Below are positions 1 through 41,518 of a stretch of 41,518 bases of DNA, piece by piece. This stretch comes from a virus. Lineage: Duplodnaviria > Heunggongvirae > Uroviricota > Caudoviricetes. Below the pieces are notes generated by a model. It made no database searches, had not been told where the DNA came from, and was given only the letters and a program-made list of their open reading frames with translations. Both the position numbers and the translations under genes were made by a program. The stretch lies in the IMG/VR virus record IMGVR_UViG_2802429248_000002, one strand, 5' to 3'. The number at the start of each line of letters is the position of its first letter. Positions within the stretch are counted from its first letter, which is position 1.

Positions 1-516
1 ATGAAATTTAAAAAATGTTTTCTGCCTGTGGCAATTTTAGCGTCATTCACCCTGGCAGGATGCCAGTCAAATGCTGACGACCATGCCGCCGATGTCTATC
101 AAACCGCTCAACTGAATACAAAGCAAGAAACTAAAACCGTTAATATTATCTCCATTCTTCCCGCAAAAGTTGCCGTAGATAACTCACAAAATAAACGGAA
201 TGCGCAAGCCTTTGGCGCACTTATTGGCGCTGTCGCAGGCGGCGTTATCGGCCATAACGTTGGATCTGGTAGTAACTCCGGAACAACGGCTGGTGCAGTT
301 GGTGGCGGAGCTGTAGGCGCGGCAGCGGGTACTATGGTGAATGATAAAACCTTAGTGGAAGGTGTCTCTTTAACTTATAAGGAAGGCACCAAAGTGTACA
401 CCTCCACCCAGGTGGGTAAAGAATGCCAGTTCACAACGGGTTTAGCCGTTGTTATTACCACCACTTATAACGAAACGCGTATTCAGCCAAATACAAAATG
501 TCCTGAAAAGAGCTAA
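1..516 (+). CDS. Glycine-zipper lipoprotein (YcfJ/SlyB-like)
   Basis: ATG at position 1; signal peptide ending in lipobox LAGC; Gly/Ala-rich GxxxG zipper segment (AFGALIGAVAGGVIGHNVGSG...). Probably host-encoded or a terminal moron. Confidence 0.6.
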   Translation: MKFKKCFLPVAILASFTLAGCQSNADDHAADVYQTAQLNTKQETKTVNIISILPAKVAVDNSQNKRNAQAFGALIGAVAGGVIGHNVGSGSNSGTTAGAVGGGAVGAAAGTMVNDKTLVEGVSLTYKEGTKVYTSTQVGKECQFTTGLAVVITTTYNETRIQPNTKCPEKS

Positions 517-531
517 CTATCAGGAGGACTC

Positions 532-1074
532 ATGAAGAAAGTTTTTCTTTGCGCCGCCATATTAGCTGCTGTTAGTAGCCCGGCTTTCGCCTCTTCATTA
601 CAGGATCAACTCTCTGCGGTCGCAGAAGCTGAACAGCAAGGCAAAAATGAAGAACAAAGGCAGCATGACGAATGGGTTGCGGAGCGCAACAGGGAAATCC
701 AGCAAGAGAAGCAACGGCGCGCAAACGCTCAGGCCGCAGCGAATAAAAGAGCGGCAGCAGCAGCAGCGGATAAAAAAGCTCGCCAGGATAAACGGGACGC
801 CGAATTCACTGCGGATAAAAAGCGCGATCAAAGTTATGAAGATGAGCTGCGCAACTTAGAGATTCAGAAGCAAAAACTGGCGCTGGCAAAAGAAGAAGCG
901 CGCGTTAAGCGTGAGAACGAATTTATCGATCAGGAACTGAAACACAAAGCAGCGCAAACCGATGTTGTACAATCTGAAGCTGACGCTAACAGGAATATGA
1001 CTGAAGGTGGTCGTGATTTGATGAAAAGCGTGGGTAAAGCAGAAGAGAATAAATCAGACAGTTGGTTTAATTAA
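532..1074 (+). CDS. Secreted Lys/Glu/Ala-rich coiled-coil protein of unknown function
   Basis: SD-like caggagg just upstream of ATG 532; N-terminal signal peptide (..SSPAFA/SS); highly charged low-complexity body. Confidence 0.5.
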   Translation: MKKVFLCAAILAAVSSPAFASSLQDQLSAVAEAEQQGKNEEQRQHDEWVAERNREIQQEKQRRANAQAAANKRAAAAAADKKARQDKRDAEFTADKKRDQSYEDELRNLEIQKQKLALAKEEARVKRENEFIDQELKHKAAQTDVVQSEADANRNMTEGGRDLMKSVGKAEENKSDSWFN

Positions 1075-1131
1075 TCGTCTTTCCACTACCAGGCCTGTAA
1101 TTCGTGAGGATTATGGGCTTTTTAATTGCAT

Positions 1132-1165
1132 AAAAAACCCTCCAGTGGATGAACAGAGGGTTTTG
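1132..1165. terminator. Bidirectional intrinsic terminator-like hairpin
   Basis: A-run, stem AACCCTC (1136-1142), 13-nt loop, stem GAGGGTT (1156-1162), T-run; lies between the plus-strand secreted-protein genes and the minus-strand lysis cassette. Confidence 0.5.
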
Positions 1166-1349
1166 TTACCAAAATATGCTGAAGCCTCGTACGAATAGAA
1201 AACCTCAGCATTTAGTGTTCGGGTTTATTCCCACTCAATTATTTACGGATACCATAACCAATTGAGTGATAACATTTTTCCAAAGATGAATTTTTCTCGT
1301 ACCGTTTTATATACCGTCACCGGAAATCAGTACCATGAAAAATGCCATG

Positions 1350-1832
1350 CTATCTGGTCAGGGTGTCGTACTGTTTTTCGCAGACTCTTCCGGCTTCGGC
1401 TGCCCGGTCAGCATACTCTGCCAGTTGTCTATTTCTCTCGAGAGATTTGCTGAACACGTCGGCAAGCAAAACTCCGGTGTCTGCGGCTGACGACCCAGCG
1501 CCGACAATGGCGTTATAGTGCCTGAGCTGCTCACGGATGGCAACGAGCTGTTGCTGCAACCGGCCAGCGCGAGCGGCAGCATCAAGAGCATCATTGCGCG
1601 CCTGGTCGATCCTCTGCTGCGCTTCACGTTCATTGATCGATTTCTCCTGTTCGTAGTGCTGACGAATTCTCTCATCTTCGGTTTTGCGGTCTTCTTTCGC
1701 CTGTGCATACCCAGCGTCGTACTGACGACTGCCGTGCACATTCCAGGCAACAACTCCTGATATGACCAGAACAGCAAGCACCGCCATGATAATCAACTGT
1801 TTACGGTATGCTTTTACGAATGACCAGATCAT
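1350..1832 (-). CDS. Rz-like i-spanin
   Basis: 160 aa, N-terminal TM helix then charged coiled-coil; immediately downstream of the endolysin; contains an embedded out-of-frame lipoprotein ORF. Confidence 0.6.
1358..1594 (-). CDS. Rz1-like o-spanin lipoprotein, embedded in the Rz reading frame region
   Basis: Alternative frame inside the Rz gene encodes [17 protein letters not shown]... (lipobox LAGC) followed by a Pro-rich short periplasmic segment. Start chosen at the first Met before the signal peptide. Confidence 0.5.
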   Translation of the reverse strand: MMLLMLPLALAGCSNSSLPSVSSSGTITPLSALGRQPQTPEFCLPTCSANLSREIDNWQSMLTGQPKPEESAKNSTTP

Positions 1833-2458
1833 ACAGCCAGCACCTTACTGGCAGTGACGTACCGCGCGCGCCGGTCGTCGATGCCATTCCTGCCACCATT
1901 GATAATCAGAGTTACACGTGCAATATCGCCGGTATACTTCATGCAACCTTTGCTGGAGAAGAACCACGCCGCGCTACGAGCCGCGTATTCGTCCTGCGCC
2001 AACAGTTCAGGATTCTCCAGCAGGTCCACTTTCAGGCCGTTTCCGCAATCACGATAGTTATTCAAACCGGTAATCTGGATAAGTCCGCGGCCACGGTAAT
2101 TCCAGCCATCGCCGGGGGCATTGTTCCCCATGCGTTTGCTGTACACCAGATTGGCAATCGCTCGCTGGCGCTCGAGTGGCAATGGTGGTTCACCAGCATG
2201 GCGACCCAGCGCATTAGCCTGCCCCTGAGTGAGACGCCCAGCCCGAACGAAGTTAGCCAGTCCGCTGACACTGTAGTTGAAATTCTCCTGCAACCTGGTG
2301 AAGCCCCCAGACTCATGCCCGACTTGAGCAATAAACATTGCCTGATCTTCTGCTTTGCTGATACCAAACTCTTTCATCGCAGAAGTTATATGCGAGAACC
2401 AGCGTGCGGCCAGCGCCTCGCTAATACCAGCAGCTCGCTGGAATTGTTTAATCTCCAT
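1829..2458 (-). CDS. Endolysin, glycoside hydrolase family 19 (chitinase-like lysozyme)
   Basis: Start taken at MEIKQF (ATG 2458-2456), not the longer track ORF. Motifs [12 protein letters not shown] and [18 protein letters not shown] match GH19 catalytic-region signatures from memory. Confidence 0.75.
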
Positions 2459-2756
2459 GTTTAGACCTCGATATTTTGAAAATCTGAACAACGTTACCGC
2501 GTGTTTTAATAACCGCGGCAAGCATGACAGCGTTGATAATGACCTCAGATAAATCCACAGCCATTGGCGTGCGTAACCAGATTGCATAGACGACACGAAC
2601 AGGAATACTGGCCGCAGCAACAATAAGGAAATAAGCAAGCCACCCTCCCCATCTTCGATGTTGAGAGCCGTTACGCCGGAATGTGACAACGCGAATTGCT
2701 ATGCCAGTACAAATAACTGCATTGGTGATAAGCAAAAAAAACTCATGCGTTACCAT
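2448..2756 (-). CDS. Holin-like small membrane protein
   Basis: 102 aa with 2-3 hydrophobic helices; its stop overlaps the endolysin start; position typical for a holin. Confidence 0.5.
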
Positions 2757-3147
2757 CGTCTTTTCTCCCCGGAATTAAATCGCGTGGATTGTCTGAACGG
2801 TGGTAGAGCCATATACCAATACGCACAGCGACAATTGCTGACACGAATGCGCCAGCAGAGAAAACAATCCCTTTTTCAAAAGAGTCCTGCGTGATGGTAG
2901 GGATCAGGCTGGCTATGCCGATAAGAATTGATGCTGCTGGTTTGTAGAAAAGAAGTCCACAGAGAAAGCTAAGCATCGATAAGAGTACGCGACGATGAAT
3001 TGGGTACTCTACCGCAGAGGTAACAAAAATTACCGCACCAGCAAGAGCACCGAGCGCCACCTCTGGCGGAACGCCTACGATAACTGCAGCAAGAGAGCTC
3101 ACACTAAGCCATTGATTTAAAGAATCAGTAGTTAGATGGGCTGACAT
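2743..3147 (-). CDS. Multi-pass membrane protein, putative holin/antiholin or lysis accessory
   Basis: Start taken at internal ATG (MSAHL...); the longer track ORF begins with GTG. 3-4 predicted TM segments; overlaps the start of the downstream holin-like gene. Confidence 0.4.
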   Translation of the reverse strand: MSAHLTTDSLNQWLSVSSLAAVIVGVPPEVALGALAGAVIFVTSAVEYPIHRRVLLSMLSFLCGLLFYKPAASILIGIASLIPTITQDSFEKGIVFSAGAFVSAIVAVRIGIWLYHRSDNPRDLIPGRKDDGNA

Positions 3148-3376
3148 AATGAACACCGTTTATTACGCATAACAATCTCCTTACTATTGAAGATTCACAC
3201 ATAATAAACCATTTAAGGATAATAGTTACCTCAAAACGCTGTATTTCTACCTTCTACGGCAATGAAAATTTCGTTCAGAAAATGGTCTAGTGTACCTCTC
3301 AGTCACAATTAAAGAAGAAAGAAGCCGAACTTACTTCGTAATAAGCAAGCCGGCTACTAAGATTAATCCTCAATAT

Positions 3377-6133
3377 TTAGCTACTTTCAAGCATTGCAAG
3401 ACGTGATTCTATTTTTTCGATTCTTCTACGCAAATAAGCTGACTCAAGCCATAAACACTGGTCAGTACGGATACCCCACCTATTTCCAGCCTTGCAAACC
3501 AGAGTTCGCTCTTCTGTTTCGTATTCTTCTTCCATCTCAATTTCGACGCCATCCACAACTTTAGTGATCATCCTTACCGCCATCACTGGCGCGTATTTAT
3601 CATCCCATTCATCGTAACAGAGAAGGCCAAATCTGGTTCCATCAATCCCATGCGCGAGGAAAGTGTCTCTCACTTGTTGTGCTATAACACCAAAATGCCA
3701 GCGGGCACCATCTCCCTTTTCCCTGACGGCATCAAGCCAGCGAAAAGCTACAATCCTGATATCTCCCCATGCATCCAGAATTGCATCACCTTCATAACCA
3801 CGAGACATATACAAGCTGAGCTCACTTGTACTAATCGGTTCACTTTTTTCTCTACCATCTGATGTGTTTATCGAACCGTTCGCAGAATAAACCTGTGCCC
3901 ATCTAAATGATGGTGCACCAAGAGATTTGCTGTTATCAATAATTGGTGAAAAATTACCTTTAATAGCAATATTTCCAGAGTCGCCGAATATATTAATAAC
4001 TGCAGAGTCATCACCATGGTTTTTTACGCTTAAGTTTCTTGATGAAATATTTATATCTTTGTTATATCCACTAACATTAATCCATCTTTTACCATCAATG
4101 TGATACCCGTAAATATTTCCGTTTGATTGTTCGTCAGGTGACTCTCTAAGAACAATAGCATCTACTCCAGACGACCATTGTATTTTTGTATCTGTAGGCC
4201 TCCAGTTCTTTATAATGAACGAACCATCAGTAAACTCCGTTTTTATTTGTCTATTGTCTACAAATGCGTCTCTTGGTTTAAACTCACTTGTGTTAACGCT
4301 GCTCTGAAGATCAGAAGCAAAAAATCTAAGATTTCCTGTATAACCCTTAGTCTCGGTCAGGTTATACGCAATCATAATTCCATTTTCAAACTCAGATGAT
4401 GTTATTTTAACATCACGGCAATCACCAAAAATGCAATTTCCTTTATCAAATGTTGTTTGAGCTTTGAATTTATCAAACCTTAAATTACGAACAGGGAAAC
4501 CATCAACCTCTAATGCAAAGGATGCAGGAAGGCCAAAGTATTCTGATGGCTTACCTGATGTATGATCAAGAGTAGTGGCTACTGTATTCTCAAAAACAGT
4601 CCCGCTAAAATTATTACCAATTGACGGAAACCTGATTACACTTATTGTACCTTGTATTTCAGGAGAAATACCAGATAGTGTGATGTTAGCTCCATCAAAT
4701 GATGCATCTGAATACGTATATACTGATTCACTGCCAGCAATTTTAAACTGTTTAACTGAAGTTATTCTCATCGACTTTTTATGTTTAAATGTCACTGAGC
4801 TTTCAGTATTACTTACAAGATCAATCTGAGGGCTATTCCTTATCGCGATCCCTGACTGGACATAAACGTTATTAAAGTGCGTTTTTTCAGGATTTCCCTT
4901 CATTGAAAGGCTCCCGTCATTTTCTGTCAGTAGTAGTCCTTTTACCCTCCAATAGCCGACAATCTGTACGTTATCAATAACTGAATCACAGCTATCGTAT
5001 ACATGCAACCCTATATCCCAGTCATCACCCAATGAATAAGAATCAGGGTTATTGTATCCTTCAATACCATTTTTACTTACCATTATTCTCAGGTTGCGTA
5101 ACTGTGATGCCCTGTTGATACTAACAGCTACGCTCATGGCTTTTGGTGTAGCAGGAGTAACACCTACAGAATCTTCATTTGTAAACTCAGTGAACTTACA
5201 AGATATCCCTTCAACAATTTTAACTGGTCTTTCATTAGAGATGTTAAAAAAATATTTGTTTTTTTCTCCATCACCAGTAAATACAAGATGGGTTCCTTTA
5301 CTCCAACTTTTTAATAATCTTTCAGGCGCTGGTCTATATGTATCCCAATAATCAATGCCATCACCAATTAAAGACACTCCAGGAGGCACATCTATGTTCT
5401 TAGAAATCATCCATTTACCTGCAGGTATTCTAACGACACTTGCACCAGAATTTATCGCATTAATTAACCATTCAGACGCATCAACTTCAAAATTTAATGC
5501 AGCATATCTTTGCTCAAACGGAACAAAATCAAGAGCGTTAACGTTATCCCGCATCTTATCCTGGAACGTTCGGTATACTGCTCCAGAACCATACTGAATA
5601 AACCAACCAAAACCACCAACAACTCCGGCGATTGCAGCATCAACATAATTGCGCATTGATCGATTATTTACAGCATCCTGCTCAAGTGATGGATCTGCAA
5701 GGTTAGAAATTTTGTTTTGCTTTGCATCGTAATATTTTGCAAGCAAAGATGGTTTCATCAATGCACGTCTGAACCATCCAAAACATTGCTGGATCAGCAT
5801 CGTCAGATAGTCAAAGGCATCTTCATGCACCTCGGGGAAAAATTTTCCCTGATTACGAAGATCAGTCTCCTGCACCACATCAAGCACACGATCTATCGTA
5901 ATTCGCCATCCAGCAGCAAGCGGCGACGGAAGAACAACAGAACCGCCACTATAAGTGCCCGCCCCTGTTACCGTATAACCGGTATCCAGAACCAATTCTG
6001 TTACGTTCCCGTTCAGGTCAGACACCTGAACAACCAGGTCGGATTTTTTGAAAATACGGAAGGTATACGGAAATGATGTCGTAGCTCCGTTACCTGTGTA
6101 TTCGTTGTGGTCAACTTCGGTTGAGACCGTCAT
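3377..6133 (-). CDS. Tailspike protein with C-terminal intramolecular-chaperone-like domain
   Basis: 918 aa. N-terminus MTVSTEVDHNEYTGNG..TSFPYTFRIFKKSDLVV resembles the conserved particle-binding head of epsilon15/phiV10-type tailspikes (memory). Central region is Asn/Ser/Gly-rich as in beta-helix depolymerases. C-terminal ~150 aa (..TSDGREK..) resembles the self-cleaving chaperone domain (peptidase S74-like) of endosialidase-type tailspikes. Confidence 0.8.
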   Translation of the reverse strand: MTVSTEVDHNEYTGNGATTSFPYTFRIFKKSDLVVQVSDLNGNVTELVLDTGYTVTGAGTYSGGSVVLPSPLAAGWRITIDRVLDVVQETDLRNQGKFFPEVHEDAFDYLTMLIQQCFGWFRRALMKPSLLAKYYDAKQNKISNLADPSLEQDAVNNRSMRNYVDAAIAGVVGGFGWFIQYGSGAVYRTFQDKMRDNVNALDFVPFEQRYAALNFEVDASEWLINAINSGASVVRIPAGKWMISKNIDVPPGVSLIGDGIDYWDTYRPAPERLLKSWSKGTHLVFTGDGEKNKYFFNISNERPVKIVEGISCKFTEFTNEDSVGVTPATPKAMSVAVSINRASQLRNLRIMVSKNGIEGYNNPDSYSLGDDWDIGLHVYDSCDSVIDNVQIVGYWRVKGLLLTENDGSLSMKGNPEKTHFNNVYVQSGIAIRNSPQIDLVSNTESSVTFKHKKSMRITSVKQFKIAGSESVYTYSDASFDGANITLSGISPEIQGTISVIRFPSIGNNFSGTVFENTVATTLDHTSGKPSEYFGLPASFALEVDGFPVRNLRFDKFKAQTTFDKGNCIFGDCRDVKITSSEFENGIMIAYNLTETKGYTGNLRFFASDLQSSVNTSEFKPRDAFVDNRQIKTEFTDGSFIIKNWRPTDTKIQWSSGVDAIVLRESPDEQSNGNIYGYHIDGKRWINVSGYNKDINISSRNLSVKNHGDDSAVINIFGDSGNIAIKGNFSPIIDNSKSLGAPSFRWAQVYSANGSINTSDGREKSEPISTSELSLYMSRGYEGDAILDAWGDIRIVAFRWLDAVREKGDGARWHFGVIAQQVRDTFLAHGIDGTRFGLLCYDEWDDKYAPVMAVRMITKVVDGVEIEMEEEYETEERTLVCKAGNRWGIRTDQCLWLESAYLRRRIEKIESRLAMLESS

Positions 6134-6238
6134 GTTAAATCTCCAGATAGTCGCAGCACCCGTTGCGCCGCATATCTGGTTATTCTATTACCTGAAAAAC
6201 CACATATGGATAGAAAGACTGTAAATACGAACAGATAT

Positions 6239-6253
6239 TACCTTTCAGGTGAT
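6239..6253. promoter_or_regulatory. Operator-like palindrome TTACCTTTCAGGTGA (imperfect member of the TTACC-N5-GGTAA family)
   Basis: Lies in the divergent region between the tailspike start (6133) and the LexA-box gene (6329). Confidence 0.45.
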
Positions 6254-6291
6254 TCGCAAAACGTGCTGGATAGCAAACAAATTATTTGATA

Positions 6292-6307
6292 CTGTATAAA
6301 TATACAG
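6292..6307. promoter_or_regulatory. LexA box (SOS box) CTGTATAAATATACAG
   Basis: Perfect CTGT-N8-ACAG with AT-rich spacer, flanked TA..TT (TACTGTATAAATATACAGTT, 6290-6309). Sits 22 bp upstream of ATG 6329 and overlaps a TTGATA -35-like hexamer (6286-6291). Confidence 0.75.
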
Positions 6308-6328
6308 TTATTGCATGGAGAAGATAAG

Positions 6329-6586
6329 ATGCAGCAGTATCACTATCCACTGGAAGACGGATTTACCGAAAGGATTCACACGCCGGGAGGCGTCAGGTCA
6401 CTGGTGGAGGGATCGCACTTGATGAAATTACTCCGGGATCTCGATAAGGATGGATTTAATGTCGATGGCCCACTTGCCGAACTGACTGCACTGATTAACT
6501 ACGTCACCAGCTCACAGATGTCTATGCGGGATCTGCAAACACATCTCGACTATTGTGCCGAACAATTACGAAAACAAACCCGGTAA
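6329..6586 (+). CDS. Small SOS-regulated protein, antirepressor C-terminal-domain-like (Tum/Ant-like candidate)
   Basis: ATG 6329 with GGAG 8 nt upstream; 85 aa. About half its residues match the C-terminal ~80 aa of the Bro-N protein at 7732-8418 (shared LxxDG.DV.G..AELT...........RD.QTH). Confidence 0.6.
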   Translation: MQQYHYPLEDGFTERIHTPGGVRSLVEGSHLMKLLRDLDKDGFNVDGPLAELTALINYVTSSQMSMRDLQTHLDYCAEQLRKQTR

Positions 6587-6608
6587 ATTTAAAGGCCGCA
6601 AGAGCGGC

Positions 6609-7337
6609 CTATCGTTTCGCTTTGTGCTCATCCCAGCACGTTTTGCACCATGCCATTAAGCCGTCCGCATTTTGATTATTAGGGTAAAAGCTGGTTCGTT
6701 TTCTGCGGACATTACAAATTGGGCACCACTTCATATGGCGTGTATTCTTTGGGCCATCGAGACACCTTGCACACCATTTAGTCAATCCATCTGGATTTTT
6801 TGACGATTTCCTGAATTTTTCATATGGAAGGTTTATTCTGCATCGCAAGCACTGCTTGCTACCACTTGAAACTCTGTTAGCTGATTCTTCTTTTGGCGGC
6901 GATACAGAAGGTATTCTTGCTGGCTCTGATATTGCCTGAGGTGCTTTTTTAGATGACTGAGACGATATGTCATCACCAGGGAATCTTCCATGATATGCCG
7001 GACGCGTTGACACTCCAGGTGGAATCTCAGCTGTAAACGGCTTTGGCTGAATCAGTTGCCTCTCTTTTGCTAACTCCTGCTGTTTATAATATGTCTGGAT
7101 TACCGCACTATCATAAGCAGGAGGTGCGGAAATATTAGGCGCATTACCTCCAGTTTTTTGAAACTGAGTAGAGGTGTGTTCTATCACCTGTGTACGATTA
7201 ATCGTTATCTCCCCATCTTCGGTCTTTATCGTTTTGTTATGATTAACGACCGTACGATCAGAGATCTTAGTCTTGTTCTGGTTGATAACGTAAATAATCA
7301 CCGCAACCACACCAACAACTATCCAGAAAACTTCCAT
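6609..7337 (-). CDS. Membrane-anchored protein with tandem Cys-rich (zinc-ribbon-like) C-terminal repeats, unknown function
   Basis: 242 aa. N-terminal TM helix (EVFWIVVGVVAVIIYVI), Pro/Ser-rich linker, then two repeats of CxxC..(F/Y)..DGL..WCxxC. Operator palindrome about 20 bp upstream of the start codon. Confidence 0.55.
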   Translation of the reverse strand: MEVFWIVVGVVAVIIYVINQNKTKISDRTVVNHNKTIKTEDGEITINRTQVIEHTSTQFQKTGGNAPNISAPPAYDSAVIQTYYKQQELAKERQLIQPKPFTAEIPPGVSTRPAYHGRFPGDDISSQSSKKAPQAISEPARIPSVSPPKEESANRVSSGSKQCLRCRINLPYEKFRKSSKNPDGLTKWCARCLDGPKNTRHMKWCPICNVRRKRTSFYPNNQNADGLMAWCKTCWDEHKAKR

Positions 7338-7357
7338 TGCTTTTCCTCACAATAACA

Positions 7358-7465
7358 TTACCTTAAAGGTAATATCTTGCTTTCAGGTGATCAAGCGTTA
7401 AACGCAATCAACCAAATACGGTTGATTTTAATGTTTCTTCGCGCTTATCATTACCTTTACGGTAA
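7358..7465. promoter_or_regulatory. Two operator palindromes (TTACCTTAAAGGTAA 7358-7372; TTACCTTTACGGTAA 7451-7465) in the divergent region between 6609-7337 and 7732-8418
   Basis: On the minus strand TTGATC-17 bp-TACCTT precedes the first palindrome, giving a promoter whose -10 is overlapped by the operator. A TTGATT (7422-7427)-17 bp-TTATCA (7445-7450) plus-strand promoter abuts the second palindrome. Confidence 0.5.
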
Positions 7466-7558
7466 ATTTACATAGCACTCCTCTTGTGCCATAGTAATCG
7501 GGCACTGGCAAAATCCAGTGCCGGGATTGGCGTCCCGGATTACTACAGAGGCACATAT

Positions 7559-7578
7559 GCCGCATAAGCGGTTTTTTT
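7559..7578 (+). terminator. Short intrinsic terminator/attenuator-like hairpin in the leader of the Bro-N gene
   Basis: Stem GCCGC (7559-7563), loop ATAA, GCGG, then seven T (7572-7578); preceded by an 8-bp stem hairpin GGCACTGG-CAAAAT-CCAGTGCC (7501-7522). Confidence 0.4.
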
Positions 7579-7731
7579 ATGTGTAAAGCGCACCTATTCT
7601 ATGGTGGGCTGTGTGGGGGCACCGAAAGGTGCGCCGGGTCCTTTGTAGCCGGTTACGCCAACCCTGCACAGTTCACCACCAACCGATTGGCGTCGGTAGT
7701 GGTGATTAACCTAACTACAAAGGTGATCACT

Positions 7732-8418
7732 ATGACTGCTAACGTAACCCCATCTGTTTTTCATTTTGAATCAGAAGCAACCATTCGAGCCATTGTTATT
7801 GATGGAAATCCTTGGTTTGTTGCCAAAGACGTTATTAAAGCTCTTCAACTGACAAACCCCACTATGTCAATAAAATCTCTTGATGATGATGAAAGGGCTA
7901 AATTTAACTTAGGCCGTCAAGGCGAAACCAATATTATCAACGAGTCAGGCCTCTACACACTGATCCTCCGCTGCCGCGATGCGGTGACACCAGGCACTAT
8001 CCCATACCGCTTTCGTAAATGGGTTACAGGTGAGGTTCTTCCTCAGATCCGCCGCACCGGAAGTTACATTAAAAACTCGCTCCCGCAAGAAGAACGCATA
8101 AAGATGGTTGCCGACCAGGTAGCCAACGCCACAGCATCAGCAGTGATGCAGGCAATGAAGATAGAGAACAAAACCTACAGCGCCCCACTAAAGCCCGGCT
8201 ACCGCAGTCTGATTCACTCGCCGTCTGGTGTTCTCGGCCTGACGGAGAACTCACTGCTGATGAATCTGCTGAACCAGTTACAGGACGACGGGCACGACGT
8301 ATCGGGCGCGGCGGCGGAGTTGACCACCATGTTCTGCTACATCGTCGGTGTGAACAAATGCCTGCGTGATATCCAGACGCACGCGGAGTACATCAACGAC
8401 AAAGCAGGGTTCTTCTGA
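7732..8418 (+). CDS. Bro-N domain protein with antirepressor-like C-terminal domain
   Basis: Start taken at MTANVT (ATG 7732, aaaggtga upstream); the longer track ORF begins in a structured leader. N-terminus (FHFESEATIRAIVIDGNPWFVAKDVIKALQLTNP) matches the Bro-N signature; C-terminus is paralogous to the 6329-6586 protein. Confidence 0.7.
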   Translation: MTANVTPSVFHFESEATIRAIVIDGNPWFVAKDVIKALQLTNPTMSIKSLDDDERAKFNLGRQGETNIINESGLYTLILRCRDAVTPGTIPYRFRKWVTGEVLPQIRRTGSYIKNSLPQEERIKMVADQVANATASAVMQAMKIENKTYSAPLKPGYRSLIHSPSGVLGLTENSLLMNLLNQLQDDGHDVSGAAAELTTMFCYIVGVNKCLRDIQTHAEYINDKAGFF

Positions 8419-8434
8419 CGGGCGGTGGCATTCG

Positions 8435-8460
8435 TTAAAACAAGGCCGCTTTTGCGGCCT
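8435..8460 (-). terminator. Intrinsic terminator at the 3' end of the minus-strand virion operon
   Basis: GGCCGC-TTTT-GCGGCC hairpin (8444-8459) followed on the minus strand by TTGTTTTAA; lies just after the lipoprotein gene stop (8476). Confidence 0.55.
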
Positions 8461-8475
8461 GTGACATGTCACGAC

Positions 8476-8889
8476 TTATAAAGATGACTGATATTTTACA
8501 ACTCTGTTCATGGCATCTTTTTTCACCGAGCTGATATCAGTTCTTATTTTGGCTTCGTCATTACTGTTTATCATGCTATTAACTTTTTGCACTGACATGC
8601 CGTTTCTTTCAGCCATTGCACATACAGCAGCATCGTATGAAGAACTCGCTGCGATGGATATCACCTTGTTACACTCAAACACAGCACCTTCAGCAATATC
8701 AGATGCCGATGATGCTGGCTTGGTATAAGTCTTGACGTAGTGATCAATACAACTATCCTTCGCCGTCTTGGCAAGAGAAAAATCCATTTTAACTTTGTCG
8801 CAATATGCCTTATCAACACCGTCATAAACATCATAGGATGTCGAGCAAGCGGATATCAAAAATACCGATAACAGCAATAATTCCTTCAT
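8476..8889 (-). CDS. Phage-encoded lipoprotein (moron), candidate superinfection-exclusion or surface factor
   Basis: 137 aa; signal peptide MKELLLLSVFLISAC with lipobox; six further Cys; gene looks AT-rich by eye; tacked on 9 bp after the stop of the large internal virion protein gene. Confidence 0.55.
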   Translation of the reverse strand: MKELLLLSVFLISACSTSYDVYDGVDKAYCDKVKMDFSLAKTAKDSCIDHYVKTYTKPASSASDIAEGAVFECNKVISIAASSSYDAAVCAMAERNGMSVQKVNSMINSNDEAKIRTDISSVKKDAMNRVVKYQSSL

Positions 8890-8898
8890 TGTTGTTCC

Positions 8899-11373
8899 TT
8901 ATTGCGGAGTGACATCCTGAGGTCGCCACCAGTATGTCTGGTTAAACTCTTTCTTCGAACGTTGCTCCATTTTACGCAAATAGCCTGGTGAAAAATACTC
9001 CTGCATCTGGTTAAAGATCATATGATCGAGAGCCGCCTTCAAGTACCAGAGATTCGCACCTGGCATCAGCCCCTTCCCCAGCTTAACCAGATCACCACCA
9101 GTCTGCTCACTCTTCCCTTCCACAGCATTTAGCGGTATGCCCTGAGCTATCTTCACTACGTCATCAACCAGACCAGCTACCGGGCCAAGCATCGACGCCA
9201 GCGCGCCGCTCCCGTACCTAGTGTGGTCAGAGAAAAGAAAATCACCGTACAACCCAGCCCCGCCACCTTTTAAAAATGCATTTATCCAGAATTTAACCAT
9301 GTGGTCACCGGTCATTTCCTTTGGATTTCTCCCATTAATAAGATCAGTAATCTGCATGGAAAGAGCACCAAGCATGGTTGTGCTTGCTAAAAACGTTGCT
9401 ATATATGCTGCACGCCCACCAGCAGACGGCATACCCATAGCGCGTGACCAGTGACGCATAACAACCGAGATAGGGAACGATTTAAACAGGAAAACACTTC
9501 TCGTTAATTCACCTTTCCATGTTCCACGCTGAAGACCAGACCCTACGAACATCTGCTCACGTGCGCCCGGTGTAATAACAGCCATATCAACTTCTTCAGT
9601 TACGGCACCGAGCAGTTTACGCATTGCCTCAAATTTCACGCGTTCAGGCTCACCAAGATGTTTAACTGCTGAATCAGGGATACGCATAATGCTTTCCGGT
9701 GTCAGCATCGTATTATTACCGTTCCCCCAGTCCTCCTGTTGCGCCAGCTTCCATACGCTCCAGTCTGTGTCAGTAATCCCTTTACTTTTCAGGATACGAA
9801 AATCAGAGTCATCGAGGCTACGAAGGTCTGGTGTCCGTGACACTACTTCTCCCAGGCTTCCCATCATGGTTACGCCATAGGCGCGCTTGTGCGCATCTGA
9901 CCATGCTGTAAGCCCACTGGCACGCATTACCGCCGTTGCCGCCCAACGAGACACAGACGGCCCCATATTATCCATCGCCCAGCGGTTAACGCTGCCAAGT
10001 AGAGATTCCATCGCCAGGCCAGCGCGGCGCGCCCGCGCAAGCTCAGTACGGTTCGTTGGGTCCATAGCTTCAAGCTGGTTGCGAAATAACTGGTTCATTG
10101 GAAGGTTGGTAACCTTCGCAGACAGATACATGGTTCCAAGATCAGAGAACGATGACAGCAACGCGGATCCGAGTCTGCTGGCAACCAGCCAGTTGCGGAT
10201 ATTGTCAGACCATCGCGCGATGTGCGGATTCGCTACAGGCTGTGTTTTTCCGGAAATAAAGTTGTACAAGTTCTCTGTTTTGTTCGCCAGACGCTCGACG
10301 CTACCGGTTTTACTCGGGTTAGCTGTTGCCGTTTCTGCCTTAACCTGATCAAGAAGGGAGCGGAAAACATGATCGGGGTTTGGACCATATGTTTCCACCA
10401 GAGCAATATCTTTACTGATACCTTCCAAGTGACCGACCATGATTTCCCATAGAGAGCGATCACCATAAAGTTGTTGATATTGGAGATAGGAATCTGCATC
10501 TTTGAAATGTATCTGTCGTGATGCATTACCACGGTTAGCACGTGCGCCGGAAATTCGCATTCCGGTATCAGTAAGCTTATTCAGCCCACCAGTAGCGATC
10601 GTGTTATAAGCCTCTCCAAGAAATGCAGACAACTCGGCATCGTTCATCAGTTGTCCATCGGCTCGGGTATAATATTTGCGATCCAGCTTACCTATAACAT
10701 CGCCAACCCACTTATCCTTTGATACCGCCCCAACCTTTTCCATAGAATGATGTTGAGGGATCCCCCAGTTTTCGAGATAGCCAATGTCCCCACCAGCATC
10801 ATTAAACCGGCGGCGCAGCAGCTCTGTAACTTCTCTCCACGCCTTAGCACCTTTTCTTGCTTTAGCATTGCCAGTATTTTGCCCCCGCATTTCATATACC
10901 AGGTCACGTACGCCCGCTTCATCTTCAAACAGACCAAAAAAGCGAGGATCAACTGCTTCGAATGCCTCCTGCAATTGACTCAATGCATAATCACGGGTGG
11001 CTTTTGTTCTGGATTCAACAGAGAGGAAATTAGATTTACCGTCTGCATTAAAAGCTATAGTACGGTTAAGAGCTCCAAGTTTCCCATCAGCCCCTTGATA
11101 GCTATTGATAAATTTATCCAATCTCTGACGCGCGGCTATAGTGAGAGCCACACGACGTTTCTTTAATGCCGCTTCTCGCTGTAATTCTTCAGATGCCAAT
11201 TGTGCTGCTCGATATAGCCGCTCTGATTCGGAAAGTTGTCTCCACGACATCGGGTCATCACGAGCAATGGAGCGCATATTTCGATAAATGCGGTCTTCAA
11301 TGTTCTGTATTTCTCGCGCCGTTAACGTGCGCTGCGCCGCCTGCTGGACCGCTTGTATACATTCCTGTCTCAT
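8899..11373 (-). CDS. Large internal virion (core/ejection) protein, gp16-like by position
   Basis: 824 aa, last large ORF of the internal-protein series preceding the tailspike module; assignment by size and synteny only. Confidence 0.5.
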   Translation of the reverse strand: MRQECIQAVQQAAQRTLTAREIQNIEDRIYRNMRSIARDDPMSWRQLSESERLYRAAQLASEELQREAALKKRRVALTIAARQRLDKFINSYQGADGKLGALNRTIAFNADGKSNFLSVESRTKATRDYALSQLQEAFEAVDPRFFGLFEDEAGVRDLVYEMRGQNTGNAKARKGAKAWREVTELLRRRFNDAGGDIGYLENWGIPQHHSMEKVGAVSKDKWVGDVIGKLDRKYYTRADGQLMNDAELSAFLGEAYNTIATGGLNKLTDTGMRISGARANRGNASRQIHFKDADSYLQYQQLYGDRSLWEIMVGHLEGISKDIALVETYGPNPDHVFRSLLDQVKAETATANPSKTGSVERLANKTENLYNFISGKTQPVANPHIARWSDNIRNWLVASRLGSALLSSFSDLGTMYLSAKVTNLPMNQLFRNQLEAMDPTNRTELARARRAGLAMESLLGSVNRWAMDNMGPSVSRWAATAVMRASGLTAWSDAHKRAYGVTMMGSLGEVVSRTPDLRSLDDSDFRILKSKGITDTDWSVWKLAQQEDWGNGNNTMLTPESIMRIPDSAVKHLGEPERVKFEAMRKLLGAVTEEVDMAVITPGAREQMFVGSGLQRGTWKGELTRSVFLFKSFPISVVMRHWSRAMGMPSAGGRAAYIATFLASTTMLGALSMQITDLINGRNPKEMTGDHMVKFWINAFLKGGGAGLYGDFLFSDHTRYGSGALASMLGPVAGLVDDVVKIAQGIPLNAVEGKSEQTGGDLVKLGKGLMPGANLWYLKAALDHMIFNQMQEYFSPGYLRKMEQRSKKEFNQTYWWRPQDVTPQ

Positions 11374-11378
11374 TTAAT

Positions 11379-13181
11379 TTAACCTCTCAAGAAACACGCC
11401 ACAGCGACATCAAACAGGCTGGAATCCTGTATTGCCTGCTCACTTTCCCTGTTCGCTTCATCCAGTACTTCACGCGCGCTGCGCGATTGTGGATTACCAT
11501 CATCATCCAGCACGGTGATTATCATGTCCGGATATTCAAGCAGCGAGTCTTCAGCTATACGCAGATCAATATCTCCTGCCGGATCTGCCATCATTTTTTG
11601 TTCTGTCTGTTGCAATATCTTACCGGGCTCAAAAGGAGCTACTTCGTCTGGCGTCCTGACCTCTGCTGTTTTATAGAATGAAACAGCCTGAGCATTAAGT
11701 TCACTTTCTGCCTGCTGTCTCCGAGCCAGTTCTGCTCGAGCTTCAAAAAACTGACCGCCAGGCTCATGCGGTGCCAACGCGTTACGGGAAAATTCCAGGC
11801 GTTCTTGTGCCTGCCGGATTCGTTGGTCAATATCCCGAAGTCTGGCCTGTTTATCTGATCGAGCACGAGACAAAGCTTTACCGCTACCGGTTGGCTCTTC
11901 TGCAAGAATTTGTGCGCGCTGTTCAGTGAGATTTTCAATAATTCGTTGGCTATTAGCGATTTCAGACTGGTAAACCTGTCTATCGCCACGAGGCAAAAGC
12001 TGCGCAGCCTGTTCTTCAAGCAACCGATTTTCGATAGCGCGCGCCGTTACTCCATCATCTACAGATGACAGAGCCTCATTAACTGCCTGAGACAGCAGAT
12101 TCTTGCGCCCAGGAATTTCACTGAAAGATGCAGACTCAACAATGCTGGCTACGTCTACAGGTCTCCCCTGGCTAACATCAGACATGGCTTTTCGCAGAGC
12201 CTGAATGTGCGAATTACGCGAAAGCACGTTGATCGGCACGCCGGGAGCAATATCAATTTCAGCATGATGAGCGGCATTCGCCGCCAGTGCAGCATCGACA
12301 TCAACTGGTGAAAAATTTGGTGCGCTTGTAGACTCGCCGCGAGAGTTAATAAATCTGCCGACACCACCAAACGCCACCCCAAGAACAGCATCAATAGCAA
12401 TTGCCTGTCGATCCAACACATCATACTGGTTAGCCATTTCGCTATAGCCACCATCACGAAGCGTTTTTGCAGTAAGCCCACGCTGTGCCATACCGAACGC
12501 AATATTTGTACCTGCGGCATAGGCAATATCTGGCGTTGCACGTACTGCTGTTGCTGCGGCGCGTCGCACTGAACTTTCACCCGTCCGCGCAAGCTGAGCC
12601 GCCACACCTTCCGCCAGCGCACCACCAGCACGTAACCCGAGGCTCATAGGGATCAGTGTTCCGGCACCAGCAGTAATACCCTGCACTAATCCCGCTTCCT
12701 GCGCCGCCCTGAAATCAACCCCCTGTGCTGTCAGCCGTTCAAACTCAGAAAAACCCTGTAGCGAAGTTACCGCCGCTGCACCTCCGACCGGACCACCGAG
12801 CGTTGTACCGACAACAGCCTGCCCGCCCATATCGAACAACCCATAAAGAACCTGCCCGGCGGTTCCGGTTGTCGCGGCATCAGGCGTCAGCCGCTTAACC
12901 TGCTGCTCTGCTAGTTTTCTCTGCTCGGCAATGTATGAAACTGAAGTATCATTGAGCGAGGTGTTTTCGTTAATAAACTGAGCAATCGGGGATACGATTT
13001 TATCCATCCCTGCCCATAGCAACTGATCTGGCTTTGCCACCAGCCCGGAGTACAAACCAGACAATGCCGCTCCTACAGCATTGTCGAAAAAACCAACATC
13101 GCTGTTAAAGCCCGCTGGATTTGATGCTGCTTCGTCAAGTTGCTGATTCTGGTTTACTGGATTAAGGCCAAAGTAACTCAT
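11379..13181 (-). CDS. Internal virion protein (Ala/Gly-rich), function unknown
   Basis: 600 aa; Ala/Gly-rich central region; synteny between the gp15-like and gp16-like ORFs. Confidence 0.5.
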   Translation of the reverse strand: MSYFGLNPVNQNQQLDEAASNPAGFNSDVGFFDNAVGAALSGLYSGLVAKPDQLLWAGMDKIVSPIAQFINENTSLNDTSVSYIAEQRKLAEQQVKRLTPDAATTGTAGQVLYGLFDMGGQAVVGTTLGGPVGGAAAVTSLQGFSEFERLTAQGVDFRAAQEAGLVQGITAGAGTLIPMSLGLRAGGALAEGVAAQLARTGESSVRRAAATAVRATPDIAYAAGTNIAFGMAQRGLTAKTLRDGGYSEMANQYDVLDRQAIAIDAVLGVAFGGVGRFINSRGESTSAPNFSPVDVDAALAANAAHHAEIDIAPGVPINVLSRNSHIQALRKAMSDVSQGRPVDVASIVESASFSEIPGRKNLLSQAVNEALSSVDDGVTARAIENRLLEEQAAQLLPRGDRQVYQSEIANSQRIIENLTEQRAQILAEEPTGSGKALSRARSDKQARLRDIDQRIRQAQERLEFSRNALAPHEPGGQFFEARAELARRQQAESELNAQAVSFYKTAEVRTPDEVAPFEPGKILQQTEQKMMADPAGDIDLRIAEDSLLEYPDMIITVLDDDGNPQSRSAREVLDEANRESEQAIQDSSLFDVAVACFLRG

Positions 13182-15691
13182 TGCGGAATATCTCCGGAGA
13201 ATCTCTGACGCTTCTGTGTCAGATCAAGAACAACAGGAGAACCATCATCTTTCAGCAGATAACCAGTACCAAGTTTCACCAGGTACTGACTATCGCCGTA
13301 ACTTTGCAAACCATACTGACCAGGCGGTGTTTTTATCCCGGTGCCGACAACTTGTTCATTCCAAGCCTGATTAACCTGCTTATCGAATTGCTCTGCAGAC
13401 ATTCCCCACGGCAAAAGGACATTCCCCATTCCGTTATAGTCATGCACGCCACCTGTAGCTACGTTAACAGCCTGTTTCCAGATATCATTGTCAATTTCGC
13501 CTGATACCACGCCTTTTTTCGCCATCACACCAGCGTAATAATCCTTTGCGATCTCGTATGCCATTGATGCGCCCTGAGCGTCACCAGCAAATGCATCCTT
13601 CACCATGTCAGAAAACTCAAGGCGAAGATCAGCATCTTTAGGCATCGGAATACCTTTCGCATCATCAGTACCTTTACGAGCCGCCGCGCCAGCAAGAATT
13701 GTCTGCGCAGCGGTTTCAGGAGACACGGAAACATCCGGATTAAACCAGTTTTTTTCTGCCAAAATACCACCAGGCTTATCCATCAGTATCCCGGCAACGG
13801 CAGCAGATGGAGCGTTGGCACTGATCTGCTGTAGTGCTGACATATACACCTGCCCACCACCAGTGCTCTGCCTGATGGTATCGAGATATGCTGCCTGTTG
13901 GGAAACTGGAGCATCACGAAAGAAAACACCGATCTGATTGGCCTCGTCTTTGGAAAAGAACGTCAGTGGAGTGCCATATGACTTAGCAAGGTCACTGACC
14001 TGAGCGGCACGCAAGGCAACGCTCTGTCCAAAGTTATCCTTATTGCTCATGTCGATAGGCTTTGCCTGTCCGGAGGCAAGAGAGAACTGCACAGGATCCG
14101 ACTGCCGCTGCTTTATCACCTGATTTGCAGCCGAAACAACGTTGTCATAAAGAGTTGCGCGTGCCGCATACCCCTCCCCTGTATCACCAGTATCCGGGCG
14201 TAATTGCTCAACATATGCTGTAATGCTGCTTGTCGGCATGTTGCGGAAAGAGCCTATATACTGTCCGGCGATCTGCGTATTCTTAAACTCGGTATATCGC
14301 AGGTTTCCTTCTCTGACTCCATAAGCTGCAATAAAATCATCCTCACCAGGTGGGTTAGGAAATTCAATGCCACGCATATACGCAGCCGTCGCATCGCGAA
14401 CCCGGCTGTCGAGCATCGTTTTATATTCAGCCTGCTGTTGTCTGGCTAGTGCATCAGTCTGTCGCAACACGCTGGCCTGATCTGATTCACTTAAAGCATC
14501 GAACCAGGCTACACCGGTATAACGTTTATTTTTTGTCGGTAGCTGAGAAAGCCCCAGCGCAGCACTAACACCTGCAGTTAACTGCTGATCACTGTATGGC
14601 TGGCTACCGTTTTCATGATGGATAATGGCTGCACAAAGCGCCTTCAGGGTATCAGGATTTGATGCATCGAGAGGCTCATCAGCAGAAACGCCAAGTTGTT
14701 CGCACACTGCTTTGATATACGACATAGTGTCATTTTTATCAGTAGGCGGTGCCCAGCGATTAATTATCTCGCTGACGGTATCAATACCCTGCCGCTGATA
14801 CGACATCAGGTTCCGCCCTAATGCACGAATACCGTGTTCAGGGGTTTCGAATTTGGCAAAGCGACCATCATCACCAGTCTGCCCAACCCACGGATTAGTT
14901 TTGCTGTATTCAAGATTGCCGGGGTTATTGTTGCGTATACCGCGGGTACGATCGGAAGAGCCACTATCTGCTACAGCACGGCGAGAACCAGCAGCAGTAT
15001 CGCTTAACTCGCCGTTTTGCTGTCTTACCTGAAGATAGTTTGCTCCAATAGCATTTTGAGCAGTTGCTTTTGCTGTTGCTTCTTTAAACTCGATTTTCTT
15101 GGCCTGGATTTGCTCGTCACTCCAGCCATGTGCAATGCCGTAATCCTCAATTTGCTGGAAAGTTTGCTTATTAGCCAATACGTATGCGGCGTTGTCGCCA
15201 TACAATGCTGCGGCATTTTTACCATTGTTCAGCAGCGTCGCCTGAAACTGGCCTTCTTCGTAGGCATTTATTTGCCCTATCTCGTGCCGCCCGGCCTGCG
15301 TAGTGAACTGAATACGCTGCTGCTGCGCCTGCTGCATGAAAGCATTACGAGCCTGTTCATCCGGCAGCGACATAGCCAGTTGTTCGACCTGAGCATCAAA
15401 CTGCTGCGTATACTCCTGACCTTTTCCAATAGCATTTTTCCCTTTCAGGTTAAGCAAACCTGTTTCAGGGTTATTCAGCAGATCGCTGCTTATCTGGCTT
15501 AAGCTAAGAGAAGCATCCTGAGCCATAGCAACATTCGCACGCTGTTTTGCCTGCGCAATAATACCTGCATATTGCTCTGCAACATCGCCAAGTACATCAC
15601 CGACATTTGGTGTCTGAAACGATGAGAATCCCTGCGTCGAAATCCCTCTGCTTTGAACCTGACGGCCCGATGTTGTTGGTACAACTGGCAT
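13178..15691 (-). CDS. Internal virion protein, gp15-like by position
   Basis: 837 aa; overlapping stop/start with neighbours; contains a GIRNNNPGNLEY...FAKFETPEHGIRAL segment that may be a cell-wall-acting domain (uncertain). Confidence 0.5.
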   Translation of the reverse strand: MPVVPTTSGRQVQSRGISTQGFSSFQTPNVGDVLGDVAEQYAGIIAQAKQRANVAMAQDASLSLSQISSDLLNNPETGLLNLKGKNAIGKGQEYTQQFDAQVEQLAMSLPDEQARNAFMQQAQQQRIQFTTQAGRHEIGQINAYEEGQFQATLLNNGKNAAALYGDNAAYVLANKQTFQQIEDYGIAHGWSDEQIQAKKIEFKEATAKATAQNAIGANYLQVRQQNGELSDTAAGSRRAVADSGSSDRTRGIRNNNPGNLEYSKTNPWVGQTGDDGRFAKFETPEHGIRALGRNLMSYQRQGIDTVSEIINRWAPPTDKNDTMSYIKAVCEQLGVSADEPLDASNPDTLKALCAAIIHHENGSQPYSDQQLTAGVSAALGLSQLPTKNKRYTGVAWFDALSESDQASVLRQTDALARQQQAEYKTMLDSRVRDATAAYMRGIEFPNPPGEDDFIAAYGVREGNLRYTEFKNTQIAGQYIGSFRNMPTSSITAYVEQLRPDTGDTGEGYAARATLYDNVVSAANQVIKQRQSDPVQFSLASGQAKPIDMSNKDNFGQSVALRAAQVSDLAKSYGTPLTFFSKDEANQIGVFFRDAPVSQQAAYLDTIRQSTGGGQVYMSALQQISANAPSAAVAGILMDKPGGILAEKNWFNPDVSVSPETAAQTILAGAAARKGTDDAKGIPMPKDADLRLEFSDMVKDAFAGDAQGASMAYEIAKDYYAGVMAKKGVVSGEIDNDIWKQAVNVATGGVHDYNGMGNVLLPWGMSAEQFDKQVNQAWNEQVVGTGIKTPPGQYGLQSYGDSQYLVKLGTGYLLKDDGSPVVLDLTQKRQRFSGDIPQ

Positions 15692-15703
15692 CTTATTATC
15701 CCC

Positions 15704-16243
15704 TTATCGACCGGTTGGAGTGCCAACAGCAGCAGAAATCGGCGCAGCTTTCTGAGAGAACGGGCTCCACGTTCCGCCGCCCATCTGGTATGCACCGTAT
15801 GCTTTTAGTGGTGCCGTTAACAAAGTGCTGGTCATCGATGATTTAGCAGCCGACTGAGCAGCAGCCCCCTGTGCCTGAGCATTCATTCCCTGAACCTGAT
15901 ACCCATATGCCTCACGCTGAGCATTATTCACTGTCGTTAACGCATCAAGAGTGCCGAACTGAGCATTATCCGCAAAAACGTCAAGAGCTGTTCCGCTACT
16001 TAATTCCGCACCGGTAGCCCCCATAGTGGCCGCCGCAGTGCCTGAGCGTTGACGCATTTCACGACGACGCTGATCCGCTTCAATATTCCCACGATTGATT
16101 GAATCCTGTGCCTGAGCTTCAGCAATTTCAGCATTCCGATCAGCTATGGCTGACTGGTATTTTGCCTGCTTGCTCTGGCTGTACATTGACGCGGCTGTGG
16201 ATGCCACTGTGACGGCAACCAAAGCGATGGCTGGGTTACACAT
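15704..16243 (-). CDS. Internal virion protein, gp14-like by position
   Basis: 179 aa, Ala/Gln-rich, N-terminal hydrophobic segment; synteny. Confidence 0.45.
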   Translation of the reverse strand: MCNPAIALVAVTVASTAASMYSQSKQAKYQSAIADRNAEIAEAQAQDSINRGNIEADQRRREMRQRSGTAAATMGATGAELSSGTALDVFADNAQFGTLDALTTVNNAQREAYGYQVQGMNAQAQGAAAQSAAKSSMTSTLLTAPLKAYGAYQMGGGTWSPFSQKAAPISAAVGTPTGR

Positions 16244-16707
16244 TATTTTCTCTCCATGTGAAATCTGTGGAAATTAAGACCAAGAGCACCATAAGGCGCG
16301 GCTTCTTCAAGCCTGAATCCAAGCCAGTGCAGCCATGCTTTGGCAACATGGTTTCGCTCGTCGACGTAGTTTTCCAGGCGCGGATAAACTGCCAGCATCT
16401 GCTGCAATACAGGGCGGCAGTGGCGAAGAAATGTCTTCTGATATTTTTCAATACGGCTGGTTCCTACCAGCCAGGGCGTACCATTGCCACCGATCATTGA
16501 CGCCGGAGATACGCCAAACATGGTTACCAGTTCTCCGTTCGCAAATCCTGACCAGGCCATAGTCGCAGTACGCAGACCAACACGCAGCGCATCTTCGGTA
16601 GTCATCAGCGATACCGCATACAGTTCGTCAATATCAGCCTGACGAACATCCGGCAAAATCATCTGAAGATGCTCTTCGGTAGCGGGAATAATTTGAACGT
16701 CGATCAT
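16243..16707 (-). CDS. Hypothetical virion-associated protein (gp13-like position)
   Basis: 154 aa ORF coupled by start/stop overlap between the tail tubular B-like and gp14-like genes. Confidence 0.4.
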   Translation of the reverse strand: MIDVQIIPATEEHLQMILPDVRQADIDELYAVSLMTTEDALRVGLRTATMAWSGFANGELVTMFGVSPASMIGGNGTPWLVGTSRIEKYQKTFLRHCRPVLQQMLAVYPRLENYVDERNHVAKAWLHWLGFRLEEAAPYGALGLNFHRFHMERK

Positions 16708-19178
16708 CAGAATCCCCCAACAGTAAGGCGAGGAATAACGGCAAGAACAGACAGCGGCAACGGATCAAGCTGACGGATTTTTACACGTCCGTTTTTGCCC
16801 CAGTTACTGTCCAGTTTCACTTCTACTTTTCCGGTAGCATCATCAACAGGATCATCGTAGAACTCGAATTCACGCTGTGGATATTCGTACCATTTACCGC
16901 CGGGCGTAGTCGCCCAGATGCCGCGACTGGCATTCACAACCAGAGTAACGGAGGGGATCACCTGTTTTTTGTCCAGCAGCGTTTCCTGTCCGTTAATGTT
17001 GATATCCAGTGTTTCGAATTCAGCAGTTATTGGCAGGCCGATGTGCACTACAGCCCCCGGAGATTCCAGCGTGACGGCACCTCCGGAAACCACTTTCTGT
17101 GGTTCCACGTTCGCATCAGAGAGAATGTTTACGGTCTGGCCTTCAAGATGAGACAGGCCTCCAAATGTCCGGCGCGCCATCTGCCAGTTCGTGGTGGCCA
17201 CATTCCTGAGGGATGGCGGGACGTTCCTGTTAGCACGAACCACTACAGCGGTATTGCTGGTTACAGAAATAATGTCGCAACGTAATTCTTTTGACACTTC
17301 ATCGCCAGTATCAGGATCAGTTCCGGTATAAGGGAACTGTAGTTGCGCGCCGACATCACTACTGGTGAAGTACGCACCACCAGAAACACTGATTGTATAT
17401 TCCGCACGGTAATCCCATTCACCAGAACCACCAGTGATGGTCATCGTTCTGTCAGACGTATTTCTTCCATCATAGCTAAGGCCAGAATCAACAAAGAAAG
17501 CATCTTCATCGCTGGTAAATAAACGGCTGGACAGTCGCTCTATGTATCTCACTGTTTGCCCGTTAACGGTTCGGTTAACGACGAAATACACCGCATCTTC
17601 ATTGCCTTCGCTGATACTGCATGTGCTTTCATATTTTCCGGTACTGGATTGTGGTGCCCATGCAAAAACCTGCTGATCACGCAAATAGGTCATCACCAGT
17701 AATTTACCGTCATCACGAATGCAGAAGGCGCTGGAGTAAGGGACAATCGAGAAGCACCAGTCAACAATGCTGTGCTTCTGAAAAAGATGATTGGCAAGGA
17801 TGGTCAGGTCGTTCCCCTGATAGCCGTCAACATCGAATGAGTAGGCCAGATCACGGACAACACTGCCTTTCTCCTGGACGAACAGAGCAATATTCGCCAC
17901 GGCAATTGGTGGGACATTGCTCGAGCCATTTGATCCCTGAGAGCTGAATGCAAATGATGATGGGGTAAGCACTTTGTTCTGGTCGCCAGTGATGACGTAC
18001 TCACCTCCGGAAGTCAGCGCCACCAGCGAACCAACATCAATCAGGTGACGGATCTCATTAACCTGACGCCCGGCATAGGTGTAGATAATTCTGTCGTCAT
18101 CCTGCGTAGGATTGCTTTTGCCAAAATCCTTATAATCCCCGGTACGGCTGGCCCAGATAGTCTGAGGGAACGCAGTCGATGCGGCGAAGTAAAGGCGTTG
18201 TTGATAATAAACAACAGTGCCAGGATAACCGTTAATACTGTTCCAGGCATATTTAGCCCATTTATAGCTGGCATTATCCTCGCCAACTACCTGCGAAGGG
18301 ATATAGGAAATCACCTCGGCAGTTGCAGTAGTTCCATTTGCAGCAGAGATACGGGCAATGCCAAAACCACTGTGCAGATACTCCCACTCAATGCCGGTAT
18401 CATCATCACCGGATCCGCCCCAGCCATCCCATGATGTGCCTTCTGTATGCGAAGGGCGCAAAGTGCCTGTTTTGCCTGCTGTAACGGCGCGATAGTAGTT
18501 ACTGTCTGCACGGCGAATATCGCCAATCGACGTACTCTTACTGGTTTCCCATACCGGCACAGAATCCACTGCAGGCTGTTCCAGATAGAACAATTTGCCT
18601 ACCTGCTCCGCGCCAAAAATTGAGGCGCTTGCCGTTAACGTAATTGTCCCGGTGCTGGCGCTGGCATAAACCGTCACTGACTCGTCAATATTGATATCTT
18701 CAAATGGCCCGTTCTTCGTTACCACATCAACCAGTTGCCAGTTGTCATGCGCATAGCGGCGCAACTCTTTCGGCGGGTATGCCGGATGAACCAGCGTAAG
18801 CACGTCTGCGCTTTGCGTGAATTTAATTCGGAACAGATCGGCTTCAGTATATGGCGTGGCAATTTCATAAATAACATTGCTGCTATTCAGCACCAACGCA
18901 CCATCTTTGATAACGCGCATGTACTGGTGTCCGAACTCCAGAGCATAAGTCTGAACCGTCGAGAACTGGAACGGGATCAGGCGGCATTTCCGATTTGGGT
19001 ATTTGGCGGCACCGACAAAACGCGTACCAGGTCGATTCTCAACGCCGCCATACTGCCGCACGATAAAGTTATCGCACTTGCGCAATGCCACCTGGTACTT
19101 CGCCATGTCAATACGCCCGTACAACGACGGTCCAATCTCACCACCGGCAAAGCTGGGCTGGATCCAACTGATAGCCAT
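16707..19178 (-). CDS. Tail tubular protein B-like (nozzle)
   Basis: 823 aa; size and position after a ~200-aa tubular-A-like gene as in T7 gp11/gp12; weak N-terminal similarity from memory. Confidence 0.55.
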   Translation of the reverse strand: MAISWIQPSFAGGEIGPSLYGRIDMAKYQVALRKCDNFIVRQYGGVENRPGTRFVGAAKYPNRKCRLIPFQFSTVQTYALEFGHQYMRVIKDGALVLNSSNVIYEIATPYTEADLFRIKFTQSADVLTLVHPAYPPKELRRYAHDNWQLVDVVTKNGPFEDINIDESVTVYASASTGTITLTASASIFGAEQVGKLFYLEQPAVDSVPVWETSKSTSIGDIRRADSNYYRAVTAGKTGTLRPSHTEGTSWDGWGGSGDDDTGIEWEYLHSGFGIARISAANGTTATAEVISYIPSQVVGEDNASYKWAKYAWNSINGYPGTVVYYQQRLYFAASTAFPQTIWASRTGDYKDFGKSNPTQDDDRIIYTYAGRQVNEIRHLIDVGSLVALTSGGEYVITGDQNKVLTPSSFAFSSQGSNGSSNVPPIAVANIALFVQEKGSVVRDLAYSFDVDGYQGNDLTILANHLFQKHSIVDWCFSIVPYSSAFCIRDDGKLLVMTYLRDQQVFAWAPQSSTGKYESTCSISEGNEDAVYFVVNRTVNGQTVRYIERLSSRLFTSDEDAFFVDSGLSYDGRNTSDRTMTITGGSGEWDYRAEYTISVSGGAYFTSSDVGAQLQFPYTGTDPDTGDEVSKELRCDIISVTSNTAVVVRANRNVPPSLRNVATTNWQMARRTFGGLSHLEGQTVNILSDANVEPQKVVSGGAVTLESPGAVVHIGLPITAEFETLDININGQETLLDKKQVIPSVTLVVNASRGIWATTPGGKWYEYPQREFEFYDDPVDDATGKVEVKLDSNWGKNGRVKIRQLDPLPLSVLAVIPRLTVGGF

Positions 19179-19786
19179 CAGGACAACCTCGCAATGGTAA
19201 ACTCATCAACCGGTGGCTGTGGTTCCTGTGATTCATTCTGGCTATGCGAGCCAGCACTAAGAATCACGCGATTGTACATATTGAGGGCAAACGTACCGAG
19301 GTCTGCATTCCCAGTCAGCGCCATGTTAATAGCTGCCGCAAGACGCCAGGCCAACGCCTCCATAAAAATGGCATCAAACATGTTCACATCTGAAACGCGA
19401 GAGACATACTTGAGCCATGCCTGCGGCTGGTCTGTGTAGATCAACTTTCCTGTTCCGTTGGTGTCTGCACCAACTTCGTACTGAACGCGCATTGCTGCTG
19501 TTGGATTGCGTACACCAGGAAGCATAATTTCAGTAATGCGCAGACAATCGGACGGGTACTGGTACGCATATTCCCAGTCAGGCGGTGGATTGTTCGTATC
19601 TGCAAGCGCCACGCGTTTGGTAGCAAAGTTCCAGTCAAAATCAGAAAGCACAGCATCACGGCAGGCCTCAAAGTGCAGCGAACATTCCCCTGCTTCCTTG
19701 CTGGCTTCCGTCAGGCTGTTAATGCTGCGGCTGTTGCCAATATTGGACAGCGCACGATTACAGATCTCTACTACAGAGGCCATCAC
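19178..19786 (-). CDS. Tail tubular protein A-like (adaptor)
   Basis: 202 aa; N-terminal pattern (CNRALSNIGNSRSINSLTEAS) resembles T7 gp11 (memory); synteny. Confidence 0.5.
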   Translation of the reverse strand: MMASVVEICNRALSNIGNSRSINSLTEASKEAGECSLHFEACRDAVLSDFDWNFATKRVALADTNNPPPDWEYAYQYPSDCLRITEIMLPGVRNPTAAMRVQYEVGADTNGTGKLIYTDQPQAWLKYVSRVSDVNMFDAIFMEALAWRLAAAINMALTGNADLGTFALNMYNRVILSAGSHSQNESQEPQPPVDEFTIARLS

Positions 19787-20112
19787 TCACCCCCGTTACC
19801 GTAGAGGGTTTCAGCCGCTGATTTTTCTACATCACCGGAAACAGGAGCGATTGCCATATCAGTGATCTGCAGATCGGCGCTGCGATTAACACCATCGTCA
19901 GTTTCTCTGGCAGACAGGCCTCGAATAACAGCCTTTGCAGTTATCATCACTTCTGTTCCGACGCCCTGAGGTTGCGCCTTCAGCTTATTCAATGTGTCGT
20001 TATTAAGAGTGATGCACAGCCCCCACGGGTATTCATCGCGAGTTCTGGTTTCTCCGCTCTCATCCTGGTAGCTGTCAGTGCCGGTTTTGAGGTTTACGAG
20101 TTCCATATACAC
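19783..20112 (-). CDS. Hypothetical structural protein
   Basis: 109 aa ORF within the tightly packed structural operon. Confidence 0.4.
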   Translation of the reverse strand: MYMELVNLKTGTDSYQDESGETRTRDEYPWGLCITLNNDTLNKLKAQPQGVGTEVMITAKAVIRGLSARETDDGVNRSADLQITDMAIAPVSGDVEKSAAETLYGNGGE

Positions 20113-20156
20113 TCCTGCAATAAAGGGGCCGAAGCCCCTTGTCGGATTCGCGAGGC

Positions 20157-20501
20157 TTACACGCCCAGTTCTTTACGCTTATCTGCGATCTTCTCGCGGA
20201 GCGTTTCGGCTTTAGCGTTATGGTGTGGCTTCTCGTTAAAGAGCAATTCGTACTCTTCACGGAGCTTATCCAGTTCACCATCATCTGACACATCATTGAT
20301 GATTTTGGTGCTGGTTGCTGCCATTGACACCTTTCCTGCAACTTTTGCTTTTGCCTGTCTGGCTGCATCGTTAACAGGTTCCAGTGCGCTACCAGGCTCA
20401 CCTTCGTATTCGATTTCTGCCCCCTCCGGCCACAGAGTGTTATGGATATGAGAGAGGCGCAGAACGCGGTATCTTGGTTTCTCACCTGACATCGATATCA
20501 C
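20157..20501 (-). CDS. Hypothetical structural protein
   Basis: 114 aa ORF within the structural operon. Confidence 0.4.
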   Translation of the reverse strand: MISMSGEKPRYRVLRLSHIHNTLWPEGAEIEYEGEPGSALEPVNDAARQAKAKVAGKVSMAATSTKIINDVSDDGELDKLREEYELLFNEKPHHNAKAETLREKIADKRKELGV

Positions 20502-20502
20502 C

Positions 20503-20940
20503 TTAACCAGTTACTTTTGAGCGGATCGGATACGGCGTATTGGCATCAACATCAAGGCTGATACCAGCAGAGAATTCGCCAGCCGTTAGTGGGCCAGTTG
20601 CGACGGAGTAGTTAACACGCAGATATCGCTGAACACCGGCAGGCACCTTTGCAGAAACAACTCGTTTACCTGCTGTCAGGGCGGTCTTTGCCAGTGCGCC
20701 ACTATCATAAATAGTGGTCCATGAGCTGTTATTCTCACTCGTCTGCAACTGGATGTTTACAGTTGCATCACCGCTTGCCGCGGCGGCTGTGTTAACCAGC
20801 GCCCAAAACTCAAGCGGGTAACCCACGCCGATATCACGACGTTTTCCGTCAATTGGACCGAGATCGATTACGTCAGTAGAAGCCGCGGTATCAGTTACCG
20901 CCTGTGCTTCGGAGAACATCAACAGTTTGTCGGTGATCAT
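20503..20940 (-). CDS. Putative capsid-associated (decoration/stapling-like) protein
   Basis: 145 aa, beta-rich, directly downstream of the major capsid gene. Confidence 0.4.
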   Translation of the reverse strand: MITDKLLMFSEAQAVTDTAASTDVIDLGPIDGKRRDIGVGYPLEFWALVNTAAAASGDATVNIQLQTSENNSSWTTIYDSGALAKTALTAGKRVVSAKVPAGVQRYLRVNYSVATGPLTAGEFSAGISLDVDANTPYPIRSKVTG

Positions 20941-20991
20941 CTTCTTTCTCCATTAGTGGGTCTGTTACGACCCACAGGTTAATAACAGGCG

Positions 20992-21984
20992 TTACACCAC
21001 GCGGGCTTCTGTTTCCAGAAGCGCATCAGTTTCACGGATTGGTACACCACGGAATGAAGTCCACCACTCGCCTTCTGTCTCTTTTACGCTGATAGCCAGA
21101 GATGTTTTCTCCAGAGACTGCAGATCAAGAGCCTGGCCTACAGTGCGGTTCATGTAGAACACCGGGCGGCCCATGCCACGGTTTGGAATGCGATGTAGTG
21201 CTTTAACCATCAACTTCGCAATATTTGCGGCAGAGGATGGTTCTGAAAGATTGCTGACATCGATGTTTGCAATGCGAACAACATAACGCCAGTCACGCAG
21301 AGCAAGTCCGTTATCCCATTTGTAATGGGTGCGATAGCCTTCGTACTTGCCGCCATTAGCATCTTCCAGTGTCACCTGGCCTTTATCTTCCATCTGGATG
21401 CCAGCCTTCTGCCCTTTCGGGAAGATGCCATGCACGGTGTTTTCGCCCCACACCACTAACCAGATTGAGGTGTTATCTGTACCCGTGCCACCAGCATCAA
21501 TGATGTTCTGAGCATTACCCGCAGACAGGCTGGAATAGCGGGAGGACAGTCCCATAAACTGCTGAGGGTTAACGCTGGAATCACCATAAAACAGCGTCTG
21601 CGCCATCTGCTGATTCATCGCTTCAATAAATGCGCGGTCTTCAGACAGGCGGAATTCAGCGGTATTGCCGTTCAGATCAGCCAGTGACTTATCGACTTCA
21701 GCATAGGTTTCCAGCATGCCAACGGAATCGGTTACCTGCACTGTGGTTGATTTGCTTGGCTGTACGCCATAGTTCAGCAAACGCCAGGTAGCTGAAGGTA
21801 AACCAGAACGAATGGTGGTTCGGTGTCCGGTAGGAAGGTTCCCTTCGACAAAAGGCATATCCTGAAGGATCGGGTTAGTTTGACCGAGAAGCTCGATAAT
21901 CTTATCGACTTTCCCGTTTGGATCGACGCGCTTACCCCAGTCAGCCAGCGTTAGCGCAGTTAAGCCTTTAACAGCCATTGTCAT
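20992..21984 (-). CDS. Major capsid protein
   Basis: 330 aa; follows the scaffold gene; size and composition typical of an HK97-fold capsid protein of epsilon15-type podoviruses (memory). Confidence 0.7.
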   Translation of the reverse strand: MTMAVKGLTALTLADWGKRVDPNGKVDKIIELLGQTNPILQDMPFVEGNLPTGHRTTIRSGLPSATWRLLNYGVQPSKSTTVQVTDSVGMLETYAEVDKSLADLNGNTAEFRLSEDRAFIEAMNQQMAQTLFYGDSSVNPQQFMGLSSRYSSLSAGNAQNIIDAGGTGTDNTSIWLVVWGENTVHGIFPKGQKAGIQMEDKGQVTLEDANGGKYEGYRTHYKWDNGLALRDWRYVVRIANIDVSNLSEPSSAANIAKLMVKALHRIPNRGMGRPVFYMNRTVGQALDLQSLEKTSLAISVKETEGEWWTSFRGVPIRETDALLETEARVV

Positions 21985-21992
21985 TTCCTCTC

Positions 21993-22694
21993 TTATTTGC
22001 CATAGAGCACTTCGGCCGCACTACGCTGGCCTTCATTACCACCGGTGACCATGCCATCTTCAGACATCGCCTTTCCGATTTTCACGAACGTTTTGACCAG
22101 ATCAGGGTGATTACCCAGCCCGGTGGTGTTCAGATATTCTTTGAGTTCAGGTGTCCCGAACTGGTCAAGCGCACGCTGTGCGGCGCTAAGGTTAGAAATC
22201 AACTTGTCGCCACCGATTTCTTTGTCAGCTTTTACATCCGCAGCCCACTGCTCGGTTGTTTTCTGCCAGGCTTCTGCCTGGCGCTGCTGAACACCTGCCA
22301 GAATCTTCGGATAAGCATCAACCAGCTTTTGCGCTTGCTCGTTGGTCAGGTTTAGTTCTCGCGCCACCGGCTCGAATTCCTTCAACGCTTCTGTATCCAG
22401 CTCTACGCCTTCGGCAGCCTGAAACTCGTACTTCTCAGGCGCACCCTCAGGTTTATCGCCGTCCTTTTTTTCATCCTGCTTATCGTTTTCAGGCTTTTTG
22501 TCATCAGCAGGTTTATCGCCATCAGCAACAGGTTGTGGCTTATCACCTTCCTGTTGTGATGGATCACCAACTGGAGCAGGGTTATCACCTGCAGGCGCTG
22601 ACGGTTCTGACGCAGCCGGAGCTGCTCCACCATCGACTGGTTGCTCATTGCAAAGACGGCGATACAGCAAACGCTCAAATAAATTCATGATCAC
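21993..22694 (-). CDS. Scaffolding protein
   Basis: 233 aa; acidic Pro/Asp/Lys-rich low-complexity N-terminal half, helical C-terminal half; between portal and capsid genes. Confidence 0.6.
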   Translation of the reverse strand: MIMNLFERLLYRRLCNEQPVDGGAAPAASEPSAPAGDNPAPVGDPSQQEGDKPQPVADGDKPADDKKPENDKQDEKKDGDKPEGAPEKYEFQAAEGVELDTEALKEFEPVARELNLTNEQAQKLVDAYPKILAGVQQRQAEAWQKTTEQWAADVKADKEIGGDKLISNLSAAQRALDQFGTPELKEYLNTTGLGNHPDLVKTFVKIGKAMSEDGMVTGGNEGQRSAAEVLYGK

Positions 22695-22987
22695 TCCTGT
22701 TCACTGGCCTCTTTGGCCATCTTCAAATACTGTTCAGGGCAATGCGCCATAACGCGCTGAAACAGTTCCAGCGCCAGATTGCGTTGCCCCTCATTAAATG
22801 CCATTGCCATAGCGTCCATCGGTGAGATAGCGGAAAACACACGGCCTTTCTCCAGCACCGACCAGACAACGCGACGCCCCTGTTCACTGCTCATGACAAA
22901 GCGAATGTCATCAATTTCACGCTGCGCCATGTCACGTTGCTTACGGGCGTTTTCTTCTTTCAGTTGATCGTCTTCGTAATCTGTCAT
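22691..22987 (-). CDS. Hypothetical protein between portal and scaffold
   Basis: 98 aa, charged and helical; overlaps the portal stop. Confidence 0.45.
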   Translation of the reverse strand: MTDYEDDQLKEENARKQRDMAQREIDDIRFVMSSEQGRRVVWSVLEKGRVFSAISPMDAMAMAFNEGQRNLALELFQRVMAHCPEQYLKMAKEASEQE

Positions 22988-24663
22988 TGTGATTGCCCAC
23001 CCTGACCACTAACTGCATTCGCCATAGCTGACAAAACACTCGGATCCGAAGTTTTAGCTTCGCTTAGCGTCTTGGCACCCTGTGCCGCCGCCATCCCCAT
23101 CGCCATCATTTGTTGCTGCTGTTGCTGCTGTGCCCGTTGCTGGCGAGCCTGCTCAACCTGTTCCTGCGGAACAATGACGGTTGGAGACACTCCGGACATA
23201 TCAGCGAATGCATCGATCGCCTGATCAACGTTGAGTTTGTCGAGAGCTTCTGGTTTCGCTTGCGCAAGTTGACCAATGAAGTTAACCGTGGACGCCAGAC
23301 TGGACAGGCCGATAGACTTCTGCGCCTGAGCCATGACGGAAATGTATTCGACCTTCAGGGGCATACCTTCCATCGCGTCAGGCGGTGGCGGCAGCATGTT
23401 TTTACGCACCATCATCGAGAAAGCGCGGTCAATGAGAGGGTTAAGACATTCGTCGTTCAGACGCTCCAGAACCGGCCCCAACATCAGAAGCTTTTCTTCT
23501 TTCATTTCGATCACTGCTTCAACAGGCATCGAGCGGGTATTGATGTTCTGCAACATCATGAACAGATCGACAAAGTAGGCGCTGTTAATGATTTGACGGG
23601 TGTCCTGAATGTCTGCTACCAAATCTGCTGTACTGGGGTTAACCAGATAAGCAGGCCTGAAGCCATCCTGACCAGTAATCTGATCGATATACGTGATGTC
23701 GCCAGGAAGAAGGGAGGCGCGCTGATTCTTGAGGGAAGTCGGAGCAACCATCGGCGGATTGGTGGCTTTATCAATCAACTGCGACTTGCGCTTCTGGAGA
23801 AGCTGCAATGCCTTAACAGGTCCAAGCGCCAGCATACCAGGGCATGATGATCCATAAACATCTTCGCCGTTAACTTCCCAGCGCGGAGCCATAATTGGAA
23901 ACTCATCGAATCCGGACTCACGCAACAACTTGTCGTTATCGCCACCAACCTCGTAATAAACCGATTTGAATGGCTTGTTCTTGCTATCCAGCTTCGATGT
24001 ATCGCGGTCAATGTTCGGGTAAACCGAATGCATCACTTCAATCCACTTCTCGTAGGTGCCGCTTTCCCACATGCTTTTTACGGATTCGCTGACGTTATTT
24101 AGCCCGAACTCCTGAACAAGCTGACGAACAGTCATAGAGAACTTGCGAAAACAGGTGTCCACACTGCCACGAGGTGAGTTAGCCAGGTAGTAACTGCCTA
24201 TCGGGAATGGCATTGTGCGAATGATGTCCTCGTCATCCTCCAGCACCGCCATTGCACCAGTGCTGTATGTGCCGAGGCTTCCGTATAACTGCGGAAGAGA
24301 CTGGTAGAGATTCGACTTATTGAACATATCGTTCATGCGGTTCTGCACCGCCTCAAGCCACAACTTAACAGGGCCATAATCCATCATTTCAGGATCTGGC
24401 GTAGCCAGGCGAAACCACGGACGCGCGGGGCTTGTGATGCCTGACATCATGCCGCTGGCGAGAGTGCGCGCCGCCATAGTCCCGGTCGAATCAATAATGC
24501 GTGTATTGCGTCGATCGTTACGGTTGACCTCAGAAGTCAGAAAGCGGGAACCACGCGGGTTGATGTAATCACTCAACTCGCGCCAGTGCGGCTCGAACGA
24601 CTGACGCTCGCTTTCAAGTTGTGCGAACTGTTTGTTCAATCGCTCTTTAGTTGTTTCCGCCAT
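22984..24663 (-). CDS. Portal protein
   Basis: 559 aa; first large gene downstream of terminase in the operon; C-terminal poly-Gln/Ala tail. Confidence 0.75.
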   Translation of the reverse strand: MAETTKERLNKQFAQLESERQSFEPHWRELSDYINPRGSRFLTSEVNRNDRRNTRIIDSTGTMAARTLASGMMSGITSPARPWFRLATPDPEMMDYGPVKLWLEAVQNRMNDMFNKSNLYQSLPQLYGSLGTYSTGAMAVLEDDEDIIRTMPFPIGSYYLANSPRGSVDTCFRKFSMTVRQLVQEFGLNNVSESVKSMWESGTYEKWIEVMHSVYPNIDRDTSKLDSKNKPFKSVYYEVGGDNDKLLRESGFDEFPIMAPRWEVNGEDVYGSSCPGMLALGPVKALQLLQKRKSQLIDKATNPPMVAPTSLKNQRASLLPGDITYIDQITGQDGFRPAYLVNPSTADLVADIQDTRQIINSAYFVDLFMMLQNINTRSMPVEAVIEMKEEKLLMLGPVLERLNDECLNPLIDRAFSMMVRKNMLPPPPDAMEGMPLKVEYISVMAQAQKSIGLSSLASTVNFIGQLAQAKPEALDKLNVDQAIDAFADMSGVSPTVIVPQEQVEQARQQRAQQQQQQQMMAMGMAAAQGAKTLSEAKTSDPSVLSAMANAVSGQGGQSQ

Positions 24664-24677
24664 TTCAATGACTCCGG

Positions 24678-24884
24678 TTACTGACCAAGCAGCGTTTTAC
24701 CGCTGGTATTAGCGGTTGATGTGTCGCCCTGAGAACCGGTGAGCAGCGTAGAACTACGACCAGCAGCAGCGCGACGGCGACGAGTTTCTTCGTCGCGGGC
24801 ATCAACAACGGCGGCATCCTGCTCCTGTGGTGCTGCCTGAACTTCTGGTGTTGCAGGCACTGATGGTGAGCTACCCATGCACAT
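24678..24884 (-). CDS. Small disordered protein upstream of portal (hypothetical)
   Basis: 68 aa; GGAG 9 nt upstream of ATG; Ala/Thr/Ser-rich. The competing 24665-24904 frame starts at TTG and is disfavoured. Confidence 0.35.
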   Translation of the reverse strand: MCMGSSPSVPATPEVQAAPQEQDAAVVDARDEETRRRRAAAGRSSTLLTGSQGDTSTANTSGKTLLGQ

Positions 24885-24952
24885 ATCAATGACTCCGTAC
24901 GCAATTAAACTATTACCAATTTAACCACATATGATTTATTTATCGTAGATAG

Positions 24953-24989
24953 TTGACATTTAACGCACAAATTATTACCTTTCAGGTAA
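24953..24989 (+). promoter_or_regulatory. Sigma70-like promoter (TTGACA-17-TACCTT) overlapped by operator palindrome TTACCTTTCAGGTAA
   Basis: -35 TTGACA 24953-24958, 17-bp spacer, -10 TACCTT 24976-24981; palindrome 24975-24989 covers the -10 and start site. Points rightward into the leader and tRNA-Arg. Confidence 0.5.
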
Positions 24990-25311
24990 CCAAAGAGTTC
25001 ATTCCGGTTACTAACCTGACTGGCTTGTCGTTAAATTGAACAGGTGGAGTGAGCTTTTATTTTGAGCAGTACGGCGTATGGCACATGCGCCGGTAGCGGT
25101 CTGGATACGTTTAAGGGGCTCCCTCCCTTGCTCGGGCAAACGAACCAGGTAGCCGGAATGTGCAAGTCGAGCGGTTTTATTCCGCGCACGGGGATTCACC
25201 ATCCCGGCGATTCGGTGTGACGCCTCGGAAGAGACGAGGGTACAACGATGAGAGCATTTATGGAGCCGCGACAAAGTGTGGCGCCTTAACAGGCTAAGTG
25301 CTCTCAGCGTT

Positions 25312-25388
25312 GTGGCATTAGCTCAGTTGGACAGAGCAACCGCCTTCTAAGCGGTTGGTCGCAGGTTCGAATCCTGCATGCCACGCCA
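25312..25388 (+). tRNA. tRNA-Arg (anticodon UCU), phage-encoded
   Basis: Cloverleaf readable by eye: acceptor GTGGCAT/ATGCCAC, D-arm GCTC-AGTTGGACA-GAGC, anticodon stem ACCGC/GCGGT with loop CTTCTAA, variable TGGTC, T-arm GCAGG-TTCGAAT-CCTGC, discriminator G, encoded CCA. Confidence 0.9.
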
Positions 25389-25431
25389 GAATCACGCCTA
25401 AGGACCGTGATGCCAGAAGTTCCAGGGGCTT

Positions 25432-25473
25432 GGCGGTGATGGTTTCCCTTGAAGGGCTATCACCGCCCTTTTT
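25432..25473 (+). terminator. Intrinsic terminator downstream of tRNA-Arg
   Basis: Stem GGCGGTGAT (25432-25440) / ATCACCGCC (25459-25467) followed by CTTTTT. Confidence 0.6.
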
Positions 25474-25550
25474 ACAGCAGGACGCCATTGCGATGACTTC
25501 ATGCTGTAAACCAGTACAGCCACGGAAGGCATAACTCATTGCTTCCAGTT

Positions 25551-25576
25551 CGCCCGGTTCGCCGGGCATTTTTTTG
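25551..25576 (+). terminator. Second intrinsic terminator (TTCG tetraloop hairpin plus T7 run)
   Basis: GCCCGG-TTCG-CCGGGC hairpin (25552-25567) followed by seven T. Confidence 0.6.
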
Positions 25577-25591
25577 CTTGATGACCGCAAA

Positions 25592-25606
25592 TTACCTTAA
25601 AGGTAT
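25592..25606. promoter_or_regulatory. Operator palindrome TTACCTTAAAGGTAT overlapping the RBS/-10 region of the cargo gene
   Basis: Ends 4 nt before ATG 25611; a consensus TATAAT hexamer (25604-25609) overlaps its right arm. Confidence 0.45.
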
Positions 25607-25610
25607 AATC

Positions 25611-26429
25611 ATGAAAAACTTCAAGGTAATTAGCATGTTTGAATCGTTTAAAGAGCTGTTTTTATCTACTGCCAATACTGCCGTGAATCGAGCCAAAAAC
25701 CCTGTGCTTGGTGCTTTTGTTATGTCCTGGTGCGCCTTCAACTGGAAATCAATTCTTTATCTATTTTTTAGCAAATCAAACATAATAGATAAAATTTCAT
25801 ATATCTCAGATAACAGCACATGGAAAACTGTTATGTTTTATCCATGCTTATCTGTAATTGCTATCTGCTGCCTATTACCATGGGTAAACAATATCATTAA
25901 CGTATGGCAAGCAAAGCCTCTTGATAATAATGACTCAATCGAAAATCACCTGAAGGCAAGAAAAATCCAGCGTGAAACCAGACTGCAGAGGTTATTGGCT
26001 AAAAAAGATGTTACATACGACAAAGTTAAGACTGGCGCGGAAAAAGACATCCAAGAGATGAAAGAAGAGATTATTCGATCAAAGAATAGTATGGGGGAAT
26101 TGACTGCTGAGTTGAAAGCTAAAGATGACGAATTGAGATCCGCCAGTGCTCAGTTAGCAGCTCTAAATCATTCATTAAAAGAGATATCGGAAACTCTTGG
26201 AAGAATGAATGAGGCATATAAGACCCTCCAAAATGATTTCGACGAATACAAACTCAAATACCCTGAAAAATCTCAAATAAAAAGCCTTGCACTTGGCAAC
26301 GGCCAAACAATTAGCAACTTTTTGGAGCAACACAACTTATCCGGATTAAAATCTGGTAAGCCAAACGTTTTTAATAACTTTGGTGTTCTATCTGGATTAT
26401 CAGGTTTCGAGGATAAAAATAAAGACTAA
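25611..26429 (+). CDS. Membrane protein with C-terminal coiled-coil, function unknown (candidate abortive-infection/exclusion factor)
   Basis: Start taken at MKNFKV (ATG 25611). 272 aa; two hydrophobic helices near the N-terminus, then a long charged heptad-like region (..ELTAELKAKDDELRSASAQLAALNHSLKEISETLGRMNEAYKTLQNDFDEYK..). AT-rich by eye; opposite strand to the flanking terminase and portal genes. Confidence 0.55.
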   Translation: MKNFKVISMFESFKELFLSTANTAVNRAKNPVLGAFVMSWCAFNWKSILYLFFSKSNIIDKISYISDNSTWKTVMFYPCLSVIAICCLLPWVNNIINVWQAKPLDNNDSIENHLKARKIQRETRLQRLLAKKDVTYDKVKTGAEKDIQEMKEEIIRSKNSMGELTAELKAKDDELRSASAQLAALNHSLKEISETLGRMNEAYKTLQNDFDEYKLKYPEKSQIKSLALGNGQTISNFLEQHNLSGLKSGKPNVFNNFGVLSGLSGFEDKNKD

Positions 26430-27901
26430 GCATATGGATCGTACTCGGTAAGCGCCTTGCCTTGCTGGTTCTGCTGCCCGGGAAGTCGCAGGCGCTTTGA
26501 CACCGGGAAAGCAAACGTCAGCAGTAGCGCATCGCCTTTACCAGGCGAACGCCCAAGCCGCTCCTTGATATCTTCCTTCGGTTCGATAACGATTTTACCG
26601 TCCACTCGAACTTTGTACTCTGCCGCCGACAGATCGTCCGCTGTTTCCTGGTCATCCAGCATCCCGCCCAGCCTCAGCCATGTCTTGCATGAGTTGAACA
26701 TCTCCCCACGCTTGTTGAGCATCTGCGGGTCAGTAGACGCGCCACCGAACGGAACAAGTTGCCATGTACGACCCCAGCCGTCACCGATTGACTTCAAACC
26801 GGTTCCGTAACCGAAGTCGATGAACACCGCGTCAGCCTGATACTGGTCTTCAAAGTCAGCGATACGCTTCGCCATAATCAGATCGTCGGTAGTCTTGTTG
26901 CCAGTCCACAGCACCTTACTGTGTAGCCCCTGCCGCAGGTATATCACCGCGTCATCAACGCCTGAATATGCCGGGTCAACACCGATTATCACCGGAGCAT
27001 GCGCCACCTGCGCAGCGGTTACCACCCGTTTCATTGCCTCATCAGTAAGACCGGTAGGGATAAACTGCAATTCAGATGCATCAGGGAATATGCCGCGCAC
27101 ACGGATTTTAACGAAGTCGCTGTCTTCCCCGTAGTCATCAACCCATTTCTGCAACTGCTGTTTGTTAGTGCCTTCCACCGTTCGGCTGTCAATCTGCGCA
27201 GTTTTCCAGCGGTGTTTATATTTGCGGAAACATTCGCGGAAACGTCCGGTGTTACGTGTAGGGTTTCCGAACGCCACCCAGATAATCTCAGTGTCTTCGT
27301 CCGTTAGCGCACCCTCGGCAACTTCCCACACCAGATCCGCAATGTTCGACGCTTCATCAAATACCACGATGATGCGTTTACGCTCGTTGTGTAGTCCGGC
27401 GAATGCCTCAGTGTTGTGCTCAGACCAAGGGATTGCGTCAGCTCGCCACCGCTTGTCGTGCCCAGGATCATTGCTGTACATCGCGGTAGCGGTACAGGTA
27501 AACCAGTCTTTCGTGATAGCAAGGTTCGACCACTTGATAATTTCCGGCCAGGTCTTAGTTCGTAGCTGGTTGTCGGTGTTGGCGGTCACCACGACCTTAC
27601 AATCCTCGCAAGTGGACATGCCCCAGTTGATCAGCATTGAGATGAATGCGGATTTACCAATACCGTGACCAGAAGCGCGTGCCAGCATAAGCGGCTGATA
27701 GCGCGTCTCTGGATTCTGCAGGTGATCACGTATCTCTCGGAACGCATCAGCCTGCCACTGACGTGGGCCGGTGGCATGTGCCAGTTCAGTCCCCTCTTCC
27801 CCCCACGGGAACGCATAGAGGGCATAGCCAAGCGGATCGTGAGTGAACCCTGCAATATCCTCGATCAACTGCTCTTCAGGAGATAACGCTGTATCTGTCA
27901 C
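26426..27901 (-). CDS. Terminase large subunit
   Basis: 491 aa; N-terminal P-loop-like ATPase region (GHGIGKS), acidic nuclease-like C-terminal half; overlaps the small-subunit stop; precedes portal. Confidence 0.8.
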   Translation of the reverse strand: MTDTALSPEEQLIEDIAGFTHDPLGYALYAFPWGEEGTELAHATGPRQWQADAFREIRDHLQNPETRYQPLMLARASGHGIGKSAFISMLINWGMSTCEDCKVVVTANTDNQLRTKTWPEIIKWSNLAITKDWFTCTATAMYSNDPGHDKRWRADAIPWSEHNTEAFAGLHNERKRIIVVFDEASNIADLVWEVAEGALTDEDTEIIWVAFGNPTRNTGRFRECFRKYKHRWKTAQIDSRTVEGTNKQQLQKWVDDYGEDSDFVKIRVRGIFPDASELQFIPTGLTDEAMKRVVTAAQVAHAPVIIGVDPAYSGVDDAVIYLRQGLHSKVLWTGNKTTDDLIMAKRIADFEDQYQADAVFIDFGYGTGLKSIGDGWGRTWQLVPFGGASTDPQMLNKRGEMFNSCKTWLRLGGMLDDQETADDLSAAEYKVRVDGKIVIEPKEDIKERLGRSPGKGDALLLTFAFPVSKRLRLPGQQNQQGKALTEYDPYA

Positions 27902-28530
27902 TGATTACCATCCTGACGTTCTTTGAGTCGCTTCCTGGCTGCTGCTATGCGATCAGCAATTGTCACATTCACATTAACATCCAGACGTTCTTTGAACGCG
28001 TTAACGTCGACGTGCTTACCGATGAGCTCGAGGTTTTTCACCTTGTCGGGCCATTTCACCTTCTTCAGGATATGCTCGACATCCTCAACAGAGAGATCCG
28101 CCTCGCCATTCTCTTTTTGCAGGGAAGCCTGGGTTGTCTTGATGGTAGCGATATCCATAGCACTGAGAGAGGTACGCCAGACCTTCGGCCATTCAGCGAT
28201 CGGCTTCATCCCGCCGTCATCGTTCAGTATATCCAGCACGTCCATCTGGTCGATCTCCACCAGGCGCATGAGAACGTAATCAGCACTGACGCGCATTCGT
28301 TTGTTGCGCTCCTCCATCAACTCGGCAATCCGTTTTTTAATGCGTTCATCGCGCATCATGACACTGGCTTTAACTGCCGCTGTATTTGGGGAGAATCCTG
28401 CGTTAATCGCTGCCTGAGTCTGGTTTTCAGGCGTTTTGATGTATGACTGGCAATAAGCCTCCTGCATTGCTGTTAGTGGCTTAAATTGCGTTGATTTGCG
28501 TTTATAGGTTTTAGGTTCAGCAGGCATCAT
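27898..28530 (-). CDS. Terminase small subunit
   Basis: Start taken at MMPAEP (28530), because the longer track ORF would run through an upstream terminator hairpin. Basic N-terminal region, coupled to the large subunit. Confidence 0.55.
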   Translation of the reverse strand: MMPAEPKTYKRKSTQFKPLTAMQEAYCQSYIKTPENQTQAAINAGFSPNTAAVKASVMMRDERIKKRIAELMEERNKRMRVSADYVLMRLVEIDQMDVLDILNDDGGMKPIAEWPKVWRTSLSAMDIATIKTTQASLQKENGEADLSVEDVEHILKKVKWPDKVKNLELIGKHVDVNAFKERLDVNVNVTIADRIAAARKRLKERQDGNQ

Positions 28531-28572
28531 AACCACCGTGGTAATAGTTACCGTTGTGGTAATAGTACCATG

Positions 28573-28598
28573 CAAAATAAAGCCGCCATAGTTGGCGG
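28573..28598 (-). terminator. Intrinsic terminator-like hairpin upstream of the terminase small-subunit gene
   Basis: GCCGCC-ATAGTT-GGCGGC (28581-28598) with AAAATAAA on the plus strand, so TTTATTTT follows the hairpin on the minus strand. Confidence 0.45.
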
Positions 28599-28648
28599 CA
28601 GTATTCAAAACCCGTCAAATTCATCATGCATAATCTACTCGTGACATG

Positions 28649-28885
28649 TCACACTATTAATTTCGTTTCATGCCAGCCTTTAGTCACCCAGCATTGCGAG
28701 TCACCATTACACGGGCATGAATTAACTGGAACTCTCTCGCCGCACTTACCGCAACGTTTTCTGCTGATCGATTTTATACGCCCGCGCACACGTGCATCAT
28801 CCTGGCGGATCAGCAGCGCGATGTACTCGGCCATTTCATAGGGATCGCGACCAGGGCGCCGGGCGGCGCAGTTCCGCGCCAGCAT
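28649..28885 (-). CDS. Small Cys-rich (zinc-ribbon-like) protein upstream of the terminase operon, possible late-gene regulator
   Basis: Start uncertain: ATG 28885 has AGGAG 8 nt upstream, while the track ORF extends to a GTG at 28996. C-terminus RKRCGKCGERVPVNSCPCNGDSQCW. Confidence 0.35.
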   Translation of the reverse strand: MLARNCAARRPGRDPYEMAEYIALLIRQDDARVRGRIKSISRKRCGKCGERVPVNSCPCNGDSQCWVTKGWHETKLIV

Positions 28886-29101
28886 TTCCTGCTCCTGCTT
28901 ATCCAGCACCAGTTCAATTTTGCGCTCACCGGCGGCGGACTGCCGAGCGCGCTGCGCGGCTTTGCGTTCTGCGGGGGATTTAGCCACGAATCGCACTCCA
29001 CGCCAGATTGATTAATGACTCCCAGGTAATATAAACCCGGATACCAGCAGCCAGGCCGAAACCAATCACCATGGCATAAAGCAGAGCGTTGCACTTGTTC
29101 A

Positions 29102-29941
29102 TCACTTCACCTCCTGCGGCGGTTCTGGTAGCGGCATCCAGTGAGTTACTTTCGATGCCGGTTCTTCCCCATCGTCAGTAACTGCCCACCATTTGTTTCT
29201 CGACCAATCGTAATACCCTTCGAAGGTATCGCACTCAGTCCAGCCGTAAGACTTACCCCAACACCAAACATACTGTTTATCGTTCGGCATTCGCTCACTA
29301 CAGCTTATCCAACCATCCGGAGTTACCGGATAGTTGCGCATTGCGACCTTTAATGCCTCATAGAAGCAACCTTTCAGATTGTTGAACTGACGCCCATTTA
29401 GCGGGCCGTGTTCAGTCAGCATGTTGTGTAATTTCCATGCCGCGTCGTTTACTTCGTTGGATGACAGGGGAGGCAACTTGTAAGTTTGGCTTACAGGTTC
29501 GGCACCATGAAGCATGGCGTCGCTCCGCTCTATGCCATCCAGCGCGATTCGCAGTGCCTGAATTGTGGTAATGCTATCGTTTGGGGCTATTCCATATCGC
29601 TCGAATACAGCGATATGACCGCGCATAATCTCAGGCGTAAGCTCTTTGTAAGCATAAGCAAGCGACCCTGATGCATCATCCGGCACAACCGACGCAGGCG
29701 CGGCAGCATAAACAGGAATAACGTCCGCTTGCTCTTTATTGCTTTCATCCGTTAAAGCCCAGAATAATTTCCCGGCCGGATGTTTGAAAATATAAGCAAC
29801 TGGTTCTGCTTCCAGCGATGCCAGAGCAATTCGTGCCAGTTCTTCCGCTTCTTCTGCTGGCAGTACAACGTTGCTACCAGGTCCGTATGTTTCGCGCCAC
29901 TGTTTGATTGTCAGCAGTCGCTCTTTGGTAATAGTGGTCAT
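29102..29941 (-). CDS. Hypothetical phage protein with C-terminal DUF551-like W-rich domain
   Basis: 279 aa; C-terminus WxxCSERMPND...WCWG...W...HWMPLPEPP, typical of a recurrent prophage domain (memory). Confidence 0.5.
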   Translation of the reverse strand: MTTITKERLLTIKQWRETYGPGSNVVLPAEEAEELARIALASLEAEPVAYIFKHPAGKLFWALTDESNKEQADVIPVYAAAPASVVPDDASGSLAYAYKELTPEIMRGHIAVFERYGIAPNDSITTIQALRIALDGIERSDAMLHGAEPVSQTYKLPPLSSNEVNDAAWKLHNMLTEHGPLNGRQFNNLKGCFYEALKVAMRNYPVTPDGWISCSERMPNDKQYVWCWGKSYGWTECDTFEGYYDWSRNKWWAVTDDGEEPASKVTHWMPLPEPPQEVK

Positions 29942-29944
29942 GTG

Positions 29945-30094
29945 TTAGTCCTCTGTAGCAGGTGATACGCCGTAGTTGCATTCTTCATAGAATATGTCTC
30001 TGCCTATTTCTTCGGCATCCTCTGGCGTGTCTGCTTCAAACTCAACAACCTTGCAATCATTAAATCCTTCGATAGTCACGATGTACTTAGCCAT
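29945..30094 (-). CDS. Small acidic protein (hypothetical)
   Basis: Start taken at MAKYIV (ATG 30094) with AAGGAGAG upstream and ATGA overlap with the preceding gene stop; 49 aa. Confidence 0.4.
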   Translation of the reverse strand: MAKYIVTIEGFNDCKVVEFEADTPEDAEEIGRDIFYEECNYGVSPATED

Positions 30095-30095
30095 A

Positions 30096-30605
30096 TCACT
30101 CTCCTTTGATGCGAATGCCAGCTGCGCTTGCTGATTCTTCATATGCGCGTTTAGCAGCGTTAAGGATTGCTGCCAGTGGCGTATAGCCGCCATCCATTCG
30201 GATTGTGTTGTGGATGCCAGCCATTGTGTCGCGCAATTTGCTGTGGCTAGCAGACAGTTCTGCTATGCACTTCTCTGCGGCATCGGCTCGATCTTTTTCA
30301 CGCTGGAACATTTTGTGAGTGCGGTCTATAGCTTCGATTCGTGCCGCTGATGTCTTCTGCACGGCTTCAAGCTCAACACGCAGCTTCCCAACCGTAAGAG
30401 CAATATCCTCGTTCTCCTGGTCGCGGCGTTTGATGTATTGCTGGTTTCTTTCCCGTTCTTCCAGAAGCGCCAGCACAATATGTGGCGTTATCAAGGACTT
30501 AAATTCGGCAACAGCTTGCTCGCCTCGCTTGTAATTCTTAATCCCACCTAAATCTTTCGCGTTCTGTGCCGCCTCACGCAGTGCCTGATAGTCAATTTTG
30601 CTCAC
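30096..30605 (-). CDS. Ead/Ea22-like coiled-coil protein
   Basis: 169 aa, charged coiled-coil, early-left region of a lambdoid phage; family assignment from memory. Confidence 0.45.
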   Translation of the reverse strand: MSKIDYQALREAAQNAKDLGGIKNYKRGEQAVAEFKSLITPHIVLALLEERERNQQYIKRRDQENEDIALTVGKLRVELEAVQKTSAARIEAIDRTHKMFQREKDRADAAEKCIAELSASHSKLRDTMAGIHNTIRMDGGYTPLAAILNAAKRAYEESASAAGIRIKGE

Positions 30606-30858
30606 TGGTTGCCTCCGCTTCCCACGTTTTCAGACTTTCACCACAGAACGGGCAAAATGAAACTCGAATTGGTGATTTAGAAAATTCACCAGACCGCAGC
30701 ATGATCAGGTCTTGTGAATGAATTAATTCATGGTTATAGATTTTGTATATCAGCAGACCTTTTCGCGTCGTGTATTCAGCAGCCCGCTCCAGTGATTGTG
30801 CCAACGCCGCGCACGGTTCTATCTTGTTGCCATTAATTTTGCATTTTGACTCACTCAC
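30592..30858 (-). CDS. Small protein with C-terminal CxxC zinc-ribbon
   Basis: 88 aa; ..CPFCGESL.. near the C-terminus plus upstream Cys; translationally coupled. Confidence 0.4.
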   Translation of the reverse strand: MSESKCKINGNKIEPCAALAQSLERAAEYTTRKGLLIYKIYNHELIHSQDLIMLRSGEFSKSPIRVSFCPFCGESLKTWEAEATSEQN

Positions 30859-30904
30859 TGGTTGCCTCCTGTTAAATTTTCTGTGATATCAGCGTTTACG
30901 ACGA

Positions 30905-31912
30905 TCATTCACATACACCGGCATAAACACTGCTGCACACCGTCTTATCGTTCGTGCTCGCCAGTAGGTCAAATTGAGCGCCACCTCGGGTTGTCATTGC
31001 CCAGTCGCGATAGGTTTCGATTCCGTAGCTGTCTACGGTAACTACATCTATGCGACGTTCTGCCCGGCGTGGGTCATGAGTTGACGGAAAAAACGTTGAG
31101 TTGCCGTGGCGAGAGCAGGCTGCAACTAATCGTTCCCACTCTGCCACTCTGGCGATTTCCTCTGGCCAGCGCTGAAAAATTTCCGCCAGTTCAGATTTTC
31201 TGGCATGAATGCATGGCATACACCCAACGCGGCCGCATCCTTGTTGGTAGAGTGGGTTGGGTTTAATCCCGTGACGCCTGGCAATAGCGAAAACATCCTC
31301 ATGTAGCCAGTTGAGAATCGGACGATAGACATGCAATCCGGGGGTATTGTCCGCATCCTCCTCCCACACTTGCAGGCGTGCCCTCGATGGCGATTCCTGA
31401 GCACGCACACCCTGCCAGGAGATAACTTCGTCATATTCATCAAGCGCAGGTTGCACCACCTGAGTGCGCACTGGTTCGTGTTTCAGTTCGAATGTACAGA
31501 ACCGCGCTTTAGTACTCGGGAAACGACCTTTCCACATGCACAGGTCAAGAAATGGATTTCCGGTTGGGTGTAGGATTTCCAGCGCACGAGCAACACGTTC
31601 CGCTGCTTCATCAGGCGTCATTCCGCACTCTGCAACAAGAGATACTGGCCATTTTTCAGCAATGAATTTGCGCTTACCTTCTATCTGGCGAGTGAAGTCG
31701 GCTTTTACGCGACGAATTGGGCCCAGCTTTTGTTCCAGGTAGTCAAGGTACTCCATCGTTTGTGGGTGTTCGTGTCCCGTATCAGCAAACACTCGCTCAT
31801 GCTGTATATCGTTTTCTATGGCATACAAACATTGCGCCAGTGAGTCTTTCCCGCCAGACATGGAAACCAAATTAAAAGTGTTTTCTGCTCGGCAGCGCTG
31901 AACGATGCTCAC
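30905..31912 (-). CDS. PAPS reductase-like / PP-loop ATP pyrophosphatase family protein
   Basis: 335 aa; N-terminal PP-loop motif VSMSGGKDS; Cys-rich C-terminal half (CGRVGCMPC). Confidence 0.7.
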   Translation of the reverse strand: MSIVQRCRAENTFNLVSMSGGKDSLAQCLYAIENDIQHERVFADTGHEHPQTMEYLDYLEQKLGPIRRVKADFTRQIEGKRKFIAEKWPVSLVAECGMTPDEAAERVARALEILHPTGNPFLDLCMWKGRFPSTKARFCTFELKHEPVRTQVVQPALDEYDEVISWQGVRAQESPSRARLQVWEEDADNTPGLHVYRPILNWLHEDVFAIARRHGIKPNPLYQQGCGRVGCMPCIHARKSELAEIFQRWPEEIARVAEWERLVAACSRHGNSTFFPSTHDPRRAERRIDVVTVDSYGIETYRDWAMTTRGGAQFDLLASTNDKTVCSSVYAGVCE

Positions 31913-32529
31913 TGGCCGCCTCCTTTGCGAAGATCTGCGGCCAACTCGTCACATATGTGCGTCAAAGAGCAAAGTTTGATTGATGGATGTTCGCGCATCA
32001 TCTCCACCCCCTGCGCCCGCACTTCAGCCAGGCATTTGCGAAACTCGGAAACGTACTGTTCGACGCTCATTCCCCAGCTAAGTGGACATTCATTGAATGT
32101 TTCGCCTTCGTGCTCTTCATCAGGTAGCTCTTTGGTAAAGAACTCACGCTCAATGGCGTGGAGTGTGTCAGCAAAACGACGTAAGTTACTCAAACCTACC
32201 GTAATGGAGAATTCAGGAGCATCACATCCGACGCCCATCTGCTGATAAACGGCGGTTTTGAAGGCCTTAAGCCCCGCATTCTCCGCTGCCAGCGCCGAAA
32301 ACTTCTCGTGTGCCAACTTAACAGCTGCATCAGCCTGCTTAATTGACTCAATCGCTTTCTGCTGGTCTTCGGCCAGCGCATTAGCACGCACCAGTTGCAC
32401 TTCCAGTTGCGTTGCCAAATCGCTGATCAGCTTTGCCACACTGCGCATATCAACGGCACCACATTCTGCTTTCAGTTCCGAAGCCATCTCATGCCCGGCG
32501 GCAACTAACCCTTTGATATTACTTTCCAT
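31909..32529 (-). CDS. Hypothetical early protein
   Basis: 206 aa helical ORF, overlaps the downstream gene start by 4 nt. Confidence 0.45.
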   Translation of the reverse strand: MESNIKGLVAAGHEMASELKAECGAVDMRSVAKLISDLATQLEVQLVRANALAEDQQKAIESIKQADAAVKLAHEKFSALAAENAGLKAFKTAVYQQMGVGCDAPEFSITVGLSNLRRFADTLHAIEREFFTKELPDEEHEGETFNECPLSWGMSVEQYVSEFRKCLAEVRAQGVEMMREHPSIKLCSLTHICDELAADLRKGGGQ

Positions 32530-32590
32530 CTTTACCCTCGCTTATCCACATAACTTATTGATTACATTGATAACTAAAAAGATCGTCGAT

Positions 32591-32938
32591 TCAGAACTCT
32601 TCGATGTTCCAGCCACCACCTGCTTTCTTTGGCTTAACCGTTACCCCGATGATTCGGAACGGATACTGATCTGCGGCGACTTTGGTTTTCACTCTGGCGT
32701 CATCGGTCCAGAATCCCCCTTTCACTTCGTGCAGTTCCATCTCGCCGGTGGCGAGCATCACAGCAAAATCTGGCGTATAGAACGTGTTGTCAGCTAACCG
32801 CAGCTTGATACCCTCAAATCGATACCAGACGATTTCTCCTGCACGTTTACGCAGCTCAAGGTGCTGGCAATACGCAGATTCTGTTTTGTTCATCTGGCCT
32901 GTTTTGAGTCGACCAAGAGCCTGCATCTGTTTTCTCAT
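32591..32938 (-). CDS. VRR-NUC-like (PD-(D/E)xK) nuclease domain protein
   Basis: 115 aa; motif ..YTPDFAVMLATGEMELHEVKGG.. fits the D...E.K catalytic arrangement of VRR-NUC domains (memory). Operator palindrome 4 nt upstream of the ATG. Confidence 0.55.
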   Translation of the reverse strand: MRKQMQALGRLKTGQMNKTESAYCQHLELRKRAGEIVWYRFEGIKLRLADNTFYTPDFAVMLATGEMELHEVKGGFWTDDARVKTKVAADQYPFRIIGVTVKPKKAGGGWNIEEF

Positions 32939-32941
32939 GAT

Positions 32942-33018
32942 TTACCCCTTAGGTAATTAAAAACCACATAAGACACGAAATCAATAGATTTTAGAATATT
33001 TTATTACCTCTAAGGTAA
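32942..33018. promoter_or_regulatory. Pair of operator palindromes (TTACCCCTTAGGTAA 32942-32956; TTACCTCTAAGGTAA 33004-33018) flanking a putative minus-strand promoter
   Basis: Minus-strand TTGATT-17 bp-TTTAAT lies between the two palindromes; the proximal palindrome overlaps the RBS of the VRR-NUC gene. Confidence 0.5.
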
Positions 33019-33055
33019 TTATCGAGACGTAAAAAAATGCGCTATCGCGCTGGTA

Positions 33056-33856
33056 TTACTTGATAAATCCTGACGCCTTTCCCCGCCTGTATTCCTCCAT
33101 CAGCCACTGCGCCGGTGTTATTCCCCCAAGGGTGGCGGCGTTAGGCATGCACCCGAAACTTCGCCCTGGTGGATGGTAAACGTCTCTCCCTGTGTCCGGA
33201 GGCGTACTCATGGGTTCTGGCTTTGCCTGTATGCTGATCACCGGATCGGGTATCTGCTGTCCGGAAGCCACCTTTTTCGCCCAATCATCGAGCAGCCTGC
33301 GCGCGTGTTTCTCAACCTCAATCTCGCTAAGCTGGCGCTGATACATTGCACGGCGGGTATCACATACGACCCAGTACATAACCTGATGTCGCCACGGGAA
33401 TCTTTCGGGACCACCAGGATATAAACTTTTTTCCTTGCTGTACCGGTGAAACTCCGCCATCACATCGTCAATGGTGACGCCAAGAACCATCTTGCTGTCT
33501 TTACACCACTTGATGAATTGCCCTGGCGACGGCCAGAACGGAGAATCACTGGCGCGGGCGTGGCGCATACCAGCAGAAACCTGTTCACGGGTTCGGATCC
33601 CCCCTTCGGCAAACGCAGCAATCCACTGCTGTTTTGCAGCAACTTCCTGCTCTGGCGTCTTCAGGTTGGTTACCACTGCCGCCGGAAACAGTTGTTTCAG
33701 CTGTTTGAAAAGGGCATCAACAAGCCTCTCTGCTGACATGTTCACTACGTTGTCATTGTTGGTGTACTGATGCTCATAACCTGACATGCGAGAAAGGGCT
33801 TCTCCGTCACGGTTTTGTATTGCGGTAAAAACGTTGTTCACAAGAAATCCTCCCAC
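33056..33856 (-). CDS. Replication protein P-like (DnaB helicase loader)
   Basis: 266 aa; segment WIAAFAEGGIRTREQVSAGMRHARASDSPFWPSPGQFIKWCKD aligns with the lambda P core (..WVLAFRENGITTMEQVNAGMRVARRQNRPFLPSPGQFVAWCRE..) from memory. Confidence 0.7.
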   Translation of the reverse strand: MGGFLVNNVFTAIQNRDGEALSRMSGYEHQYTNNDNVVNMSAERLVDALFKQLKQLFPAAVVTNLKTPEQEVAAKQQWIAAFAEGGIRTREQVSAGMRHARASDSPFWPSPGQFIKWCKDSKMVLGVTIDDVMAEFHRYSKEKSLYPGGPERFPWRHQVMYWVVCDTRRAMYQRQLSEIEVEKHARRLLDDWAKKVASGQQIPDPVISIQAKPEPMSTPPDTGRDVYHPPGRSFGCMPNAATLGGITPAQWLMEEYRRGKASGFIK

Positions 33857-34653
33857 GCTTCAGGGCTGTTCCAGTGCGGAACGTTGTTATCAGGTAATGT
33901 TGATTGCTTCTGTCTGCTAATCTGCAGCCGCCTTGCCAGCTTCTGCTCCCACTGTGCCTGATGGTATGCCTTACCCTCAGCCATCCAGTAAATTCTGAAC
34001 TCTGCAAGTTCCTGTGCCGTTGGCAGACTGTCCAGGTAGATCCCCTGCAATGAGCTTTTCCGAAGAAAGTCATCTGATGGCTGCCATTGTTCATGCATGA
34101 CAAATTTGCCTAATTGCCCTGGCCCACCAGGAGGAACAAAGTTATTCATCACGGCGTTGTTTGCGCCGGGGTCATGATGCACAGAATCCCCGTTTTTTGT
34201 CCTGCTCTCCCTCTCTTGGTTAAATGACTGGTTATATGACTGGTTCTGGATCCCGTTTTTGGGATCATTCAACATCCCGTTTTTGGAATCATTCAACATA
34301 CCGTTTTTGGGTATATTCCCGTTTTCGGTAACATTACCGTTTTCGGGTTCATTGCCCCCCTCTCGGTTGCCTTTAATGTTCCCGTTTTTGGTTATATTAA
34401 GAGAGAAAACCCGCACTCTTTTTGTCGCTCCCTTTCTCTCCCCGGTATCTGAAATAAGCCCCATTTTCATGAGCGATATAAGTCCGGCCTGCACGGTTTT
34501 TTTATTCAGGCAAGTGTCTTTAACGAGGCGTTCTATGCTGGGGTAGCAGAGGTTATATTCATCGGCTCTGTCAGCCATCGAGAGCAGTATGAGCTTTAAT
34601 GACGAGCTACCTGGATCTGTCTCCCAGGCCCAATCTGTTGCATGTCTGCTCAT
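33838..34653 (-). CDS. Replication initiator with N-terminal HTH and DnaT-like C-terminal domain (O-equivalent)
   Basis: 271 aa; C-terminus LGKFVMHEQWQPSDDFL...ELAEFRIYWMAEGKAYHQAQWEQKLARRLQISRQ resembles E. coli DnaT (memory). Central Asn/Gly-rich repeats are encoded by iteron-like DNA repeats. Confidence 0.65.
   Translation of the reverse strand: MSRHATDWAWETDPGSSSLKLILLSMADRADEYNLCYPSIERLVKDTCLNKKTVQAGLISLMKMGLISDTGERKGATKRVRVFSLNITKNGNIKGNREGGNEPENGNVTENGNIPKNGMLNDSKNGMLNDPKNGIQNQSYNQSFNQERESRTKNGDSVHHDPGANNAVMNNFVPPGGPGQLGKFVMHEQWQPSDDFLRKSSLQGIYLDSLPTAQELAEFRIYWMAEGKAYHQAQWEQKLARRLQISRQKQSTLPDNNVPHWNSPEAWEDFL
34251..34392. repeat. Iteron-like array: six copies of (C/A)CCGTTTT(T/C)GG inside the replication initiator gene (putative ori)
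   Basis: Copies begin near 34251, 34276, 34300, 34317, 34336 and 34381, spacing 17-45 bp; also a direct repeat ATGACTGGTT x2 at about 34223-34246. Confidence 0.5.
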
Positions 34654-34668
34654 GATTAATCTCCGCTA

Positions 34669-34869
34669 TCAGCTTGAATGTTGTGGGGAGGAATTAATCA
34701 TGATCTGCTTAATCTCTGCCCTGATACGACGGTTTGATTCCATGGTGCACTCAACACAGTGTCCGTTGTAAACCCAGCGTTCACTGTCATGTCCGTGCTT
34801 ACATATTTTTCCGGTGTAGTAGCGTTTAAGTCCGCGCTTTGCGGCATCAATACGTGTAATGATTTCCAT
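34669..34869 (-). CDS. Small zinc-finger-like protein (hypothetical early regulator)
   Basis: Start taken at MEIITR (ATG 34869); 66 aa; CKHGH...CVEC motif. Confidence 0.35.
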   Translation of the reverse strand: MEIITRIDAAKRGLKRYYTGKICKHGHDSERWVYNGHCVECTMESNRRIRAEIKQIMINSSPQHSS

Positions 34870-34949
34870 GGTAAGCCATGTTATTAGTATTGGGATTACG
34901 GTTATTTTGTGCTGACACAAAAAAAAGATCAACCACATTTGGTTTTTTA

Positions 34950-34964
34950 TTACCTTTGAGGTAC
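34950..34964. promoter_or_regulatory. Operator palindrome TTACCTTTGAGGTAC upstream of the early-left genes
   Basis: Located between the Cro-like gene stop (35020) and the small zinc-finger gene start (34869). Confidence 0.4.
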
Positions 34965-35019
34965 GAATAGATATGAAAAGACCGCCGGATGGCGGTCTAC
35001 AGAGGGTTGTGGCTGGATA

Positions 35020-35250
35020 TCATGAGTAGAAGAAGTATGCCAGTTCTGCTTTTGAGCGCAGCCATTGTCTTGATTTACAGGCTTTAAAAAGCCCATCCAT
35101 CAATACCTTACCTGGCATTTTGCGCTTACCTGTTAAGTGAGTCTGGATATAGTGACTCGTCGTTCCGGCTTCCTGTGCGAAGGCTTCACGCTCATCCGGA
35201 GTAAGTGCAAGCCAGTGCTTTTTGAAATCGAAATGTCCGTTATCGCTCAT
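35020..35250 (-). CDS. Cro-like HTH DNA-binding protein (first gene of the leftward early operon)
   Basis: 76 aa; HTH-like segment FAQEAGTTSHYIQTHLTGKR; divergent from the repressor-like gene across an operator-rich 150-bp region. Confidence 0.45.
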   Translation of the reverse strand: MSDNGHFDFKKHWLALTPDEREAFAQEAGTTSHYIQTHLTGKRKMPGKVLMDGLFKACKSRQWLRSKAELAYFFYS

Positions 35251-35286
35251 AGCTATTGCCTGATATTTATTTCAGATAATAAATAT

Positions 35287-35349
35287 TCACCTATAAGGTA
35301 ACAAAAATCAAGGATAGTTACCCATGAGGTGCATTTACCTGTTGGGTAA
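35287..35349. promoter_or_regulatory. Immunity-region operator cluster: three sites (TCACCTATAAGGTAA 35287-35301; TTACCCATGAGGTGC 35318-35332; TTACCTGTTGGGTAA 35335-35349)
   Basis: Clustered palindromes in the divergent Cro-like/repressor intergenic region, analogous in layout to lambdoid tripartite operators. Confidence 0.55.
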
Positions 35350-35404
35350 TATTGCTTTAAATTGAATCATCTTCTGATTCAGATATGAGGCGATTTTCCA
35401 GAAA

Positions 35405-35989
35405 ATGAAAAGTATCCAGGACGTCCGCAGGCAAAATCTCAACGACTTGATCGACCGTGAATTCAATGGTGTTCAGACGCGGATGGCTGAAAAACTTGGA
35501 ACTCAGGCAAATCTGGTAAACCGCTGGGCTCTTGGCAAGAAGGTTATCGGCGACCAGGTTGCGCGAAAAATTGAAGCTGCCGCCAATAAACCCCGTAACT
35601 GGCTTGATATCGATCGCTCGCTTTCTCAGGAAGGTTTTCAGCCTGTCGGCCCGAGTGATATAGGTCAGCTGGCTGCTCACAACCTGGAACGCTGGATGAG
35701 CGAAAGCCGCGACCTTTCAACGCAGGGAAAACTACACCGCGCATCCGGCGTCGCCCAGGTGACAATCAGCCGCCTGTTAAACAATGAGGTCAGCGTTTCC
35801 ATTTCCACCCTGGAGAATGTTGCATCCGCATTCGGGCGTCATGGCTATGAATTACTGATTCACCCGCACGACCCTGCGACTATCAACTATGACCGCTCGC
35901 GCTACGCATTGTTACCCGAAACCGAGAAAGCAAAGATCGAAAGTTACATTGAATTTGTCATCAACCAGAACGAAAAAAACAAACAATAA
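35405..35989 (+). CDS. XRE-family repressor-like protein with two HTH motifs and no S24 autocleavage domain (putative immunity repressor)
   Basis: 194 aa; HTH 1 GVQTRMAEKLGTQANLVNRW, HTH 2 ASGVAQVTISRLLNNEVSVS; no GDSM/Ser-Lys peptidase signature; flanked by operator clusters on both sides; terminator immediately downstream. Confidence 0.55.
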   Translation: MKSIQDVRRQNLNDLIDREFNGVQTRMAEKLGTQANLVNRWALGKKVIGDQVARKIEAAANKPRNWLDIDRSLSQEGFQPVGPSDIGQLAAHNLERWMSESRDLSTQGKLHRASGVAQVTISRLLNNEVSVSISTLENVASAFGRHGYELLIHPHDPATINYDRSRYALLPETEKAKIESYIEFVINQNEKNKQ

Positions 35990-36010
35990 AATCATATTTT
36001 TCAGTAAGTA

Positions 36011-36034
36011 AGCCGCCTTCTGGCGGCTTTTTTA
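36011..36034 (+). terminator. Intrinsic terminator after the repressor-like gene
   Basis: AGCCGCC-TTCT-GGCGGCT hairpin followed by TTTTTTATT. Confidence 0.65.
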
Positions 36035-36046
36035 TTGCCTACTCGA

Positions 36047-41518: not shown

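Follow-up and report, generated by a model that had tools for sequence, protein, structure and literature searches.

The terminase-portal block of the prophage analysed here, a phiV10/epsilon15-type (Uetakevirus) prophage in E. coli whose 41,518 nt of DNA form the window, carries upstream of a tRNA-Arg(UCU) gene what comparative analysis identifies as a structured RNA, i.e., a pseudoknotted core of ~190 nt followed by a long stem whose tip is hypervariable. This RNA occurs in P1-like, lambdoid, Uetakevirus and Lastavirus phages; of 5426 complete E. coli genomes, 1840 (34%) contain it, and it always goes unannotated. A full-text search by sequence strings and keywords yielded no description of it in the literature. 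We propose that it may be a cis-acting antiterminator that is analogous, not homologous, to put of phage HK022, a reading we hold with slightly less than even confidence.

On the + strand, the block consists of a promoter with operator, a non-coding stretch (24990-25311, GC 0.54), the tRNA, two intrinsic terminators (T1, T2) and an AT-rich gene for a membrane/coiled-coil protein, in the following called cargo gene (Table 1). A preliminary description had placed the promoter, both operators, the tRNA, the terminators and a 272-aa ORF at or near where we find them. It was also right that a block on the opposite strand splits terminase from portal; the size is about 1.5 kb (from the gp3 end at 24884 to terL at 26426) and not 1.7 kb. 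RefSeq annotates no gene at 24990-25311 in an identical prophage, and the earlier statement that this leader holds no credible ORF is confirmed. Two minus-strand ORFs of 87 and 90 aa, the latter being phrog_4647 / PhiV10p04 and antisense to the tRNA, overlie the non-coding stretch; we judge both to be spurious since they run antisense to the RNA, tRNA and terminators, hit nothing in Pfam and are absent from the RefSeq annotation. Such false ORF calls over the RNA or next to it happen now and then, as with mEp460_037 and this phrog_4647 ORF over the adjacent tRNA. What has to be given up is the picture of the leader as an empty stretch, because it is a conserved RNA.

Table 1: Features of the terminase-portal block. 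Positions refer to the window.
Feature	Position	Strand	Basis or remark
gp3-like small gene, first of opposite-strand head block	24678..24884	-	phrog_831, E = 2e-36; homologue of epsilon15p03, PhiV10p06
Sigma-70-like promoter TTGACA-17-TACCTT of RNA/tRNA unit	24953..24981	+	boxes 24953-24958 and 24976-24981; read directly; conserved in relatives
Predicted immunity operator O1 TTACCTTTCAGGTAA, over -10	24975..24989	.	motif enrichment
5' transcript segment, phiV10-type-specific	24990..25058	+	sequence comparison; resembles 3' half of stem module (..GGAGUGAGCU..)
Conserved structured RNA core	25059..25252	+	covariance-model match, 195 bits
Core hairpin P1	25072-25092	+	
Core helix P2	25096-25104 with 25145-25153	+	
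Invariant 19-mer GGUAGCCGGAAUGUGCAAG	25148-25166	+	unchanged in 60 clusters
Core hairpin P4	25191-25205	+	
Core pseudoknot	25197-25200 with 25214-25217	+	
Core hairpin P6	25223-25239	+	
Long stem UACAACG..CGUUGUG around hypervariable tip (about 25263-25291)	25241..25314	+	3' end overlaps first tRNA bases
tRNA-Arg(UCU)	25312..25388	+	ARAGORN; Rfam RF00005, 73.3 bits; RefSeq in identical prophage
Hairpin AUCACG-CCUAAGGAC-CGUGAU	25391..25411	+	after tRNA/tRNA-like module in window, phiV10, L130, L140, L207, L217, L259
Predicted intrinsic terminator T1, 14-bp stem + U-tract	25432..25473	+	hairpin 25432-25467, then CTTTTT; -22.9 kcal/mol
T1-T2 spacer	25476..25551	+	alignable in phiV10, epsilon15, SPN1S, Tyrion, BUCT711, L127, L130
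Predicted intrinsic terminator T2, GCCCGG-UUCG-CCGGGC + U7	25552..25575	+	hairpin 25552-25567, then ATTTTTTT; -11.2 kcal/mol
Cargo promoter-like site ATGACC-17-TATAAT, O2 over spacer and -10	25581..25609	+	consensus scan + operator search
Second predicted operator O2 TTACCTTAAAGGTAT	25592-25606	.	one mismatch to pattern
Cargo gene, 264 aa	25635..26429	+	272 aa if start = 25611
Large terminase (terL), convergent with cargo gene, stop codons overlapping	26426..27901	-	ORF list, relatives, RefSeq

Evidence for the RNA comes from covariation. Across 60 sequence clusters, 95.9% of the cells of the core fold are paired, compared to 27-42% when the partners are slid. Cells changed on both sides number 146 (35 +/- 8 in shuffles, with 0/500 shuffles as high), and such changes affect 16 core base pairs. 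Hairpin P1 and the pseudoknot were not part of the model from which the alignment was built, such that their covariation support is independent. In addition to the 19-mer, the pseudoknotted core holds unpaired invariant nucleotides, and the many G-U pairs identify + as the RNA strand. That is, the covariation marks the core as a real RNA under selection. A long-range pairing suggested by RNAalifold (G15-C17/G108-C110 and C32-G34/C96-G98) was rejected, since G18/C30, C17/G31 and G16/C32 covary and thus form the local hairpin P1. With regard to known families, an Rfam 15 search of the leader (region 24600-26600; E <= 1 or <= 0.1) matched the tRNA alone, and no Rfam match, including T-box and riboswitch families, was obtained over the element in phage P1, the lambdoid loci and seven further loci. 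We also considered rRNA mimicry. 23S 1817-1831 (AUACGGUGUGACGCC) has 12-14 nt in common with the P4-P6 linker and 16S UGCAAGUCGAACGG matches the window-type RNA at 14/15 nt, but both similarities are weak (E-values 0.003-0.2 in a 5.5-kb target) and the idea was dropped.

Minimum-free-energy folding closes the long stem in about 35 representatives, which together have at least nine different arm sequences; the inserts are between 11 and about 150 nt long. Some 3' stem arms contain a boxA-like UGCUCUU, reminiscent of lambda nut, but the arms covary rather than conserve sequence. Tandem modules are present in L201, L271 and L147, and T-arm-like hairpins in some tips. What follows downstream of GUUGUGG is in some types a genuine tRNA, namely Arg-UCU or, in L232, a CAU tRNA, and in others a domain that is closed and tRNA-like (GUUGUGGUG..CACCACAAC); most members of the RNA have such a domain without CCA end or no tRNA, and phage P1 and several other types have neither the stem nor the tRNA-like module. 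Phage-borne tRNA-Arg(UCU) genes are known, e.g., the argU-like genes of lambdoid and Stx phages. The one considered here is likewise canonical and reads AGA/AGG; unlike them, it is fused to a structured RNA and is interchangeable with non-canonical tRNA-like domains in relatives.

Both promoters of the block appear to be under repressor control. Seven Uetakevirus relatives, including phiV10, TL-2011b, SPN1S, BUCT711, Tyrion and epsilon15, keep the boxes of the first one as TTGACA/TTGACC-17-TACC(T/C)T; its -10 is weak and it is missing from the output of a strict consensus scan. Promoter and core are just 4-30 nt apart in other relatives. The operator pattern TTACCTNNNAGGTAA occurs with up to two mismatches at 16 sites in the window (0.96 expected; 0/100 shuffles reach 16), spread over seven intergenic regions. 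Two sites are found where the cro-like and the HTH repressor-like gene diverge, another two on either side of a Bro-N antirepressor-like gene, and the homologous site in epsilon15 carries the annotation 'repressor, lysogeny'. This organisation is that of a dispersed regulon like that of P1 C1, i.e., one predicted operator motif at many promoters, immunity region and antirepressor gene included. Since each of the two promoters bears a predicted immunity operator, we expect the lysogen to keep the unit switched off. We read the block as a standing, early transcription unit of phiV10/epsilon15-like phages that is probably controlled by the immunity repressor. O2 had been described as overlapping the ribosome-binding site; the operator is there, and it also covers the -10 of the promoter-like site 25581-25609. 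In L127 and L130 this cargo family comes with the same promoter/operator, as it does in BUCT711 apart from a variant operator; phiV10 and TL-2011b lack the site.

The comparison with relatives separates the standing part of the block from the exchangeable one. Contiguity of terminase and portal in relatives, the expectation at the outset, was not observed: the split, the first promoter/operator, the T1-T2 spacer and T2 are found in all Uetakevirus relatives examined. This also holds for the RNA, the tRNA or tRNA-like module and an intact T1 with the exception of epsilon15, where a deletion has removed the tRNA together with the greater part of the RNA and half of T1. This phage is viable, thus the RNA is dispensable, at least in the laboratory. 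The slot behind T2 holds at least four different cargo types, e.g., a Phage_gp49_66 gene in phiV10 and epsilon15 and other small genes in TL-2011b, SPN1S and Tyrion, while the version studied here was found in 53 of 5426 E. coli genomes. Judged by these comparisons, the protein gene alone is the swappable cargo of the block. The cargo cassette brings its own promoter-like site and operator; in L127 it stands in place of the middle of a phiV10p03-like gene. It has no terminator of its own, i.e., the cargo stop overlaps the terL stop. Of the horizontally acquired moron cassette proposed earlier, the protein gene remains (variable, in a fixed slot, with its own promoter-like site), but not a recent acquisition of the whole 1.5 kb, which relatives share. 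As in phage morons (lambda bor, HK97 gp15), a variable AT-rich gene lies between conserved modules, here with its own promoter; unlike them, the whole genus keeps the slot as such, together with the regulatory RNA, the tRNA and the terminators. Moreover, a classic moron is expressed in the lysogen, whereas the Uetakevirus unit, with both promoters covered by operators, is predicted to be expressed on derepression.

In many lambdoid prophages, the order is cI gene, PL-like promoter, RNA, terminator and early-left operon. For instance, the cI stop and cI terminator of mEp460 are followed by two OL-like operators, TTGCAT-17-TATCTT, the RNA, a tRNA-like domain, a strong terminator, a second hairpin with U-tract and the first left-operon ORF. 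Within 10 of 12 further viral contigs the RNA is found 100-150 nt past a cI-positioned gene, and a same-strand ORF run follows 450-900 nt later; the one such gene scanned (L141) has HTH and Peptidase_S24 domains (Pfam). No sigma-70-like promoter was found between terminator and first ORF in L005 and L141, and, by annotation and Pfam, no gene for the antiterminator N in mEp460 or Stx2a_WGPS2. In phage P1, the RNA belongs to the ban operon, which C1 controls, and has tRNA-Ile on one side and ban on the other. Its core begins directly after the tRNA-Ile CCA end, inside a cluster of RNA genes, and neither the stretch of roughly 60 nt from the core to the ban start nor the sequence within about 800 nt downstream showed a terminator.

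Terminators homologous to T1 (UUGGCGGU..ACCGCCCUUUUU) follow the RNA in lambdoid and Uetakevirus settings. Directly 3' of the T2 U-tract, AAGGTG..ATG of the next gene is observed in phiV10, epsilon15, SPN1S, Tyrion and L127, whatever gene follows, and BUCT711 has an extra ORF with a ribosome-binding site abutting T1. By this arrangement, genes abutting T2 or T1 in Uetakeviruses can apparently be transcribed only by read-through. The coupling of a promoter-less slot gene to the terminator favours a cis-acting antiterminator RNA, as does the PL-proximal position ahead of terminators in lambdoid phages for which no N is annotated. Core and T1 are separated by anything between about 120 and 650 nt, the inserts there being unrelated, and T1 has no conserved alternative pairing partner for its 5' arm (z-scores mostly near 0, range -3.2 to +1.5, at varying positions), which argues against a simple hairpin switch.

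Ten put sequences are known. The put RNA of HK022 acts in cis, i.e., it binds RNA polymerase (beta' zinc-binding domain) and so suppresses termination. It comprises about 70 nt in two stem-loops, and putL lies shortly downstream of PL (PMC9378689). Similarly, the RNA of the lambdoid relatives is the first element after the repressor-controlled early promoter (PL) and before terminators, which fits its position in the window too, and no protein partner is encoded beside it. In contrast to put, the core measures about 190 nt and has five or more helices as well as a pseudoknot supported by covariation. A tRNA or tRNA-like domain usually comes after the RNA, which occurs also in P1-like, Uetakevirus and Lastavirus phages, and antitermination is only proposed. 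Homology to put was rejected, as the covariance model has no match in the HK022 immunity region (24000-31000). The layout also resembles lambda N/nut and Q/qut (PR'-6S RNA-tR'), i.e., an early or constitutive promoter and a short terminated transcript, with genes beyond the terminator in need of read-through; unlike in lambda, no N-like or Q-like gene is adjacent to the RNA.

According to this model, RNA polymerase would start near 24989 once the repressor is off O1 and would make the core, the long stem and then the tRNA. The folded core might act in cis on its own polymerase, as put does, resulting in read-through of T1 and T2 into the slot gene. An RNase P cut at the tRNA 5' end would free the tRNA to read AGA/AGG codons, which make up five of the eight cargo Arg codons and are almost missing from the structural genes. 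Several observations speak against antitermination. The core is about three times as large as put and unrelated to it, it is not obvious what the hypervariable tip and the tRNA or tRNA-like module would do in such a mechanism, no terminator is seen near downstream of the P1 core, epsilon15 is viable after losing most of the RNA, and the lack of N rests on annotation and Pfam. Furthermore, the window's cargo gene has its own promoter, thus read-through is not strictly needed there, and a fully terminator-resistant polymerase would continue antisense into the terminase genes. Even so, the RNA is a concrete, testable candidate for how N-less lambdoid phages pass their early terminators. If antitermination is correct, it would constitute a second, much larger RNA class that reprogrammes RNA polymerase without protein factors, and would explain how swappable accessory genes switch on at induction. 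If it is not, few uncharacterised structured RNAs in enterobacterial prophages are as common as this one.

The cargo protein itself was described before as a 272-aa, AT-rich two-TM/coiled-coil protein. AT-richness (GC 0.366 vs 0.488 for the window) and architecture hold; the length does not, since 27/27 aligned homologues begin at the second Met such that ATG 25635 is the likely start. It was correctly said to belong to no recognised family: the protein matches phrog_4780, a family without known function, in full length (E = 3.2e-137, residues 9-272 vs profile 1-267/275), and its 177 homologues, all from Enterobacteriaceae, are all 'hypothetical'. Pfam and PDB profile searches gave coiled-coil noise only, PADLOC-DB 2.0 only coiled-coil segments of DndD, PbeC, LmuB and JetC (best E 2e-5, residues 107-260), and distant family members have neither names nor Pfam domains. 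Predicted are an amphipathic helix, TM1, a short conserved juxtamembrane helix, TM2 and a long helix (AlphaFold N-domain; pLDDT 85 for this model and a poor 62 for full length). A Foldseek search of the N-domain model against PDB returned nothing with E < 1, the top matches being NaK channels with probability 0.16, i.e., the modelled topology is only loosely like that of small pore-forming proteins.

We consider it probable that the protein is an effector expressed early in phage-phage or phage-host conflict. A more specific reading, possible but rather doubtful, is a horizontally acquired exclusion or abortive-infection effector, i.e., a single-gene defence cassette. This would be consistent with an AT-rich gene swapped in a fixed slot along with its own promoter, with the loose pore-like topology, with a lone chromosomal copy of the gene in Cronobacter and with the contrast between the conserved N-terminal 165 aa and the hypervariable C-terminal coiled coil among the 27 aligned homologues. 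Clustered at 50% identity, the family defined by the N-terminal membrane domain, which has no Pfam entry, comprises 1442 clusters that all differ in their tails. The defence reading has to face that no PADLOC, Pfam, NCBI-named or PDB family was matched beyond coiled-coil noise, that partner genes are absent and that the operator on its promoter predicts silence in the lysogen, when classic prophage defence genes act. Like P22 SieA/SieB and lambda RexB, it is a small phage inner-membrane protein that varies among related phages, but no sequence or fold similarity to these was detected and its predicted regulation is opposite.

Returning to the RNA, it is unlikely, in our view, that its role is that of a stable trans-acting product. 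Here, the tRNA or tRNA-like module after GUUGUGG would be an RNase P signal that trims the 3' end to ..GUU within a protective stem, the invariant single-stranded motifs would bind a conserved host machine, the tip would set specificity (decoy, sponge or guide), and T1/T2 would merely end the RNA gene. In favour of this, promoter, RNA and terminator form a self-contained unit, with T1 homologous across contexts, and the invariant 19-mer as well as the hypervariable tip inside covarying arms fit too, as does the P1 core adjoining a tRNA CCA end among RNA genes. The P1/P7 c4 and P4 CI immunity RNAs are cut from longer transcripts by RNase P. They are likewise non-coding phage RNAs, and the tRNA adjacency observed here suggests RNase P involvement; they differ in size and fold, and Rfam C4 does not match the RNA but matches elsewhere in the same lambdoid loci (L005, L006). 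In contrast to these RNAs, no antisense target of the tip was found inside the prophage (the best match of 11 nt is at chance level). Moreover, a trans-acting product leaves the transcription of the lambdoid early-left operon and of promoter-less Uetakevirus cargo past terminators unexplained, and both stem and tRNA-like module are missing in P1 and several other types.

An extension of this idea is a modular device in which the pseudoknotted scaffold binds the host machine, the tip provides target specificity and the tRNA or tRNA-like domain recruits RNase P, be it for maturation of the RNA or for directed cleavage in the manner of a natural external guide sequence. We deem it decidedly improbable. 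If true, the tandem modules and T-arm-like tip hairpins would be alternative 'programmes', and temperate enterobacterial phages would carry a programmable RNA weapon or decoy that is switched on at induction.

There is a slim chance that the RNA is a conditional attenuator (riboswitch/T-box-like), in which termination at T1/T2 would depend on a sensed ligand or on the sensed state of tRNA-Arg(UCU). The complex pseudoknotted fold with its invariant unpaired nucleotides and adjacent tRNA would suit such a role, and the T1 5' arm starts with UUGGC, complementary to the tRNA-Arg GCCA 3' end. However, T1 shows no conserved alternative pairing, spacing and content between core and T1 vary, no T-box or riboswitch family matches, and most members have CCA-less tRNA-like domains or no tRNA. 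The window type further contains a 13-codon ORF (25248-25289; AGA as codon 2, GAGG upstream); as several stem types lack its AUG, a leader peptide was rejected. Finally, that the 320 nt are a functionless, passive 5' leader of the tRNA precursor, as their place directly upstream of the tRNA and the lack of a protein-coding signal might suggest, is hardly credible given the strong covariation, the presence in 34% of complete E. coli genomes and the conservation in four groups of phages, mostly without a tRNA behind it.

All elements that the preliminary description had listed between terminase and portal are found in the window. Its interpretation stands in part. The gene in question is a swappable accessory gene of unknown function, and as such ordinary in kind; it is the RNA that stands out. 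This RNA core, located between the first promoter/operator (promoter at 24953) and tRNA-Arg(UCU), is notable in being supported by covariation, very widespread and sited where an antiterminator is needed. No family of Rfam 15 matches it (window, P1, lambdoid and further loci), and no description of it was found in the literature searchable here.

A covariance model was built from 15 sequences and used to align 60 clusters (92% identity threshold), which score 68-211 bits against the model. The helices and the pseudoknot that we propose from this alignment are listed in the table along with the other features. Within the proposed helices, 95.9% of the cells are paired, compared to 27-42% when the partners are slid by 1-3 columns. 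Sixteen pairs are changed on both sides, and the number of both-side-changed cells is 146 vs. 35 +/- 8 in shuffles (0/500 shuffles as high). The P1 hairpin and the pseudoknot are not part of the covariance model structure and the alignment is thus not fitted to either; at locus L232, the pseudoknot is formed by GGUC/GACC in place of CACC/GGUG. An extra pairing of GGCACA with UGUGCC is possible, which is beyond the covariation test since it is invariant. The core also contains an invariant 19-mer.

Coordinates of features in the window and of RNA core copies in two further phages
Feature	Position	Strand	Remark
Portal	22984-24663	minus	
gp3-like gene	24678-24884	minus	
Large terminase (terL)	26426-27901	minus	
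Small terminase	27898-28608	minus	
RNA core, window	25059-25252	plus	
RNA core, phage P1 (L004)	2489-2688		
RNA core, mEp460 (L005)	2489-2681		
P1 hairpin	25072-25092		proposed from 60-cluster alignment
P2	25096-25104 with 25145-25153		proposed from 60-cluster alignment
P4 hairpin	25191-25205		proposed from 60-cluster alignment
P6 hairpin	25223-25239		proposed from 60-cluster alignment
Pseudoknot, P4 loop CACC with GGUG	25197-25200 with 25214-25217		proposed from 60-cluster alignment
Dispersed operator sites	6238, 7358, 7451, 32942, 33004, 34950, 35287, 35335, 36047, 36108		

Some sequence similarities involving the core were also observed. The motif UUCC(C)UUG(A) is common to the P2 apical loop and the loop of the first terminator, T1, in many members (window 25104-25145 and 25445-25455; loci L134 and L130). 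The conserved linker (G)AUACGGUGUGAC(A/G)CC (window 25211-25225) is identical over 12-14 nt to E. coli 23S rRNA 1817-1831 (AUACGGUGUGACGCC; comparison locus L283), and the window-type UGCAAGUCGAGCGG resembles 16S UGCAAGUCGAACGG; both rRNA similarities are statistically weak (E 0.003-0.2 in 5.5 kb).

Using window 24940-25320 as BLAST query, relatives of the RNA are found in unannotated DNA of lambdoid phages (mEp460, cdtI, Stx2c and some Stx2a phages, Ayreon, 2H10) and P1-like phages (P1, P7, D6, SJ46, RCS47) as well as of phages of Klebsiella and Enterobacter and of one that its record assigns to Stenotrophomonas. Sequence pattern scans matched at least 120 viral contigs in each of two scans, and 24 loci in species-representative genomes; the latter cover about 21 species, some of which have two or three loci. 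The listed pattern-scan matches are almost entirely from Enterobacterales; two short MAG contigs, assigned to Bacillota and Lachnospiraceae, form the exception and are probably contamination. Among 5426 complete E. coli genomes, 1840 (34%) carry the core in up to four copies, and at none of the matching places is it annotated. Plasmids, taken to be P1-like phage-plasmids, account for 554 of these places. Some records call ORFs over the core instead, e.g., mEp460_037 in an mEp360-type record.

The window itself is a Uetakevirus-type prophage whose integration site adjoins guaA. On either side of the cargo gene, identity to phiV10, TL-2011b, ZX5 and O157 typing phages is 97-99%, and SPN1S and epsilon15 are about 80% identical to the region. 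Terminase and portal are split at the same point in all six of phiV10, TL-2011b, epsilon15, SPN1S, BUCT711 and Tyrion, each of which also has the first promoter/operator. The slot ORF is a Phage_gp49_66 gene in phiV10 and epsilon15, an unrelated small gene in each of TL-2011b, SPN1S and Tyrion, and a relative of the window protein in BUCT711, EC.W1-9 and E. coli and Salmonella prophages. That is, the slot is conserved among relatives and the gene inside varies; the full window version is carried by 53 of the 5426 E. coli genomes. A 90-aa minus-strand ORF (25318-25590; phrog_4647, E = 1e-53), whose phiV10 copy (L001 3219-3470) is PhiV10p04, is annotated in several phage records and overlaps the tRNA and the two terminators in antisense orientation. 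We regard it as a probable artefact of annotation, kept across phages most likely because the underlying RNA features are conserved.

In mEp460, the cI stop is followed by the cI terminator, two TTGC-N7-GCAA operators (type as in OR), TTGCAT-17-TATCTT and the RNA, after which come a tRNA-like domain, a -20.7 kcal/mol terminator, a second hairpin with U-tract and the first left-operon ORF. For 10/12 other contigs, the RNA is found 100-150 nt after a cI-positioned ORF and a run of same-strand ORFs then follows; the cI-positioned ORF of L141 has HTH and Peptidase_S24 domains (Pfam). No promoter-like site was found 3' of the terminator in the two loci scanned (mEp460 and L141), and no N gene is annotated in mEp460 and Stx2a_WGPS2. 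N-less lambdoids with such a left operon may use a put-like mechanism according to a 2025 survey (PMC12315714), and putL, an antiterminator RNA of HK022, is in an equivalent position (PMC9378689). In phage P1, the core is placed between trnI and ban, within the C1-controlled ban operon. The lambdoids with PL-located RNA also have the Rfam C4 antisense RNA and isrK in the rightward operon, beside the Rha antirepressor gene (mEp460, L005 206-394; second lambdoid locus, L006 208-409).

3' of the core, we observe a stem (C)CAYAAC...GUUGUGG, whose arms come in at least nine sequence types that always pair and whose tip ranges from 11 to about 150 nt. After GUUGUGG follows either a real tRNA (Arg-UCU in the window, phiV10, BUCT711 and L141; a CAU tRNA in L232) or, in other members, a closed tRNA-like domain GUUGUGGUG...CACCACAAC, and next a small conserved hairpin and a T1-homologous terminator. 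Phage P1 and some other types have the core alone, without this 3' module. Since AGA/AGG make up 5/8 Arg codons of the cargo gene (GC 0.366) and are rare in structural genes (3 AGG and 0 AGA among 97 Arg codons of terL, terS, portal, capsid gene and gp3), tRNA-Arg(UCU) fits a helper role for the expression of AT-rich accessory genes. Some hypervariable tips or downstream domains contain T-arm-like hairpins (CUGGUUCAAUUCCAG, UCCGUUCGAUUCGGA; L006 2690-2790, L142, L201, L269), and two tandem CACAAC-stem-GUUGUGG modules are present in L201, L271 and L147. The 5' arm of the window's long stem holds a mini-ORF (MRAFMEPRQSVAP, 25248-25289) with AGA as codon 2 and GAGG 8-9 nt upstream; the corresponding position in mEp460 holds AGG, and the AUG is absent from other stem types.

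The U-tract of the second terminator, T2, runs directly into AAGGTG..ATG in phiV10, epsilon15, SPN1S, Tyrion and L127, irrespective of the next gene, and no promoter-like site was found in phiV10. In BUCT711, a further ORF (about 80 aa; L135 2400-2650) is inserted 3' of T1 and ahead of the T1-T2 spacer, and its ribosome-binding site, GGAG, immediately follows the T1 U-tract; the ORF is a second case of a promoter-less gene abutting a terminator. Expression of these genes would be possible only via read-through from the RNA promoter. The window-type cargo differs in that it comes as a cassette bringing a promoter-like site and an operator of its own (window, L127, L130, BUCT711). At L127 (5800-5960), this cassette has taken the place of the central part of a phiV10p03-like gene, of which seven codons after the conserved AAGGTG..ATG and the gene's own terminator remain, showing cassette replacement in the slot. 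In epsilon15, the core is reduced to about its first 60 nt, fused to the 3' half of T1 (L002 3530-3620). Here, a deletion between two UUCCCUUGA-like loops, joining GGGUUCCCUUGAUGCU (P2 tip) and GGUUUCCCUUGAAGG (T1 loop), removed the greater part of the RNA along with the tRNA and half of T1; the genus reference phage is therefore without RNA and tRNA.

The most economical reading of the core is a cis-acting antiterminator that, on repressor loss, would let the polymerase past T1 and T2, alike in function to HK022 put and unrelated in origin. We put this at slightly less than an even chance, because epsilon15 is viable with its deletion, the window cargo has its own promoter and a polymerase that ignored terminators entirely would continue into terL. 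The main rival, a stable RNA that acts in trans after maturation by RNase P, accounts better than antitermination for the tRNA/tRNA-like module and the variable tip, but leaves the downstream gene expression unexplained. A hairpin-switch attenuator is unlikely, given that T1 is without a conserved alternative partner and that the core-to-T1 distance as well as the content between vary widely.

With regard to the repressor, the palindrome TTACCTnnnAGGTAA has 16 occurrences in the window vs. 0.96 expected, i.e., not by chance, spread over at least seven intergenic or promoter regions. Two sites are located where a cro-like ORF (35020-35250) diverges from the gene of a 194-aa HTH repressor-like protein (35405-35989), another two beside a Bro-N antirepressor-like gene (7579-8418), and the homologous site in epsilon15 carries a lysogeny-repressor site annotation. 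Given this excess, the positions and the annotation, we read TTACCTnnnAGGTAA as the putative immunity operator of a dispersed regulon, presumably bound by the repressor, whose organisation resembles that of the P1 C1 regulon. From the operator on its promoter, the cargo is predicted to be expressed on induction instead of in the lysogen.

The cargo protein (25635-26429) matches phrog_4780, a family without known function. The protein has 177 homologues, and those with a named source are without exception 'hypothetical' proteins of Enterobacteriaceae. Each of the 27 aligned homologues begins at Met-9 of the window protein. Conservation extends over residues 1-165, with a hypervariable coiled-coil tail after it; the N-terminal domain alone is found in 1442 clusters at 50% identity with a different tail in each, and those checked have no Pfam domains or names. 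In the AlphaFold prediction (pLDDT 85), an amphipathic helix is followed by TM1, a short helix and TM2, the last continuing into a helix of about 100 residues, and PDB yields no significant match by sequence or by fold. The protein may plausibly act in exclusion or another phage-host conflict. Cronobacter dublinensis also has a 275-aa family member (L132 6001-6828), which stands by itself in the chromosome, flanked by cold-shock and QueH-type genes and with no phage genes in the vicinity.

Follow-up and report, generated by a model that had tools for sequence, protein, structure and literature searches.

A modular structured non-coding RNA carried by temperate phages of Enterobacterales

The window (the whole stretch of viral DNA that was analysed, 41,518 nucleotides) was assigned by its sequence to a Uetakevirus (epsilon15/phiV10-like) phage or prophage. 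Positions 24880-25600 are 98-99% identical to phages TL-2011b and phiV10 and to O157 typing phages 9 and 10. The locus is a short plus-strand island with the portal operon on one side and the terminase genes on the other, both on the minus strand. The surrounding minus-strand operon spans about 32 kb; the island is its sole plus-strand unit and runs convergently towards terL. An earlier note on this DNA had described a promoter, a GC-rich leader of about 320 nt, tRNA-Arg, and strong terminators in succession, and all these elements were present. The GC content was 54% in the leader (24990-25311) and 61% in its core, compared to 48.8% in the whole window. The leader folded with -130.6 kcal/mol (z -3.6), and none of 100 shuffled sequences folded as well. 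Judging from the sequence, the window holds a full cassette in the order hairpin, core, hairpin, tRNA slot, hairpin, and terminator. The features, all on the plus strand, are as follows:

24953-24989, plus strand: sigma-70-like early promoter, -35 TTGACA at 24953-24958 and putative -10 TACCTT at 24976-24981
24975-24989, plus strand: probable operator palindrome TTACCTTTCAGGTAA, overlapping the early promoter
24993-25058, plus strand: 5' hairpin (A'), basal stem of about 14-17 bp; -22.9 kcal/mol, z -2.7
25066-25241, plus strand: core structured RNA of 176 nt; covariance model R1, 142.9 bits, E 1e-43
25072-25092, plus strand: helix P1, hairpin CGGCGUAU/AUGCGCCG, 25072-79 with 25085-92, conserved loop GGCAC
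25099-25150, plus strand: helix P2, 25099-25103 with 25146-25150, variable insert inside
25148-25166, plus strand: invariant 19-mer GGUAGCCGGAAUGUGCAAG, used as a search pattern
25171-25185, plus strand: helix P3, variable hairpin, GCGG..CCGC in the window (alignment A2)
25191-25217, plus strand: helix P4 (25191-94 with 25202-05, loop UUCACCA) and pseudoknot
25197-25200 with 25214-25217, plus strand: pseudoknot, CACC of the P4 loop pairing with GGUG
25223-25239, plus strand: helix P5, hairpin CCUCG/CGAGG, 25223-27 with 25235-39, conserved loop GAAGAGA
25243-25312, plus strand: 3' hairpin (module A), basal stem of about 17 bp; -36.3 kcal/mol, z -5.85
25312-25388, plus strand: tRNA-Arg(UCU), the single tRNA found (ARAGORN and Rfam)
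25391-25411, plus strand: hairpin AUCACG..CGUGAU (module C), common to lambdoid leaders
25432-25475 (scan site 25432-25467), plus strand: strong intrinsic terminator, 14-bp stem GGCGGUGAUGG.../...CUAUCACCGCC followed by a U run
25552-25576 (scan site 25552-25567), plus strand: second intrinsic terminator

The weak -10 element at 24976-24981 was read by eye, and the promoter scan made no call there. In the window, the motif TTACC(T)NNNN(A)GGTAA was counted at about 13 sites (26 counting both strands), compared to 0.43 expected. Sites were located at 6238, 7358, 7451, 24975, 25592, 32942, 33004, 34950, 35287, 35335, 36047, and 36108, including the divergent immunity region (35287 and 35335) and the promoter of the next gene (25592). 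Because the palindrome recurs in this way, we interpret it as a phage operator and infer that the unit is early and under repressor control. It is probably the repressor operator of the phage, marking about seven controlled promoters. The same arrangement of promoter and operator was found in other Uetakevirus loci.

Positions 24990-25311 encode a modular structured non-coding RNA composed of the 5' hairpin, the 176-nt core, and the 3' hairpin. The core has five helices including the pseudoknot, as derived from a seed alignment of 29 sequences (A2), in which 97.5% of the cells pair and both-side changes occur in 11 of the 26 pairs. An alignment of 81 model matches (74 distinct), which was fitted to model R1 and hence leans towards structure (seed A2 was not so fitted), gave 97.4% pairing cells and both-side changes in 13 of the 26 pairs. 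None of 500 shuffles reached these values, and slid controls paired at only 28-50%. Comparative folding of homologues, which had been suggested in the earlier note as a check, thus revealed a conserved structure, and the candidate structured RNA proposed there is strongly supported by covariation across the 74 distinct homologues. Full-length R1 matches were also obtained in phages that had been left out of model building (mEp390, Tyrion, and BUCT708).

The helices differed in the kind of variation that they showed. One pair of helix P1 is G-C or A-U at 36:36 among homologues, and in helix P2 C-G alternates with U-A (55:18) and G-C with A-U (70:3). Helix P3 varies in both sequence and length among members. 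Both-side changes were found in four of four pairs of helix P4 and in four of five pairs of helix P5. For the pseudoknot, a single covarying pair was detected, with CACC/GGUG replaced by AACC/GGUU (C-G to A-U) in seven sequences. Two inverted repeats pointed out previously turned out to be parts of this fold, CCTCG/CGAGG (25223-25227/25235-25239) being helix P5 and GGGA/TCCC (25191-25194/25202-25205) helix P4, and both carry compensatory changes in homologues. In a four-way alignment, CCUCG/CGAGG was substituted by CCUGG/CCAGG and GCCGG/CCGGC, and GGGAU/AUCCC by ACGC/GCGU. Instead of helix P1, RNAalifold suggested that GCACAU and AUGUGC pair over a long range; the columns of this pairing are invariant, and the local helix P1 is preferred because it shows covariation.

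The unpaired segments of the core are extremely conserved across siphovirus, podovirus, and myovirus carriers. The 19-mer was also unbroken in those members that were retrieved without using it. A tertiary contact between a loop and the 19-mer is possible. In L009-type loci (e.g., L009 at about 9036-9115), the region of helix P5 is swapped for a segment about 92% identical to N4-like phages (Gamaleyavirus), and the matching Gamaleyavirus region bears a tRNA-Cys annotation in some records. Locus L022 has two full-length cores about 650 nt apart (minus strand, 4805-4963 and 3998-4158), which flank an inserted block of opposite-strand ORFs.

The basal stem of the 3' hairpin is formed by CAACG-AU-GAGAGCAUUUA and GCUAAGUGCUCUC-AG-CGUUG, its last pair taking nucleotide +1 of the tRNA. 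Among 16 variants of this stem, cognate strands paired with -20.8 kcal/mol versus -15.5 kcal/mol for non-cognate strands, and better-than-cognate partners occurred in just 24 of the 240 non-cognate combinations. By this comparison of sequences, the basal stem is kept by compensatory changes. The interior of the hairpin is hypervariable (40-250 nt). In sequence, the 5' hairpin is akin to the 3' hairpin type, and it matches a site annotated as 'RNaseIII' in phage epsilon15. Related leaders in other Uetakevirus loci contain hairpins of the form CAAC..GCGCAC..GUGCGC..GUGUG.

In relatives without tRNA, the slot of tRNA-Arg is occupied, at exactly the same junction, by the stem GUUGUGGU...ACCACAAC (module B). 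The stem GUUGUGGU..ACCACAA(CCA) resembles a 7-bp acceptor stem. The hypervariable modules of loci L072, L095, L099, and L008 include T-arm-like hairpins (GGTTCGATTCC) and degenerate tRNA-like matches. The terminator stem GGCGGU..ACCGCC recurs in homologous cassettes across different phage types. In loci L084, L041, and L028, the core is directly followed by a hairpin with a T-run and then by GCTCTTTAACAA, GCTCTTTAAAAA, or GCTCTTTAATAA; the first of these is identical to the rrn boxA core.

Core matches were detected in 1840 of 5426 complete E. coli genomes, at 2474 places, 554 of them on plasmids. The annotation under these 2474 matches contained nothing besides tRNA-Arg, and none of the matches was annotated as RNA. 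A distant BLAST search with positions 24990-25311 returned 86 phage records, and the part from about 25071 to 25311 was roughly 80% identical in lambdoid phages, the P1 group, and other Uetakeviruses. The 19-mer pattern recovered at least 120 contigs of IMG/VR, which group into 42 clusters when 93% identity is required, and 24 further stretches in about 20 species of Enterobacterales. A pattern search without the 19-mer returned almost solely the same loci, which indicates a family of little sequence divergence that, in the material sampled, is limited to Enterobacterales and their phages. Two contigs of metagenome-assembled genomes labelled Oscillospiraceae and Bacillota (L142 and L154) carried the exact 19-mer, L154 with a full-length core (168 bits); they are probably mis-binned enterobacterial phage DNA.

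A scan with RNA-family covariance models, the other check suggested in the earlier note, gave no Rfam family at the element (Rfam 15; E<=10 on the window region and the gathering threshold on 12 homologous loci). The scans returned tRNA only, plus C4 and isrK elsewhere. In phage cdtI (L001, 777-965, minus strand), C4 and isrK were found in the antirepressor operon, and this site is unrelated to the core. The core family is absent from Rfam and is carried by temperate phages of Enterobacterales. Further put-like RNAs have reportedly been listed by King et al. in 2011. No description of the element was found in the literature searched on put and HK639, the ban operon, anti-sRNAs, Pas sRNAs, and ncRNA discovery; a mention by King et al. 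(2011) is possible.

Genomic surroundings were compared in 43 representative contexts. A tRNA adjoins the core in 10 of them, and none was present within the scanned flanks of the other 33; hence, the core is not a tRNA leader. The proposal that a tRNA precursor or tRNA-linked RNA is what defines the element is mostly unsupported, as the same core stands after the early-left promoter of lambdoid phages with no tRNA. In the commonest setting, that of SfV-like lambdoid phages without N, the core comes directly after the repressor-controlled early-left (PL) promoter, some 45 nt into the PL transcript, and is followed by a strong conserved terminator and an early operon of 6-7 kb in which no other promoter was found. 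Lambdoid carriers, including cdtI, mEp460, Ayreon, and Stx2c-converting phages, have the core just downstream of cI on the same strand. The upstream same-strand ORF encoded a CI repressor in nine of the nine cases tested (HTH_3 in all and also Peptidase_S24 in six).

In cdtI, the cI terminator is followed by a near-consensus promoter (TTGACA-16-CATAAT, 11/12) and, about 45 nt on, by the core. This PL promoter bears operator half-sites that are elsewhere confined to the PR region, and no further operator or promoter was found in the next 3.3 kb examined. The same layout occurs in mEp390. A strong terminator is present 120-600 nt downstream of the core in about 33 of the 43 contexts. Long co-oriented operons follow, the SfV-like early-left operon comprising yfdP/Q/R ... 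xis and int. No N gene is annotated, and no N-like product was detected between PL and int, in the operons examined. By location, the copies in cdtI, Ayreon, mEp390, mEp460, Stx2a_WGPS2, and 1720a-02 are put-like; those in the window, on the Uetakevirus island, and in phage P1 are not.

In P1, P7, D6, and SJ46, a core of about 170 nt is situated between trnI and ban and begins 15 nt past the tRNA. In phage P1, it lies 2.3 kb from the promoter, with no terminator within 900 nt downstream. Just past this core, an upstream ORF of 24 codons (L003, about 2700-2775) terminates in TAATG and shares nucleotides with the start codon of ban, which suggests translational coupling.

In Uetakevirus, the cassette is directed against the long late operon. 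In loci L063, L099, and L039, terL comes after the terminators, and no ORF of 90 aa or more lies ahead of it in the orientation of the cassette. Intact covarying cores with an operator-bearing promoter are retained in many Uetakevirus lineages; the hosts of phages with intact, compensated cores include E. coli, Salmonella, Enterobacter, and Klebsiella, and many of these cores have no tRNA. In epsilon15 (L004, 2545-2631), the core has been reduced to roughly its first 55 nt (40 bits), and the tRNA is missing. The 5' hairpin annotated there as 'RNaseIII' overlaps the first few nucleotides of the core remnant.

The position taken by the core is not reserved for it. HK022 and HK639 carry put at this position. 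SfV, ST64B, and phiNP share the operon, module B (GUUGUGG...CCACAAC), and the terminator; the core is missing, and another conserved element of about 75 nt is in its place. This SfV-type element was found in 49 phage records, among others SfV, SfII, SfIV, ST64B, phiNP, YeP1-3, mEp237, SPN3UB, and ZF40. It consists of ACAGGCAGGACGCCCACGAAGUAGCCGCC, a covarying hairpin CCUGG..CCAGG, and then AUGAUUCG. It is located directly after PL and is unannotated:

L170 (SfV), about 1590-1665: SfV-type element
L169, about 2375-2440: SfV-type element
L171, about 2200-2265: SfV-type element

The R1 covariance model showed no relatedness between the SfV-type element and the core. As the core, put, and the SfV type occur at one position, at least three unrelated RNA 'heads' share this slot.

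We tentatively favor, by analogy with put, the reading that the core is a nascent-RNA element acting on the polymerase that transcribes it. The put RNA alone acts on the zinc-binding domain of the beta' subunit of RNA polymerase and makes the polymerase terminator-resistant (PMC9378689). Like the lambdoid copies of the core, put (HK022 putL and putR, HK639 putL) follows a repressor-controlled early promoter of N-less lambdoid phages and precedes terminators and a long operon, with no phage protein gene in between. According to this reading, the RNA would be transcribed from the repressor-controlled early promoter upon derepression of the phage. The nascent core would fold and act on the polymerase making it, which would then resist pausing and termination both at intrinsic terminators and by Rho on the long untranslated leader. 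The long flanking hairpins might shield the core while it folds or be targets of RNase III. In the window, the whole PL-leader cassette would form an early unit complete in itself, with tRNA-Arg as a further product, and a cut by RNase P at 25311/25312, expected from general knowledge of tRNA maturation, would free the RNA on its 5' side.

The put-like reading draws on the position of the core, about 45 nt after the PL start and ahead of the terminator and the 6-7 kb operon, and on the displacement of the core by put and the SfV-type element at the same position. It is weakened because the core shows no detectable homology to put and is larger and differently built. With the filters off, model R1 scored -2.3 bits at putL and -1.3 bits at putR and found nothing at HK639 putL; nhmmer with the 5' half gave E values of about 9-17, and pairwise alignment against shuffles gave p 0.05-0.7. 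Rfam has no put family. The put RNA, about 70 nt long (its annotated length in HK639 is 126 nt), is built of two stems and a triplex. The core, which at 176 nt is 2.5 times the size of put, has another architecture, with five helices including the pseudoknot. Short strings common to the core and put, ACGGCG...CAUGCGUCG and CGG(C)AAUG(C)UGC, were noticed by eye and post hoc and are treated as a lead only. Beyond the put-like setting, the core family also occurs in phage P1 and in stand-alone Uetakevirus cassettes. The reading is weakened further by L063, L099, and L039, which contain nothing obvious to antiterminate and where read-through would be antisense to the terminase genes, and by phage P1, with its core far from the promoter and without a terminator in the next 900 nt, and epsilon15, which lost most of the core.

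A lambda-type nut site was also considered and rejected. Lambda nutL with the RNase III-processed N leader is likewise an early-left leader with a small purine-loop hairpin followed by a long hairpin that looks suited to RNase III, and the P5 loop GAAGAGA resembles the lambda boxB loop, GAAGA. Lambda nut differs in having boxA, a boxB hairpin with a GNRA-like pentaloop, and N, while the loop of helix P5 has 7 nt. No boxA consensus (CGCUCUUA) was found in 24990-25311, and a strict boxA (GCUCUUUA) follows the core in only 2 of the 43 loci. A boxA-like UGCUCUY lies inside a covarying stem, so it is the pairing and not the sequence that is conserved there.

A possible, though less probable, explanation is that the core is a processed, stand-alone RNA that acts in trans early in infection: a stable core RNA of about 180-320 nt would bind a conserved host factor or host RNA. 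It would be cut out by RNase P acting on the tRNA or a tRNA-like element, by tRNA 3' processing (in phage P1), and perhaps by RNase III acting on the flanking hairpins, and the terminator would end an RNA gene. The intact covarying cores of Uetakevirus, the punctuation by tRNA or acceptor-like stems, and the RNase III-type hairpins argue for a function of the RNA itself. Some Uetakevirus cassettes have their own operator-controlled promoter and terminators and no co-oriented ORF of at least 90 aa downstream, and the sequence of the terminator stem travels with the cassette in different phage types. Besides the tRNA that flanks the core in 10 of the 43 contexts, many others have the acceptor-like stem at the tRNA junction, and L072 and L099 contain degenerate tRNA-like matches. 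Stems of about 17 bp stand on both sides of the core. The core alone moved into phage P1, 15 nt past trnI, and the extreme conservation of its unpaired segments across phages of three morphologies suggests that they share a host partner.

Phage regulatory RNAs matured by RNase P offer a precedent: the c4 RNAs of P1 and P7 and the CI RNA of P4 are cut from longer transcripts by tRNA-type processing. Phage P1 carries both c4 and the core; the c4 and CI RNAs are antisense RNAs of about 77 nt, unlike the core, and the Rfam models C4 and isrK do not match at the core. GOLLD and ROOL are, like the core, structured phage RNAs that often adjoin tRNA genes. They occur in other phyla, however, and their Rfam models give no match here. 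Their size, about 580-800 nt, is far above that of the core. What speaks against action in trans is that, in lambdoid phages, an RNA gene ending at a terminator of -20 kcal/mol would split the sole early-left promoter from its operon in the absence of N. Moreover, the unrelated put and SfV-type elements at the identical position point to a role in cis tied to the leader, and no complementarity to a target was identified.

It is unlikely that the cassette is a passive tRNA leader or hitch-hiking remnant, with tRNA-Arg captured from a lambdoid leader together with functionless adjoining sequence. The module order and the terminator are indeed common to lambdoid leaders, and epsilon15 has only a truncated 5' remnant without tRNA. 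But diverse Uetakevirus lineages keep intact compensated cores, many of them without tRNA, and a tRNA is lacking in 33 of the 43 contexts.

We consider similarly improbable a catalytic or ligand-sensing RNA, i.e., a self-cleaving ribozyme or an aptamer controlling a downstream terminator or ribosome-binding site. The pseudoknot, the invariant junction nucleotides, and the variable peripheral stems would suit such an RNA. In phage Tyrion, the 3' strand of helix P5 (GACGAGG) is the annotated ribosome-binding site of a small gene, and in L084, L041, and L028 the hairpin with its T-run directly follows P5. However, variable modules of 120-600 nt, including the tRNA, separate the core from the terminator, unlike a riboswitch platform, and this geometry led us to reject a riboswitch with an adjacent platform. 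The downstream genes are heterogeneous or absent and form no consistent class, and no Rfam ribozyme or riboswitch matched.

For the phage group of the window only, a cis-antisense regulator is a further, very unlikely explanation; the plus-strand RNA would affect processing or timing of the late polycistronic mRNA (terL to gp3/portal). The unit is indeed the lone plus-strand unit in the minus-strand operon, converging on terL from a promoter with a phage operator. Antisense action leaves the conserved fold unexplained, and the lambdoid and phage P1 contexts have no antisense partner.

A small protein-coding gene on either strand can practically be dismissed: although ORFs are present and 'hypothetical protein' is annotated here in some phage records, indels are not multiples of three, there is no codon periodicity, no frame is kept, and the substitutions are compensatory for helices. 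The statement that no ORF exceeds about 25 codons held for ATG starts but not when GTG and TTG starts were allowed, which gave the following ORFs:

25062-25220, plus strand: ORF of 52 aa
25160-25297, plus strand: ORF of 45 aa
minus strand: ORF of 87 aa

No reading frame was open across all homologues, core lengths fell into all classes modulo 3 (14/9/6), and variable columns had no 3-periodicity (27/27/24). The minus-strand ORF had been suspected to be spurious, and this was borne out, its frame being neither conserved nor 3-periodic; the minus-strand ORFs of cdtI and the window have only their first 24 or so residues in common.

The core belongs among the early-leader RNA elements of phages and may be a new class altogether. 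It is conceivable, and to us a serious though speculative prospect, that it represents a previously undescribed class of large phage RNAs with a pseudoknot and with no relation to put. Such an RNA would either reprogram the host transcription machinery in a new way or be a ribozyme or a decoy for host factors that is the first to be expressed upon derepression. It would then be a module exchanged among lambdoid phages, Uetakevirus podophages, and P1, and N-less temperate phages would have at least three heads to choose from for the start of their early operons, namely put, the SfV type, and the core.

About one complete E. coli genome in three thus carries a 176-nt RNA whose structure is supported by covariation, yet this RNA is unannotated and outside Rfam. 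It also occurs in Stx2c- and Stx2a-converting phages and in P1, and E. coli, P1, and lambdoid phages are among the best-studied systems. If the core is an antiterminator, this would explain how the strong terminator after the sole early-left promoter is passed in the large N-less SfV-like group, which includes Shiga-toxin and O-antigen-converting phages, and the core would be a second and much larger RNA-only class beside put, the single known example. If it acts in trans, it would be a new early phage RNA directed at a target in the host. Either way, it offers a defined, readily mutated element for the study of early gene control in medically relevant prophages, and recognition of the family would correct many spurious 'hypothetical protein' calls.

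Downstream of the cassette, positions 25611-26429 (plus strand) contain an AT-rich ORF of 272 aa (36% GC). By eye, its product has the look of a membrane and coiled-coil protein; a Pfam search gave no significant match. The ORF has its own TATAAT promoter with an overlapping operator, is moron-like, and varies among related phages.

Follow-up and report, generated by a model that had tools for sequence, protein, structure and literature searches.

A tRNA gene carried inside a Uetakevirus prophage

The locus studied here raises the question of why a temperate podophage should carry, in the interior of its genome, a tRNA gene of its own. We analyzed a stretch of 41,518 nucleotides (IMG/VR record IMGVR_UViG_2802429248_000002; hereafter "the window"), which DNA searches assign to a prophage of the epsilon15/phiV10 type, i.e., a podophage of the genus Uetakevirus; positions 1-1074 are taken up by the host genes yfgH and yfgI, and the prophage leaves the right edge inside its integrase gene (40262-41518). 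The sole tRNA of the window, at 25312-25388 (+), is read by ARAGORN as tRNA-Arg with anticodon tct and reaches 73.3 bits with the Rfam tRNA model RF00005 (E = 2.6e-14), far above the gathering score of 29, so that the complete UCU-anticodon tRNA of the initial annotation is confirmed both by gene prediction and by a covariance-model scan. On the strand opposite to the late genes, it occupies the interval that separates the gene for the large terminase subunit (26426-27901, -) from the small ORF in front of the portal gene (22984-24663, -). As a gene it is genuine but ordinary: the region is 98-99% identical in phiV10, the O157 typing phages 9 and 10, phiv142-3, TL-2011b and vB_EcoP_ZX5, is matched in 1,096 of 5,426 complete E. 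coli genomes, and already bears the tRNA annotation in GenBank and RefSeq relatives, with one tRNA also reported in the ZX5 paper (PMC9782041).

The view that the tRNA travels inside the prophage and is not its integration target stood up to closer inspection. The prophage sits between yfgI and guaA, its integrase end abuts guaA in a near-identical prophage, and the att core of phiV10 and ZX5 is the 3' end of guaA (PMC9782041). At the left junction (ca. 1227-1239), 24 kb away from the tRNA, the window retains ATTGAGTGGGAAT (1223-1239), which keeps 13 of the 17 bases of the published att core before the sequence diverges; a search of the exact ZX5 core with at most one mismatch found nothing, and the 13/17 remnant appears with up to three mismatches allowed. 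Given this att core at guaA and the internal position of the tRNA, a role of the latter as attachment target was rejected.

Identity and conservation of the tRNA

The gene specifies a full cloverleaf with G73 and an encoded CCA end, and its anticodon UCU (positions 34-36) is held in the 7-nt loop CUUCUAA with U33 and A37. Arginyl-tRNA synthetase recognizes its substrates by A20, C35, U or G at position 36, and a purine at position 73; A20, C35, U36 and G73 are all present in the phage tRNA, with the D-loop AGUUGGACA putting the A at position 20. Comparison with the argU-type tRNA of the host, which had been suggested as a check in the initial annotation, revealed 64 of 77 positions identical to E. 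coli K-12 argU, including the D-stem, the T-arm and the whole anticodon loop. Of the 13 differences, one is a base of the D-loop, and the others lie in the variable loop and in the acceptor and anticodon stems, the changes in the stems being compensatory.

Relatives show the same pattern. The 35 tRNA-Arg(UCU) genes in the loci that we fetched represent 13 distinct sequences, among them a diverged phage lineage (GAUGGUG...CACCAUC) in which the acceptor, anticodon and T stems have all changed in a compensatory manner and the loops have stayed the same, and every one of the 13 keeps the anticodon loop CUUCUAA of host argU. Because the stems change compensatorily while the anticodon loop stays constant, the gene is evidently under purifying selection as a working tRNA, and this compensatory evolution across phage lineages lends indirect support to its expression, processing and aminoacylation.

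Codon demand of the prophage

To quantify the demand for such a tRNA, we compared 43 prophage ORFs (11,896 codons) with 24 host core genes (7,702 codons), the latter made up of K-12 genes around purK-folD, of guaA, guaB, xseA and der from a related strain, and of yfgH and yfgI from the window. The prophage uses AGA 7.65 times per 1000 codons vs 0.91 in the host core set (odds ratio 8.5, Fisher p = 7e-13) and AGG 4.03 vs 0.65 times (Fisher p = 2e-6), which bears out the initial expectation that both codons are elevated in prophage genes. CGA is enriched as well, with 7.06 vs 1.95 per 1000 codons, and has no matching phage tRNA.

This demand is spread unevenly over the genome. The tailspike uses 21.8 AGA per 1000 codons (20 AGA and 10 AGG; GC3 30.7%), followed by the lysis genes with 17.4 (7 AGA), the variable ORF downstream of the tRNA with 14.7 (4 AGA), the accessory/immI block with 12.1, the early/replication genes with 8.6 (18 AGA) and the ejection/tail proteins with 7.4 (27 AGA), down to 2.4 for the head genes and 0 for the terminase. 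No AGA occurs in the major capsid, portal or either terminase subunit gene, and the tRNA is therefore not needed for bulk late translation; it serves AT-rich, exchangeable modules and not the bulk synthesis of virions. The tailspike gene (3377-6133, -) has the lowest GC content of the prophage (39.7%), holds a third of all its AGA and AGG codons, and encodes a C-terminal Peptidase_S74 chaperone domain. The module has been swapped recently: prophage L001, while 99% identical to the window in the tRNA region, encodes another tailspike, of the GH28 type.

The initial annotation had tied the tRNA to the "cargo" gene next to it, a variable ORF of 272 aa (25611-26429, +) that starts 222 nt downstream of the tRNA with two terminator-like hairpins in between. 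It matches phrog_4780, a family of unknown function, and combines an N-terminal hydrophobic membrane segment with a long coiled coil; Pfam gave no match above threshold, and PHROGs only families of unknown function. A role as a defense gene was rejected since PADLOC matched DndD, LmuB and JetC only on the coiled-coil segment, at E-values of 1e-5 to 1e-2, and these matches were judged to be compositional. The ORF is indeed as A/T-rich as had been described (GC 36.4%, GC3 37.4%), and its 8 arginine codons include 4 AGA and 1 AGG. The idea that the tRNA compensates for AT-rich cargo is thus right about the composition of this gene but not about its weight, because it holds only 4 of the 91 AGA codons of the prophage and the main users are the tailspike, ejection/tail, early and lysis genes; the cargo ORF is a minor client. 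Its locus is a variable slot: only 37 of the 1,096 E. coli genomes with a match have both ORF and tRNA, and other ORFs fill the place in phiV10, typing phage 9, Tyrion and a Klebsiella phage.

A putative repressor-controlled non-coding unit

Upstream of the tRNA, we read from the sequence a putative promoter (24953-24989, +) composed of TTGACA (24953-24958), a 17-nt spacer and TACCTT (24976-24981), and this promoter is found in at least 13 related loci. The perfect palindrome TTACCtttcAGGTAA (24975-24989), which may serve as an operator for the phage repressor encoded at 35405-35989, overlaps its -10 element. Downstream of the tRNA follow two hairpins that resemble intrinsic terminators, one with a 14-bp stem and CTTTTT (25432-25477, +) and one with a GC-rich 6-bp stem and ATTTTTTT (25552-25577, +), and then the candidate promoter of the cargo ORF (ATGACC-17-TATAAT; 25581-25609, +), the -10 element of which is again overlapped by an operator-like sequence, TTACCTTAAAGGTAT (25592-25606).

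The underlying motif TTACCNNNNNGGTAA, i.e., TTACC-N5-GGTAA, occurs 15 times in the window with at most one mismatch, an 18-fold enrichment over the 0.82 sites expected that none of 100 shuffles reached. All sites (at 3009, 6238, 7358, 7451, 24975, 25592, 28530, 28548, 32942, 33004, 34950, 35287, 35335, 36047 and 36108) lie in intergenic control regions. Those at 35287 and 35335 are located between cI and cro, others flank the immunity region, and two are found upstream of the isrK/C4 antirepressor module. In the record of phage epsilon15, repressor and IHF sites are annotated at the position equivalent to the promoter of the tRNA unit, while the ZX5 paper maps no operators (PMC9782041). The motif is probably the operator of the phage repressor, with a regulon that would include both the tRNA unit and the cargo ORF. 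Since operator-like palindromes lie on both promoters as well as in the cI/cro region, early repressor-controlled expression is suggested, and we infer that the tRNA unit and the cargo ORF would be silent in the lysogen and switched on early once repression is lifted. Behind such operator-overlapped promoters, the gene labeled "cargo" in the initial annotation and the tRNA thus look like early lytic functions and not like cargo that the lysogen expresses.

With regard to the antirepressor module itself, Rfam models for isrK (76.8 bits) and C4 antisense RNA (79.5 bits) match at 7502-7683 (+), immediately ahead of a Bro-N antirepressor ORF (7579-8418, +) and extending into its start. Together, these elements form a predicted antisense-controlled antirepressor module similar to the immI locus of P1 and P7, here in a Uetakevirus prophage.

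A structured leader RNA upstream of the tRNA

No credible ORF is present in the 400 nt from the promoter region to the tRNA, and their sequence is nonetheless conserved even in relatives from Klebsiella, Enterobacter and Salmonella. Alignments of this leader (A1-A3) revealed long invariant blocks, namely CGGCGUAUGGCACAUGCGCCG, AGCGGUC, GGUAGCCGGAAUGUGCAAG and UUCACCAUCGUGGCGAUACGGUGUGAC, with variable hairpins between them. From these alignments, counts of base pairs and a covariance model of 159 positions (R1), we delineated a core of four helices and a candidate pseudoknot (25071-25242, +), followed by a long 3' hairpin (CAACGAUGAGAGCA ... UGCUCUCAGCGUUG; 25243-25312, +) with a hypervariable insert of ca. 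45 nt. The core measures ca. 146-178 nt and the whole element ca. 160-240 nt.

The five-helix structure, with 25 pairs and including the candidate pseudoknot CACC:GGUG, is strongly supported by covariation: 94.8% of the alignment cells form standard pairs vs 27-52% in slid controls, 13 pairs have changed on both sides vs at most 7, and the covariation score is 0.31 vs 0.03-0.08; GCACAU:AUGUGC is a competing candidate pairing. A protein-coding nature of the leader was rejected because the indels in its two variable hairpins are not multiples of three, the hairpin lengths falling evenly into each residue class modulo 3, and because the helices covary. Model R1 has its sole match in the window at 25071-25242 (145.4 bits), and a search of the whole window with filters off returned no second, putR-like copy in the prophage.

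The last G of the 3' arm of the terminal hairpin is G1 of the tRNA, and the fold of 25236-25392 has an MFE z-score of -3.97. In a comparison of 41 non-redundant leader copies, the arms of this hairpin covary between lineages by inspection (GAGAGCA/UGCUCUC, AAGAGCA/UGCUCUU and GAGAGCGCAC/GUGCGCUC). Among otherwise similar copies (L012-L131), the arms are conserved (GAGAGCAUU / AGUGCUCUC) and the insert of ca. 45 nt is wholly different.

This structured leader is new here: it was absent from the initial annotation, a scan of positions 24850-25650 against Rfam 15 with E-values up to 10 returned only the tRNA and sub-threshold noise, and none of the listed E. coli sites has any RefSeq annotation over it. 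The searchable literature yielded no prior description, and the Nus-dependent mEpimmI phages and the PreS sRNA of phage lambda are unrelated.

Distribution and genomic contexts of the leader

The segment 25071-25311 matches unrelated phages at ca. 80% identity, including the lambdoid phages cdtI, mEp460, mEp390 and 2H10 and converting phages for Stx2c and Stx2a, the phage-plasmids P1, P7, D6, SJ46 and others like P1, a Stenotrophomonas phage, and the Klebsiella Lastavirus SopranoGao. Of 5,426 complete E. coli genomes, 1,840 contain it, a single genome having at most four copies, and 554 copies reside on plasmids; R1 detects copies at 105-166 bits in around 20 genera of Enterobacterales; the argU/DLP12 region of K-12 gave no R1 match. 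Two metagenome bins assigned to Bacillota and Oscillospiraceae (L154 and L142) also contain the invariant 19-mer of the leader, L154 even a full-length copy (158.6 bits), but contamination of these bins is likely because all other leader hosts are Enterobacterales.

Across 120 viral contigs with this 19-mer, the leader occurs once per phage record and in several distinct arrangements. Between 25 and 27 contigs are of the Uetakevirus type with a tRNA-Arg(UCU) 164-229 nt downstream on the same strand, ca. 16 are of the P1 type with a tRNA(CAU) ca. 170 nt upstream and the dnaB-like gene ban downstream, and in at least 52 a repressor gene of the CI/LexA type precedes the leader on the same strand by 90-255 nt. 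No tRNA accompanies the leader in 79 of the 120 contigs, and the leader therefore does not require one: it is an independent, widely shared element. In P1 (L004 2411-2678), it begins 15 nt after trnI, an ileX-like tRNA(CAU) that reads AUA, and ends ca. 95 nt before ban, inside the C1-controlled ban operon. Phage cdtI shows the order of cI stop codon, cI terminator, a near-consensus promoter (TTGACA-16-CATAAT) with palindromic operator and, ca. 40 nt after the predicted start, the leader. The early-left operon of this phage thus has the element as its 5' leader. In cdtI, mEp460 and 2H10, a leader region of ca. 570 nt precedes genes of the yfdQ/yfbR type, and no N gene is annotated. Good sigma-70 promoters are found 6-125 nt upstream of the leader in most contexts, a range at odds with any fixed distance between promoter and leader, which was rejected.

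Phage epsilon15 has kept only a 70-nt remnant of the leader (L133 1795-1864; 42.5 bits) and has lost the rest together with the tRNA; it retains the promoter region, and a terminator and an ORF similar to phiV10p03 follow the remnant. Several records carry hypothetical genes that overlap the leader on either strand, e.g., mEp460 (L159 3443-3811, -) and mEp390 (L011 2011-2253, +). These ORFs are probably mis-annotations of a non-coding element, and the spurious entries are a matter for annotation.

Why the tRNA is carried

Taken together, we consider it likely that this is a functional, argU-type phage tRNA expressed early from a repressor-controlled unit for codon supplementation, and that it is linked to a leader RNA that is an independent shared element. 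The unit would consist, in this order, of a promoter with putative operator, a structured leader of ca. 240 nt, the tRNA and two terminators. Upon derepression or infection, it would be transcribed early, and RNase P would be expected to cut at G1 and thereby release both tRNA and leader. The additional tRNA-Arg may then increase the decoding of AGA and, less efficiently, of AGG, which are ca. 8-fold and ca. 6-fold over-represented in phage vs host core genes. These codons cluster in horizontally mobile, AT-rich modules, namely the genes for tailspike, lysis, ejection and early functions together with the variable ORF next to the tRNA. Such a role would be the classical codon supplementation of temperate-phage tRNAs, with the tRNA having been placed into the transcription unit of an independent and widely shared leader element. 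Several observations speak against this explanation: the -10 element TACCTT of the promoter is weak, CGA is enriched without a phage tRNA, and the commonest virion proteins have no AGA. Epsilon15, moreover, is viable without the tRNA and most of the leader, and the tRNA is therefore dispensable in at least one lineage.

A different reading, which we regard as improbable, takes the tRNA as a passenger, with RNase P cleavage at the junction of hairpin and tRNA defining the 3' end of the leader and with selection acting on the latter. The terminal helix of the leader indeed ends on G1 of the tRNA, the copy in P1 starts right after a tRNA(CAU), and tRNA-less copies still end at the equivalent place in CGUUGUGGU, which resembles the tRNA-Arg 5' end GUGGCAU. 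The C4 RNA of P1 is matured by RNase P and would be a precedent for such processing of a phage regulatory RNA. Yet the many leader copies with no adjacent tRNA indicate that the leader needs none, and the tRNA has kept all identity elements and shows the compensatory evolution typical of a decoding tRNA. AGA and AUA are the rarest codons of E. coli, and both tRNAs found next to the leader read precisely these, which points to selection on decoding.

Even less probable in our eyes is that the tRNA buffers against a nuclease of host or competitor that cuts tRNA-Arg, be it of the colicin D type or an anticodon-nuclease defense, by replacing or outnumbering the depleted host tRNA; the initial annotation had also considered a buffer against host defenses of the anticodon-nuclease type. 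Phage tRNAs in such a role are documented (PMC10264068), the apparently early, repressor-controlled promoter has the timing expected of a counter-defense, and a stem-reading enzyme might recognize the tRNA differently from argU, given its 13 differences in the acceptor and anticodon stems and the variable loop. However, the documented signature of evasion is mutation of the loop, i.e., anticodon-loop substitutions relative to the host isoacceptor (PMC10264068), and we found no such substitution vs host argU in any of the 13 distinct phage variants, which is the opposite of that signature and leaves the proposal without support. In addition, no defense specific for tRNA-Arg was found in the window, the PADLOC matches of the neighboring ORF are coiled-coil noise, and the demand for AGA decoding is real and a sufficient explanation.

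Codon supplementation therefore remains our preferred explanation, and the locus can serve as a textbook case of a temperate podophage whose argU-type tRNA suits those AGA-rich parts of the genome that were acquired horizontally. The lack of the anticodon-loop escape signature helps to calibrate the debate on codon compensation vs counter-defense as reasons for phages to carry tRNAs.

Possible roles of the leader RNA

The leader could matter more than the tRNA, being widespread, structured and unannotated. Our leading guess for its role is a cis-acting antiterminator or a protection of early untranslated transcripts, possibly by processive antitermination or by evasion of Rho across long untranslated leaders and tRNA genes. 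In line with such a role, it consistently lies close to the promoter in repressor-controlled early operons and within long untranslated stretches, it is present in N-less lambdoids, it contains a boxB-like 5-bp hairpin whose purine-rich loop GAAGAG(A/U) is conserved, the core is followed by the rrn-type boxA TGCTCTTTAACAA in some lambdoid copies (L090, L034 and L047), and the tRNA of the window is separated from the next gene by two terminators. Speaking against it, there is no homology to put and just one copy of the leader per phage, an excess of terminators behind it was not demonstrable, and epsilon15 has promoter, terminator and downstream ORF without the full leader. In its full form, the proposal is a tentative one: an undescribed class of N-independent early-operon RNAs, unrelated to put, would modify or protect early transcription and be horizontally shared by Uetakeviruses, N-less lambdoids of the SfV/cdtI type and phage-plasmids like P1.

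Alternatively, the leader may be a trans-acting early phage RNA (e.g., a decoy, a sponge or an anti-defense RNA) instead of a transcription element acting in cis; this is a serious rival reading, if a rather unlikely one. Its presence in three unrelated architectures (podoviral Uetakevirus, lambdoid and P1) and in a Lastavirus is reminiscent of mobile accessory functions, its single copy per phage is unlike the left and right copies of put or nut, and the hypervariable insert of the terminal hairpin would also fit a function in trans. Furthermore, intrinsic terminators are not clearly enriched downstream of the leader, where 23 of 35 loci have one in sense orientation, compared to 17 of 35 in antisense and 27 of 35 upstream. 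Against a function in trans, the element consistently stands near the promoter, in the long untranslated leader stretches of early operons, and no partner protein or target was found.

N-less lambdoids have been suspected of RNA-mediated antitermination (PMC12315714). If the cis-acting reading is true, an antitermination-like leader would answer how these phages express their early-left operon. For the question of how N-less lambdoids antiterminate early transcription, raised in that work (PMC12315714), the leader is a concrete candidate.

Comparison with known systems

Among known RNA elements, the leader of lambdoid carriers shares with putL of phage HK022 a position just downstream of a pL-type promoter (PMC9378689). 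The put RNAs are cis-acting antiterminators of ca. 70 nt with two stem-loops that come as a left and right pair, whereas the leader folds five helices in a core of ca. 160-175 nt and is present as one copy per phage. R1 found no match in the HK022 region 22000-40751, and homology to put was rejected on the grounds of this result and the different sizes.

With the boxB-boxA arrangement of lambda nut sites and rrn operons, the leader shares a 5-bp hairpin that, by its GAAGAG(A/U) loop, is reminiscent of boxB; the boxB loop of lambda nutL is GAAGA. Unlike nut systems, however, it comes without an N protein, the window and many other copies have no boxA or a degenerate one, and nut sites offer no counterpart to most of the conserved core. 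GOLLD and ROOL are large structured RNAs of phages and prophages, often adjacent to tRNAs, that are cataloged in Rfam and known mainly from Firmicutes and other phyla. Like these, the leader is a phage-borne, elaborately structured non-coding RNA that is frequently found next to a tRNA; they differ from it in being three to four times larger and in having Rfam families, while the leader matches none.

The tRNA, in turn, has the anticodon, anticodon loop, T-arm, D-stem, A20 and G73-CCA in common with E. coli argU (dnaY) and differs from it in the acceptor stem (GUGGCAU vs GCGCCCU), the anticodon stem (ACCGC/GCGGU vs ACGAC/GUCGU) and the variable loop; unlike argU, it is encoded by a phage and apparently controlled by the phage repressor. 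Its closest counterparts are the tRNAs that phages of the phiV10 group (typing phages 9 and 10, phiv142-3, vB_EcoP_ZX5, SPN9TCW and SPC32H) carry at the same locus with 98-99% identity, and only the variable ORF downstream differs between these phages and the window. Stx phages carry the rare-codon tRNAs ileZ-argN-argO, and P1 has trnI, trnA and trnT as phage copies of rare-codon tRNAs in early or regulated operons. The tRNAs of P1 and the Stx phages are other isoacceptors in other phage architectures, and the trnI gene of P1 adjoins the same leader RNA as the tRNA-Arg described here.

Follow-up and report, generated by a model that had tools for sequence, protein, structure and literature searches.

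What does a solitary AT-rich gene, placed antisense to the virion genes around it, do for a temperate phage, and when would it be made? The window, meaning the whole stretch of 41,518 nucleotides that was analysed, is a phiV10/epsilon15-like (Uetakevirus) prophage of a temperate podovirus; phages of this type serve in O157 and Salmonella typing and detection. Positions 24900-25575 are 98-99% identical to phiV10, TL-2011b and relatives, and the 99% identity to phiV10 ends at about 25575. The gene under study lies on the plus strand just beyond this point, with tRNA-Arg on one side and terL on the other, and is antisense to its neighbours terL and portal. The elements of this region are the following.

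22984-24663, minus strand: portal gene.
24953..25467, plus strand: upstream unit of the same slot, with promoter, putative operator, leader, tRNA-Arg(UCU) and terminator.
Within 24953..25467, plus strand: promoter of the tRNA unit, TTGACA-17-TACCTT, with its putative operator at 24976-24988.
Leader of the tRNA unit, plus strand: 280 nt, structured.
25312-25388, plus strand: tRNA-Arg(UCU).
25432-25467, plus strand: terminator of the tRNA unit.
25552..25575, plus strand: intrinsic terminator from the terminator scan, GCCCGG-ttcg-CCGGGC followed by a T-run.
25581..25609, plus strand: predicted sigma-70-type promoter, with -35 ATGACC at 25581-25586, a 17-nt spacer and -10 TATAAT at 25604-25609.
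25593..25605, no strand assigned: putative operator palindrome TACCTTaAAGGTA, which lies within the promoter spacer and extends into the -10.
25623..25626, plus strand: ribosome-binding site AAGG, read from the sequence, 8 nt before the ATG at 25635.
25635..26429, plus strand: coding sequence, 264 aa plus stop.
26426-27901, minus strand: terL.

The intrinsic terminator at 25552..25575 closes the tRNA-Arg unit upstream and forms the left boundary of a variable slot. Beyond it, the list of open reading frames contains a plus-strand frame at 25539/25611..26429, and the RefSeq entry, a hypothetical protein of 272 aa, begins at 25611, the start also adopted in a preliminary description of this DNA. 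The ATG at 25635, which yields 264 aa, is probably the true start and was preferred, since each of the 11 close homologues with a displayed N-terminus begins at the equivalent methionine, the match to the PHROG profile begins at residue 9 of the 272-aa form, and the predicted transcript start, at about 25616, falls past the ATG at 25611. Among the 120 homologues listed, the commonest lengths are 246 and 264 aa. No embedded or adjacent plus-strand frame of at least 40 aa accompanies the gene in the list of open reading frames.

Analysis of base composition and codon use confirmed the preliminary description of the gene as AT-rich and atypical beside its neighbours. Its GC content of 0.366 is the lowest among 40 long ORFs (mean 0.497, sd 0.039, z -3.3), and its RSCU values correlate with those of the pooled other phage genes at 0.19, where the median is 0.655. 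AGA and AGG account for five of its eight arginine codons, compared with 19% elsewhere.

The content of the slot was then compared between phages, in a survey of 87 loci with a terL 97-100% identical to that of the window. Between the tRNA and terL, the slot is empty (316 nt), holds one of at least five other cargos, or carries an allele of the gene's family encoding 201, 246, 263, 264 or 282 aa. In phiV10 it contains a PF13876 (Sf6 gp66 / N4 gp49-like) gene, and the further cargos are unrelated ORFs of 61, 110, 115 or 140 aa. PADLOC models matched none of four other slot cargos, and Pfam matched one of them, the PF13876 gene, a family of unknown function. The other cargos begin directly after the T-run of the terminator at 25552..25575, and for the 61-, 110- and 140-aa ORFs and the gp66-like genes it is the ribosome-binding site that abuts the T-run. 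Because of this arrangement, and because the operator was not found in any other slot cargo, these genes would need read-through from the tRNA promoter; among the slot cargos, only the gene's family has a promoter of its own.

Relatives of the gene occupy the same slot at 29-75% identity, with 29% in a distant epsilon15-like prophage; a lambdoid Klebsiella phage has one in its nin region, and another Klebsiella prophage carries one as well. The slot, nin and Klebsiella-prophage copies are all solitary and antisense to their neighbours; the copies at the P2 hotspot described below differ in sharing the strand of the upstream early genes. The gene is an accessory, horizontally acquired and compositionally foreign single-gene cassette. 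Like a moron, it is present in some and missing from other near-identical phages and differs in composition from its neighbours; of the flanking signals of a moron it has the promoter, while no terminator follows it, because its stop codon overlaps that of terL, the two sharing 4 nt.

The start of this gene had been described as operator-gated, and the promoter region bears this out. The sole good promoter there matches the sigma-70 consensus at 10 of 12 positions, and its TGAC core and TAnnnT -10 are retained in alleles on other backbones. A 13-bp palindrome, TACCTTAAAGGTA, overlaps it. The exact motif TACC-N5-GGTA occurs 12 times in the window, where 0.65 would be expected, and three sites with a mismatch in one arm (6239, 35288 and 35319) lie at similar intergenic positions. 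Apart from the site in the cassette, the motif was located as follows; the repressor gene is included in the list.

7359 and 7452: before the isrK/C4/Bro-N antirepressor-type operon.
24976: over the -10 of the tRNA promoter.
28549: immediately upstream of terS.
32943 and 33005: before a replication-region gene.
35288, 35319 and 35336: between a cro-like gene and the 194-aa double-HTH protein.
35405..35989, plus strand: probable lysogeny repressor, 194 aa, with two helix-turn-helix domains.
36048 and 36109: just past the 194-aa protein and before the recombination operon, with a TTGACA-17-AATTAT promoter abutting the site.

The 194-aa protein encoded at 35405..35989 combines a Pfam HTH_3 domain with a YdaS-like HTH and shares 42% identity along its entire length (E 2e-53) with the product of the gene annotated rep in Salmonella phage SPC32H. 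In that phage, 11 motif sites were counted against 0.47 expected, in the same layout around rep, and synteny of the window's motif positions extends to E. coli and Klebsiella relatives. In all 74 viral contigs that encode a relative (43-100% protein identity), the palindrome is found at -42 to -46 from the start codon, and across related cassettes its arms are constant and its central bases variable. It is exact in 63 of 64 cassettes on home-type backbones and imperfect in 4 of 11 on foreign backbones, counts that are not phylogenetically independent. In one foreign backbone, the resident cro and repressor genes are separated by palindromes of another kind.

From this distribution we infer that TACC-N5-GGTA is the operator of the lysogeny repressor, with one copy at every lytic promoter, among them those of cro, early-left, the antirepressor, the tRNA, terS and the cassette; the assignment is read from the placement of the sites, and Cro or another protein could bind them. 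As the motif overlaps the promoter, flanks the repressor gene and keeps its position, the cassette looks like a repressor-controlled lytic or early gene and not like a constitutive moron. Most likely, the gene is repressed in a lysogen of the home phage and made only after infection or induction. The preliminary description had argued from proteins expressed from prophage morons, and this premise was abandoned, an operator of the same class as the palindromes flanking the repressor gene making silence in the lysogen the most likely state. Two other control elements were considered and set aside. An exact LexA-type box, CTGT-N8-ACAG, is present at 25504, upstream of the promoter, and the number of these boxes in the window does not exceed chance; a second half-site over the ribosome-binding site (inverted repeat I1) is not kept in other alleles.

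The gene could nevertheless act as a constitutive prophage moron, that is, as a single-gene superinfection-exclusion or abortive-infection effector working in the lysogen. Its own strong antisense promoter, its foreign composition and its build of membrane segments and coiled coil all fit such a role. Heteroimmune hosts of the cassette have different resident operators, so that the promoter would be open in them, a single operator may permit some basal expression even at home, and the relatives at the P2 hotspot share their site with the lysogen-expressed tin and old. Against these points, the operator extends into the -10 and shares its motif with every lytic promoter, including those of cro, the antirepressor and terS. 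Its conservation in nearly all of the home-type cassettes would also be hard to explain if the promoter were open in lysogens. We consider constitutive expression in the lysogen unlikely and retain control by the repressor as the preferred reading.

The architecture of the protein was examined by structure prediction. With close homologues only, AlphaFold returned a poor model (pLDDT 66), while a diverse alignment of 135 sequences raised the pLDDT to 85.6. In the latter model, residues 1-210 have pLDDT values of about 85-98, mostly above 90, with every 10-residue block at or above 85. Numbered from the second methionine (ATG 25635), helices are predicted at residues 2-20, 23-35, 37-45 and 50-60, followed by one unbroken helix from 63 to 208 and a disordered tail. 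Since the helix 63-208 is single, the second membrane helix continues directly as a stalk of about 115 residues. The coding sequence can accordingly be divided into three overlapping parts.

25635..26114, plus strand: conserved N-terminal module, aa 1-160, with a column identity of 0.71-0.97.
25821..26258, plus strand: predicted continuous helix, aa 63-208, in which transmembrane segment 2 leads into a heptad-patterned stalk, about 115 residues and about 17 nm long.
26115..26426, plus strand: hypervariable C-terminal part, aa 161-264, consisting of the distal coiled coil and the disordered tail.

The N-terminal module is built, in order, from an amphipathic helix (2-20), a hydrophobic hairpin (23-45) that carries an invariant FNWK, a short loop helix (50-60) and the transmembrane helix that begins at 63; it also contains a conserved juxtamembrane stretch, KPLDNNDSIEN...TRLQRL..DVTYDKVKTGAEKDIQ. 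Counted from the start at 25611, the hydrophobic segments occupy residues 32-53 and 71-100 and correspond to the two early hydrophobic helices of the preliminary description. The heptad-like region of about 160 residues claimed there was shortened: a heptad helix is present, with a single register from about residue 119 to 190, but the helical part spans about 120 residues and the last 55 or so are predicted to be disordered. This tail is rich in G, S and N, with basic residues at its end. On the prediction of structure and topology, the product would be a membrane-anchored coiled coil.

Regarding the orientation in the membrane, the family means of K+R are 3.7 for the N-terminal tail, 2.3 for the inter-helix loop, which is net negative, and 2.6 for the flank past helix 2. 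These charge counts favour an N-in/C-in topology, which would place the stalk in the cytoplasm. With the inverse topology the stalk would be a periplasmic rod of about 17 nm pointing toward the cell wall or outer membrane, where it could block the channel of an incoming podovirus in a spanin- or TolA-like manner, and the mechanism would be a different one. A continuous helix of this length is of periplasm-spanning order, and the first 15 residues past membrane helix 2 are net acidic in the window allele. However, the stretch 15-35 residues past the membrane is strongly basic, the family counts point the other way, a lipoprotein partner is absent and the Pfam scans gave nothing spanin-like. We regard a periplasmic rod as quite improbable and place the stalk, provisionally, in the cytoplasm.

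By profile comparison, residues 1-160 mark out a large family that lacks annotation. The N-terminal-module profile retrieved 2489 cluster representatives at 50% identity, of which 379 at E<=1e-10, and 135 aligned members range from 164 to 514 aa, and almost all begin with the module or carry it close to their N-terminus. A search of genome contigs with the same profile gave no confirmed relatives. The protein matches phrog_4780 (E 3.2e-137, residues 9-272 against profile positions 1-267 of 275), and its N-terminal module is common to phrog_13369 and phrog_35327 (E 4e-21 and 5e-19); none of these three carries a functional annotation, and membership therefore explains nothing.

Comparison of 112 homologues revealed a sharp internal boundary. 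Per-column conservation is 71-97% over residues 1-160 and then falls abruptly to about 35%; the N-termini form one cluster, whereas at 40% identity the last 63-121 residues separate into no fewer than 27 types. E. coli alleles illustrate this, being 91% identical over 559 nt and unrelated afterwards. Exchange of the tip between alleles, many times over, is the best explanation of this pattern as judged from the alignments. Part of the C-terminal diversity could reflect relaxed constraint instead of selection, since coiled coils drift fast.

This conservation also bears on the notion that the gene has no function, being a chance AT-rich ORF or a decaying selfish insert. Damaged copies do exist: truncated forms of 62 and 100 aa in two viral contigs, an N-terminally disrupted copy, plasmid copies cut by IS1, and a 163-aa form with 29 member sequences. 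The strong conservation of residues 1-160 in the 112 homologues and the 379 representatives at the stricter threshold speak against it, as do the confident AlphaFold model and the conserved promoter, operator and ribosome-binding site. The window allele is moreover nearly complete (at least 80% of the query, about 99% identity) in 37 of 5426 complete E. coli genomes. We give this notion almost no credence and continue with a functional gene.

Several of the relatives lie in defence-rich surroundings. Two relatives, of 396 and 514 aa, sit between gpA and the portal gene Q in two different P2-like prophages, the interval known as the tin/old anti-phage hotspot of P2 (PMC9122126; also PMC13586616). 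Machine learning scores 15-32% of the unknown proteins of this hotspot as defensive (PMC13586616), and the location predicts defence only moderately. No Pfam domain was found in the small ORFs that precede the P2-hotspot and epsilon15-like relatives. A further relative is carried on a phage-plasmid of about 112 kb and another lies in a chromosomal islet adjoining hok. On plasmids, intact copies are located directly downstream of DUF1778-GNAT and RelBE toxin-antitoxin operons, and an IS1-cut copy adjoins a CBASS operon on many Klebsiella conjugative plasmids. These plasmid copies are near replication and toxin-antitoxin genes and outside transfer operons. Relatives also occur on Leptospira plasmids, and one more is in a non-mobile context.

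The same contexts help to weigh whether the protein might be a helper of the lytic cycle unrelated to exclusion, one that counters a membrane-based host defence, remodels the envelope or division, or tunes the timing of lysis. Its wiring as a lytic or early gene would suit such a helper, its slot is common to a phage tRNA and to small lytic-phase cargos read through from the tRNA promoter, and this AGA-rich gene adjoins tRNA-Arg(UCU). On the other hand, the gene is dispensable, being missing from near-identical phages, and its relatives on conjugative plasmids and chromosomal islets have no lytic cycle to serve. The lysis genes are distant, no partner gene is embedded in it or adjacent to it, and Pfam gave no match to a holin, spanin or Kil family. 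A lytic helper is in our judgement a doubtful assignment, and a factor in competition between mobile elements is preferred.

Direct searches for a function gave little, as the preliminary description had anticipated in stating that nothing in the sequence assigns one. Pfam, NCBIfam and PADLOC scans of the protein returned coiled-coil noise only, below the curated cut-offs. In PADLOC-DB 2.0 the best match was DndD (E 2.2e-5), confined to the coiled-coil segment, and the remainder were SMC, JetC and LmuB coiled coils. No domain was common to the 135 diverse family members scanned with Pfam, PDB sequences searched by profile gave no match below E 0.9, and a literature text search with the RefSeq accessions and the PHROG identifier found no paper. 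No homology was detected to exclusion, abortive-infection, spanin or structural families, nor to head, tail or packaging families. The exclusion candidate put forward at the outset therefore keeps both its atypical composition and its freedom from structural or packaging kinship.

Exclusion or defence is the best-supported guess for the function, made from context. More fully, we tentatively propose, with a little less than even confidence, that the locus is a self-contained cassette of a membrane competition factor, gated by the repressor in its home phage and built from a constant module and a variable tip. A promoter, an operator and one gene would have been inserted as a unit, antisense, between tRNA-Arg and terL. 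In the home phage, the phage's own lysogeny repressor would occlude the cassette promoter, and the protein would be made when the repressor is absent, soon after infection or following induction; heteroimmune phages that acquired the cassette could make it constitutively. The constant two-helix membrane module would be the effector or the anchor, and the cytoplasmic stalk of about 17 nm would present an exchangeable tip that sets recognition. As an outcome, delivery of incoming DNA might be blocked or the cell arrested, in a competition between mobile elements at the inner membrane. Such an action would resemble that of the early exclusion proteins of virulent phages and not a standing defence of the lysogen.

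If this proposal is correct, the gene is a cargo wired into the immunity circuit of its carrier instead of one expressed by the prophage. A constant membrane part with a swappable tip is what would be expected of a competition factor that bears specificity. The family is large, lacks a Pfam or PADLOC model and recurs in variable, defence-rich regions of enterobacterial prophages, phage-plasmids and conjugative plasmids; were phage exclusion its true role, it would be a common system missed by current defence finders. Extending the proposal further, the whole family might be a widespread single-gene system against mobile elements that fires on loss of a repressor, with interchangeable recognition tips on a membrane effector. 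It would be silenced by a labile regulator of its element, through a phage immunity operator or a site behind autoregulated toxin-antitoxin operons on plasmids, and released when that regulator is lost through infection, induction or host shut-off. This extension is speculative and on balance improbable. Independently of it, the operator map, with TACC-N5-GGTA at lytic promoters including that of terS, should be useful for studying lysogeny maintenance in phiV10/epsilon15-like phages.

Among known systems, the SieB proteins of lambda and P22 offer the first comparison. SieB, superinfection exclusion B, aborts the lytic growth of other phages and is regulated unlike the gene of the window. It too is a small phage protein, with two hydrophobic helices at the N-terminus and a soluble C-terminal region, encoded by a single gene antisense to the surrounding operon (in lambda, sieB lies between ral and N), but it has neither a long coiled coil nor a hypervariable tip. 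Membership of this family was rejected, as SieB (PF14163) gave no Pfam hit at E<=1 and hhalign of the 135-member profile against lambda SieB gave a probability of 1%.

[quoted passage not shown] Like the gene of the window, sieA encodes an inner-membrane accessory protein from within the virion-gene region of a temperate podovirus; it is sufficient alone and exists in very divergent sequence types. Unlike it, SieA has no coiled coil and is expressed by the prophage, whereas the window gene carries a repressor-type operator. The product of the window gene is not a SieA, the motif being absent from its 264 aa, which contain two hydrophobic segments. An i-spanin (Rz-like) would have one N-terminal membrane anchor, coiled coils in the periplasm, the gene of an outer-membrane lipoprotein as partner and a place in the lysis cassette. 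This assignment was likewise dismissed: there is no Pfam match above threshold and no partner ORF of at least 40 aa, the gene lies between terL and portal, and its stalk is probably cytoplasmic.

Thirdly, Imm and Sp of T4 are small early membrane proteins that exclude superinfecting T-even phages. Their expression early in infection is the pattern implied by the operator of the window gene, but they are much smaller, lack a stalk and come from a virulent phage. As no family exceeded the threshold in the Pfam scan, the protein contains nothing that is Imm-like or spanin-like.

In conjugative elements, the entry-exclusion proteins TraS of F and Eex of SXT/R391 are small inner-membrane proteins, and the specificity of Eex resides in a variable cytoplasmic C-terminal part. 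Members of the gene's family are also found on conjugative plasmids, but outside the transfer operons. Finally, the anti-phage cargo of the P2 gpA-Q interval (old, tin and others) consists, like the present cassette, of single genes of variable content and foreign composition, and two family members reside at that very locus; as far as a text search goes, PMC9122126 and PMC13586616 neither name nor test the family. Taken against these systems, nothing yet sets the gene outside the known phage-encoded membrane competition factors.

The TACC-N5-GGTA palindrome is strongly over-represented in the window, with 12 exact copies genome-wide against 0.65 expected and one-mismatch variants at 6239, 35288 and 35319. 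These sites and the probable repressor are located as follows:

window 6239, 7359, 7452, 24976, 25593, 28549, 32943, 33005, 34951, 35288-35336, 36048 and 36109: TACC-N5-GGTA sites, variants included
window 35405-35989, + strand: probable repressor with two tandem helix-turn-helix domains, YdaS-like (residues 21-61) and HTH_3 (104-148)

The probable repressor shares 42% identity with the rep product of Salmonella phage SPC32H, and the palindrome positions are syntenic across the E. coli, Klebsiella and Salmonella relatives. Every lytic promoter of the window apparently carries the palindrome, and one copy lies directly 5′ of terS. This network, including the terS site, suggests that the late operon may be under direct repressor control.

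Upstream of the cassette, tRNA-Arg is preceded by a stretch of approximately 280 nt, transcribed from a predicted promoter whose -10 element is overlapped by the operator at 24976.

window 24953-25311: predicted promoter TTGACA-17-TACCTT and leader ahead of tRNA-Arg

Folding of this leader is stronger than that of shuffled sequences (z -2.6); it has no match in Rfam, and a region approximately 83% identical to it occurs in the lambdoid phages cdtI, mEp460 and 2H10. At the opposite end, the cassette gene and terL converge, their stop codons sharing 4 nt (26426-26429), and no terminator separates them. Read-through from the cassette promoter would enter terL in antisense, and late transcription must pass antisense through the tRNA as well as the cassette.

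Alternative cargos of the slot between tRNA-Arg and terL were compared at seven loci (L001, L021, L024, L030, L031, L047 and L055), together with L182:2161-2577. They comprise PF13876 (Sf6 gp66 / N4 gp49-like) genes and unrelated ORFs 61, 110, 115 or 140 aa long; the SPC32H cargo is a 138-aa protein whose N-terminus carries a hydrophobic anchor. Most of these cargos lack their own promoter, and their RBS immediately adjoins the terminator T-run. None of these alternative cargos matched a PADLOC model.

Proteins sharing the N-terminal module of the cassette gene product were also found on plasmids, beside defense-type operons.

L180:6113-7864, L181:6365-7714 and L178:1-6309: plasmid family members beside toxin-antitoxin or CBASS operons

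Intact members follow two distinct type II toxin-antitoxin operons, DUF1778-GNAT and RelBE, at a distance of approximately 80 nt on the 3′ side; on many Klebsiella conjugative plasmids an IS1-truncated copy adjoins a CBASS operon encoding SAVED, nucleotidyltransferase, E1-like and JAB proteins. Two 41,027-bp records typed as plasmids, NZ_CP079771.1 and NZ_CP079768.1, carry the cassette gene at 99% identity. Both are close to the phage genome in size, and a terminase adjoins the cassette gene in NZ_CP079771.1; each is probably an assembly of the phage itself as a circular episome.

Clearly low GC content was also observed in two other ORFs:

window 3377-6133: 918-aa ORF at the tailspike position, GC 0.397
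window 8476-8889: 137-aa ORF, GC 0.391

The former uses AGA/AGG for 30 of its 49 Arg codons, and the latter has no Pfam match. Exact LexA-box-like sequences were located as well:

window 6219-6234, 6292-6307 and 25504-25519: CTGT-N8-ACAG

The first two lie in the intergenic region 5′ of the tailspike, the 6292 copy being CTGTATAAATATACAG, and the third between two terminators 3′ of the tRNA; their overall frequency in the window is no higher than chance.

Finally, two operators lie 5′ of a further locus:

window 7502-7683 and 7579-8418: isrK and C4 antisense RNA back to back (Rfam), then a Bro-N domain ORF

This locus is an antirepressor module resembling immI of P1.

Follow-up and report, generated by a model that had tools for sequence, protein, structure and literature searches.

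A predicted terminator, repressor operators and putative promoter between the early-right genes and the terminase genes of a Uetakevirus prophage

The DNA analysed here, referred to as the window, is a stretch of 41,518 nucleotides, for which features, enrichment, conservation and homology were computed. This DNA is a prophage of the epsilon15/phiV10-like genus Uetakevirus, of the temperate podovirus type, and TL-2011b, phiV10, ZX5 and the O157 typing phages showed 91–99% identity to the region. Its lytic genes lie on the minus strand. Read in that direction, the early-right genes comprise replication genes and those for PAPS reductase, Ead/Ea22 and a DUF551 protein, and they end with the gene for a probable regulator of 112 or 115 amino acids. 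A gap of 118 nt separates this gene from terS, which encodes the small terminase subunit and is followed by terL and the portal, head and tail genes (Table 1). In this gap before terS the early-right operon meets the packaging operon. The start of terS was assigned to the second of two ATGs (28527, the first being at 28530), matching the annotation of TL-2011b and epsilon15. Two other parts of this gene order were also recorded. The PAPS-reductase-domain protein (30905–31912, minus strand) is encoded, as in Tyrion, within the early-right operon and resembles DndC at a weak score; it may be a candidate for a DNA-modification function. Between terL and the portal module we found a tRNA-Arg(TCT) (25312–25388, plus strand), on the strand opposite to both, and a plus-strand ORF of 296 aa (25539–26429) with coiled-coil/membrane-like character, whose ribosome-binding site is overlapped by a one-mismatch candidate Rep operator at 25592.

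Table 1. Positions of genes and predicted control elements in the window
Feature	Position	Strand	Remarks
Antirepressor Ant	6311–6586	+	SPC32H Ant homologue; PDB 5D50_E, E = 1.9e-46
Small terminase subunit terS (Terminase_2)	27898–28527	-	Pfam 6.4e-28; first gene of the packaging operon
Predicted operator B, TTACCACGGTGGTTA	28530–28544		One mismatch; 18 bp from A
Predicted operator A, TTACCACAACGGTAA	28548–28562		Perfect TTACC-N5-GGTAA; over predicted -7 to +8
Putative extended -10 element TGgTACTAT of the terminase operon	28562–28570	-	No -35 hexamer
Predicted intrinsic terminator closing the early-right operon	28573–28599	-	Stem-loop 28599–28582 plus T-tract
Eight-codon remnant of a 68-aa ORF	28605–28631	-	MHDEFDGF, then stop; ORF intact in many relatives
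Perfect palindrome GTGACATGTCAC	28641–28652		Encloses the regulator stop codon
RHH/Cys-zinc regulator gene	28649–28996	-	Last early-right gene; 115 or 112 aa; phrog_536
Prophage repressor Rep, presumed operator ligand	35405–35989	+	SPC32H Rep homologue; PDB 5D50_A, E = 4e-42
Operator-motif sites between rep and the divergent cro-like gene	35287, 35318, 35335		35318 with two mismatches
Operator-motif sites just downstream of rep	36047, 36108		Over TTGACA-17-AATTAT promoter
Operator-motif sites before the RuvC-like gene	32942, 33004		Over TTGATT-17-TTTAAT
Operator-motif sites before other units	24975; 6238; 7358, 7451		Portal module; tailspike/ant; second ant
Further operator-motif sites	34950; 25592; 28548, 28530		Last two, terS pair; sites before a moron among the set

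We examined the hairpin in the gap, GCCGCCA-ACTA-TGGCGGC on the minus strand. It consists of seven base pairs, six of them G-C, and a 4-nt loop, and the T-tract TTTATTTT lies directly 3′ of it, the tract being read as TTTATTTTGC at 28581–28572. The RNA fold reached -16.4 kcal/mol (z = -4.2) and was equalled by none of 200 shuffles. The initial annotation had described a GC hairpin with a T-tract on the minus strand about 40 bp before the small-terminase start, and both the structure and its placement were confirmed, the two terminase ATGs lying 43–46 nt past the end of the T-tract. On its other side, 50 nt separate the terminator from the stop of the final early-right gene. The counterpart hairpin of epsilon15 (39646–39672) carries the annotation of a rho-independent terminator. 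Furthermore, in six other loci unrelated terminator hairpins take its place behind the regulator gene. Because non-homologous hairpins replace it in other prophage types, the hairpin of the window is likely to be functional; it has all the sequence features expected of an intrinsic terminator, and from these we infer termination itself. A scan of the gap at the Rfam gathering threshold returned no known RNA family. In a permissive scan rseX RNA appeared at 27 bits against a cutoff of 50 bits; the score came from the terminator stem, and this candidate was rejected.

To describe variation in the gap, 94 related loci were retrieved via the upstream protein, and 50 distinct versions of the gap were compared. 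The results revealed that the interval between the regulator gene and terS is a hot spot of insertion and deletion. Insertions were seen in at least seven loci; they enter directly after the palindrome GTGACATGTCAC and consist of the 68-aa ORF, of which the window retains the remnant listed in Table 1, or of umuD-like genes controlled by a LexA box. A terminator is almost always present after the regulator gene; among the 50 distinct variants, the terminator hairpin was absent from those with a umuD insertion. Where the umuD-like gene stands in place of the terminator, the block next to terS that holds the predicted operators and the putative -10 element is retained.

A short direct repeat had also been noticed in this interval, and we found it to be one base longer than first written. 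The exact 11-nt sequence ACTATTACCAC occurs on the minus strand at 28566–28556 and again at 28548–28538, 18 nt from start to start, and an exact repeat of at least 11 nt arose in 4 of 5,000 shuffles of the 131-nt region. TTACC forms the end of each copy, with GGTAA five bases further on. The repeat is the left half-site, with its flank, of two adjacent palindromic operators of the form TTACC-N5-GGTAA, designated A and B. Operator B spans the Shine–Dalgarno sequence and the first ATG of terS, and its one-mismatch form is kept in epsilon15, in Tyrion and in most gap variants. The TTACC half-site was identical in epsilon15, Tyrion and all fetched loci.

The findings above were extended to the whole window. 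With at most one mismatch, TTACC-N5-GGTAA occurs 15 times against 0.82 expected, a count reached by none of 100 shuffles. All but one of the 15 sites appear to be placed between larger ORFs; the site at 3009 lies inside an ORF. Clusters of the motif flank rep on both sides (Table 1). Moreover, the motif recurs at syntenic positions in epsilon15 and Tyrion, and seven of these sites are annotated as protein_bind 'repressor' in the epsilon15 RefSeq record. The protein_bind 'repressor' feature at 12–27 of epsilon15 (ATTACCAAAACGGTAA) stands directly before terS and is the counterpart of operator A. The paper on ZX5 defines no operators. From the GenBank annotation, the distribution of the motif and homology we infer that sites A and B are operators bound by the prophage repressor Rep; Cro or another protein could be a shared user of the predicted operators.

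We then considered how terS might be transcribed. Operator A is abutted by an element of the form TGnTAnTAT, and the final T of the -10 doubles as the initial T of TTACC. The pattern TG.TA.TATTACC.....GTAA was invariant in all 21 distinct variants and travels with terS despite unrelated upstream sequence. At the two promoters TTGACA-17-AATTAT (operator 36108) and TTGATT-17-TTTAAT (operator 32942), the operator has the identical register relative to the -10. These two promoters have good -35 hexamers and lack the TG, whereas the -35-less terS element has it; the TG is also absent from the operator flank at the other sites, and its position fits an extended -10 with TACTAT as the hexamer. On the basis of the TG position and the operator register we read TGgTACTAT as the putative -35-less extended -10 promoter of terS-terL, and the arrangement suggests that Rep would occlude it. 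The hexamer TACTAT agrees with TATAAT at four of six positions, a two-hexamer promoter scan does not report TGgTACTAT, and conservation of the element could come partly from the operator flank. A sigma-70 promoter with the sequence GTGACA-18-CATGAT was also considered upstream of the hairpin. Its spacing is broken in many relatives by insertion of a 186-nt ORF and its CATGAT is part of the ORF remnant, and this promoter reading was dropped. The only conserved promoter-like element sits downstream of the hairpin, not upstream of it.

The gene preceding the gap had been described as encoding a small zinc-ribbon protein with a start at 28885. A Cys-rich protein is indeed encoded there, but that start is too late: the ORF runs from 28996 or 28987 to 28649, as in annotated relatives, with the GTG at 28987 as the likely start. 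The protein is a homologue of epsilon15 gp49 and N15 gp46 and matches PHROG 536, labelled 'transcriptional regulator', a label that goes back to similarity to N15 gp46; no Pfam or NCBIfam model matched it. A search of 1.8 billion representatives yielded 149 relatives, and an alignment of 55 relatives revealed a basic N-terminal helix, a strand-helix-helix core and the cysteine pattern CxxC...C...C. In the AlphaFold model (pLDDT 93.7) the protein adopts the strand-helix-helix fold characteristic of ribbon-helix-helix (RHH; CopG/Arc/MetJ) DNA-binding proteins, and Foldseek with this model returned nothing significant. When profiles were searched against PDB sequences, TraR and YbiI came out on top with E about 0.04. 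HHalign against TraR/YbiI gave 79% probability over 61 columns in the C-terminal 60 residues, a comparison based on a small alignment, to which a homologue search with TraR added little beyond close TraR copies. None of the 55 family members matched Pfam PF01258 (zf-dskA_traR), and the fourth Cys of the protein is off the position that it has in the TraR/DksA finger (CxxC-N17-CxxC, after an N-terminal helix). The C-terminal zinc finger is possibly TraR-like, and the protein as a whole is probably a DNA- or RNAP-binding regulator.

Homologues of the regulator were found in lambdoid nin regions upstream of NinB, RusA and the Q gene, and others adjoin integrases. N15, which has its own Q, also carries a homologue. 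Because homologues coexist with their phages' own Q genes, a dedicated role as late antiterminator or activator is argued against, and the protein may still have some role.

The palindrome GTGACATGTCAC lay at the regulator stop codon in 90 of 96 loci, and N15 has the form GTGACTGGTCAC at its own regulator stop (about 12271–12282). A second copy in the window (8461–8472) is located three bases past the final late gene, with a terminator immediately after it, and the three copies in epsilon15 (2142, 19517 and 39612) were found at the ends of gp49, terL and gp18. After terL, across about 50 loci, GTGACATGTCAC marks exactly where conserved sequence gives way to highly variable cargo. The matS consensus is GTGACRNYGTCAC, with a 3-bp spacer (PMC6907758). 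GTGACATGTCAC resembles matS but has a 2-bp spacer (GTGAC-N2-GTCAC), and no true matS with the 3-bp spacer occurs in the window. That the RHH protein binds its own palindrome GTGACATGTCAC is the most obvious guess. An extended form of this idea, in which an uncharacterised hybrid joins an RHH module to a TraR/DksA-like finger for the RNAP secondary channel, binds GTGAC-N2-GTCAC and modulates termination or read-through at operon junctions, among them the hairpin before terS, is in our judgement quite improbable. If it were true, Rep would control lysogeny and the regulator would time packaging and late expression.

The presumed ligand of the operators, Rep, and the antirepressor Ant are both homologues of SPC32H proteins (Table 1). 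A LexA box, TACTGTATAAATATACAGT, was found at 6291–6309, just before ant, which is divergent from the tailspike gene and lies beside operator 6238. In having Rep and Ant homologues and a LexA box before ant, the window is like the Rep/Ant switch of SPC32H, which was reportedly described together with a crystal structure (PDB 5D50) by Kim et al. in PNAS in 2016. PMC9638917, which cites that work, presents SPC32H Rep as binding palindromic sites as a tetramer, and the occurrence of the predicted operators in pairs fits such tetrameric binding.

Collectively, we consider it probable, judging from these sequence features, that the gap contains a terminator followed by Rep operators over a -35-less terS-terL promoter that is opened by Ant. 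The early operon would end at the RHH/zinc-ribbon gene, and the terminator would close this operon and insulate terS. In the lysogen, Rep on A and B would directly shut the terminase promoter and would also block any read-through, with site A over the predicted start site (about -7 to +8) and site B across the terS ribosome-binding site together with its first ATG. Upon SOS induction, LexA-controlled Ant would remove Rep, and the terminase promoter would presumably be freed by this route. Control of a promoter by Rep alone would leave the delay of late expression unaccounted for. At other late units the operator stands about 45 nt upstream of a second conserved motif, CATATGTGGTT.

The initial annotation had instead compared the junction to late-operon control of the lambdoid Q type or by a zinc-finger activator. 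The gap is a control region and the upstream protein is probably a regulator, so that much of the claim stands. The proposed mechanism found no support: the repeats belong to an operator motif that is present on both sides of the repressor gene as well, and the hairpin precedes the promoter-like element and is missing from relatives with a umuD-like insertion, which keep the operator/-10 block. The regulator protein had no match to the Q family (Phage_antitermQ or the Q fold) and no Pfam match to the Ogr_Delta domain of the P2 Ogr and P4 Delta activators. No constitutive promoter with a Q-binding element and a pause site was found upstream of the terminator, GTGACA-18-CATGAT not being conserved in the insertion variants, and the seven TGT-N12-ACA sites of the window included none within 28500–28700. 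As in lambda Q/pR′/tR′, the early operon finishes with a regulator gene, and a terminator stands between this gene and the late genes. Unlike in lambda, the terminator of the window precedes the conserved promoter-like element, and the window has neither a Q-family protein nor a conserved pre-hairpin promoter with a Q-binding element.

A related explanation is that terS-terL is expressed mainly by read-through of the hairpin from the early promoter, enabled by the RHH/zinc protein, or that this protein activates a late promoter; it could be tethered at GTGACATGTCAC and contact RNA polymerase through a TraR-like zinc finger. We regard this as unlikely, and several observations are consistent with it. 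The regulator gene closes the early operon, the usual seat of late regulators; GTGACATGTCAC lies 41 nt before the terminator, and its other copy abuts the terminator that ends the late genes; the modelled RHH fold is DNA-binding; and the proteins with which the C-terminal 60 residues align, TraR and YbiI (E about 0.04; HHalign 79%), bind the RNAP secondary channel. The repeats could alternatively act in the RNA, where CCAC of the repeat would pair with the GGUGG ribosome-binding site and restrain terS translation, especially on read-through transcripts. The 56-nt leader does fold with the Shine–Dalgarno sequence paired (-16.9 kcal/mol, z = -2.5, 5 of 200 shuffles as good), but two palindromic operators give such a fold automatically, and the palindrome also occurs where no start codon adjoins it, for example in the rep-cro region and at 36047. 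A transcript from the predicted promoter would moreover lack the 5′ arm, and the paired bases are invariant and hence carry no covariation signal; this makes an RNA leader very unlikely in our view. We also considered whether the repeats form a pac- or cosB-like packaging site bound by the small terminase, comparable to the R sites next to lambda Nu1. Their place immediately upstream of terS, and the fact that they stay with terS when genes insert upstream, would suit such a site. However, the motif is present 15 times, including around the repressor and antirepressor genes, which fits a transcription regulon, and there is no sign of genome ends here: deposited relatives start at several different bases in the gap, and because of this variation their genome starts look conventional. 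With the operator motif being genome-wide, the packaging-site reading was dropped as having almost no likelihood.

The reading that we prefer, a terminator followed by Rep operators over the putative terS-terL promoter, has a close parallel in epsilon15 (NC_004775), where gp49 is likewise followed by GTGACATGTCAC, the hairpin GGCCGCCGACTATGGCGGC with its T-tract (annotated as a terminator), GCGTGTTACTATTACCAAAACGGTAATTATTACTTCGGTGG and terS. The window differs from epsilon15 in the 27-nt ORF remnant between palindrome and hairpin, in small differences in the operator spacers and in its diverged Rep. The layout of terminator and repressor site before terS is already known, being annotated in the epsilon15 reference genome, and for this reason we consider the layout ordinary rather than a Q-like antitermination switch. 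In annotation, the gap should be given a terminator, repressor operators and a putative terS promoter in place of a Q-like late switch. Any relevance beyond the genus would be limited to the widespread RHH/zinc-finger protein and to the matS-like palindrome at its stop codon, which marks terminator-adjacent borders of cargo exchange.

In phage P1, a single immunity repressor, C1, acts through operators dispersed over many transcription units and not through a single OL/OR switch; its operators are asymmetric 17-mers, and C1 acts on the late genes indirectly via the activator Lpa. The window is like P1 in its scattered operators, and unlike P1 it has a symmetric predicted operator on the promoter of the packaging operon itself. 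In Uetakevirus prophages, by this prediction, the immunity repressor would occupy the packaging-operon promoter directly, along with sites ahead of further late units. With repressor sites on late units, the lack of a late activator is therefore not required to keep these genes silent in the lysogen.

A second antirepressor gene, of the Bro/Ant type (7579–8418, plus strand), was observed, and candidate Rep operators accompany it at 7358 and 7451. At the start of this Bro/Ant-type gene, on the plus strand (7502–7683), the Rfam families isrK and C4 antisense RNA matched with 76.8 and 79.5 bits, respectively; two antirepressor systems seem to be present in the phage. In addition, the second conserved motif, CATATGTGGTT, was found on the minus strand at 6198–6208, 24923–24933, 32962–32972 and 34931–34941. 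These copies lie 40–50 nt downstream of predicted operators, before the tailspike gene, the portal module, the RuvC-like gene and the replication genes, and epsilon15 carries CATATGTGGTT before gp3 and the lysis cassette.

Follow-up and report, generated by a model that had tools for sequence, protein, structure and literature searches.

The stretch of DNA analysed here (the window; 41,518 nucleotides from viral record IMGVR_UViG_2802429248_000002) carries on its minus strand an open reading frame of 335 amino acids that runs from a GTG start at 31912-31910 to a TGA stop at 30907-30905. We refer to this ORF as the PAPS-like gene. The features of the gene, of its product, and of the operon in which it is found are as follows, all on the minus strand:

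30905 to 31912, minus strand: coding sequence of a PAPS-reductase-like PP-loop and putative Fe-S enzyme, an orthologue of coliphage 186 Orf84 (from PF01507, phrog_424 and phrog_15238, 82% identity, AlphaFold, and dN/dS)
31908 to 31923, minus strand: junction GGAGGCGGCCAGTGAG, in which a Shine-Dalgarno sequence precedes the GTGA shared by this start and the stop of the upstream Eae-like gene (read from the sequence)
31841 to 31858, minus strand: PP-loop S19-G-G-K-D-S24, the ATP pyrophosphatase signature (read from the sequence)
31496 to 31498, minus strand: Cys139, in the motif R-F-C-T-x-E-L-K144, a proposed Fe-S ligand (invariant, as is K144, in an alignment of 86 family sequences)
31211 to 31222, minus strand: C231-M-P-C234, a CxxC motif (aligning with the IGC(E/A)PC of the [4Fe-4S] APS reductases 2goy and 7lhr)
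30908 to 30937, minus strand: tail C326-SSVYAGV-C334-E335, with a proposed swinging-arm cysteine or persulfide acceptor (from conservation and pLDDT)
35276 to 35304, minus strand: promoter-like site TTGTTA-17-TATTAT, which heads the early operon of this strand (by consensus scan only)

The PAPS-like ORF is a real and intact phage gene. An AAGGAGG Shine-Dalgarno sequence lies 7 nt 5' of its GTG, and its start codon and the stop codon of the upstream Eae-like gene share the sequence GTGA. The 16-mer at this junction, with AA replacing GG, also opens the two genes that follow (30854-30869 and 30601-30616), giving three matches when none was expected. Moreover, the coding sequence is under strong purifying selection, with a dN/dS of 0.03 when compared to 186 orf84 and of 0.10 when compared to a copy that is 99% identical.

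The order of genes in the minus-strand operon is cro-like, O-like, P-like, DUF1064, Eae-like, PAPS-like, and so on. With the PAPS-like gene located downstream of cro-like, O-like, and lambda-P-like genes, this is the replication (PR-type) operon; the plus-strand recombination genes together with an MT-A70 methyltransferase gene form the PL-type operon. In a sequence-only reading of this DNA the gene had been placed in an "early-left operon", a description that holds for the orientation of the window only and that misnames the type of operon. The same reading had given it a VRR-NUC nuclease as a neighbour, which proved mistaken: the gene at 32591-32938 matches DUF1064 (PF06356) and phrog_190 "Holliday junction resolvase", and has no match to VRR_NUC at E<0.01. 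The MT-A70 methyltransferase to which it had also drawn attention is indeed encoded in the window (38941-39603, plus strand; PF05063, E 6e-22), but not so as to support a link to the PAPS-like gene. A functional tie of the PAPS-like gene to either MT-A70 or DUF1064 was considered and rejected, because both of these genes belong to the phiV10 backbone: phiV10-type phages without the PAPS-like gene carry them at 95-99% identity. A scan of the window ORFs found no Dnd, Ssp, or BREX partners (DndA/D/E, SspA/B/C); no ATPase, nickase, DNA-recognition, or desulfurase partner was found in the window, and no methyltransferase adjoins the PAPS-like gene there.

The PAPS-like gene forms a mobile cassette of one gene, of a sort that is familiar among the accessory genes of phages. 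Relatives of phiV10 that are otherwise approximately 97% identical are without it, and the DNA identity of 97-98% to copies in P2-like prophages covers exactly 30905-31927 (1023 bp) and nothing beyond. Note that junction GGAGGCGGCCAGTGAG falls within this homology, the edge of which is at 31927. One of the near-identical copies is a pseudogene. The P2-like prophage copies sit between gpA and the portal gene, in the gpA-gpQ interval that is known to be a hotspot of variable genes rich in anti-phage systems (PMC9122126). The presence of near-identical copies in such a hotspot, the fact that members of the Orf84 family are found mostly in temperate phages, and the occurrence in E. coli of the PAPS-reductase-like and ParB-like pair YbdN/YbdM are all in keeping with a gene that serves the prophage or its host, be it in superinfection exclusion, in defence, or as a co-activator of prophage expression like IbrA/YbdN. 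We regard a role of this sort as improbable, since the gene occupies an early lytic operon, on the strand of the replication genes, in the window and likewise in 186, phi644-2, Parlo, and L005, since a consensus scan found no promoter of its own, and since no complete PADLOC system was matched. The similarity to YbdN is also marginal. In particular, IbrA/YbdN was rejected as the closest named relative on the grounds that E. coli YbdN gave a BLASTP E value of 4e-4 over 113 residues only, that the IbrA/YbdN domain DUF3440 has no match in the PAPS-like protein, that YbdN is without the CxxC, and that no ParB-like gene is present among the window ORFs scanned. (Note that phi458 Orf4, which is annotated "transcriptional regulator", was rejected as an IbrA-like protein; it is actually a full member of the Orf84 family.)

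A Pfam scan of the 335-aa PAPS-like protein revealed a single domain, PF01507 (PAPS_reduct; E 1.7e-36, 126.3 bits against a cutoff of 22.5), in which residues 15-236 correspond to positions 3-174 of the 175 in the profile. The sequence-only reading had assigned the protein to the PAPS reductase/DndC-like superfamily on the strength of an SGGKDS PP-loop and a Cys-rich C-terminus, and the assignment and both of its grounds were borne out. In the 86-sequence alignment every residue of S19GGKDS24 reaches a conservation of 90% or more, and the C-terminal third contains six cysteines, at positions 226, 231, 234, 266, 326, and 334. Conservation among 121 representatives of the family is complete for C139 and C231, 98% for C234 and C334, and approximately 80% for C125 and C326 (81% for C326). 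The family consensus for the tail is CxSxYGLCE, and G332 and E335 too have a conservation of 90% or more in the alignment of 86 sequences. The AlphaFold model has a pLDDT of 94.7, with lower values of 68-78 for the last 30 residues. In alignment, the GCMPC of the PAPS-like protein lies opposite GCEPC in 2goy and GCAPC in 7lhr, a position at which cluster-free PAPS reductases have VGD, and MAFFT placed the C-terminal tail opposite the ECGLHE tail of CysH. These patterns suggest that the protein may carry an Fe-S cluster, with Cys139 as a proposed ligand, and that a cysteine of the tail may have a role as well.

Coliphage 186 Orf84 (NP_052288.1; CP84), the product of a gene known for a long time, is 82% identical to residues 3-335 of the PAPS-like protein, and the protein matches phrog_15238 (E 2.8e-111) and phrog_424 (E 5.9e-84). 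The family is a large one in phages and prophages, with 372 clusters (at 50% identity) at E<1e-30. In the literature searched, hypotheses have been put forward for the Orf84 subfamily and no demonstrated activity was found. Short phage PAPS-reductase proteins of approximately 190-260 aa, in which the domain is of comparable length, are only about 25% identical to the PAPS-like protein, making any transfer of function by homology weak.

If the PAPS-like protein were a genuine APS or PAPS reductase, then the gene would be of the auxiliary metabolic kind and would enhance the assimilatory reduction of sulfate by an infected cell or by a lysogen. Phage PAPS reductases ("cysH") are often filed under sulfur metabolism in the literature, and a sequence search of the PDB returned CysH and APS reductases only, matched to the C-terminal half only. 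CysH and APS reductases were also the best matches in a structure search of the PDB, the CxxC of [4Fe-4S] APS reductases is present, and there is a cysteine near the C-terminus, as in CysH. Set against this, only 180 of the 335 residues superpose on those structures, and the protein scores far below the cutoff of every curated model, both for CysH/PAPS reductase (NF002537, 63.7 vs 154 bits; TIGR00434, 43.5 vs 165.1; TIGR02057, 40.5 vs 254.2) and for assimilatory APS reductase (TIGR02055, 51 vs 235.3; TIGR00424, 15.3 vs 553.2). Moreover, the PAPS-like protein has a canonical ATP-binding SGGKDS where the reductases have a degenerate loop, it ends in GVCE and has no ECGLH, and its gene lies in an early lytic operon; the 25 commonest Pfam families of neighbouring genes include methyltransferases and no sulfur-metabolism genes. 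The intact ATP loop together with the failure of all of the curated sulfonucleotide-reductase models argues that the protein is clearly not, by its sequence, a housekeeping CysH of sulfate assimilation. That much had been anticipated by the sequence-only reading, and E. coli CysH, in which the loop is degenerate and the CxxC is missing, agrees with it. A reductase of any kind that acts in sulfate assimilation thus appears very improbable to us.

Comparison with models of defence proteins points elsewhere. Among the PADLOC models the order of scores was SspD (84.5 bits), BrxP (47 bits), and DndC (20-31 bits), and these were the best defence models for the protein. The match to SspD is in two stretches, the better of which covers positions 70-203 of the 277 in a model that has no cutoff; that to BrxP covers positions 212-334 of 779; and the curated DndC model TIGR03183 is below its cutoff (22.1 vs 290.4 bits) with residues 132-209 only. 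When the 86 aligned members of the family were compared with the same models, SspD and BrxP matched every one and DndC matched 67, with a best E value of 7e-32 for SspD. Judged by these HMM scores, the protein may belong to a DndC/SspD-like branch of the PAPS-reductase superfamily, an assignment that we hold as tentatively as the overall explanation of which it forms a part.

The next-best structural neighbours after CysH and the APS reductases include the tRNA thiolases TtuA and NcsA, ThiI, TilS, QueC, and Cap9, the last of which resembles QueC and acts on a protein of CBASS by modifying it. Matches in the BFVD library of viral structures were labelled "PAPS reductase" or QueC only, and a search of the PDB with the family profile found 21fy_C ("PptA", 270 aa), which has the CxxC and the helix that follows it. 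The same chemistry, namely adenylation followed by attack of sulfur or another nucleophile, might be directed at a target other than DNA, such as RNA (tRNA included), free nucleotides, or proteins; one possible effect would be to weaken anticodon nucleases or defences that depend on nucleotide signalling. These structural neighbours and the stand-alone nature of the cassette, which comes without a DNA-recognition partner, both lend themselves to this explanation. We nevertheless think it unlikely, though a stronger contender than the others, because the Pfam scan detected no RNA-binding domain (THUMP, PUA) in the PAPS-like protein, because the closest profiles are those of the DNA-modifying proteins SspD, BrxP, and DndC, and because what the family is most strongly associated with in genomes are DNA methyltransferases and, at some loci, ParB-like proteins.

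That association is seen across the wider family. In 25 of 77 related viral loci (Fisher p 6e-11) a D12 or C5 methyltransferase is encoded no more than two genes away, without exception on the same strand, and outside P2-like contexts a methyltransferase neighbour is present in 11 of 51 loci (p 2.5e-6); C5 methyltransferases were detected by iterated HMM searches. In one representative (P0249) a region that weakly resembles a methyltransferase is fused N-terminal to the PAPS domain. ParB-like neighbours occur in some of the family loci. Of the 36 Pfam families represented among 138 neighbour proteins in homologous loci, the 25 commonest include no dnd, ssp, or brx partners. PAPS reductases appear among the candidates for anti-defence in Aca-regulated operons (PMC13551039), and in a Vibrio podophage the locus of a distant PAPS-domain/Dam fusion gives, by genetic evidence, escape from Dnd (Piel et al., bioRxiv 10.1101/2021.05.05.442762). 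The sequence-only reading had suggested a part in DNA modification or anti-restriction; the adjacency to methyltransferases in the wider family and the Vibrio precedent speak for that suggestion, and what fell away was the link to particular genes of the window, where Dnd, Ssp, and BREX partners are lacking. A reading in terms of DNA modification or counter-defence, which has been proposed in the literature before, is plausible. Note that the annotation of 186 orf84 as non-essential, the pseudogene among the near-identical copies, and the lack of partners and of an adjoining methyltransferase in the window count against it, as does the difficulty of seeing how a lone enzyme would locate and modify DNA.

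Taken as a whole, the explanation that we favour is that the PAPS-like protein is a stand-alone, ATP-dependent PP-loop Fe-S enzyme of a DndC/SspD-like branch, carried by a mobile cassette and with phage DNA as its likeliest substrate; we would give this explanation a probability of roughly 0.45. The class of enzyme has good support, unlike its substrate and its biological role; the target is most likely a nucleic acid. The chemistry of PP-loop ATP pyrophosphatases, DndC included, is established. In the mechanism that we envisage, the protein would be translated during lytic growth from within the early replication operon, a setting that is evident from the order of the genes and from the Shine-Dalgarno sequence and GTGA at the start. 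The SGGKDS loop would then bind ATP, adenylate an oxygen of the substrate, and free pyrophosphate, as its motif and the chemistry of PP-loop enzymes predict. C139, C231, and C234, joined by C125 in most members, may hold a [4Fe-4S] cluster, as their conservation and the alignment with the CxxC of APS reductases suggest. By analogy with the tail cysteine of CysH, the cysteine dyad of DndC, and TtuA, C334 of the tail (with C326) would receive sulfur, probably from the host IscS, and pass it to the activated substrate. Replicating phage DNA would be the likeliest substrate, and the phage might most likely gain a shield against restriction by the host or against defences linked to phosphorothioates, a niche shared with the DNA methyltransferases found beside so many members of the family. 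A bolder version, which we consider rather doubtful, has the enzyme as a self-sufficient thiolase that uses host IscS and marks replicating phage DNA with sulfur, as a phosphorothioate or as a thio-base, without DndD/E or SspB/C, possibly guided by or in cooperation with a methyltransferase. If true, it would represent a new, minimal route of DNA thiolation that serves counter-defence.

PAPS-reductase-like genes are among the commonest to receive "cysH" auxiliary-metabolic labels in studies of phages and viromes. The intact ATP loop, the failure of the curated models, the occurrence of the cassette in early operons and variable hotspots, and its frequent methyltransferase neighbours mean that the result for the Orf84 family argues against tallying such genes as sulfur-metabolism genes. 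The copy in the window is one more member of a known family, so the gain from it is mainly a correct annotation. Being non-essential and open to deletion, 186 orf84 offers a tractable way to ask whether temperate phages add sulfur to their nucleic acids or neutralise immunity that relies on phosphorothioates.

When set beside the sulfonucleotide reductases, the PAPS-like protein differs at the PP-loop and at the C-terminal end. E. coli CysH has SSSFGIQA at the PP-loop, no CxxC, and a KRECGLHEG tail, in contrast to the SGGKDS and the VCSSVYAGVCE end found here; the P. aeruginosa APS reductase 2goy has SFSGAEDV at the position of the PP-loop. Moreover, when compared to CysH and to the assimilatory APS reductases (2goy, and 7lhr from M. 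tuberculosis), the PAPS-like protein has a helical insert of approximately 60 residues (70-130) and a C-terminal extension of approximately 90 residues, neither of which is matched in those proteins.

With SspD, DndC, and BrxP the protein shares the PF01507 core, the canonical SGGKDS, the R-x-C-T-x-x-L-K segment, and conserved cysteines that would be compatible with a three-cysteine [4Fe-4S] cluster of the kind that has been described for DndC (PMC10853773). The CxSxYGLCE tail, when set against these three proteins, is found in the Orf84 family only. The scores against SspD and DndC are partial, and both DndC and BrxP are much longer than the PAPS-like protein. BrxP, of BREX type 4, combines its PAPS domain with DUF4007 in approximately 780 aa, whereas here there is neither a DUF4007 nor BREX genes nearby. 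DndC is encoded in a dndBCDE cluster with DndD and DndE, neither of which is among the window ORFs scanned or the 25 commonest Pfam families in the neighbourhood of homologous loci, and the SspA, SspB, and SspC partners of SspD were not found in the window or in related loci.

The Vibrio PAPS/Dam fusion, which we compared by description rather than by sequence, differs in having a PAPS domain of approximately 170 residues fused to Dam, and resembles the Orf84 family in that a phage-borne PAPS-reductase domain is tied to a DNA adenine methyltransferase. Closest of all are 186 Orf84 and its counterparts in P2-like/Eganvirus prophages, which are 82-84% identical over their full length, have 334-335 aa, and share the PP-loop, the cysteines, and the CSSVYAGVCE end. 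In 186, orf84 is directly upstream of, and translationally coupled to, replication gene A, whereas the PAPS-like gene described here is part of the Eae/Ea22 variable region in a podovirus prophage of phiV10-like type, with O and P genes of lambda type upstream of it; in both phages it is an accessory gene of the early operon.

The PAPS-like gene lies exactly where the sequence-only reading had placed it, as a GTG-to-TGA frame on the minus strand. Its start is preceded by an AAGGAGG Shine-Dalgarno sequence and overlaps, as GTGA, the stop codon of an upstream gene encoding 206 aa. The product matches the Pfam family PAPS_reduct (PF01507; E = 1.7e-36) as well as two PHROG families, 15238 and 424 ('phosphoadenosine phosphosulfate reductase'). 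Purifying selection on the gene is strong, with dN/dS of 0.03 versus orf84 of coliphage 186 and 0.10 versus a 99%-identical copy. The window itself represents a prophage of the phiV10/epsilon15-like type (Uetakevirus); across 80% of its right half it shares ~97% identity with vB_EcoP_PAS61 and phiv142-3. Its relevant features are as follows:

35304-35276, minus strand: promoter-like site ahead of the early operon
35020-35250, minus strand: cro-like ORF
33838-34653, minus strand: HTH/DnaT-type O-like gene
33056-33856, minus strand: lambda-P-type helicase loader
32591-32938, minus strand: DUF1064 protein (Pfam)
31909-32529, minus strand: Eae-like gene, directly upstream of the PAPS-like gene
30905-31912, minus strand: PAPS-like gene (GTG 31912-31910, 335-codon frame, TGA 30907-30905)
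downstream of the PAPS-like gene, minus strand, in order: 88-aa gene, Ea22-like and DUF551 genes, regulator, small terminase subunit
from ~36080, plus strand: operon with DUF3799 exonuclease, RecT, MT-A70 (38941-39603) and metallophosphatase; integrase at its end

Because of this minus-strand gene order, and by analogy with lambda, we place the PAPS-like gene in the replication (PR-type) early operon; in the earlier designation "early-left", "left" applies only to the orientation of the window.

Other features of the window were also noted. The O-like gene holds three adjacent tandem-repeat arrays at 34217-34353 (12 nt x2.4, 24 nt x2.6 and 18 nt x3.1) that encode Asn/Gly-rich protein repeats of the NGMLND type; by analogy with lambda O, these are probably origin iterons. 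The listed plus-strand ORFs for MT-A70 (38941-39603) and the metallophosphatase (39480-40259) overlap by 124 nt, and the true start of the latter probably lies further downstream than listed. A tRNA-Arg gene (anticodon TCT; 25312-25388, plus strand) sits between structural and packaging genes, on the opposite strand to its neighbours. The GC content falls to 0.36-0.42 (~0.50 elsewhere) in a block at 3000-6000 that contains a minus-strand ORF of 918 aa (3377-6133); this block may represent a tailspike or host-range module acquired by horizontal exchange.

The sequence-only reading had linked the PAPS-like gene to a VRR-NUC nuclease in its operon and to MT-A70. The presumed nuclease matches DUF1064 (Pfam) and phrog_190 ('Holliday junction resolvase'), with VRR_NUC unmatched, and its gene is part of the backbone of phiV10-type phages lacking the PAPS-like gene. 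Similarly, MT-A70 is 98-99% identical in phiV10, PAS61, ZX5 and HEMP4, all four of which lack the PAPS-like gene. Since both genes are backbone in phages without it, they provide no evidence of a shared pathway. Moreover, searches of the window's ORFs with Pfam, PHROG and defence models revealed no Dnd, Ssp or BREX partner. The local gene associations are coincidental.

The PAPS-like gene is a mobile single-gene cassette. The phiV10-type relatives lack it and align to its flanks only, and phiv142-3 has other ORFs at the site. When 50,697 phage records were searched in translation, the protein turned up in 186, phi458, P2-like phages and numerous temperate non-coli phages, with no phiV10-type phage among the matches. 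At the megablast level, a set of 5,426 complete E. coli genomes yielded a single copy, near-identical (97.4%), in E. coli GDSC2BY4G (NZ_CP136025.1; fetched locus L086, 9001-9957). It lies in the gpA-portal hotspot of a P2-like prophage, flanked on one side by the replication gene, ParM and a stability gene and on the other by the portal gene, and its annotation is that of a pseudogene interrupted by an internal stop. A second assembly encodes a 98%-identical protein at the same P2-like position. In P2-like phages, the gpA-gpQ interval has been documented as a hotspot for variable genes, of which many are anti-phage (PMC9122126). DNA homology of the window to the P2-like prophage copies is confined to 30905-31927, that is, the ORF plus its ribosome-binding junction. 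This 16-nt junction, GGAGGC(AA/GG)CCAGTGAG, comprises the Shine-Dalgarno sequence and GTGA and starts three consecutive genes (0 expected by chance):

31908-31923, 30854-30869 and 30601-30616, minus strand: copies of the 16-nt junction

We suggest that the junction may link modules that are exchanged within the Eae/Ea22 variable region.

We compared the neighbours of the gene in 80 related viral loci (45-99% identity), with genes called crudely and neighbours clustered. P2/186-like prophage synteny aside, there was no conserved neighbour, which fits a self-contained cassette. The sole recurring class of neighbour was DNA methyltransferases. In many P2-like loci a D12 (Dam) methyltransferase lies immediately upstream, and among 138 neighbours from 51 other contexts the commonest Pfam family was C5 cytosine methyltransferase (10 members), accompanied by two N6_N4 and one D12 methyltransferase. 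Iterated HMM searches placed a D12 or C5 methyltransferase at most two genes away in 25 of 77 loci, on the same strand in every case. Such methyltransferases made up 28 of 299 near genes and 12 of 1054 farther genes (Fisher p 6e-11); outside P2-like contexts one was nearby in 11 of 51 loci (Fisher p 2.5e-6). Note that the loci are phylogenetically non-independent, so these p-values overstate the evidence. Unrelated cultured phages repeat the pattern: in Serratia phage Parlo dam is two genes downstream of the homologue, and in Agrobacterium phage Rivra and Pseudomonas phage Dolphis a methyltransferase is listed under or beside the match. In P0249, one family representative, a weak methyltransferase-like N-terminal region is fused to the PAPS domain. 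ParB-like proteins form a second, weaker association, reminiscent of the DndB-DndC and YbdM-YbdN pairs. In 186, phi644-2, Parlo, the fetched locus L005 and the window, the gene is in an early lytic operon near replication genes, an arrangement that suggests a function while phage DNA is being replicated and not in the lysogen.

The protein passes no curated NCBIfam model for PAPS reductase (NF002537; 63.7 bits, cutoff 154), cysH (TIGR00434; 43.5 bits, cutoff 165), APS reductase (TIGR02055; 51 bits, cutoff 235) or DndC (TIGR03183; 22 bits, cutoff 290). Among defence-system models SspD ranked first (84.5 bits, partial), followed by BrxP (47) and DndC (31); the SspD and BrxP models were matched by 86 of 86 aligned family members and DndC by 67. 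Together with an intact PP-loop, these scores bear out the proposed non-CysH, PAPS-reductase/DndC-like class.

The gene belongs to the known Orf84 family of coliphage 186. Orf84, 82% identical over its full length, is the closest characterised relative by name; its reference record reads 'unknown function; not essential' and adds that translation through the end of orf84 "appears necessary" for translation of the A protein. The searched literature holds no biochemical or genetic characterisation of the Orf84-type subfamily. Orf4 of phage phi458 (fetched locus L004, 2884-4128; 414 aa), annotated 'putative transcriptional regulator', is a full-length family member with an enlarged insert, 34% identity and the same CSSxYGLCE end, encoded next to exo, bet and gam in the early-left region. 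In a plasmid collection, 1,483 records, mostly conjugative, carry a distant PAPS-reductase-family gene (~26% identity), which represents a separate subfamily; in the one IncC plasmid inspected (NZ_AP024125.1; L092, 3842-4957) it is near repA, and many IncC-type matches have identical coordinates. Chain C of PDB 21fy ('PptA', 270 aa) matches the Orf84-family profile (E 1.7e-6), CxxC and following helix included; among solved structures it may be the one closest to the short phage/plasmid subfamily.

In some publications phage PAPS reductases figure as sulfur-metabolism genes; elsewhere they are singled out as interesting unknowns with a possible link to DNA modification. They also appear, as candidate anti-defence genes in Aca-regulated operons, in a 2026 survey (PMC13551039). 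The only experiment on phage PAPS-domain proteins in the searched literature concerns Vibrio podophages, in which a swapped-in locus with a PAPS-domain/Dam fusion led to escape from a Dnd system (bioRxiv 10.1101/2021.05.05.442762). Short phage PAPS-reductase proteins of similar domain length are only ~25% identical to ours. The proposal of a DNA-modification or anti-restriction role is partly supported: it loses its in-window gene links and retains the non-CysH, DndC/SspD-like character of the protein and the methyltransferase neighbours in related loci. The PAPS-like gene is best read as non-CysH, DndC/SspD-like and probably an accessory gene for nucleic-acid modification or counter-defence, which is already the working hypothesis of the field. 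It is of interest mainly as a caution against 'cysH' annotations and because 186, a classical model phage, lends itself to a simple experiment.

A search of 1.84 billion cluster representatives gave 372 matches at E<1e-30, and 121 representatives drawn from this search were aligned. The PP-loop, as had been claimed, is intact and canonical (S19-G-G-K-D-S24), and the C-terminal third is indeed Cys-rich, with six cysteines. The alignment shows C139 and C231 to be invariant, with conservation of 98% for C234 and C334 and of ~80% for C125 and C326; the family ends in CxSxYG(L/V)CE. Three features discriminate between a 'reductase' and an 'ATP-dependent transferase': the PP-loop, the CxxC and the C-terminus. 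Sulfonucleotide reductases take up (P)APS that is already formed and no longer possess the pyrophosphate-binding loop, whereas DndC and other PP-loop enzymes adenylate their substrate with ATP. In place of SGGKDS, CysH of E. coli carries SSSFGIQA and APS reductase SFSGAEDV. G-C231-M-P-C234 aligns residue-by-residue with the CxxC that ligates [4Fe-4S] in the APS reductases of P. aeruginosa and M. tuberculosis; cluster-free PAPS reductases have V-G-D there. C334 lies on a low-confidence tail in the predicted structure that is presumably mobile. The intact PP-loop, the CxxC and the C-terminal cysteine lead us to regard the protein as an ATP pyrophosphatase equipped with an Fe-S cluster and a swinging-arm cysteine, an enzyme of the sulfur-insertion type in which cluster, ATP use and sulfur transfer would follow from the observed motifs. 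Invariant C139 and the CxxC reproduce the three-cysteine pattern described for DndC (PMC10853773), and the C334 tail resembles both the tail cysteine of CysH (ECGLH) and the sulfur-accepting cysteine dyad proposed for DndC (PMC10853773).

Follow-up and report, generated by a model that had tools for sequence, protein, structure and literature searches.

The origin of phage lambda carries four annotated ori iterons that lie inside the initiator gene O and are read in several frames, and a preliminary description of the locus studied here had invoked this arrangement, which the lambda annotation bears out. The origin, the initiator and the N-terminal half of P together form the specificity unit established for lambda. 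In iteron plasmids of the RepA/pi/TrfA type, iterons stand beside 13-mer repeats in the unwinding element. The Stx phages 933W and P27 have six iterons in O and longer O proteins, and both extra iterons are needed for plasmid replication, the origins of Stx phages having been tested by EMSA, footprinting and plasmid replication (PMC7466680). Because extra iterons make the protein longer, phages that differ naturally in iteron number also differ in the linker. DopC/DopE of the Cellvibrionales and Oceanospirillales are domesticated chromosomal genes in which no iteron-like sequences were found, and GC skew places the origin of these chromosomes elsewhere (PMC5509034). Brezellec et al. described DopC and O as homologous at the N terminus only, with HTH_36 among the labels of their HHpred figure (PMC5509034). 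In the open literature, we found no description of an origin for phiV10/epsilon15-type phages, of DnaT-type phage initiators with iterons, or of the motifs reported below.

The DNA analyzed here, referred to as the window, is a stretch of 41,518 nucleotides from the virus IMGVR_UViG_2802429248_000002. Between 33000 and 35300 it is 98-99% identical to the Escherichia phages phiv142-3, PAS61, and phiV10 (Uetakevirus, epsilon15-like), and we identify the window as a phiV10-like Uetakevirus genome. The genes and signals around the putative origin are as follows:

33838..34653, minus strand: replication initiator gene, 271 aa, holding the putative origin elements (ORF and Pfam; phiV10p43 'replication initiation protein')
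34393..34653, minus strand: N-terminal winged-helix domain of the initiator, aa 1-87 (HTH_36 match at aa 18-67), the predicted iteron binder
33898..34104, minus strand: DnaT-type C-terminal domain of the initiator, aa 184-252 (Pfam and PDB), predicted to contact the P-like loader and/or single-stranded DNA
33056..33856, minus strand: lambda-P-family helicase loader gene, 266 aa (Phage_lambda_P), with a GTG start at 33856 or 33841
35276..35304, minus strand: sigma-70-like promoter, a consensus match only (9/12 positions), which would drive the operon through the origin

The initiator matches HTH_36 (PF13730) at aa 18-67 with 40.9 bits against a cut-off of 25 (E 1.8e-10) and the DnaT C-terminal DNA-binding domain (PF17948) at aa 184-252 with 57.5 bits against a cut-off of 25 (E 1.1e-15), and its residues 180-265 match solved structures of E. 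coli DnaT (PDB 9zbt, 6aep, and 4ou6; E 7e-21 to 4.5e-20). The ORF directly downstream matches Phage_lambda_P (PF06992; E 1.4e-56), which agrees with the adjacent P-like helicase loader of the preliminary description, and the loader GTG at 33841 overlaps the initiator stop as GTGA. In the phiV10 record the initiator ORF is named 'replication initiation protein' and the next gene 'putative replication protein p', with no origin annotated. The lambda-type initiation module proposed earlier is supported by these assignments, whereas its placement on a 'leftward operon' merely reflects the orientation of the window. Divergent promoters at ~35.3 kb are consensus matches of a kind not commoner than in shuffled sequence. 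The combination of HTH_36 and a DnaT C-terminal motif beside a lambda-P-like gene gives 33056-34653 the two-gene layout of DopC/DopE.

Membership of the initiator in the lambda O family was examined and found no support. Phage_rep_O (PF04492) gave no match, BLASTP of the N-terminal domain (N-domain) against lambda O was not significant, and hhalign to the lambda O N-terminus returned a probability of 4%; among the homologues tried, only that of PPompW showed Phage_rep_O in Pfam, at an E-value of 0.26. Pfam likewise found no Rep_3 match in the initiator. RepR of pIGRK was set aside as a counterpart, as it belongs to a different plasmid system.

Across the whole 41.5-kb window, exact plus-strand matches to CCGTTTTYGG occur at 34253, 34277, 34301, 34319, 34337, and 34382, with start-to-start spacings of 24, 24, 18, 18, and 45 nt. 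These six copies, all within 34253-34391, compare with an expectation of 0.25, and six were not attained in any of 100 dinucleotide shuffles; the six copies within ~140 bp of the preliminary description are thus recovered as exact matches. When one mismatch was allowed, the only extra local copy was at 34190-34199 and two isolated matches elsewhere were within chance, and this motif scan found no second iteron cluster in the window. Tandem Repeats Finder, the check proposed with the preliminary description, placed arrays in the window only at 34217-34353. The minus-strand ORF 33838-34653 reads all six copies in a single frame, as (K/E)NG within an N/G-rich linker, so that, together with the PF17948 match, the earlier view of repeats encoding the Asn/Gly-rich linker of a DnaT-like initiator stands. 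The iterons (34250-34394) fall within residues 87-135 of the 271-aa initiator, and each is a 16-bp dyad composed of a 5-bp arm, a 6-bp A-tract centre, and a complementary 5-bp arm:

34250..34265: iteron 1, the last in the direction of transcription; coding strand ATCCC-AAAAAC-GGGAT, a perfect dyad that abuts the 12-mer element
34274..34289: iteron 2; ATTCC-AAAAAC-GGGAT, arms complementary at 4/5 positions, part of a 24-bp unit
34298..34313: iteron 3; coding strand ATACC-CAAAAA-CGGTAT, in register with the others, core CCAAAAACGG
34316..34331: iteron 4; TTACC-GAAAAC-GGGAA, part of an 18-bp unit
34334..34349: iteron 5; AACCC-GAAAAC-GGTAA
34379..34394: iteron 6, the first in the direction of transcription; TAACC-AAAAAC-GGGAA, directly after the winged-helix domain
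34187..34202: degenerate seventh copy; CCCGTTTTTTGT on the plus strand, in a purine-rich stretch
34212..34247: 12-mer element; coding strand AGAACCAGTCAT / ATAACCAGTCAT plus a degenerate third copy TTAACCAAGAGA, the candidate unwinding/helicase-entry site

The seventh copy at 34187-34202 was rejected as a site: it is not conserved in close relatives, where the peptide is TKNG, TKSG, TKTG, or TKTR, and it probably has no function. The preliminary description mentions neither the dyads nor the 12-mer tandem at 34217-34245, nor that close relatives fail to conserve the seventh copy. As all copies in the window share one frame and their spacings are multiples of three, the window alone cannot separate a repeated peptide from a repeated DNA site.

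Relatives were gathered by their shared N-domain, which yielded more than 30 homologous loci from many Proteobacteria. Five were phages or prophages (PPompW, Vibrio H20, Edwardsiella GF-2, Acinetobacter AP22, and Ab105-2phi), with 35-50% full-length identity by tblastn and 46-58% over the N-domain alone. A one-genome-per-species collection contributed 27 loci, 25 of them with a usable relative, from Superficieibacter, Marinobacterium, Vibrio, Wohlfahrtiimonas, Providencia, Proteus, Pseudoalteromonas, Acinetobacter, Desulfovibrio, Sphingobium, Zoogloeaceae, and Methylotenera, and a few further viral contigs were added. In every intact relative, at N-domain identities of 35-87%, the array lies right behind the winged helix. 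The N-domain family as a whole comprises 3,704 cluster representatives at E <= 1e-3, and among 120 full-length representatives, 99 carry at least two repeat footprints.

This comparison also defined the element that follows the array. In the window, a 12-bp tandem, AACCAGTCATWT, occupies 34217-34245 directly after iteron 1, and across the family the element has the consensus CA-GAAYC-NN-YCA in 2-4 copies every 12-13 nt. In nearly all of 27 loci, also where the iteron arms differ, the GAAYCNNYCA repeat begins 3 nt past the last iteron, and when 25 distinct sequences were aligned without gaps on GAAYC, the positions of the element proved as informative as the iteron core. The 16-mer that ends 3 nt upstream of the GAAYC element is a dyad with at least 4/5 complementary arm positions in 20/27 loci. 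The 12/13-mer is read in two frames, giving QNQS/NLS in 21 loci and EPx/ESx in 6, and in Vibrio H20 its spacing of 13 then 12 nt means that copies within one element are read in different frames. We considered whether the 12-mers are half-iterons and ruled this out, since GAAYC is kept where the iteron arms are GTCGG or GTGCC. We read the element as a putative core for duplex opening or helicase entry, and the family-wide 12/13-mer may be the one part of this arrangement that is new.

Other signals expected of an origin were searched for around the array. Beside the last iteron, a nearest-neighbour stability profile showed modest instability but no strongly AT-rich tract. GC content in the 12-mer region is 37-41% versus 48.8% in the whole window; the least stable 40-bp windows of the repeat region (34212-34394) reach only about the 6th percentile and, for the 12-mer region, about percentiles 8 to 14, and the 200-bp region stands at the 12th percentile of the profile. 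An A/T-rich tail follows the 12-mers in some relatives only and is not general. A DnaA-dependent, oriC-type origin was rejected, as no cluster of DnaA boxes lies at the array: with up to one mismatch there are 12 matches against 9.8 expected, and the nearest TTATCCACA lies at 32542. No Rfam family above threshold marks an RNA element in 32900-35500, where the only match was a sub-threshold isrG (17.5 bits against a gathering score of 100) outside the array. A promoter or terminator inside the array was also discounted, as the sole 'terminator-like' match, 34260-34279, is a by-product of the dyads and site counts are not above those of shuffles. Cumulative GC skew has its minimum at 34-36 kb, but transcription changes direction there, at the putative divergent promoters of ~35.3 kb, so this is not independent evidence.

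Plasmid records in PLSDB bear on whether such loci replicate autonomously. Two circular 'plasmid' records of 41,027 bp are phiV10-like genomes, and a circular record of 8,461 bp consists of approximately only a repressor, cro, ydaT, a PPompW-type initiator with iterons, and P; no replicon type is listed for any of the three. The smaller circle suggests a self-sufficient replicon resembling lambda-dv, although the circular records could instead be assembly products or replicating phage DNA.

Besides serving as an origin, an array bound by the initiator could be a control element, acting in autoregulation, titration, handcuffing, or as a transcription roadblock, with opening taking place elsewhere. 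In iteron plasmids and in Vibrio chromosome II, iterons act in copy control as well as in initiation, and such a role would fit the lack of a strongly AT-rich tract adjacent to the array and the location of the least stable 40-bp windows of the whole window at other sites, for example 32983 and 35262. Against this, the window contains neither another iteron cluster nor an enrichment of DnaA boxes, and the 12/13-mer is locked 3 nt from the last iteron family-wide, as in the core of an origin. Natural module exchange argues in the same direction. In phage TL-2011b, the stretch from ~33575 (mid-P) to ~34925 is replaced, with flanks 97% identical on both sides; the swapped segment comprises the N-terminal half of P, the initiator, and a small ORF, and brings in an unrelated initiator without these repeats. 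The exchanged cassette thus holds the initiator and the N-terminal half of P, the unit of origin specificity in lambda. On this evidence we consider a purely regulatory array improbable.

The relatives also allowed the repeats to be assessed as peptide or as DNA. Of 107 copies of the core motif, 89 are in frame 1, 11 in frame 2, and 7 in frame 0; more than one frame is used in 10/26 loci and all three in 4/26, and in Vibrio salinus three neighbouring copies encode SPKNG, IPKTE, and SQKRT. Synonymous positions were examined in (K/E)NG units picked by peptide pattern alone. In these units K is AAA in 23/23 cases, E is GAA in 13/13, N is AAC in 34/36, and the preceding codon ends in CC in 35/36, whereas the same codons make up 50-58% outside the linker of the same ORFs (p 1e-6 to 2e-4). 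The iteron arms of the relatives covary, both 5-bp arms changing together, such that the dominant site per locus has complementary arms: ATCCC/GGGAT, GTACC/GGTAC, CCCCC/GGGGG, GACCC/GGGTC, GTCGG/CCGAC, or GTGCC/GGCAC. Perfect 5-6-5 dyads with an A/T-rich centre occur at 29/9,483 positions in the linker zone versus 47/83,316 elsewhere in the loci, a 5.4-fold enrichment (Fisher p 1e-10). Taken together, the use of three frames, the fixed synonymous sites, the covariation of the dyad arms, and their covariation with the protein described below argue for selection on DNA, and these comparisons indicate that the array is conserved as DNA rather than as peptide.

The repeat number was found to be highly variable among close relatives. 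A set of 79 near-identical viral contigs yielded 50 distinct linkers, each with at least five and at most nine iterons; the 24-bp unit is present in 1-5 copies and the 18-bp unit in 1-3, while the iteron core is almost invariant. Protein clusters from E. coli, 279-311 aa in length, mirror this variation. As the units vary freely in number, the linker evidently tolerates both insertions and deletions, which fits a flexible tether whose sequence is dictated by the DNA sites it encodes.

Such polymorphism would also be expected if the repeats had simply arisen by in-frame slippage within a disordered, low-complexity N/G-rich linker and did nothing as DNA, as would the single frame and the spacings of 18, 24, and 45 nt in the window and the dominance of frame 1 family-wide (89/107 copies). 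This reading is already contradicted by the use of three frames and the fixed synonymous codons: in the other two frames the motif encodes unrelated peptides such as TQKR and PKTE, and slippage would not account for dyad-symmetric sites whose arms undergo compensatory changes and follow the recognition helix. DopC, which has the same architecture without an origin role, is reported to be free of iterons (PMC5509034). DopC/DopE differ from the window phage in being chromosomal, iteron-free by that report, and not markers of an origin, and the absence from DopC of both iterons and an origin role fits repeats that serve the origin and not the protein. We therefore regard slippage as a very unlikely source of the array, and selection on DNA makes a lambda-style replication origin the very probable alternative.

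The predicted DNA-binding part of the initiator varies together with its putative sites. A recognition helix of the form (N/D)xKT with the wing DTGERKG pairs with xxxCC/GGxxx arms, HRDT or YRET with a different wing pairs with GTCGG/CCGAC arms, and SNRHT pairs with GTGCC/GGCAC arms; only three lineages leave the CC/GG class, and the covariation of helix and arms thus rests on few independent events. The C-terminal part is exchangeable. The N-domain and array are joined to at least three kinds of C-domain: DnaT-like in the window phage and PPompW, a region resembling the lambda O C-terminus in GF-2 (KWGTSEDL versus KWGTAEDL), and other C-termini in Acinetobacter phages, where they lie beside DnaB-type helicase genes. 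In the reciprocal arrangement, seen in Enterobacter phage Tyrion, the DnaT domain, P gene, and flanks are retained with ~80% DNA identity, but the N-terminal domain is unrelated and these repeats are missing, with a 7-bp triplet repeat in the equivalent linker instead. Although the joining of N-domain and array to different C-domains and the nearby cassette swaps might suggest a recombination or module-junction hotspot, or a site for another phage or host protein, with no role in replication, this can scarcely be credited, as the TL-2011b swap boundaries lie ~640 bp and ~530 bp outside the array and not within it, and covariation of the dyads with the recognition helix of the initiator itself would be left unexplained.

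Compared with lambda, the locus shares the position of the iterons inside the initiator ORF, in a linker between an N-terminal DNA-binding part and a C-terminal part that contacts the loader (putative roles in the window phage), a spacing of ~20-24 bp, a P-family loader gene directly downstream, a specificity cassette made of the initiator and the N-terminal half of P, and, in the family of the window phage as in lambda, a motif read in several frames. The sites themselves are dyads with an A-tract centre and outer arms ATCCC...GGGAT, as seen when lambda ITN2, ATCCCCTAAAACGAGGGAT, is set against the best copy here, ATCCCAAAAACGGGAT; lambda iterons read ATCCCTCAAAACGAGGGA-like and are ~3 bp longer than those of the window phage. 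This resemblance of arms and A-tract is an observation, by which ancestry is not tested. The two systems differ in their proteins, with Phage_rep_O and the lambda O C-domain in the one and HTH_36 and a DnaT C-domain in the other, and in their sites, with four of 18-19 bp in lambda and six of 16 bp here (5-9 in close relatives) in mixed 18- and 24-bp units. The conserved 12/13-mer GAAYCNNYCA repeat here stands where lambda has a 40-bp AT-rich tract.

The locus resembles 933W and P27 in having more than four iterons, the extras lengthening the initiator protein, whereas those phages encode true lambda-O proteins and have lambda-type iterons and an AT-rich tract. It resembles iteron plasmids in placing an array of initiator sites beside short direct repeats that serve, or here would serve, for opening and helicase loading, but the iterons of the plasmids are mostly intergenic direct repeats bound by Rep_3-type WH1-WH2 monomers, while here they are dyads inside an ORF.

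Taken together, our analysis suggests with good confidence that the array is the lambda-type origin of this phage and supports theta-type replication, with dimers of the initiator on the iterons and P-DnaB brought in via the DnaT-like domain. We infer that the initiator binds the iterons, that the duplex unwinds at the 12-mers, that P is contacted, and that the array has origin activity at all. In the proposed mechanism, initiator dimers would bind the six 16-bp dyad iterons in the linker-coding part of their own gene through the N-terminal winged helix, and the resulting nucleoprotein complex would be anchored by the last, perfect iteron (34250-34265), in fixed register 3 nt from the 12/13-mer at 34212-34247. 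The duplex would then be opened, or the helicase delivered, at this repeat, with the DnaT-type C-terminal domain recruiting the lambda-P-like loader together with the host DnaB it carries and perhaps also holding single-stranded DNA. Transcription of the early operon would pass through the origin site.

A broader interpretation, which we put forward tentatively and hold to be somewhat less probable than its negation, is that HTH_36, dyad iterons, and the phase-locked GAAYCNNYCA constitute a portable 'origin cassette' not described before, which thousands of initiator clusters from proteobacterial phages and prophages would have in common, in combination with at least three helicase-recruiting C-domains, and in which the 12/13-mer would be a new sequence-specific core for opening or helicase entry that replaces the AT-rich tract. 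Within such a cassette, some conserved part of the initiator might recognize the 12/13-mer in single-stranded form.

A lambda-style arrangement is in itself expected, and is documented here for a large and little-studied family of initiators. For the biology of the phages concerned, it provides a probable origin for the phiV10/epsilon15-type phages (Uetakevirus), which are in use for O157 detection and engineering and whose records carry no origin annotation. For the very large HTH_36 initiator family, it offers a rule for finding origins, namely dyad iterons behind the winged helix followed by GAAYC 12-mers, and the natural covariation of recognition helix and iteron arms would constitute a ready-made specificity code. 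The 12/13-mer may reveal how such origins open without an AT-rich tract, and the array as a whole would represent a clean case of a DNA signal setting the sequence of a protein linker.

The initiator of Enterobacter phage Tyrion shares its DnaT C-terminal domain with that of the window and has a different N-terminal domain, and its linker holds tandem TCCCTGA repeats which, because their period is 7 bp, are read in three frames; these may be initiator sites belonging to that module. In phage TL-2011b, unrelated sequence stands in place of the N-terminal half of the helicase loader gene P, the whole initiator and a small upstream ORF, while the C-terminal half of P lies outside the exchanged cassette and is retained. 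The features concerned, together with two others at the array, are as follows.

L002 (Enterobacter phage Tyrion), 3207-3234: three tandem copies of TCCCTGA, period 7 bp
Window ~33575-34925: cassette exchanged relative to L116 (phage TL-2011b), flanks 97% identical
Window 34669-34938, minus strand: small ORF immediately preceding the initiator gene, listed at 89 aa
Window 34259-34546, plus strand: 95-aa F/P-rich ORF, antisense to the iteron array
Window 34187-34217, coding strand: purine-rich run AAGAGAGGGAGAGCAGGACAAAAAACGGGGA, directly after the 12-mers

The small ORF swapped along with the initiator in TL-2011b has a 66-aa counterpart in phiV10 (phiV10p42). It had no match in Pfam, and its Cys/His pairs (CKHGH...CVEC) are suggestive of a zinc ribbon. 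The antisense ORF, whose equivalent stretch in phage YDC107_2 is annotated as a 'putative membrane protein', is probably a spurious call produced by the repeats.

The purine-rich run has a strand asymmetry that the AT-rich tract of lambda appears to share; unlike that tract, the run is not AT-rich. Cumulative GC skew across the whole window declines from position 1 to ~35 kb and then rises, with a turning point that coincides with the array and also with the divergent early promoters at ~35.3 kb.

In L103, from a Granulosicoccaceae MAG, the initiator ORF is 149 aa long and stops within the 12-mer element, the DNA repeat continuing beyond the stop codon. L108 and L113, from a Symbiopectobacterium MAG, contain truncated winged-helix remnants that lack iterons and are followed by unrelated ~26-bp repeats (AGATAGGTAACTGCTGTTTAATTACT).

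Circular records were found at two scales.

L117 (NZ_CP148379.1): 8,461-bp circular record
L119 (NZ_CP079771.1): 41,027-bp circular record

Whole phiV10-like genomes have been deposited as circular plasmids in two records, and neither these nor the small circle carries a listed plasmid replicon type. L117, the small circular 'plasmid', contains essentially nothing but repressor, cro, ydaT, a PPompW-type initiator (as in the prophage relative PPompW) with iterons, and P, a content in which it resembles lambda-dv.
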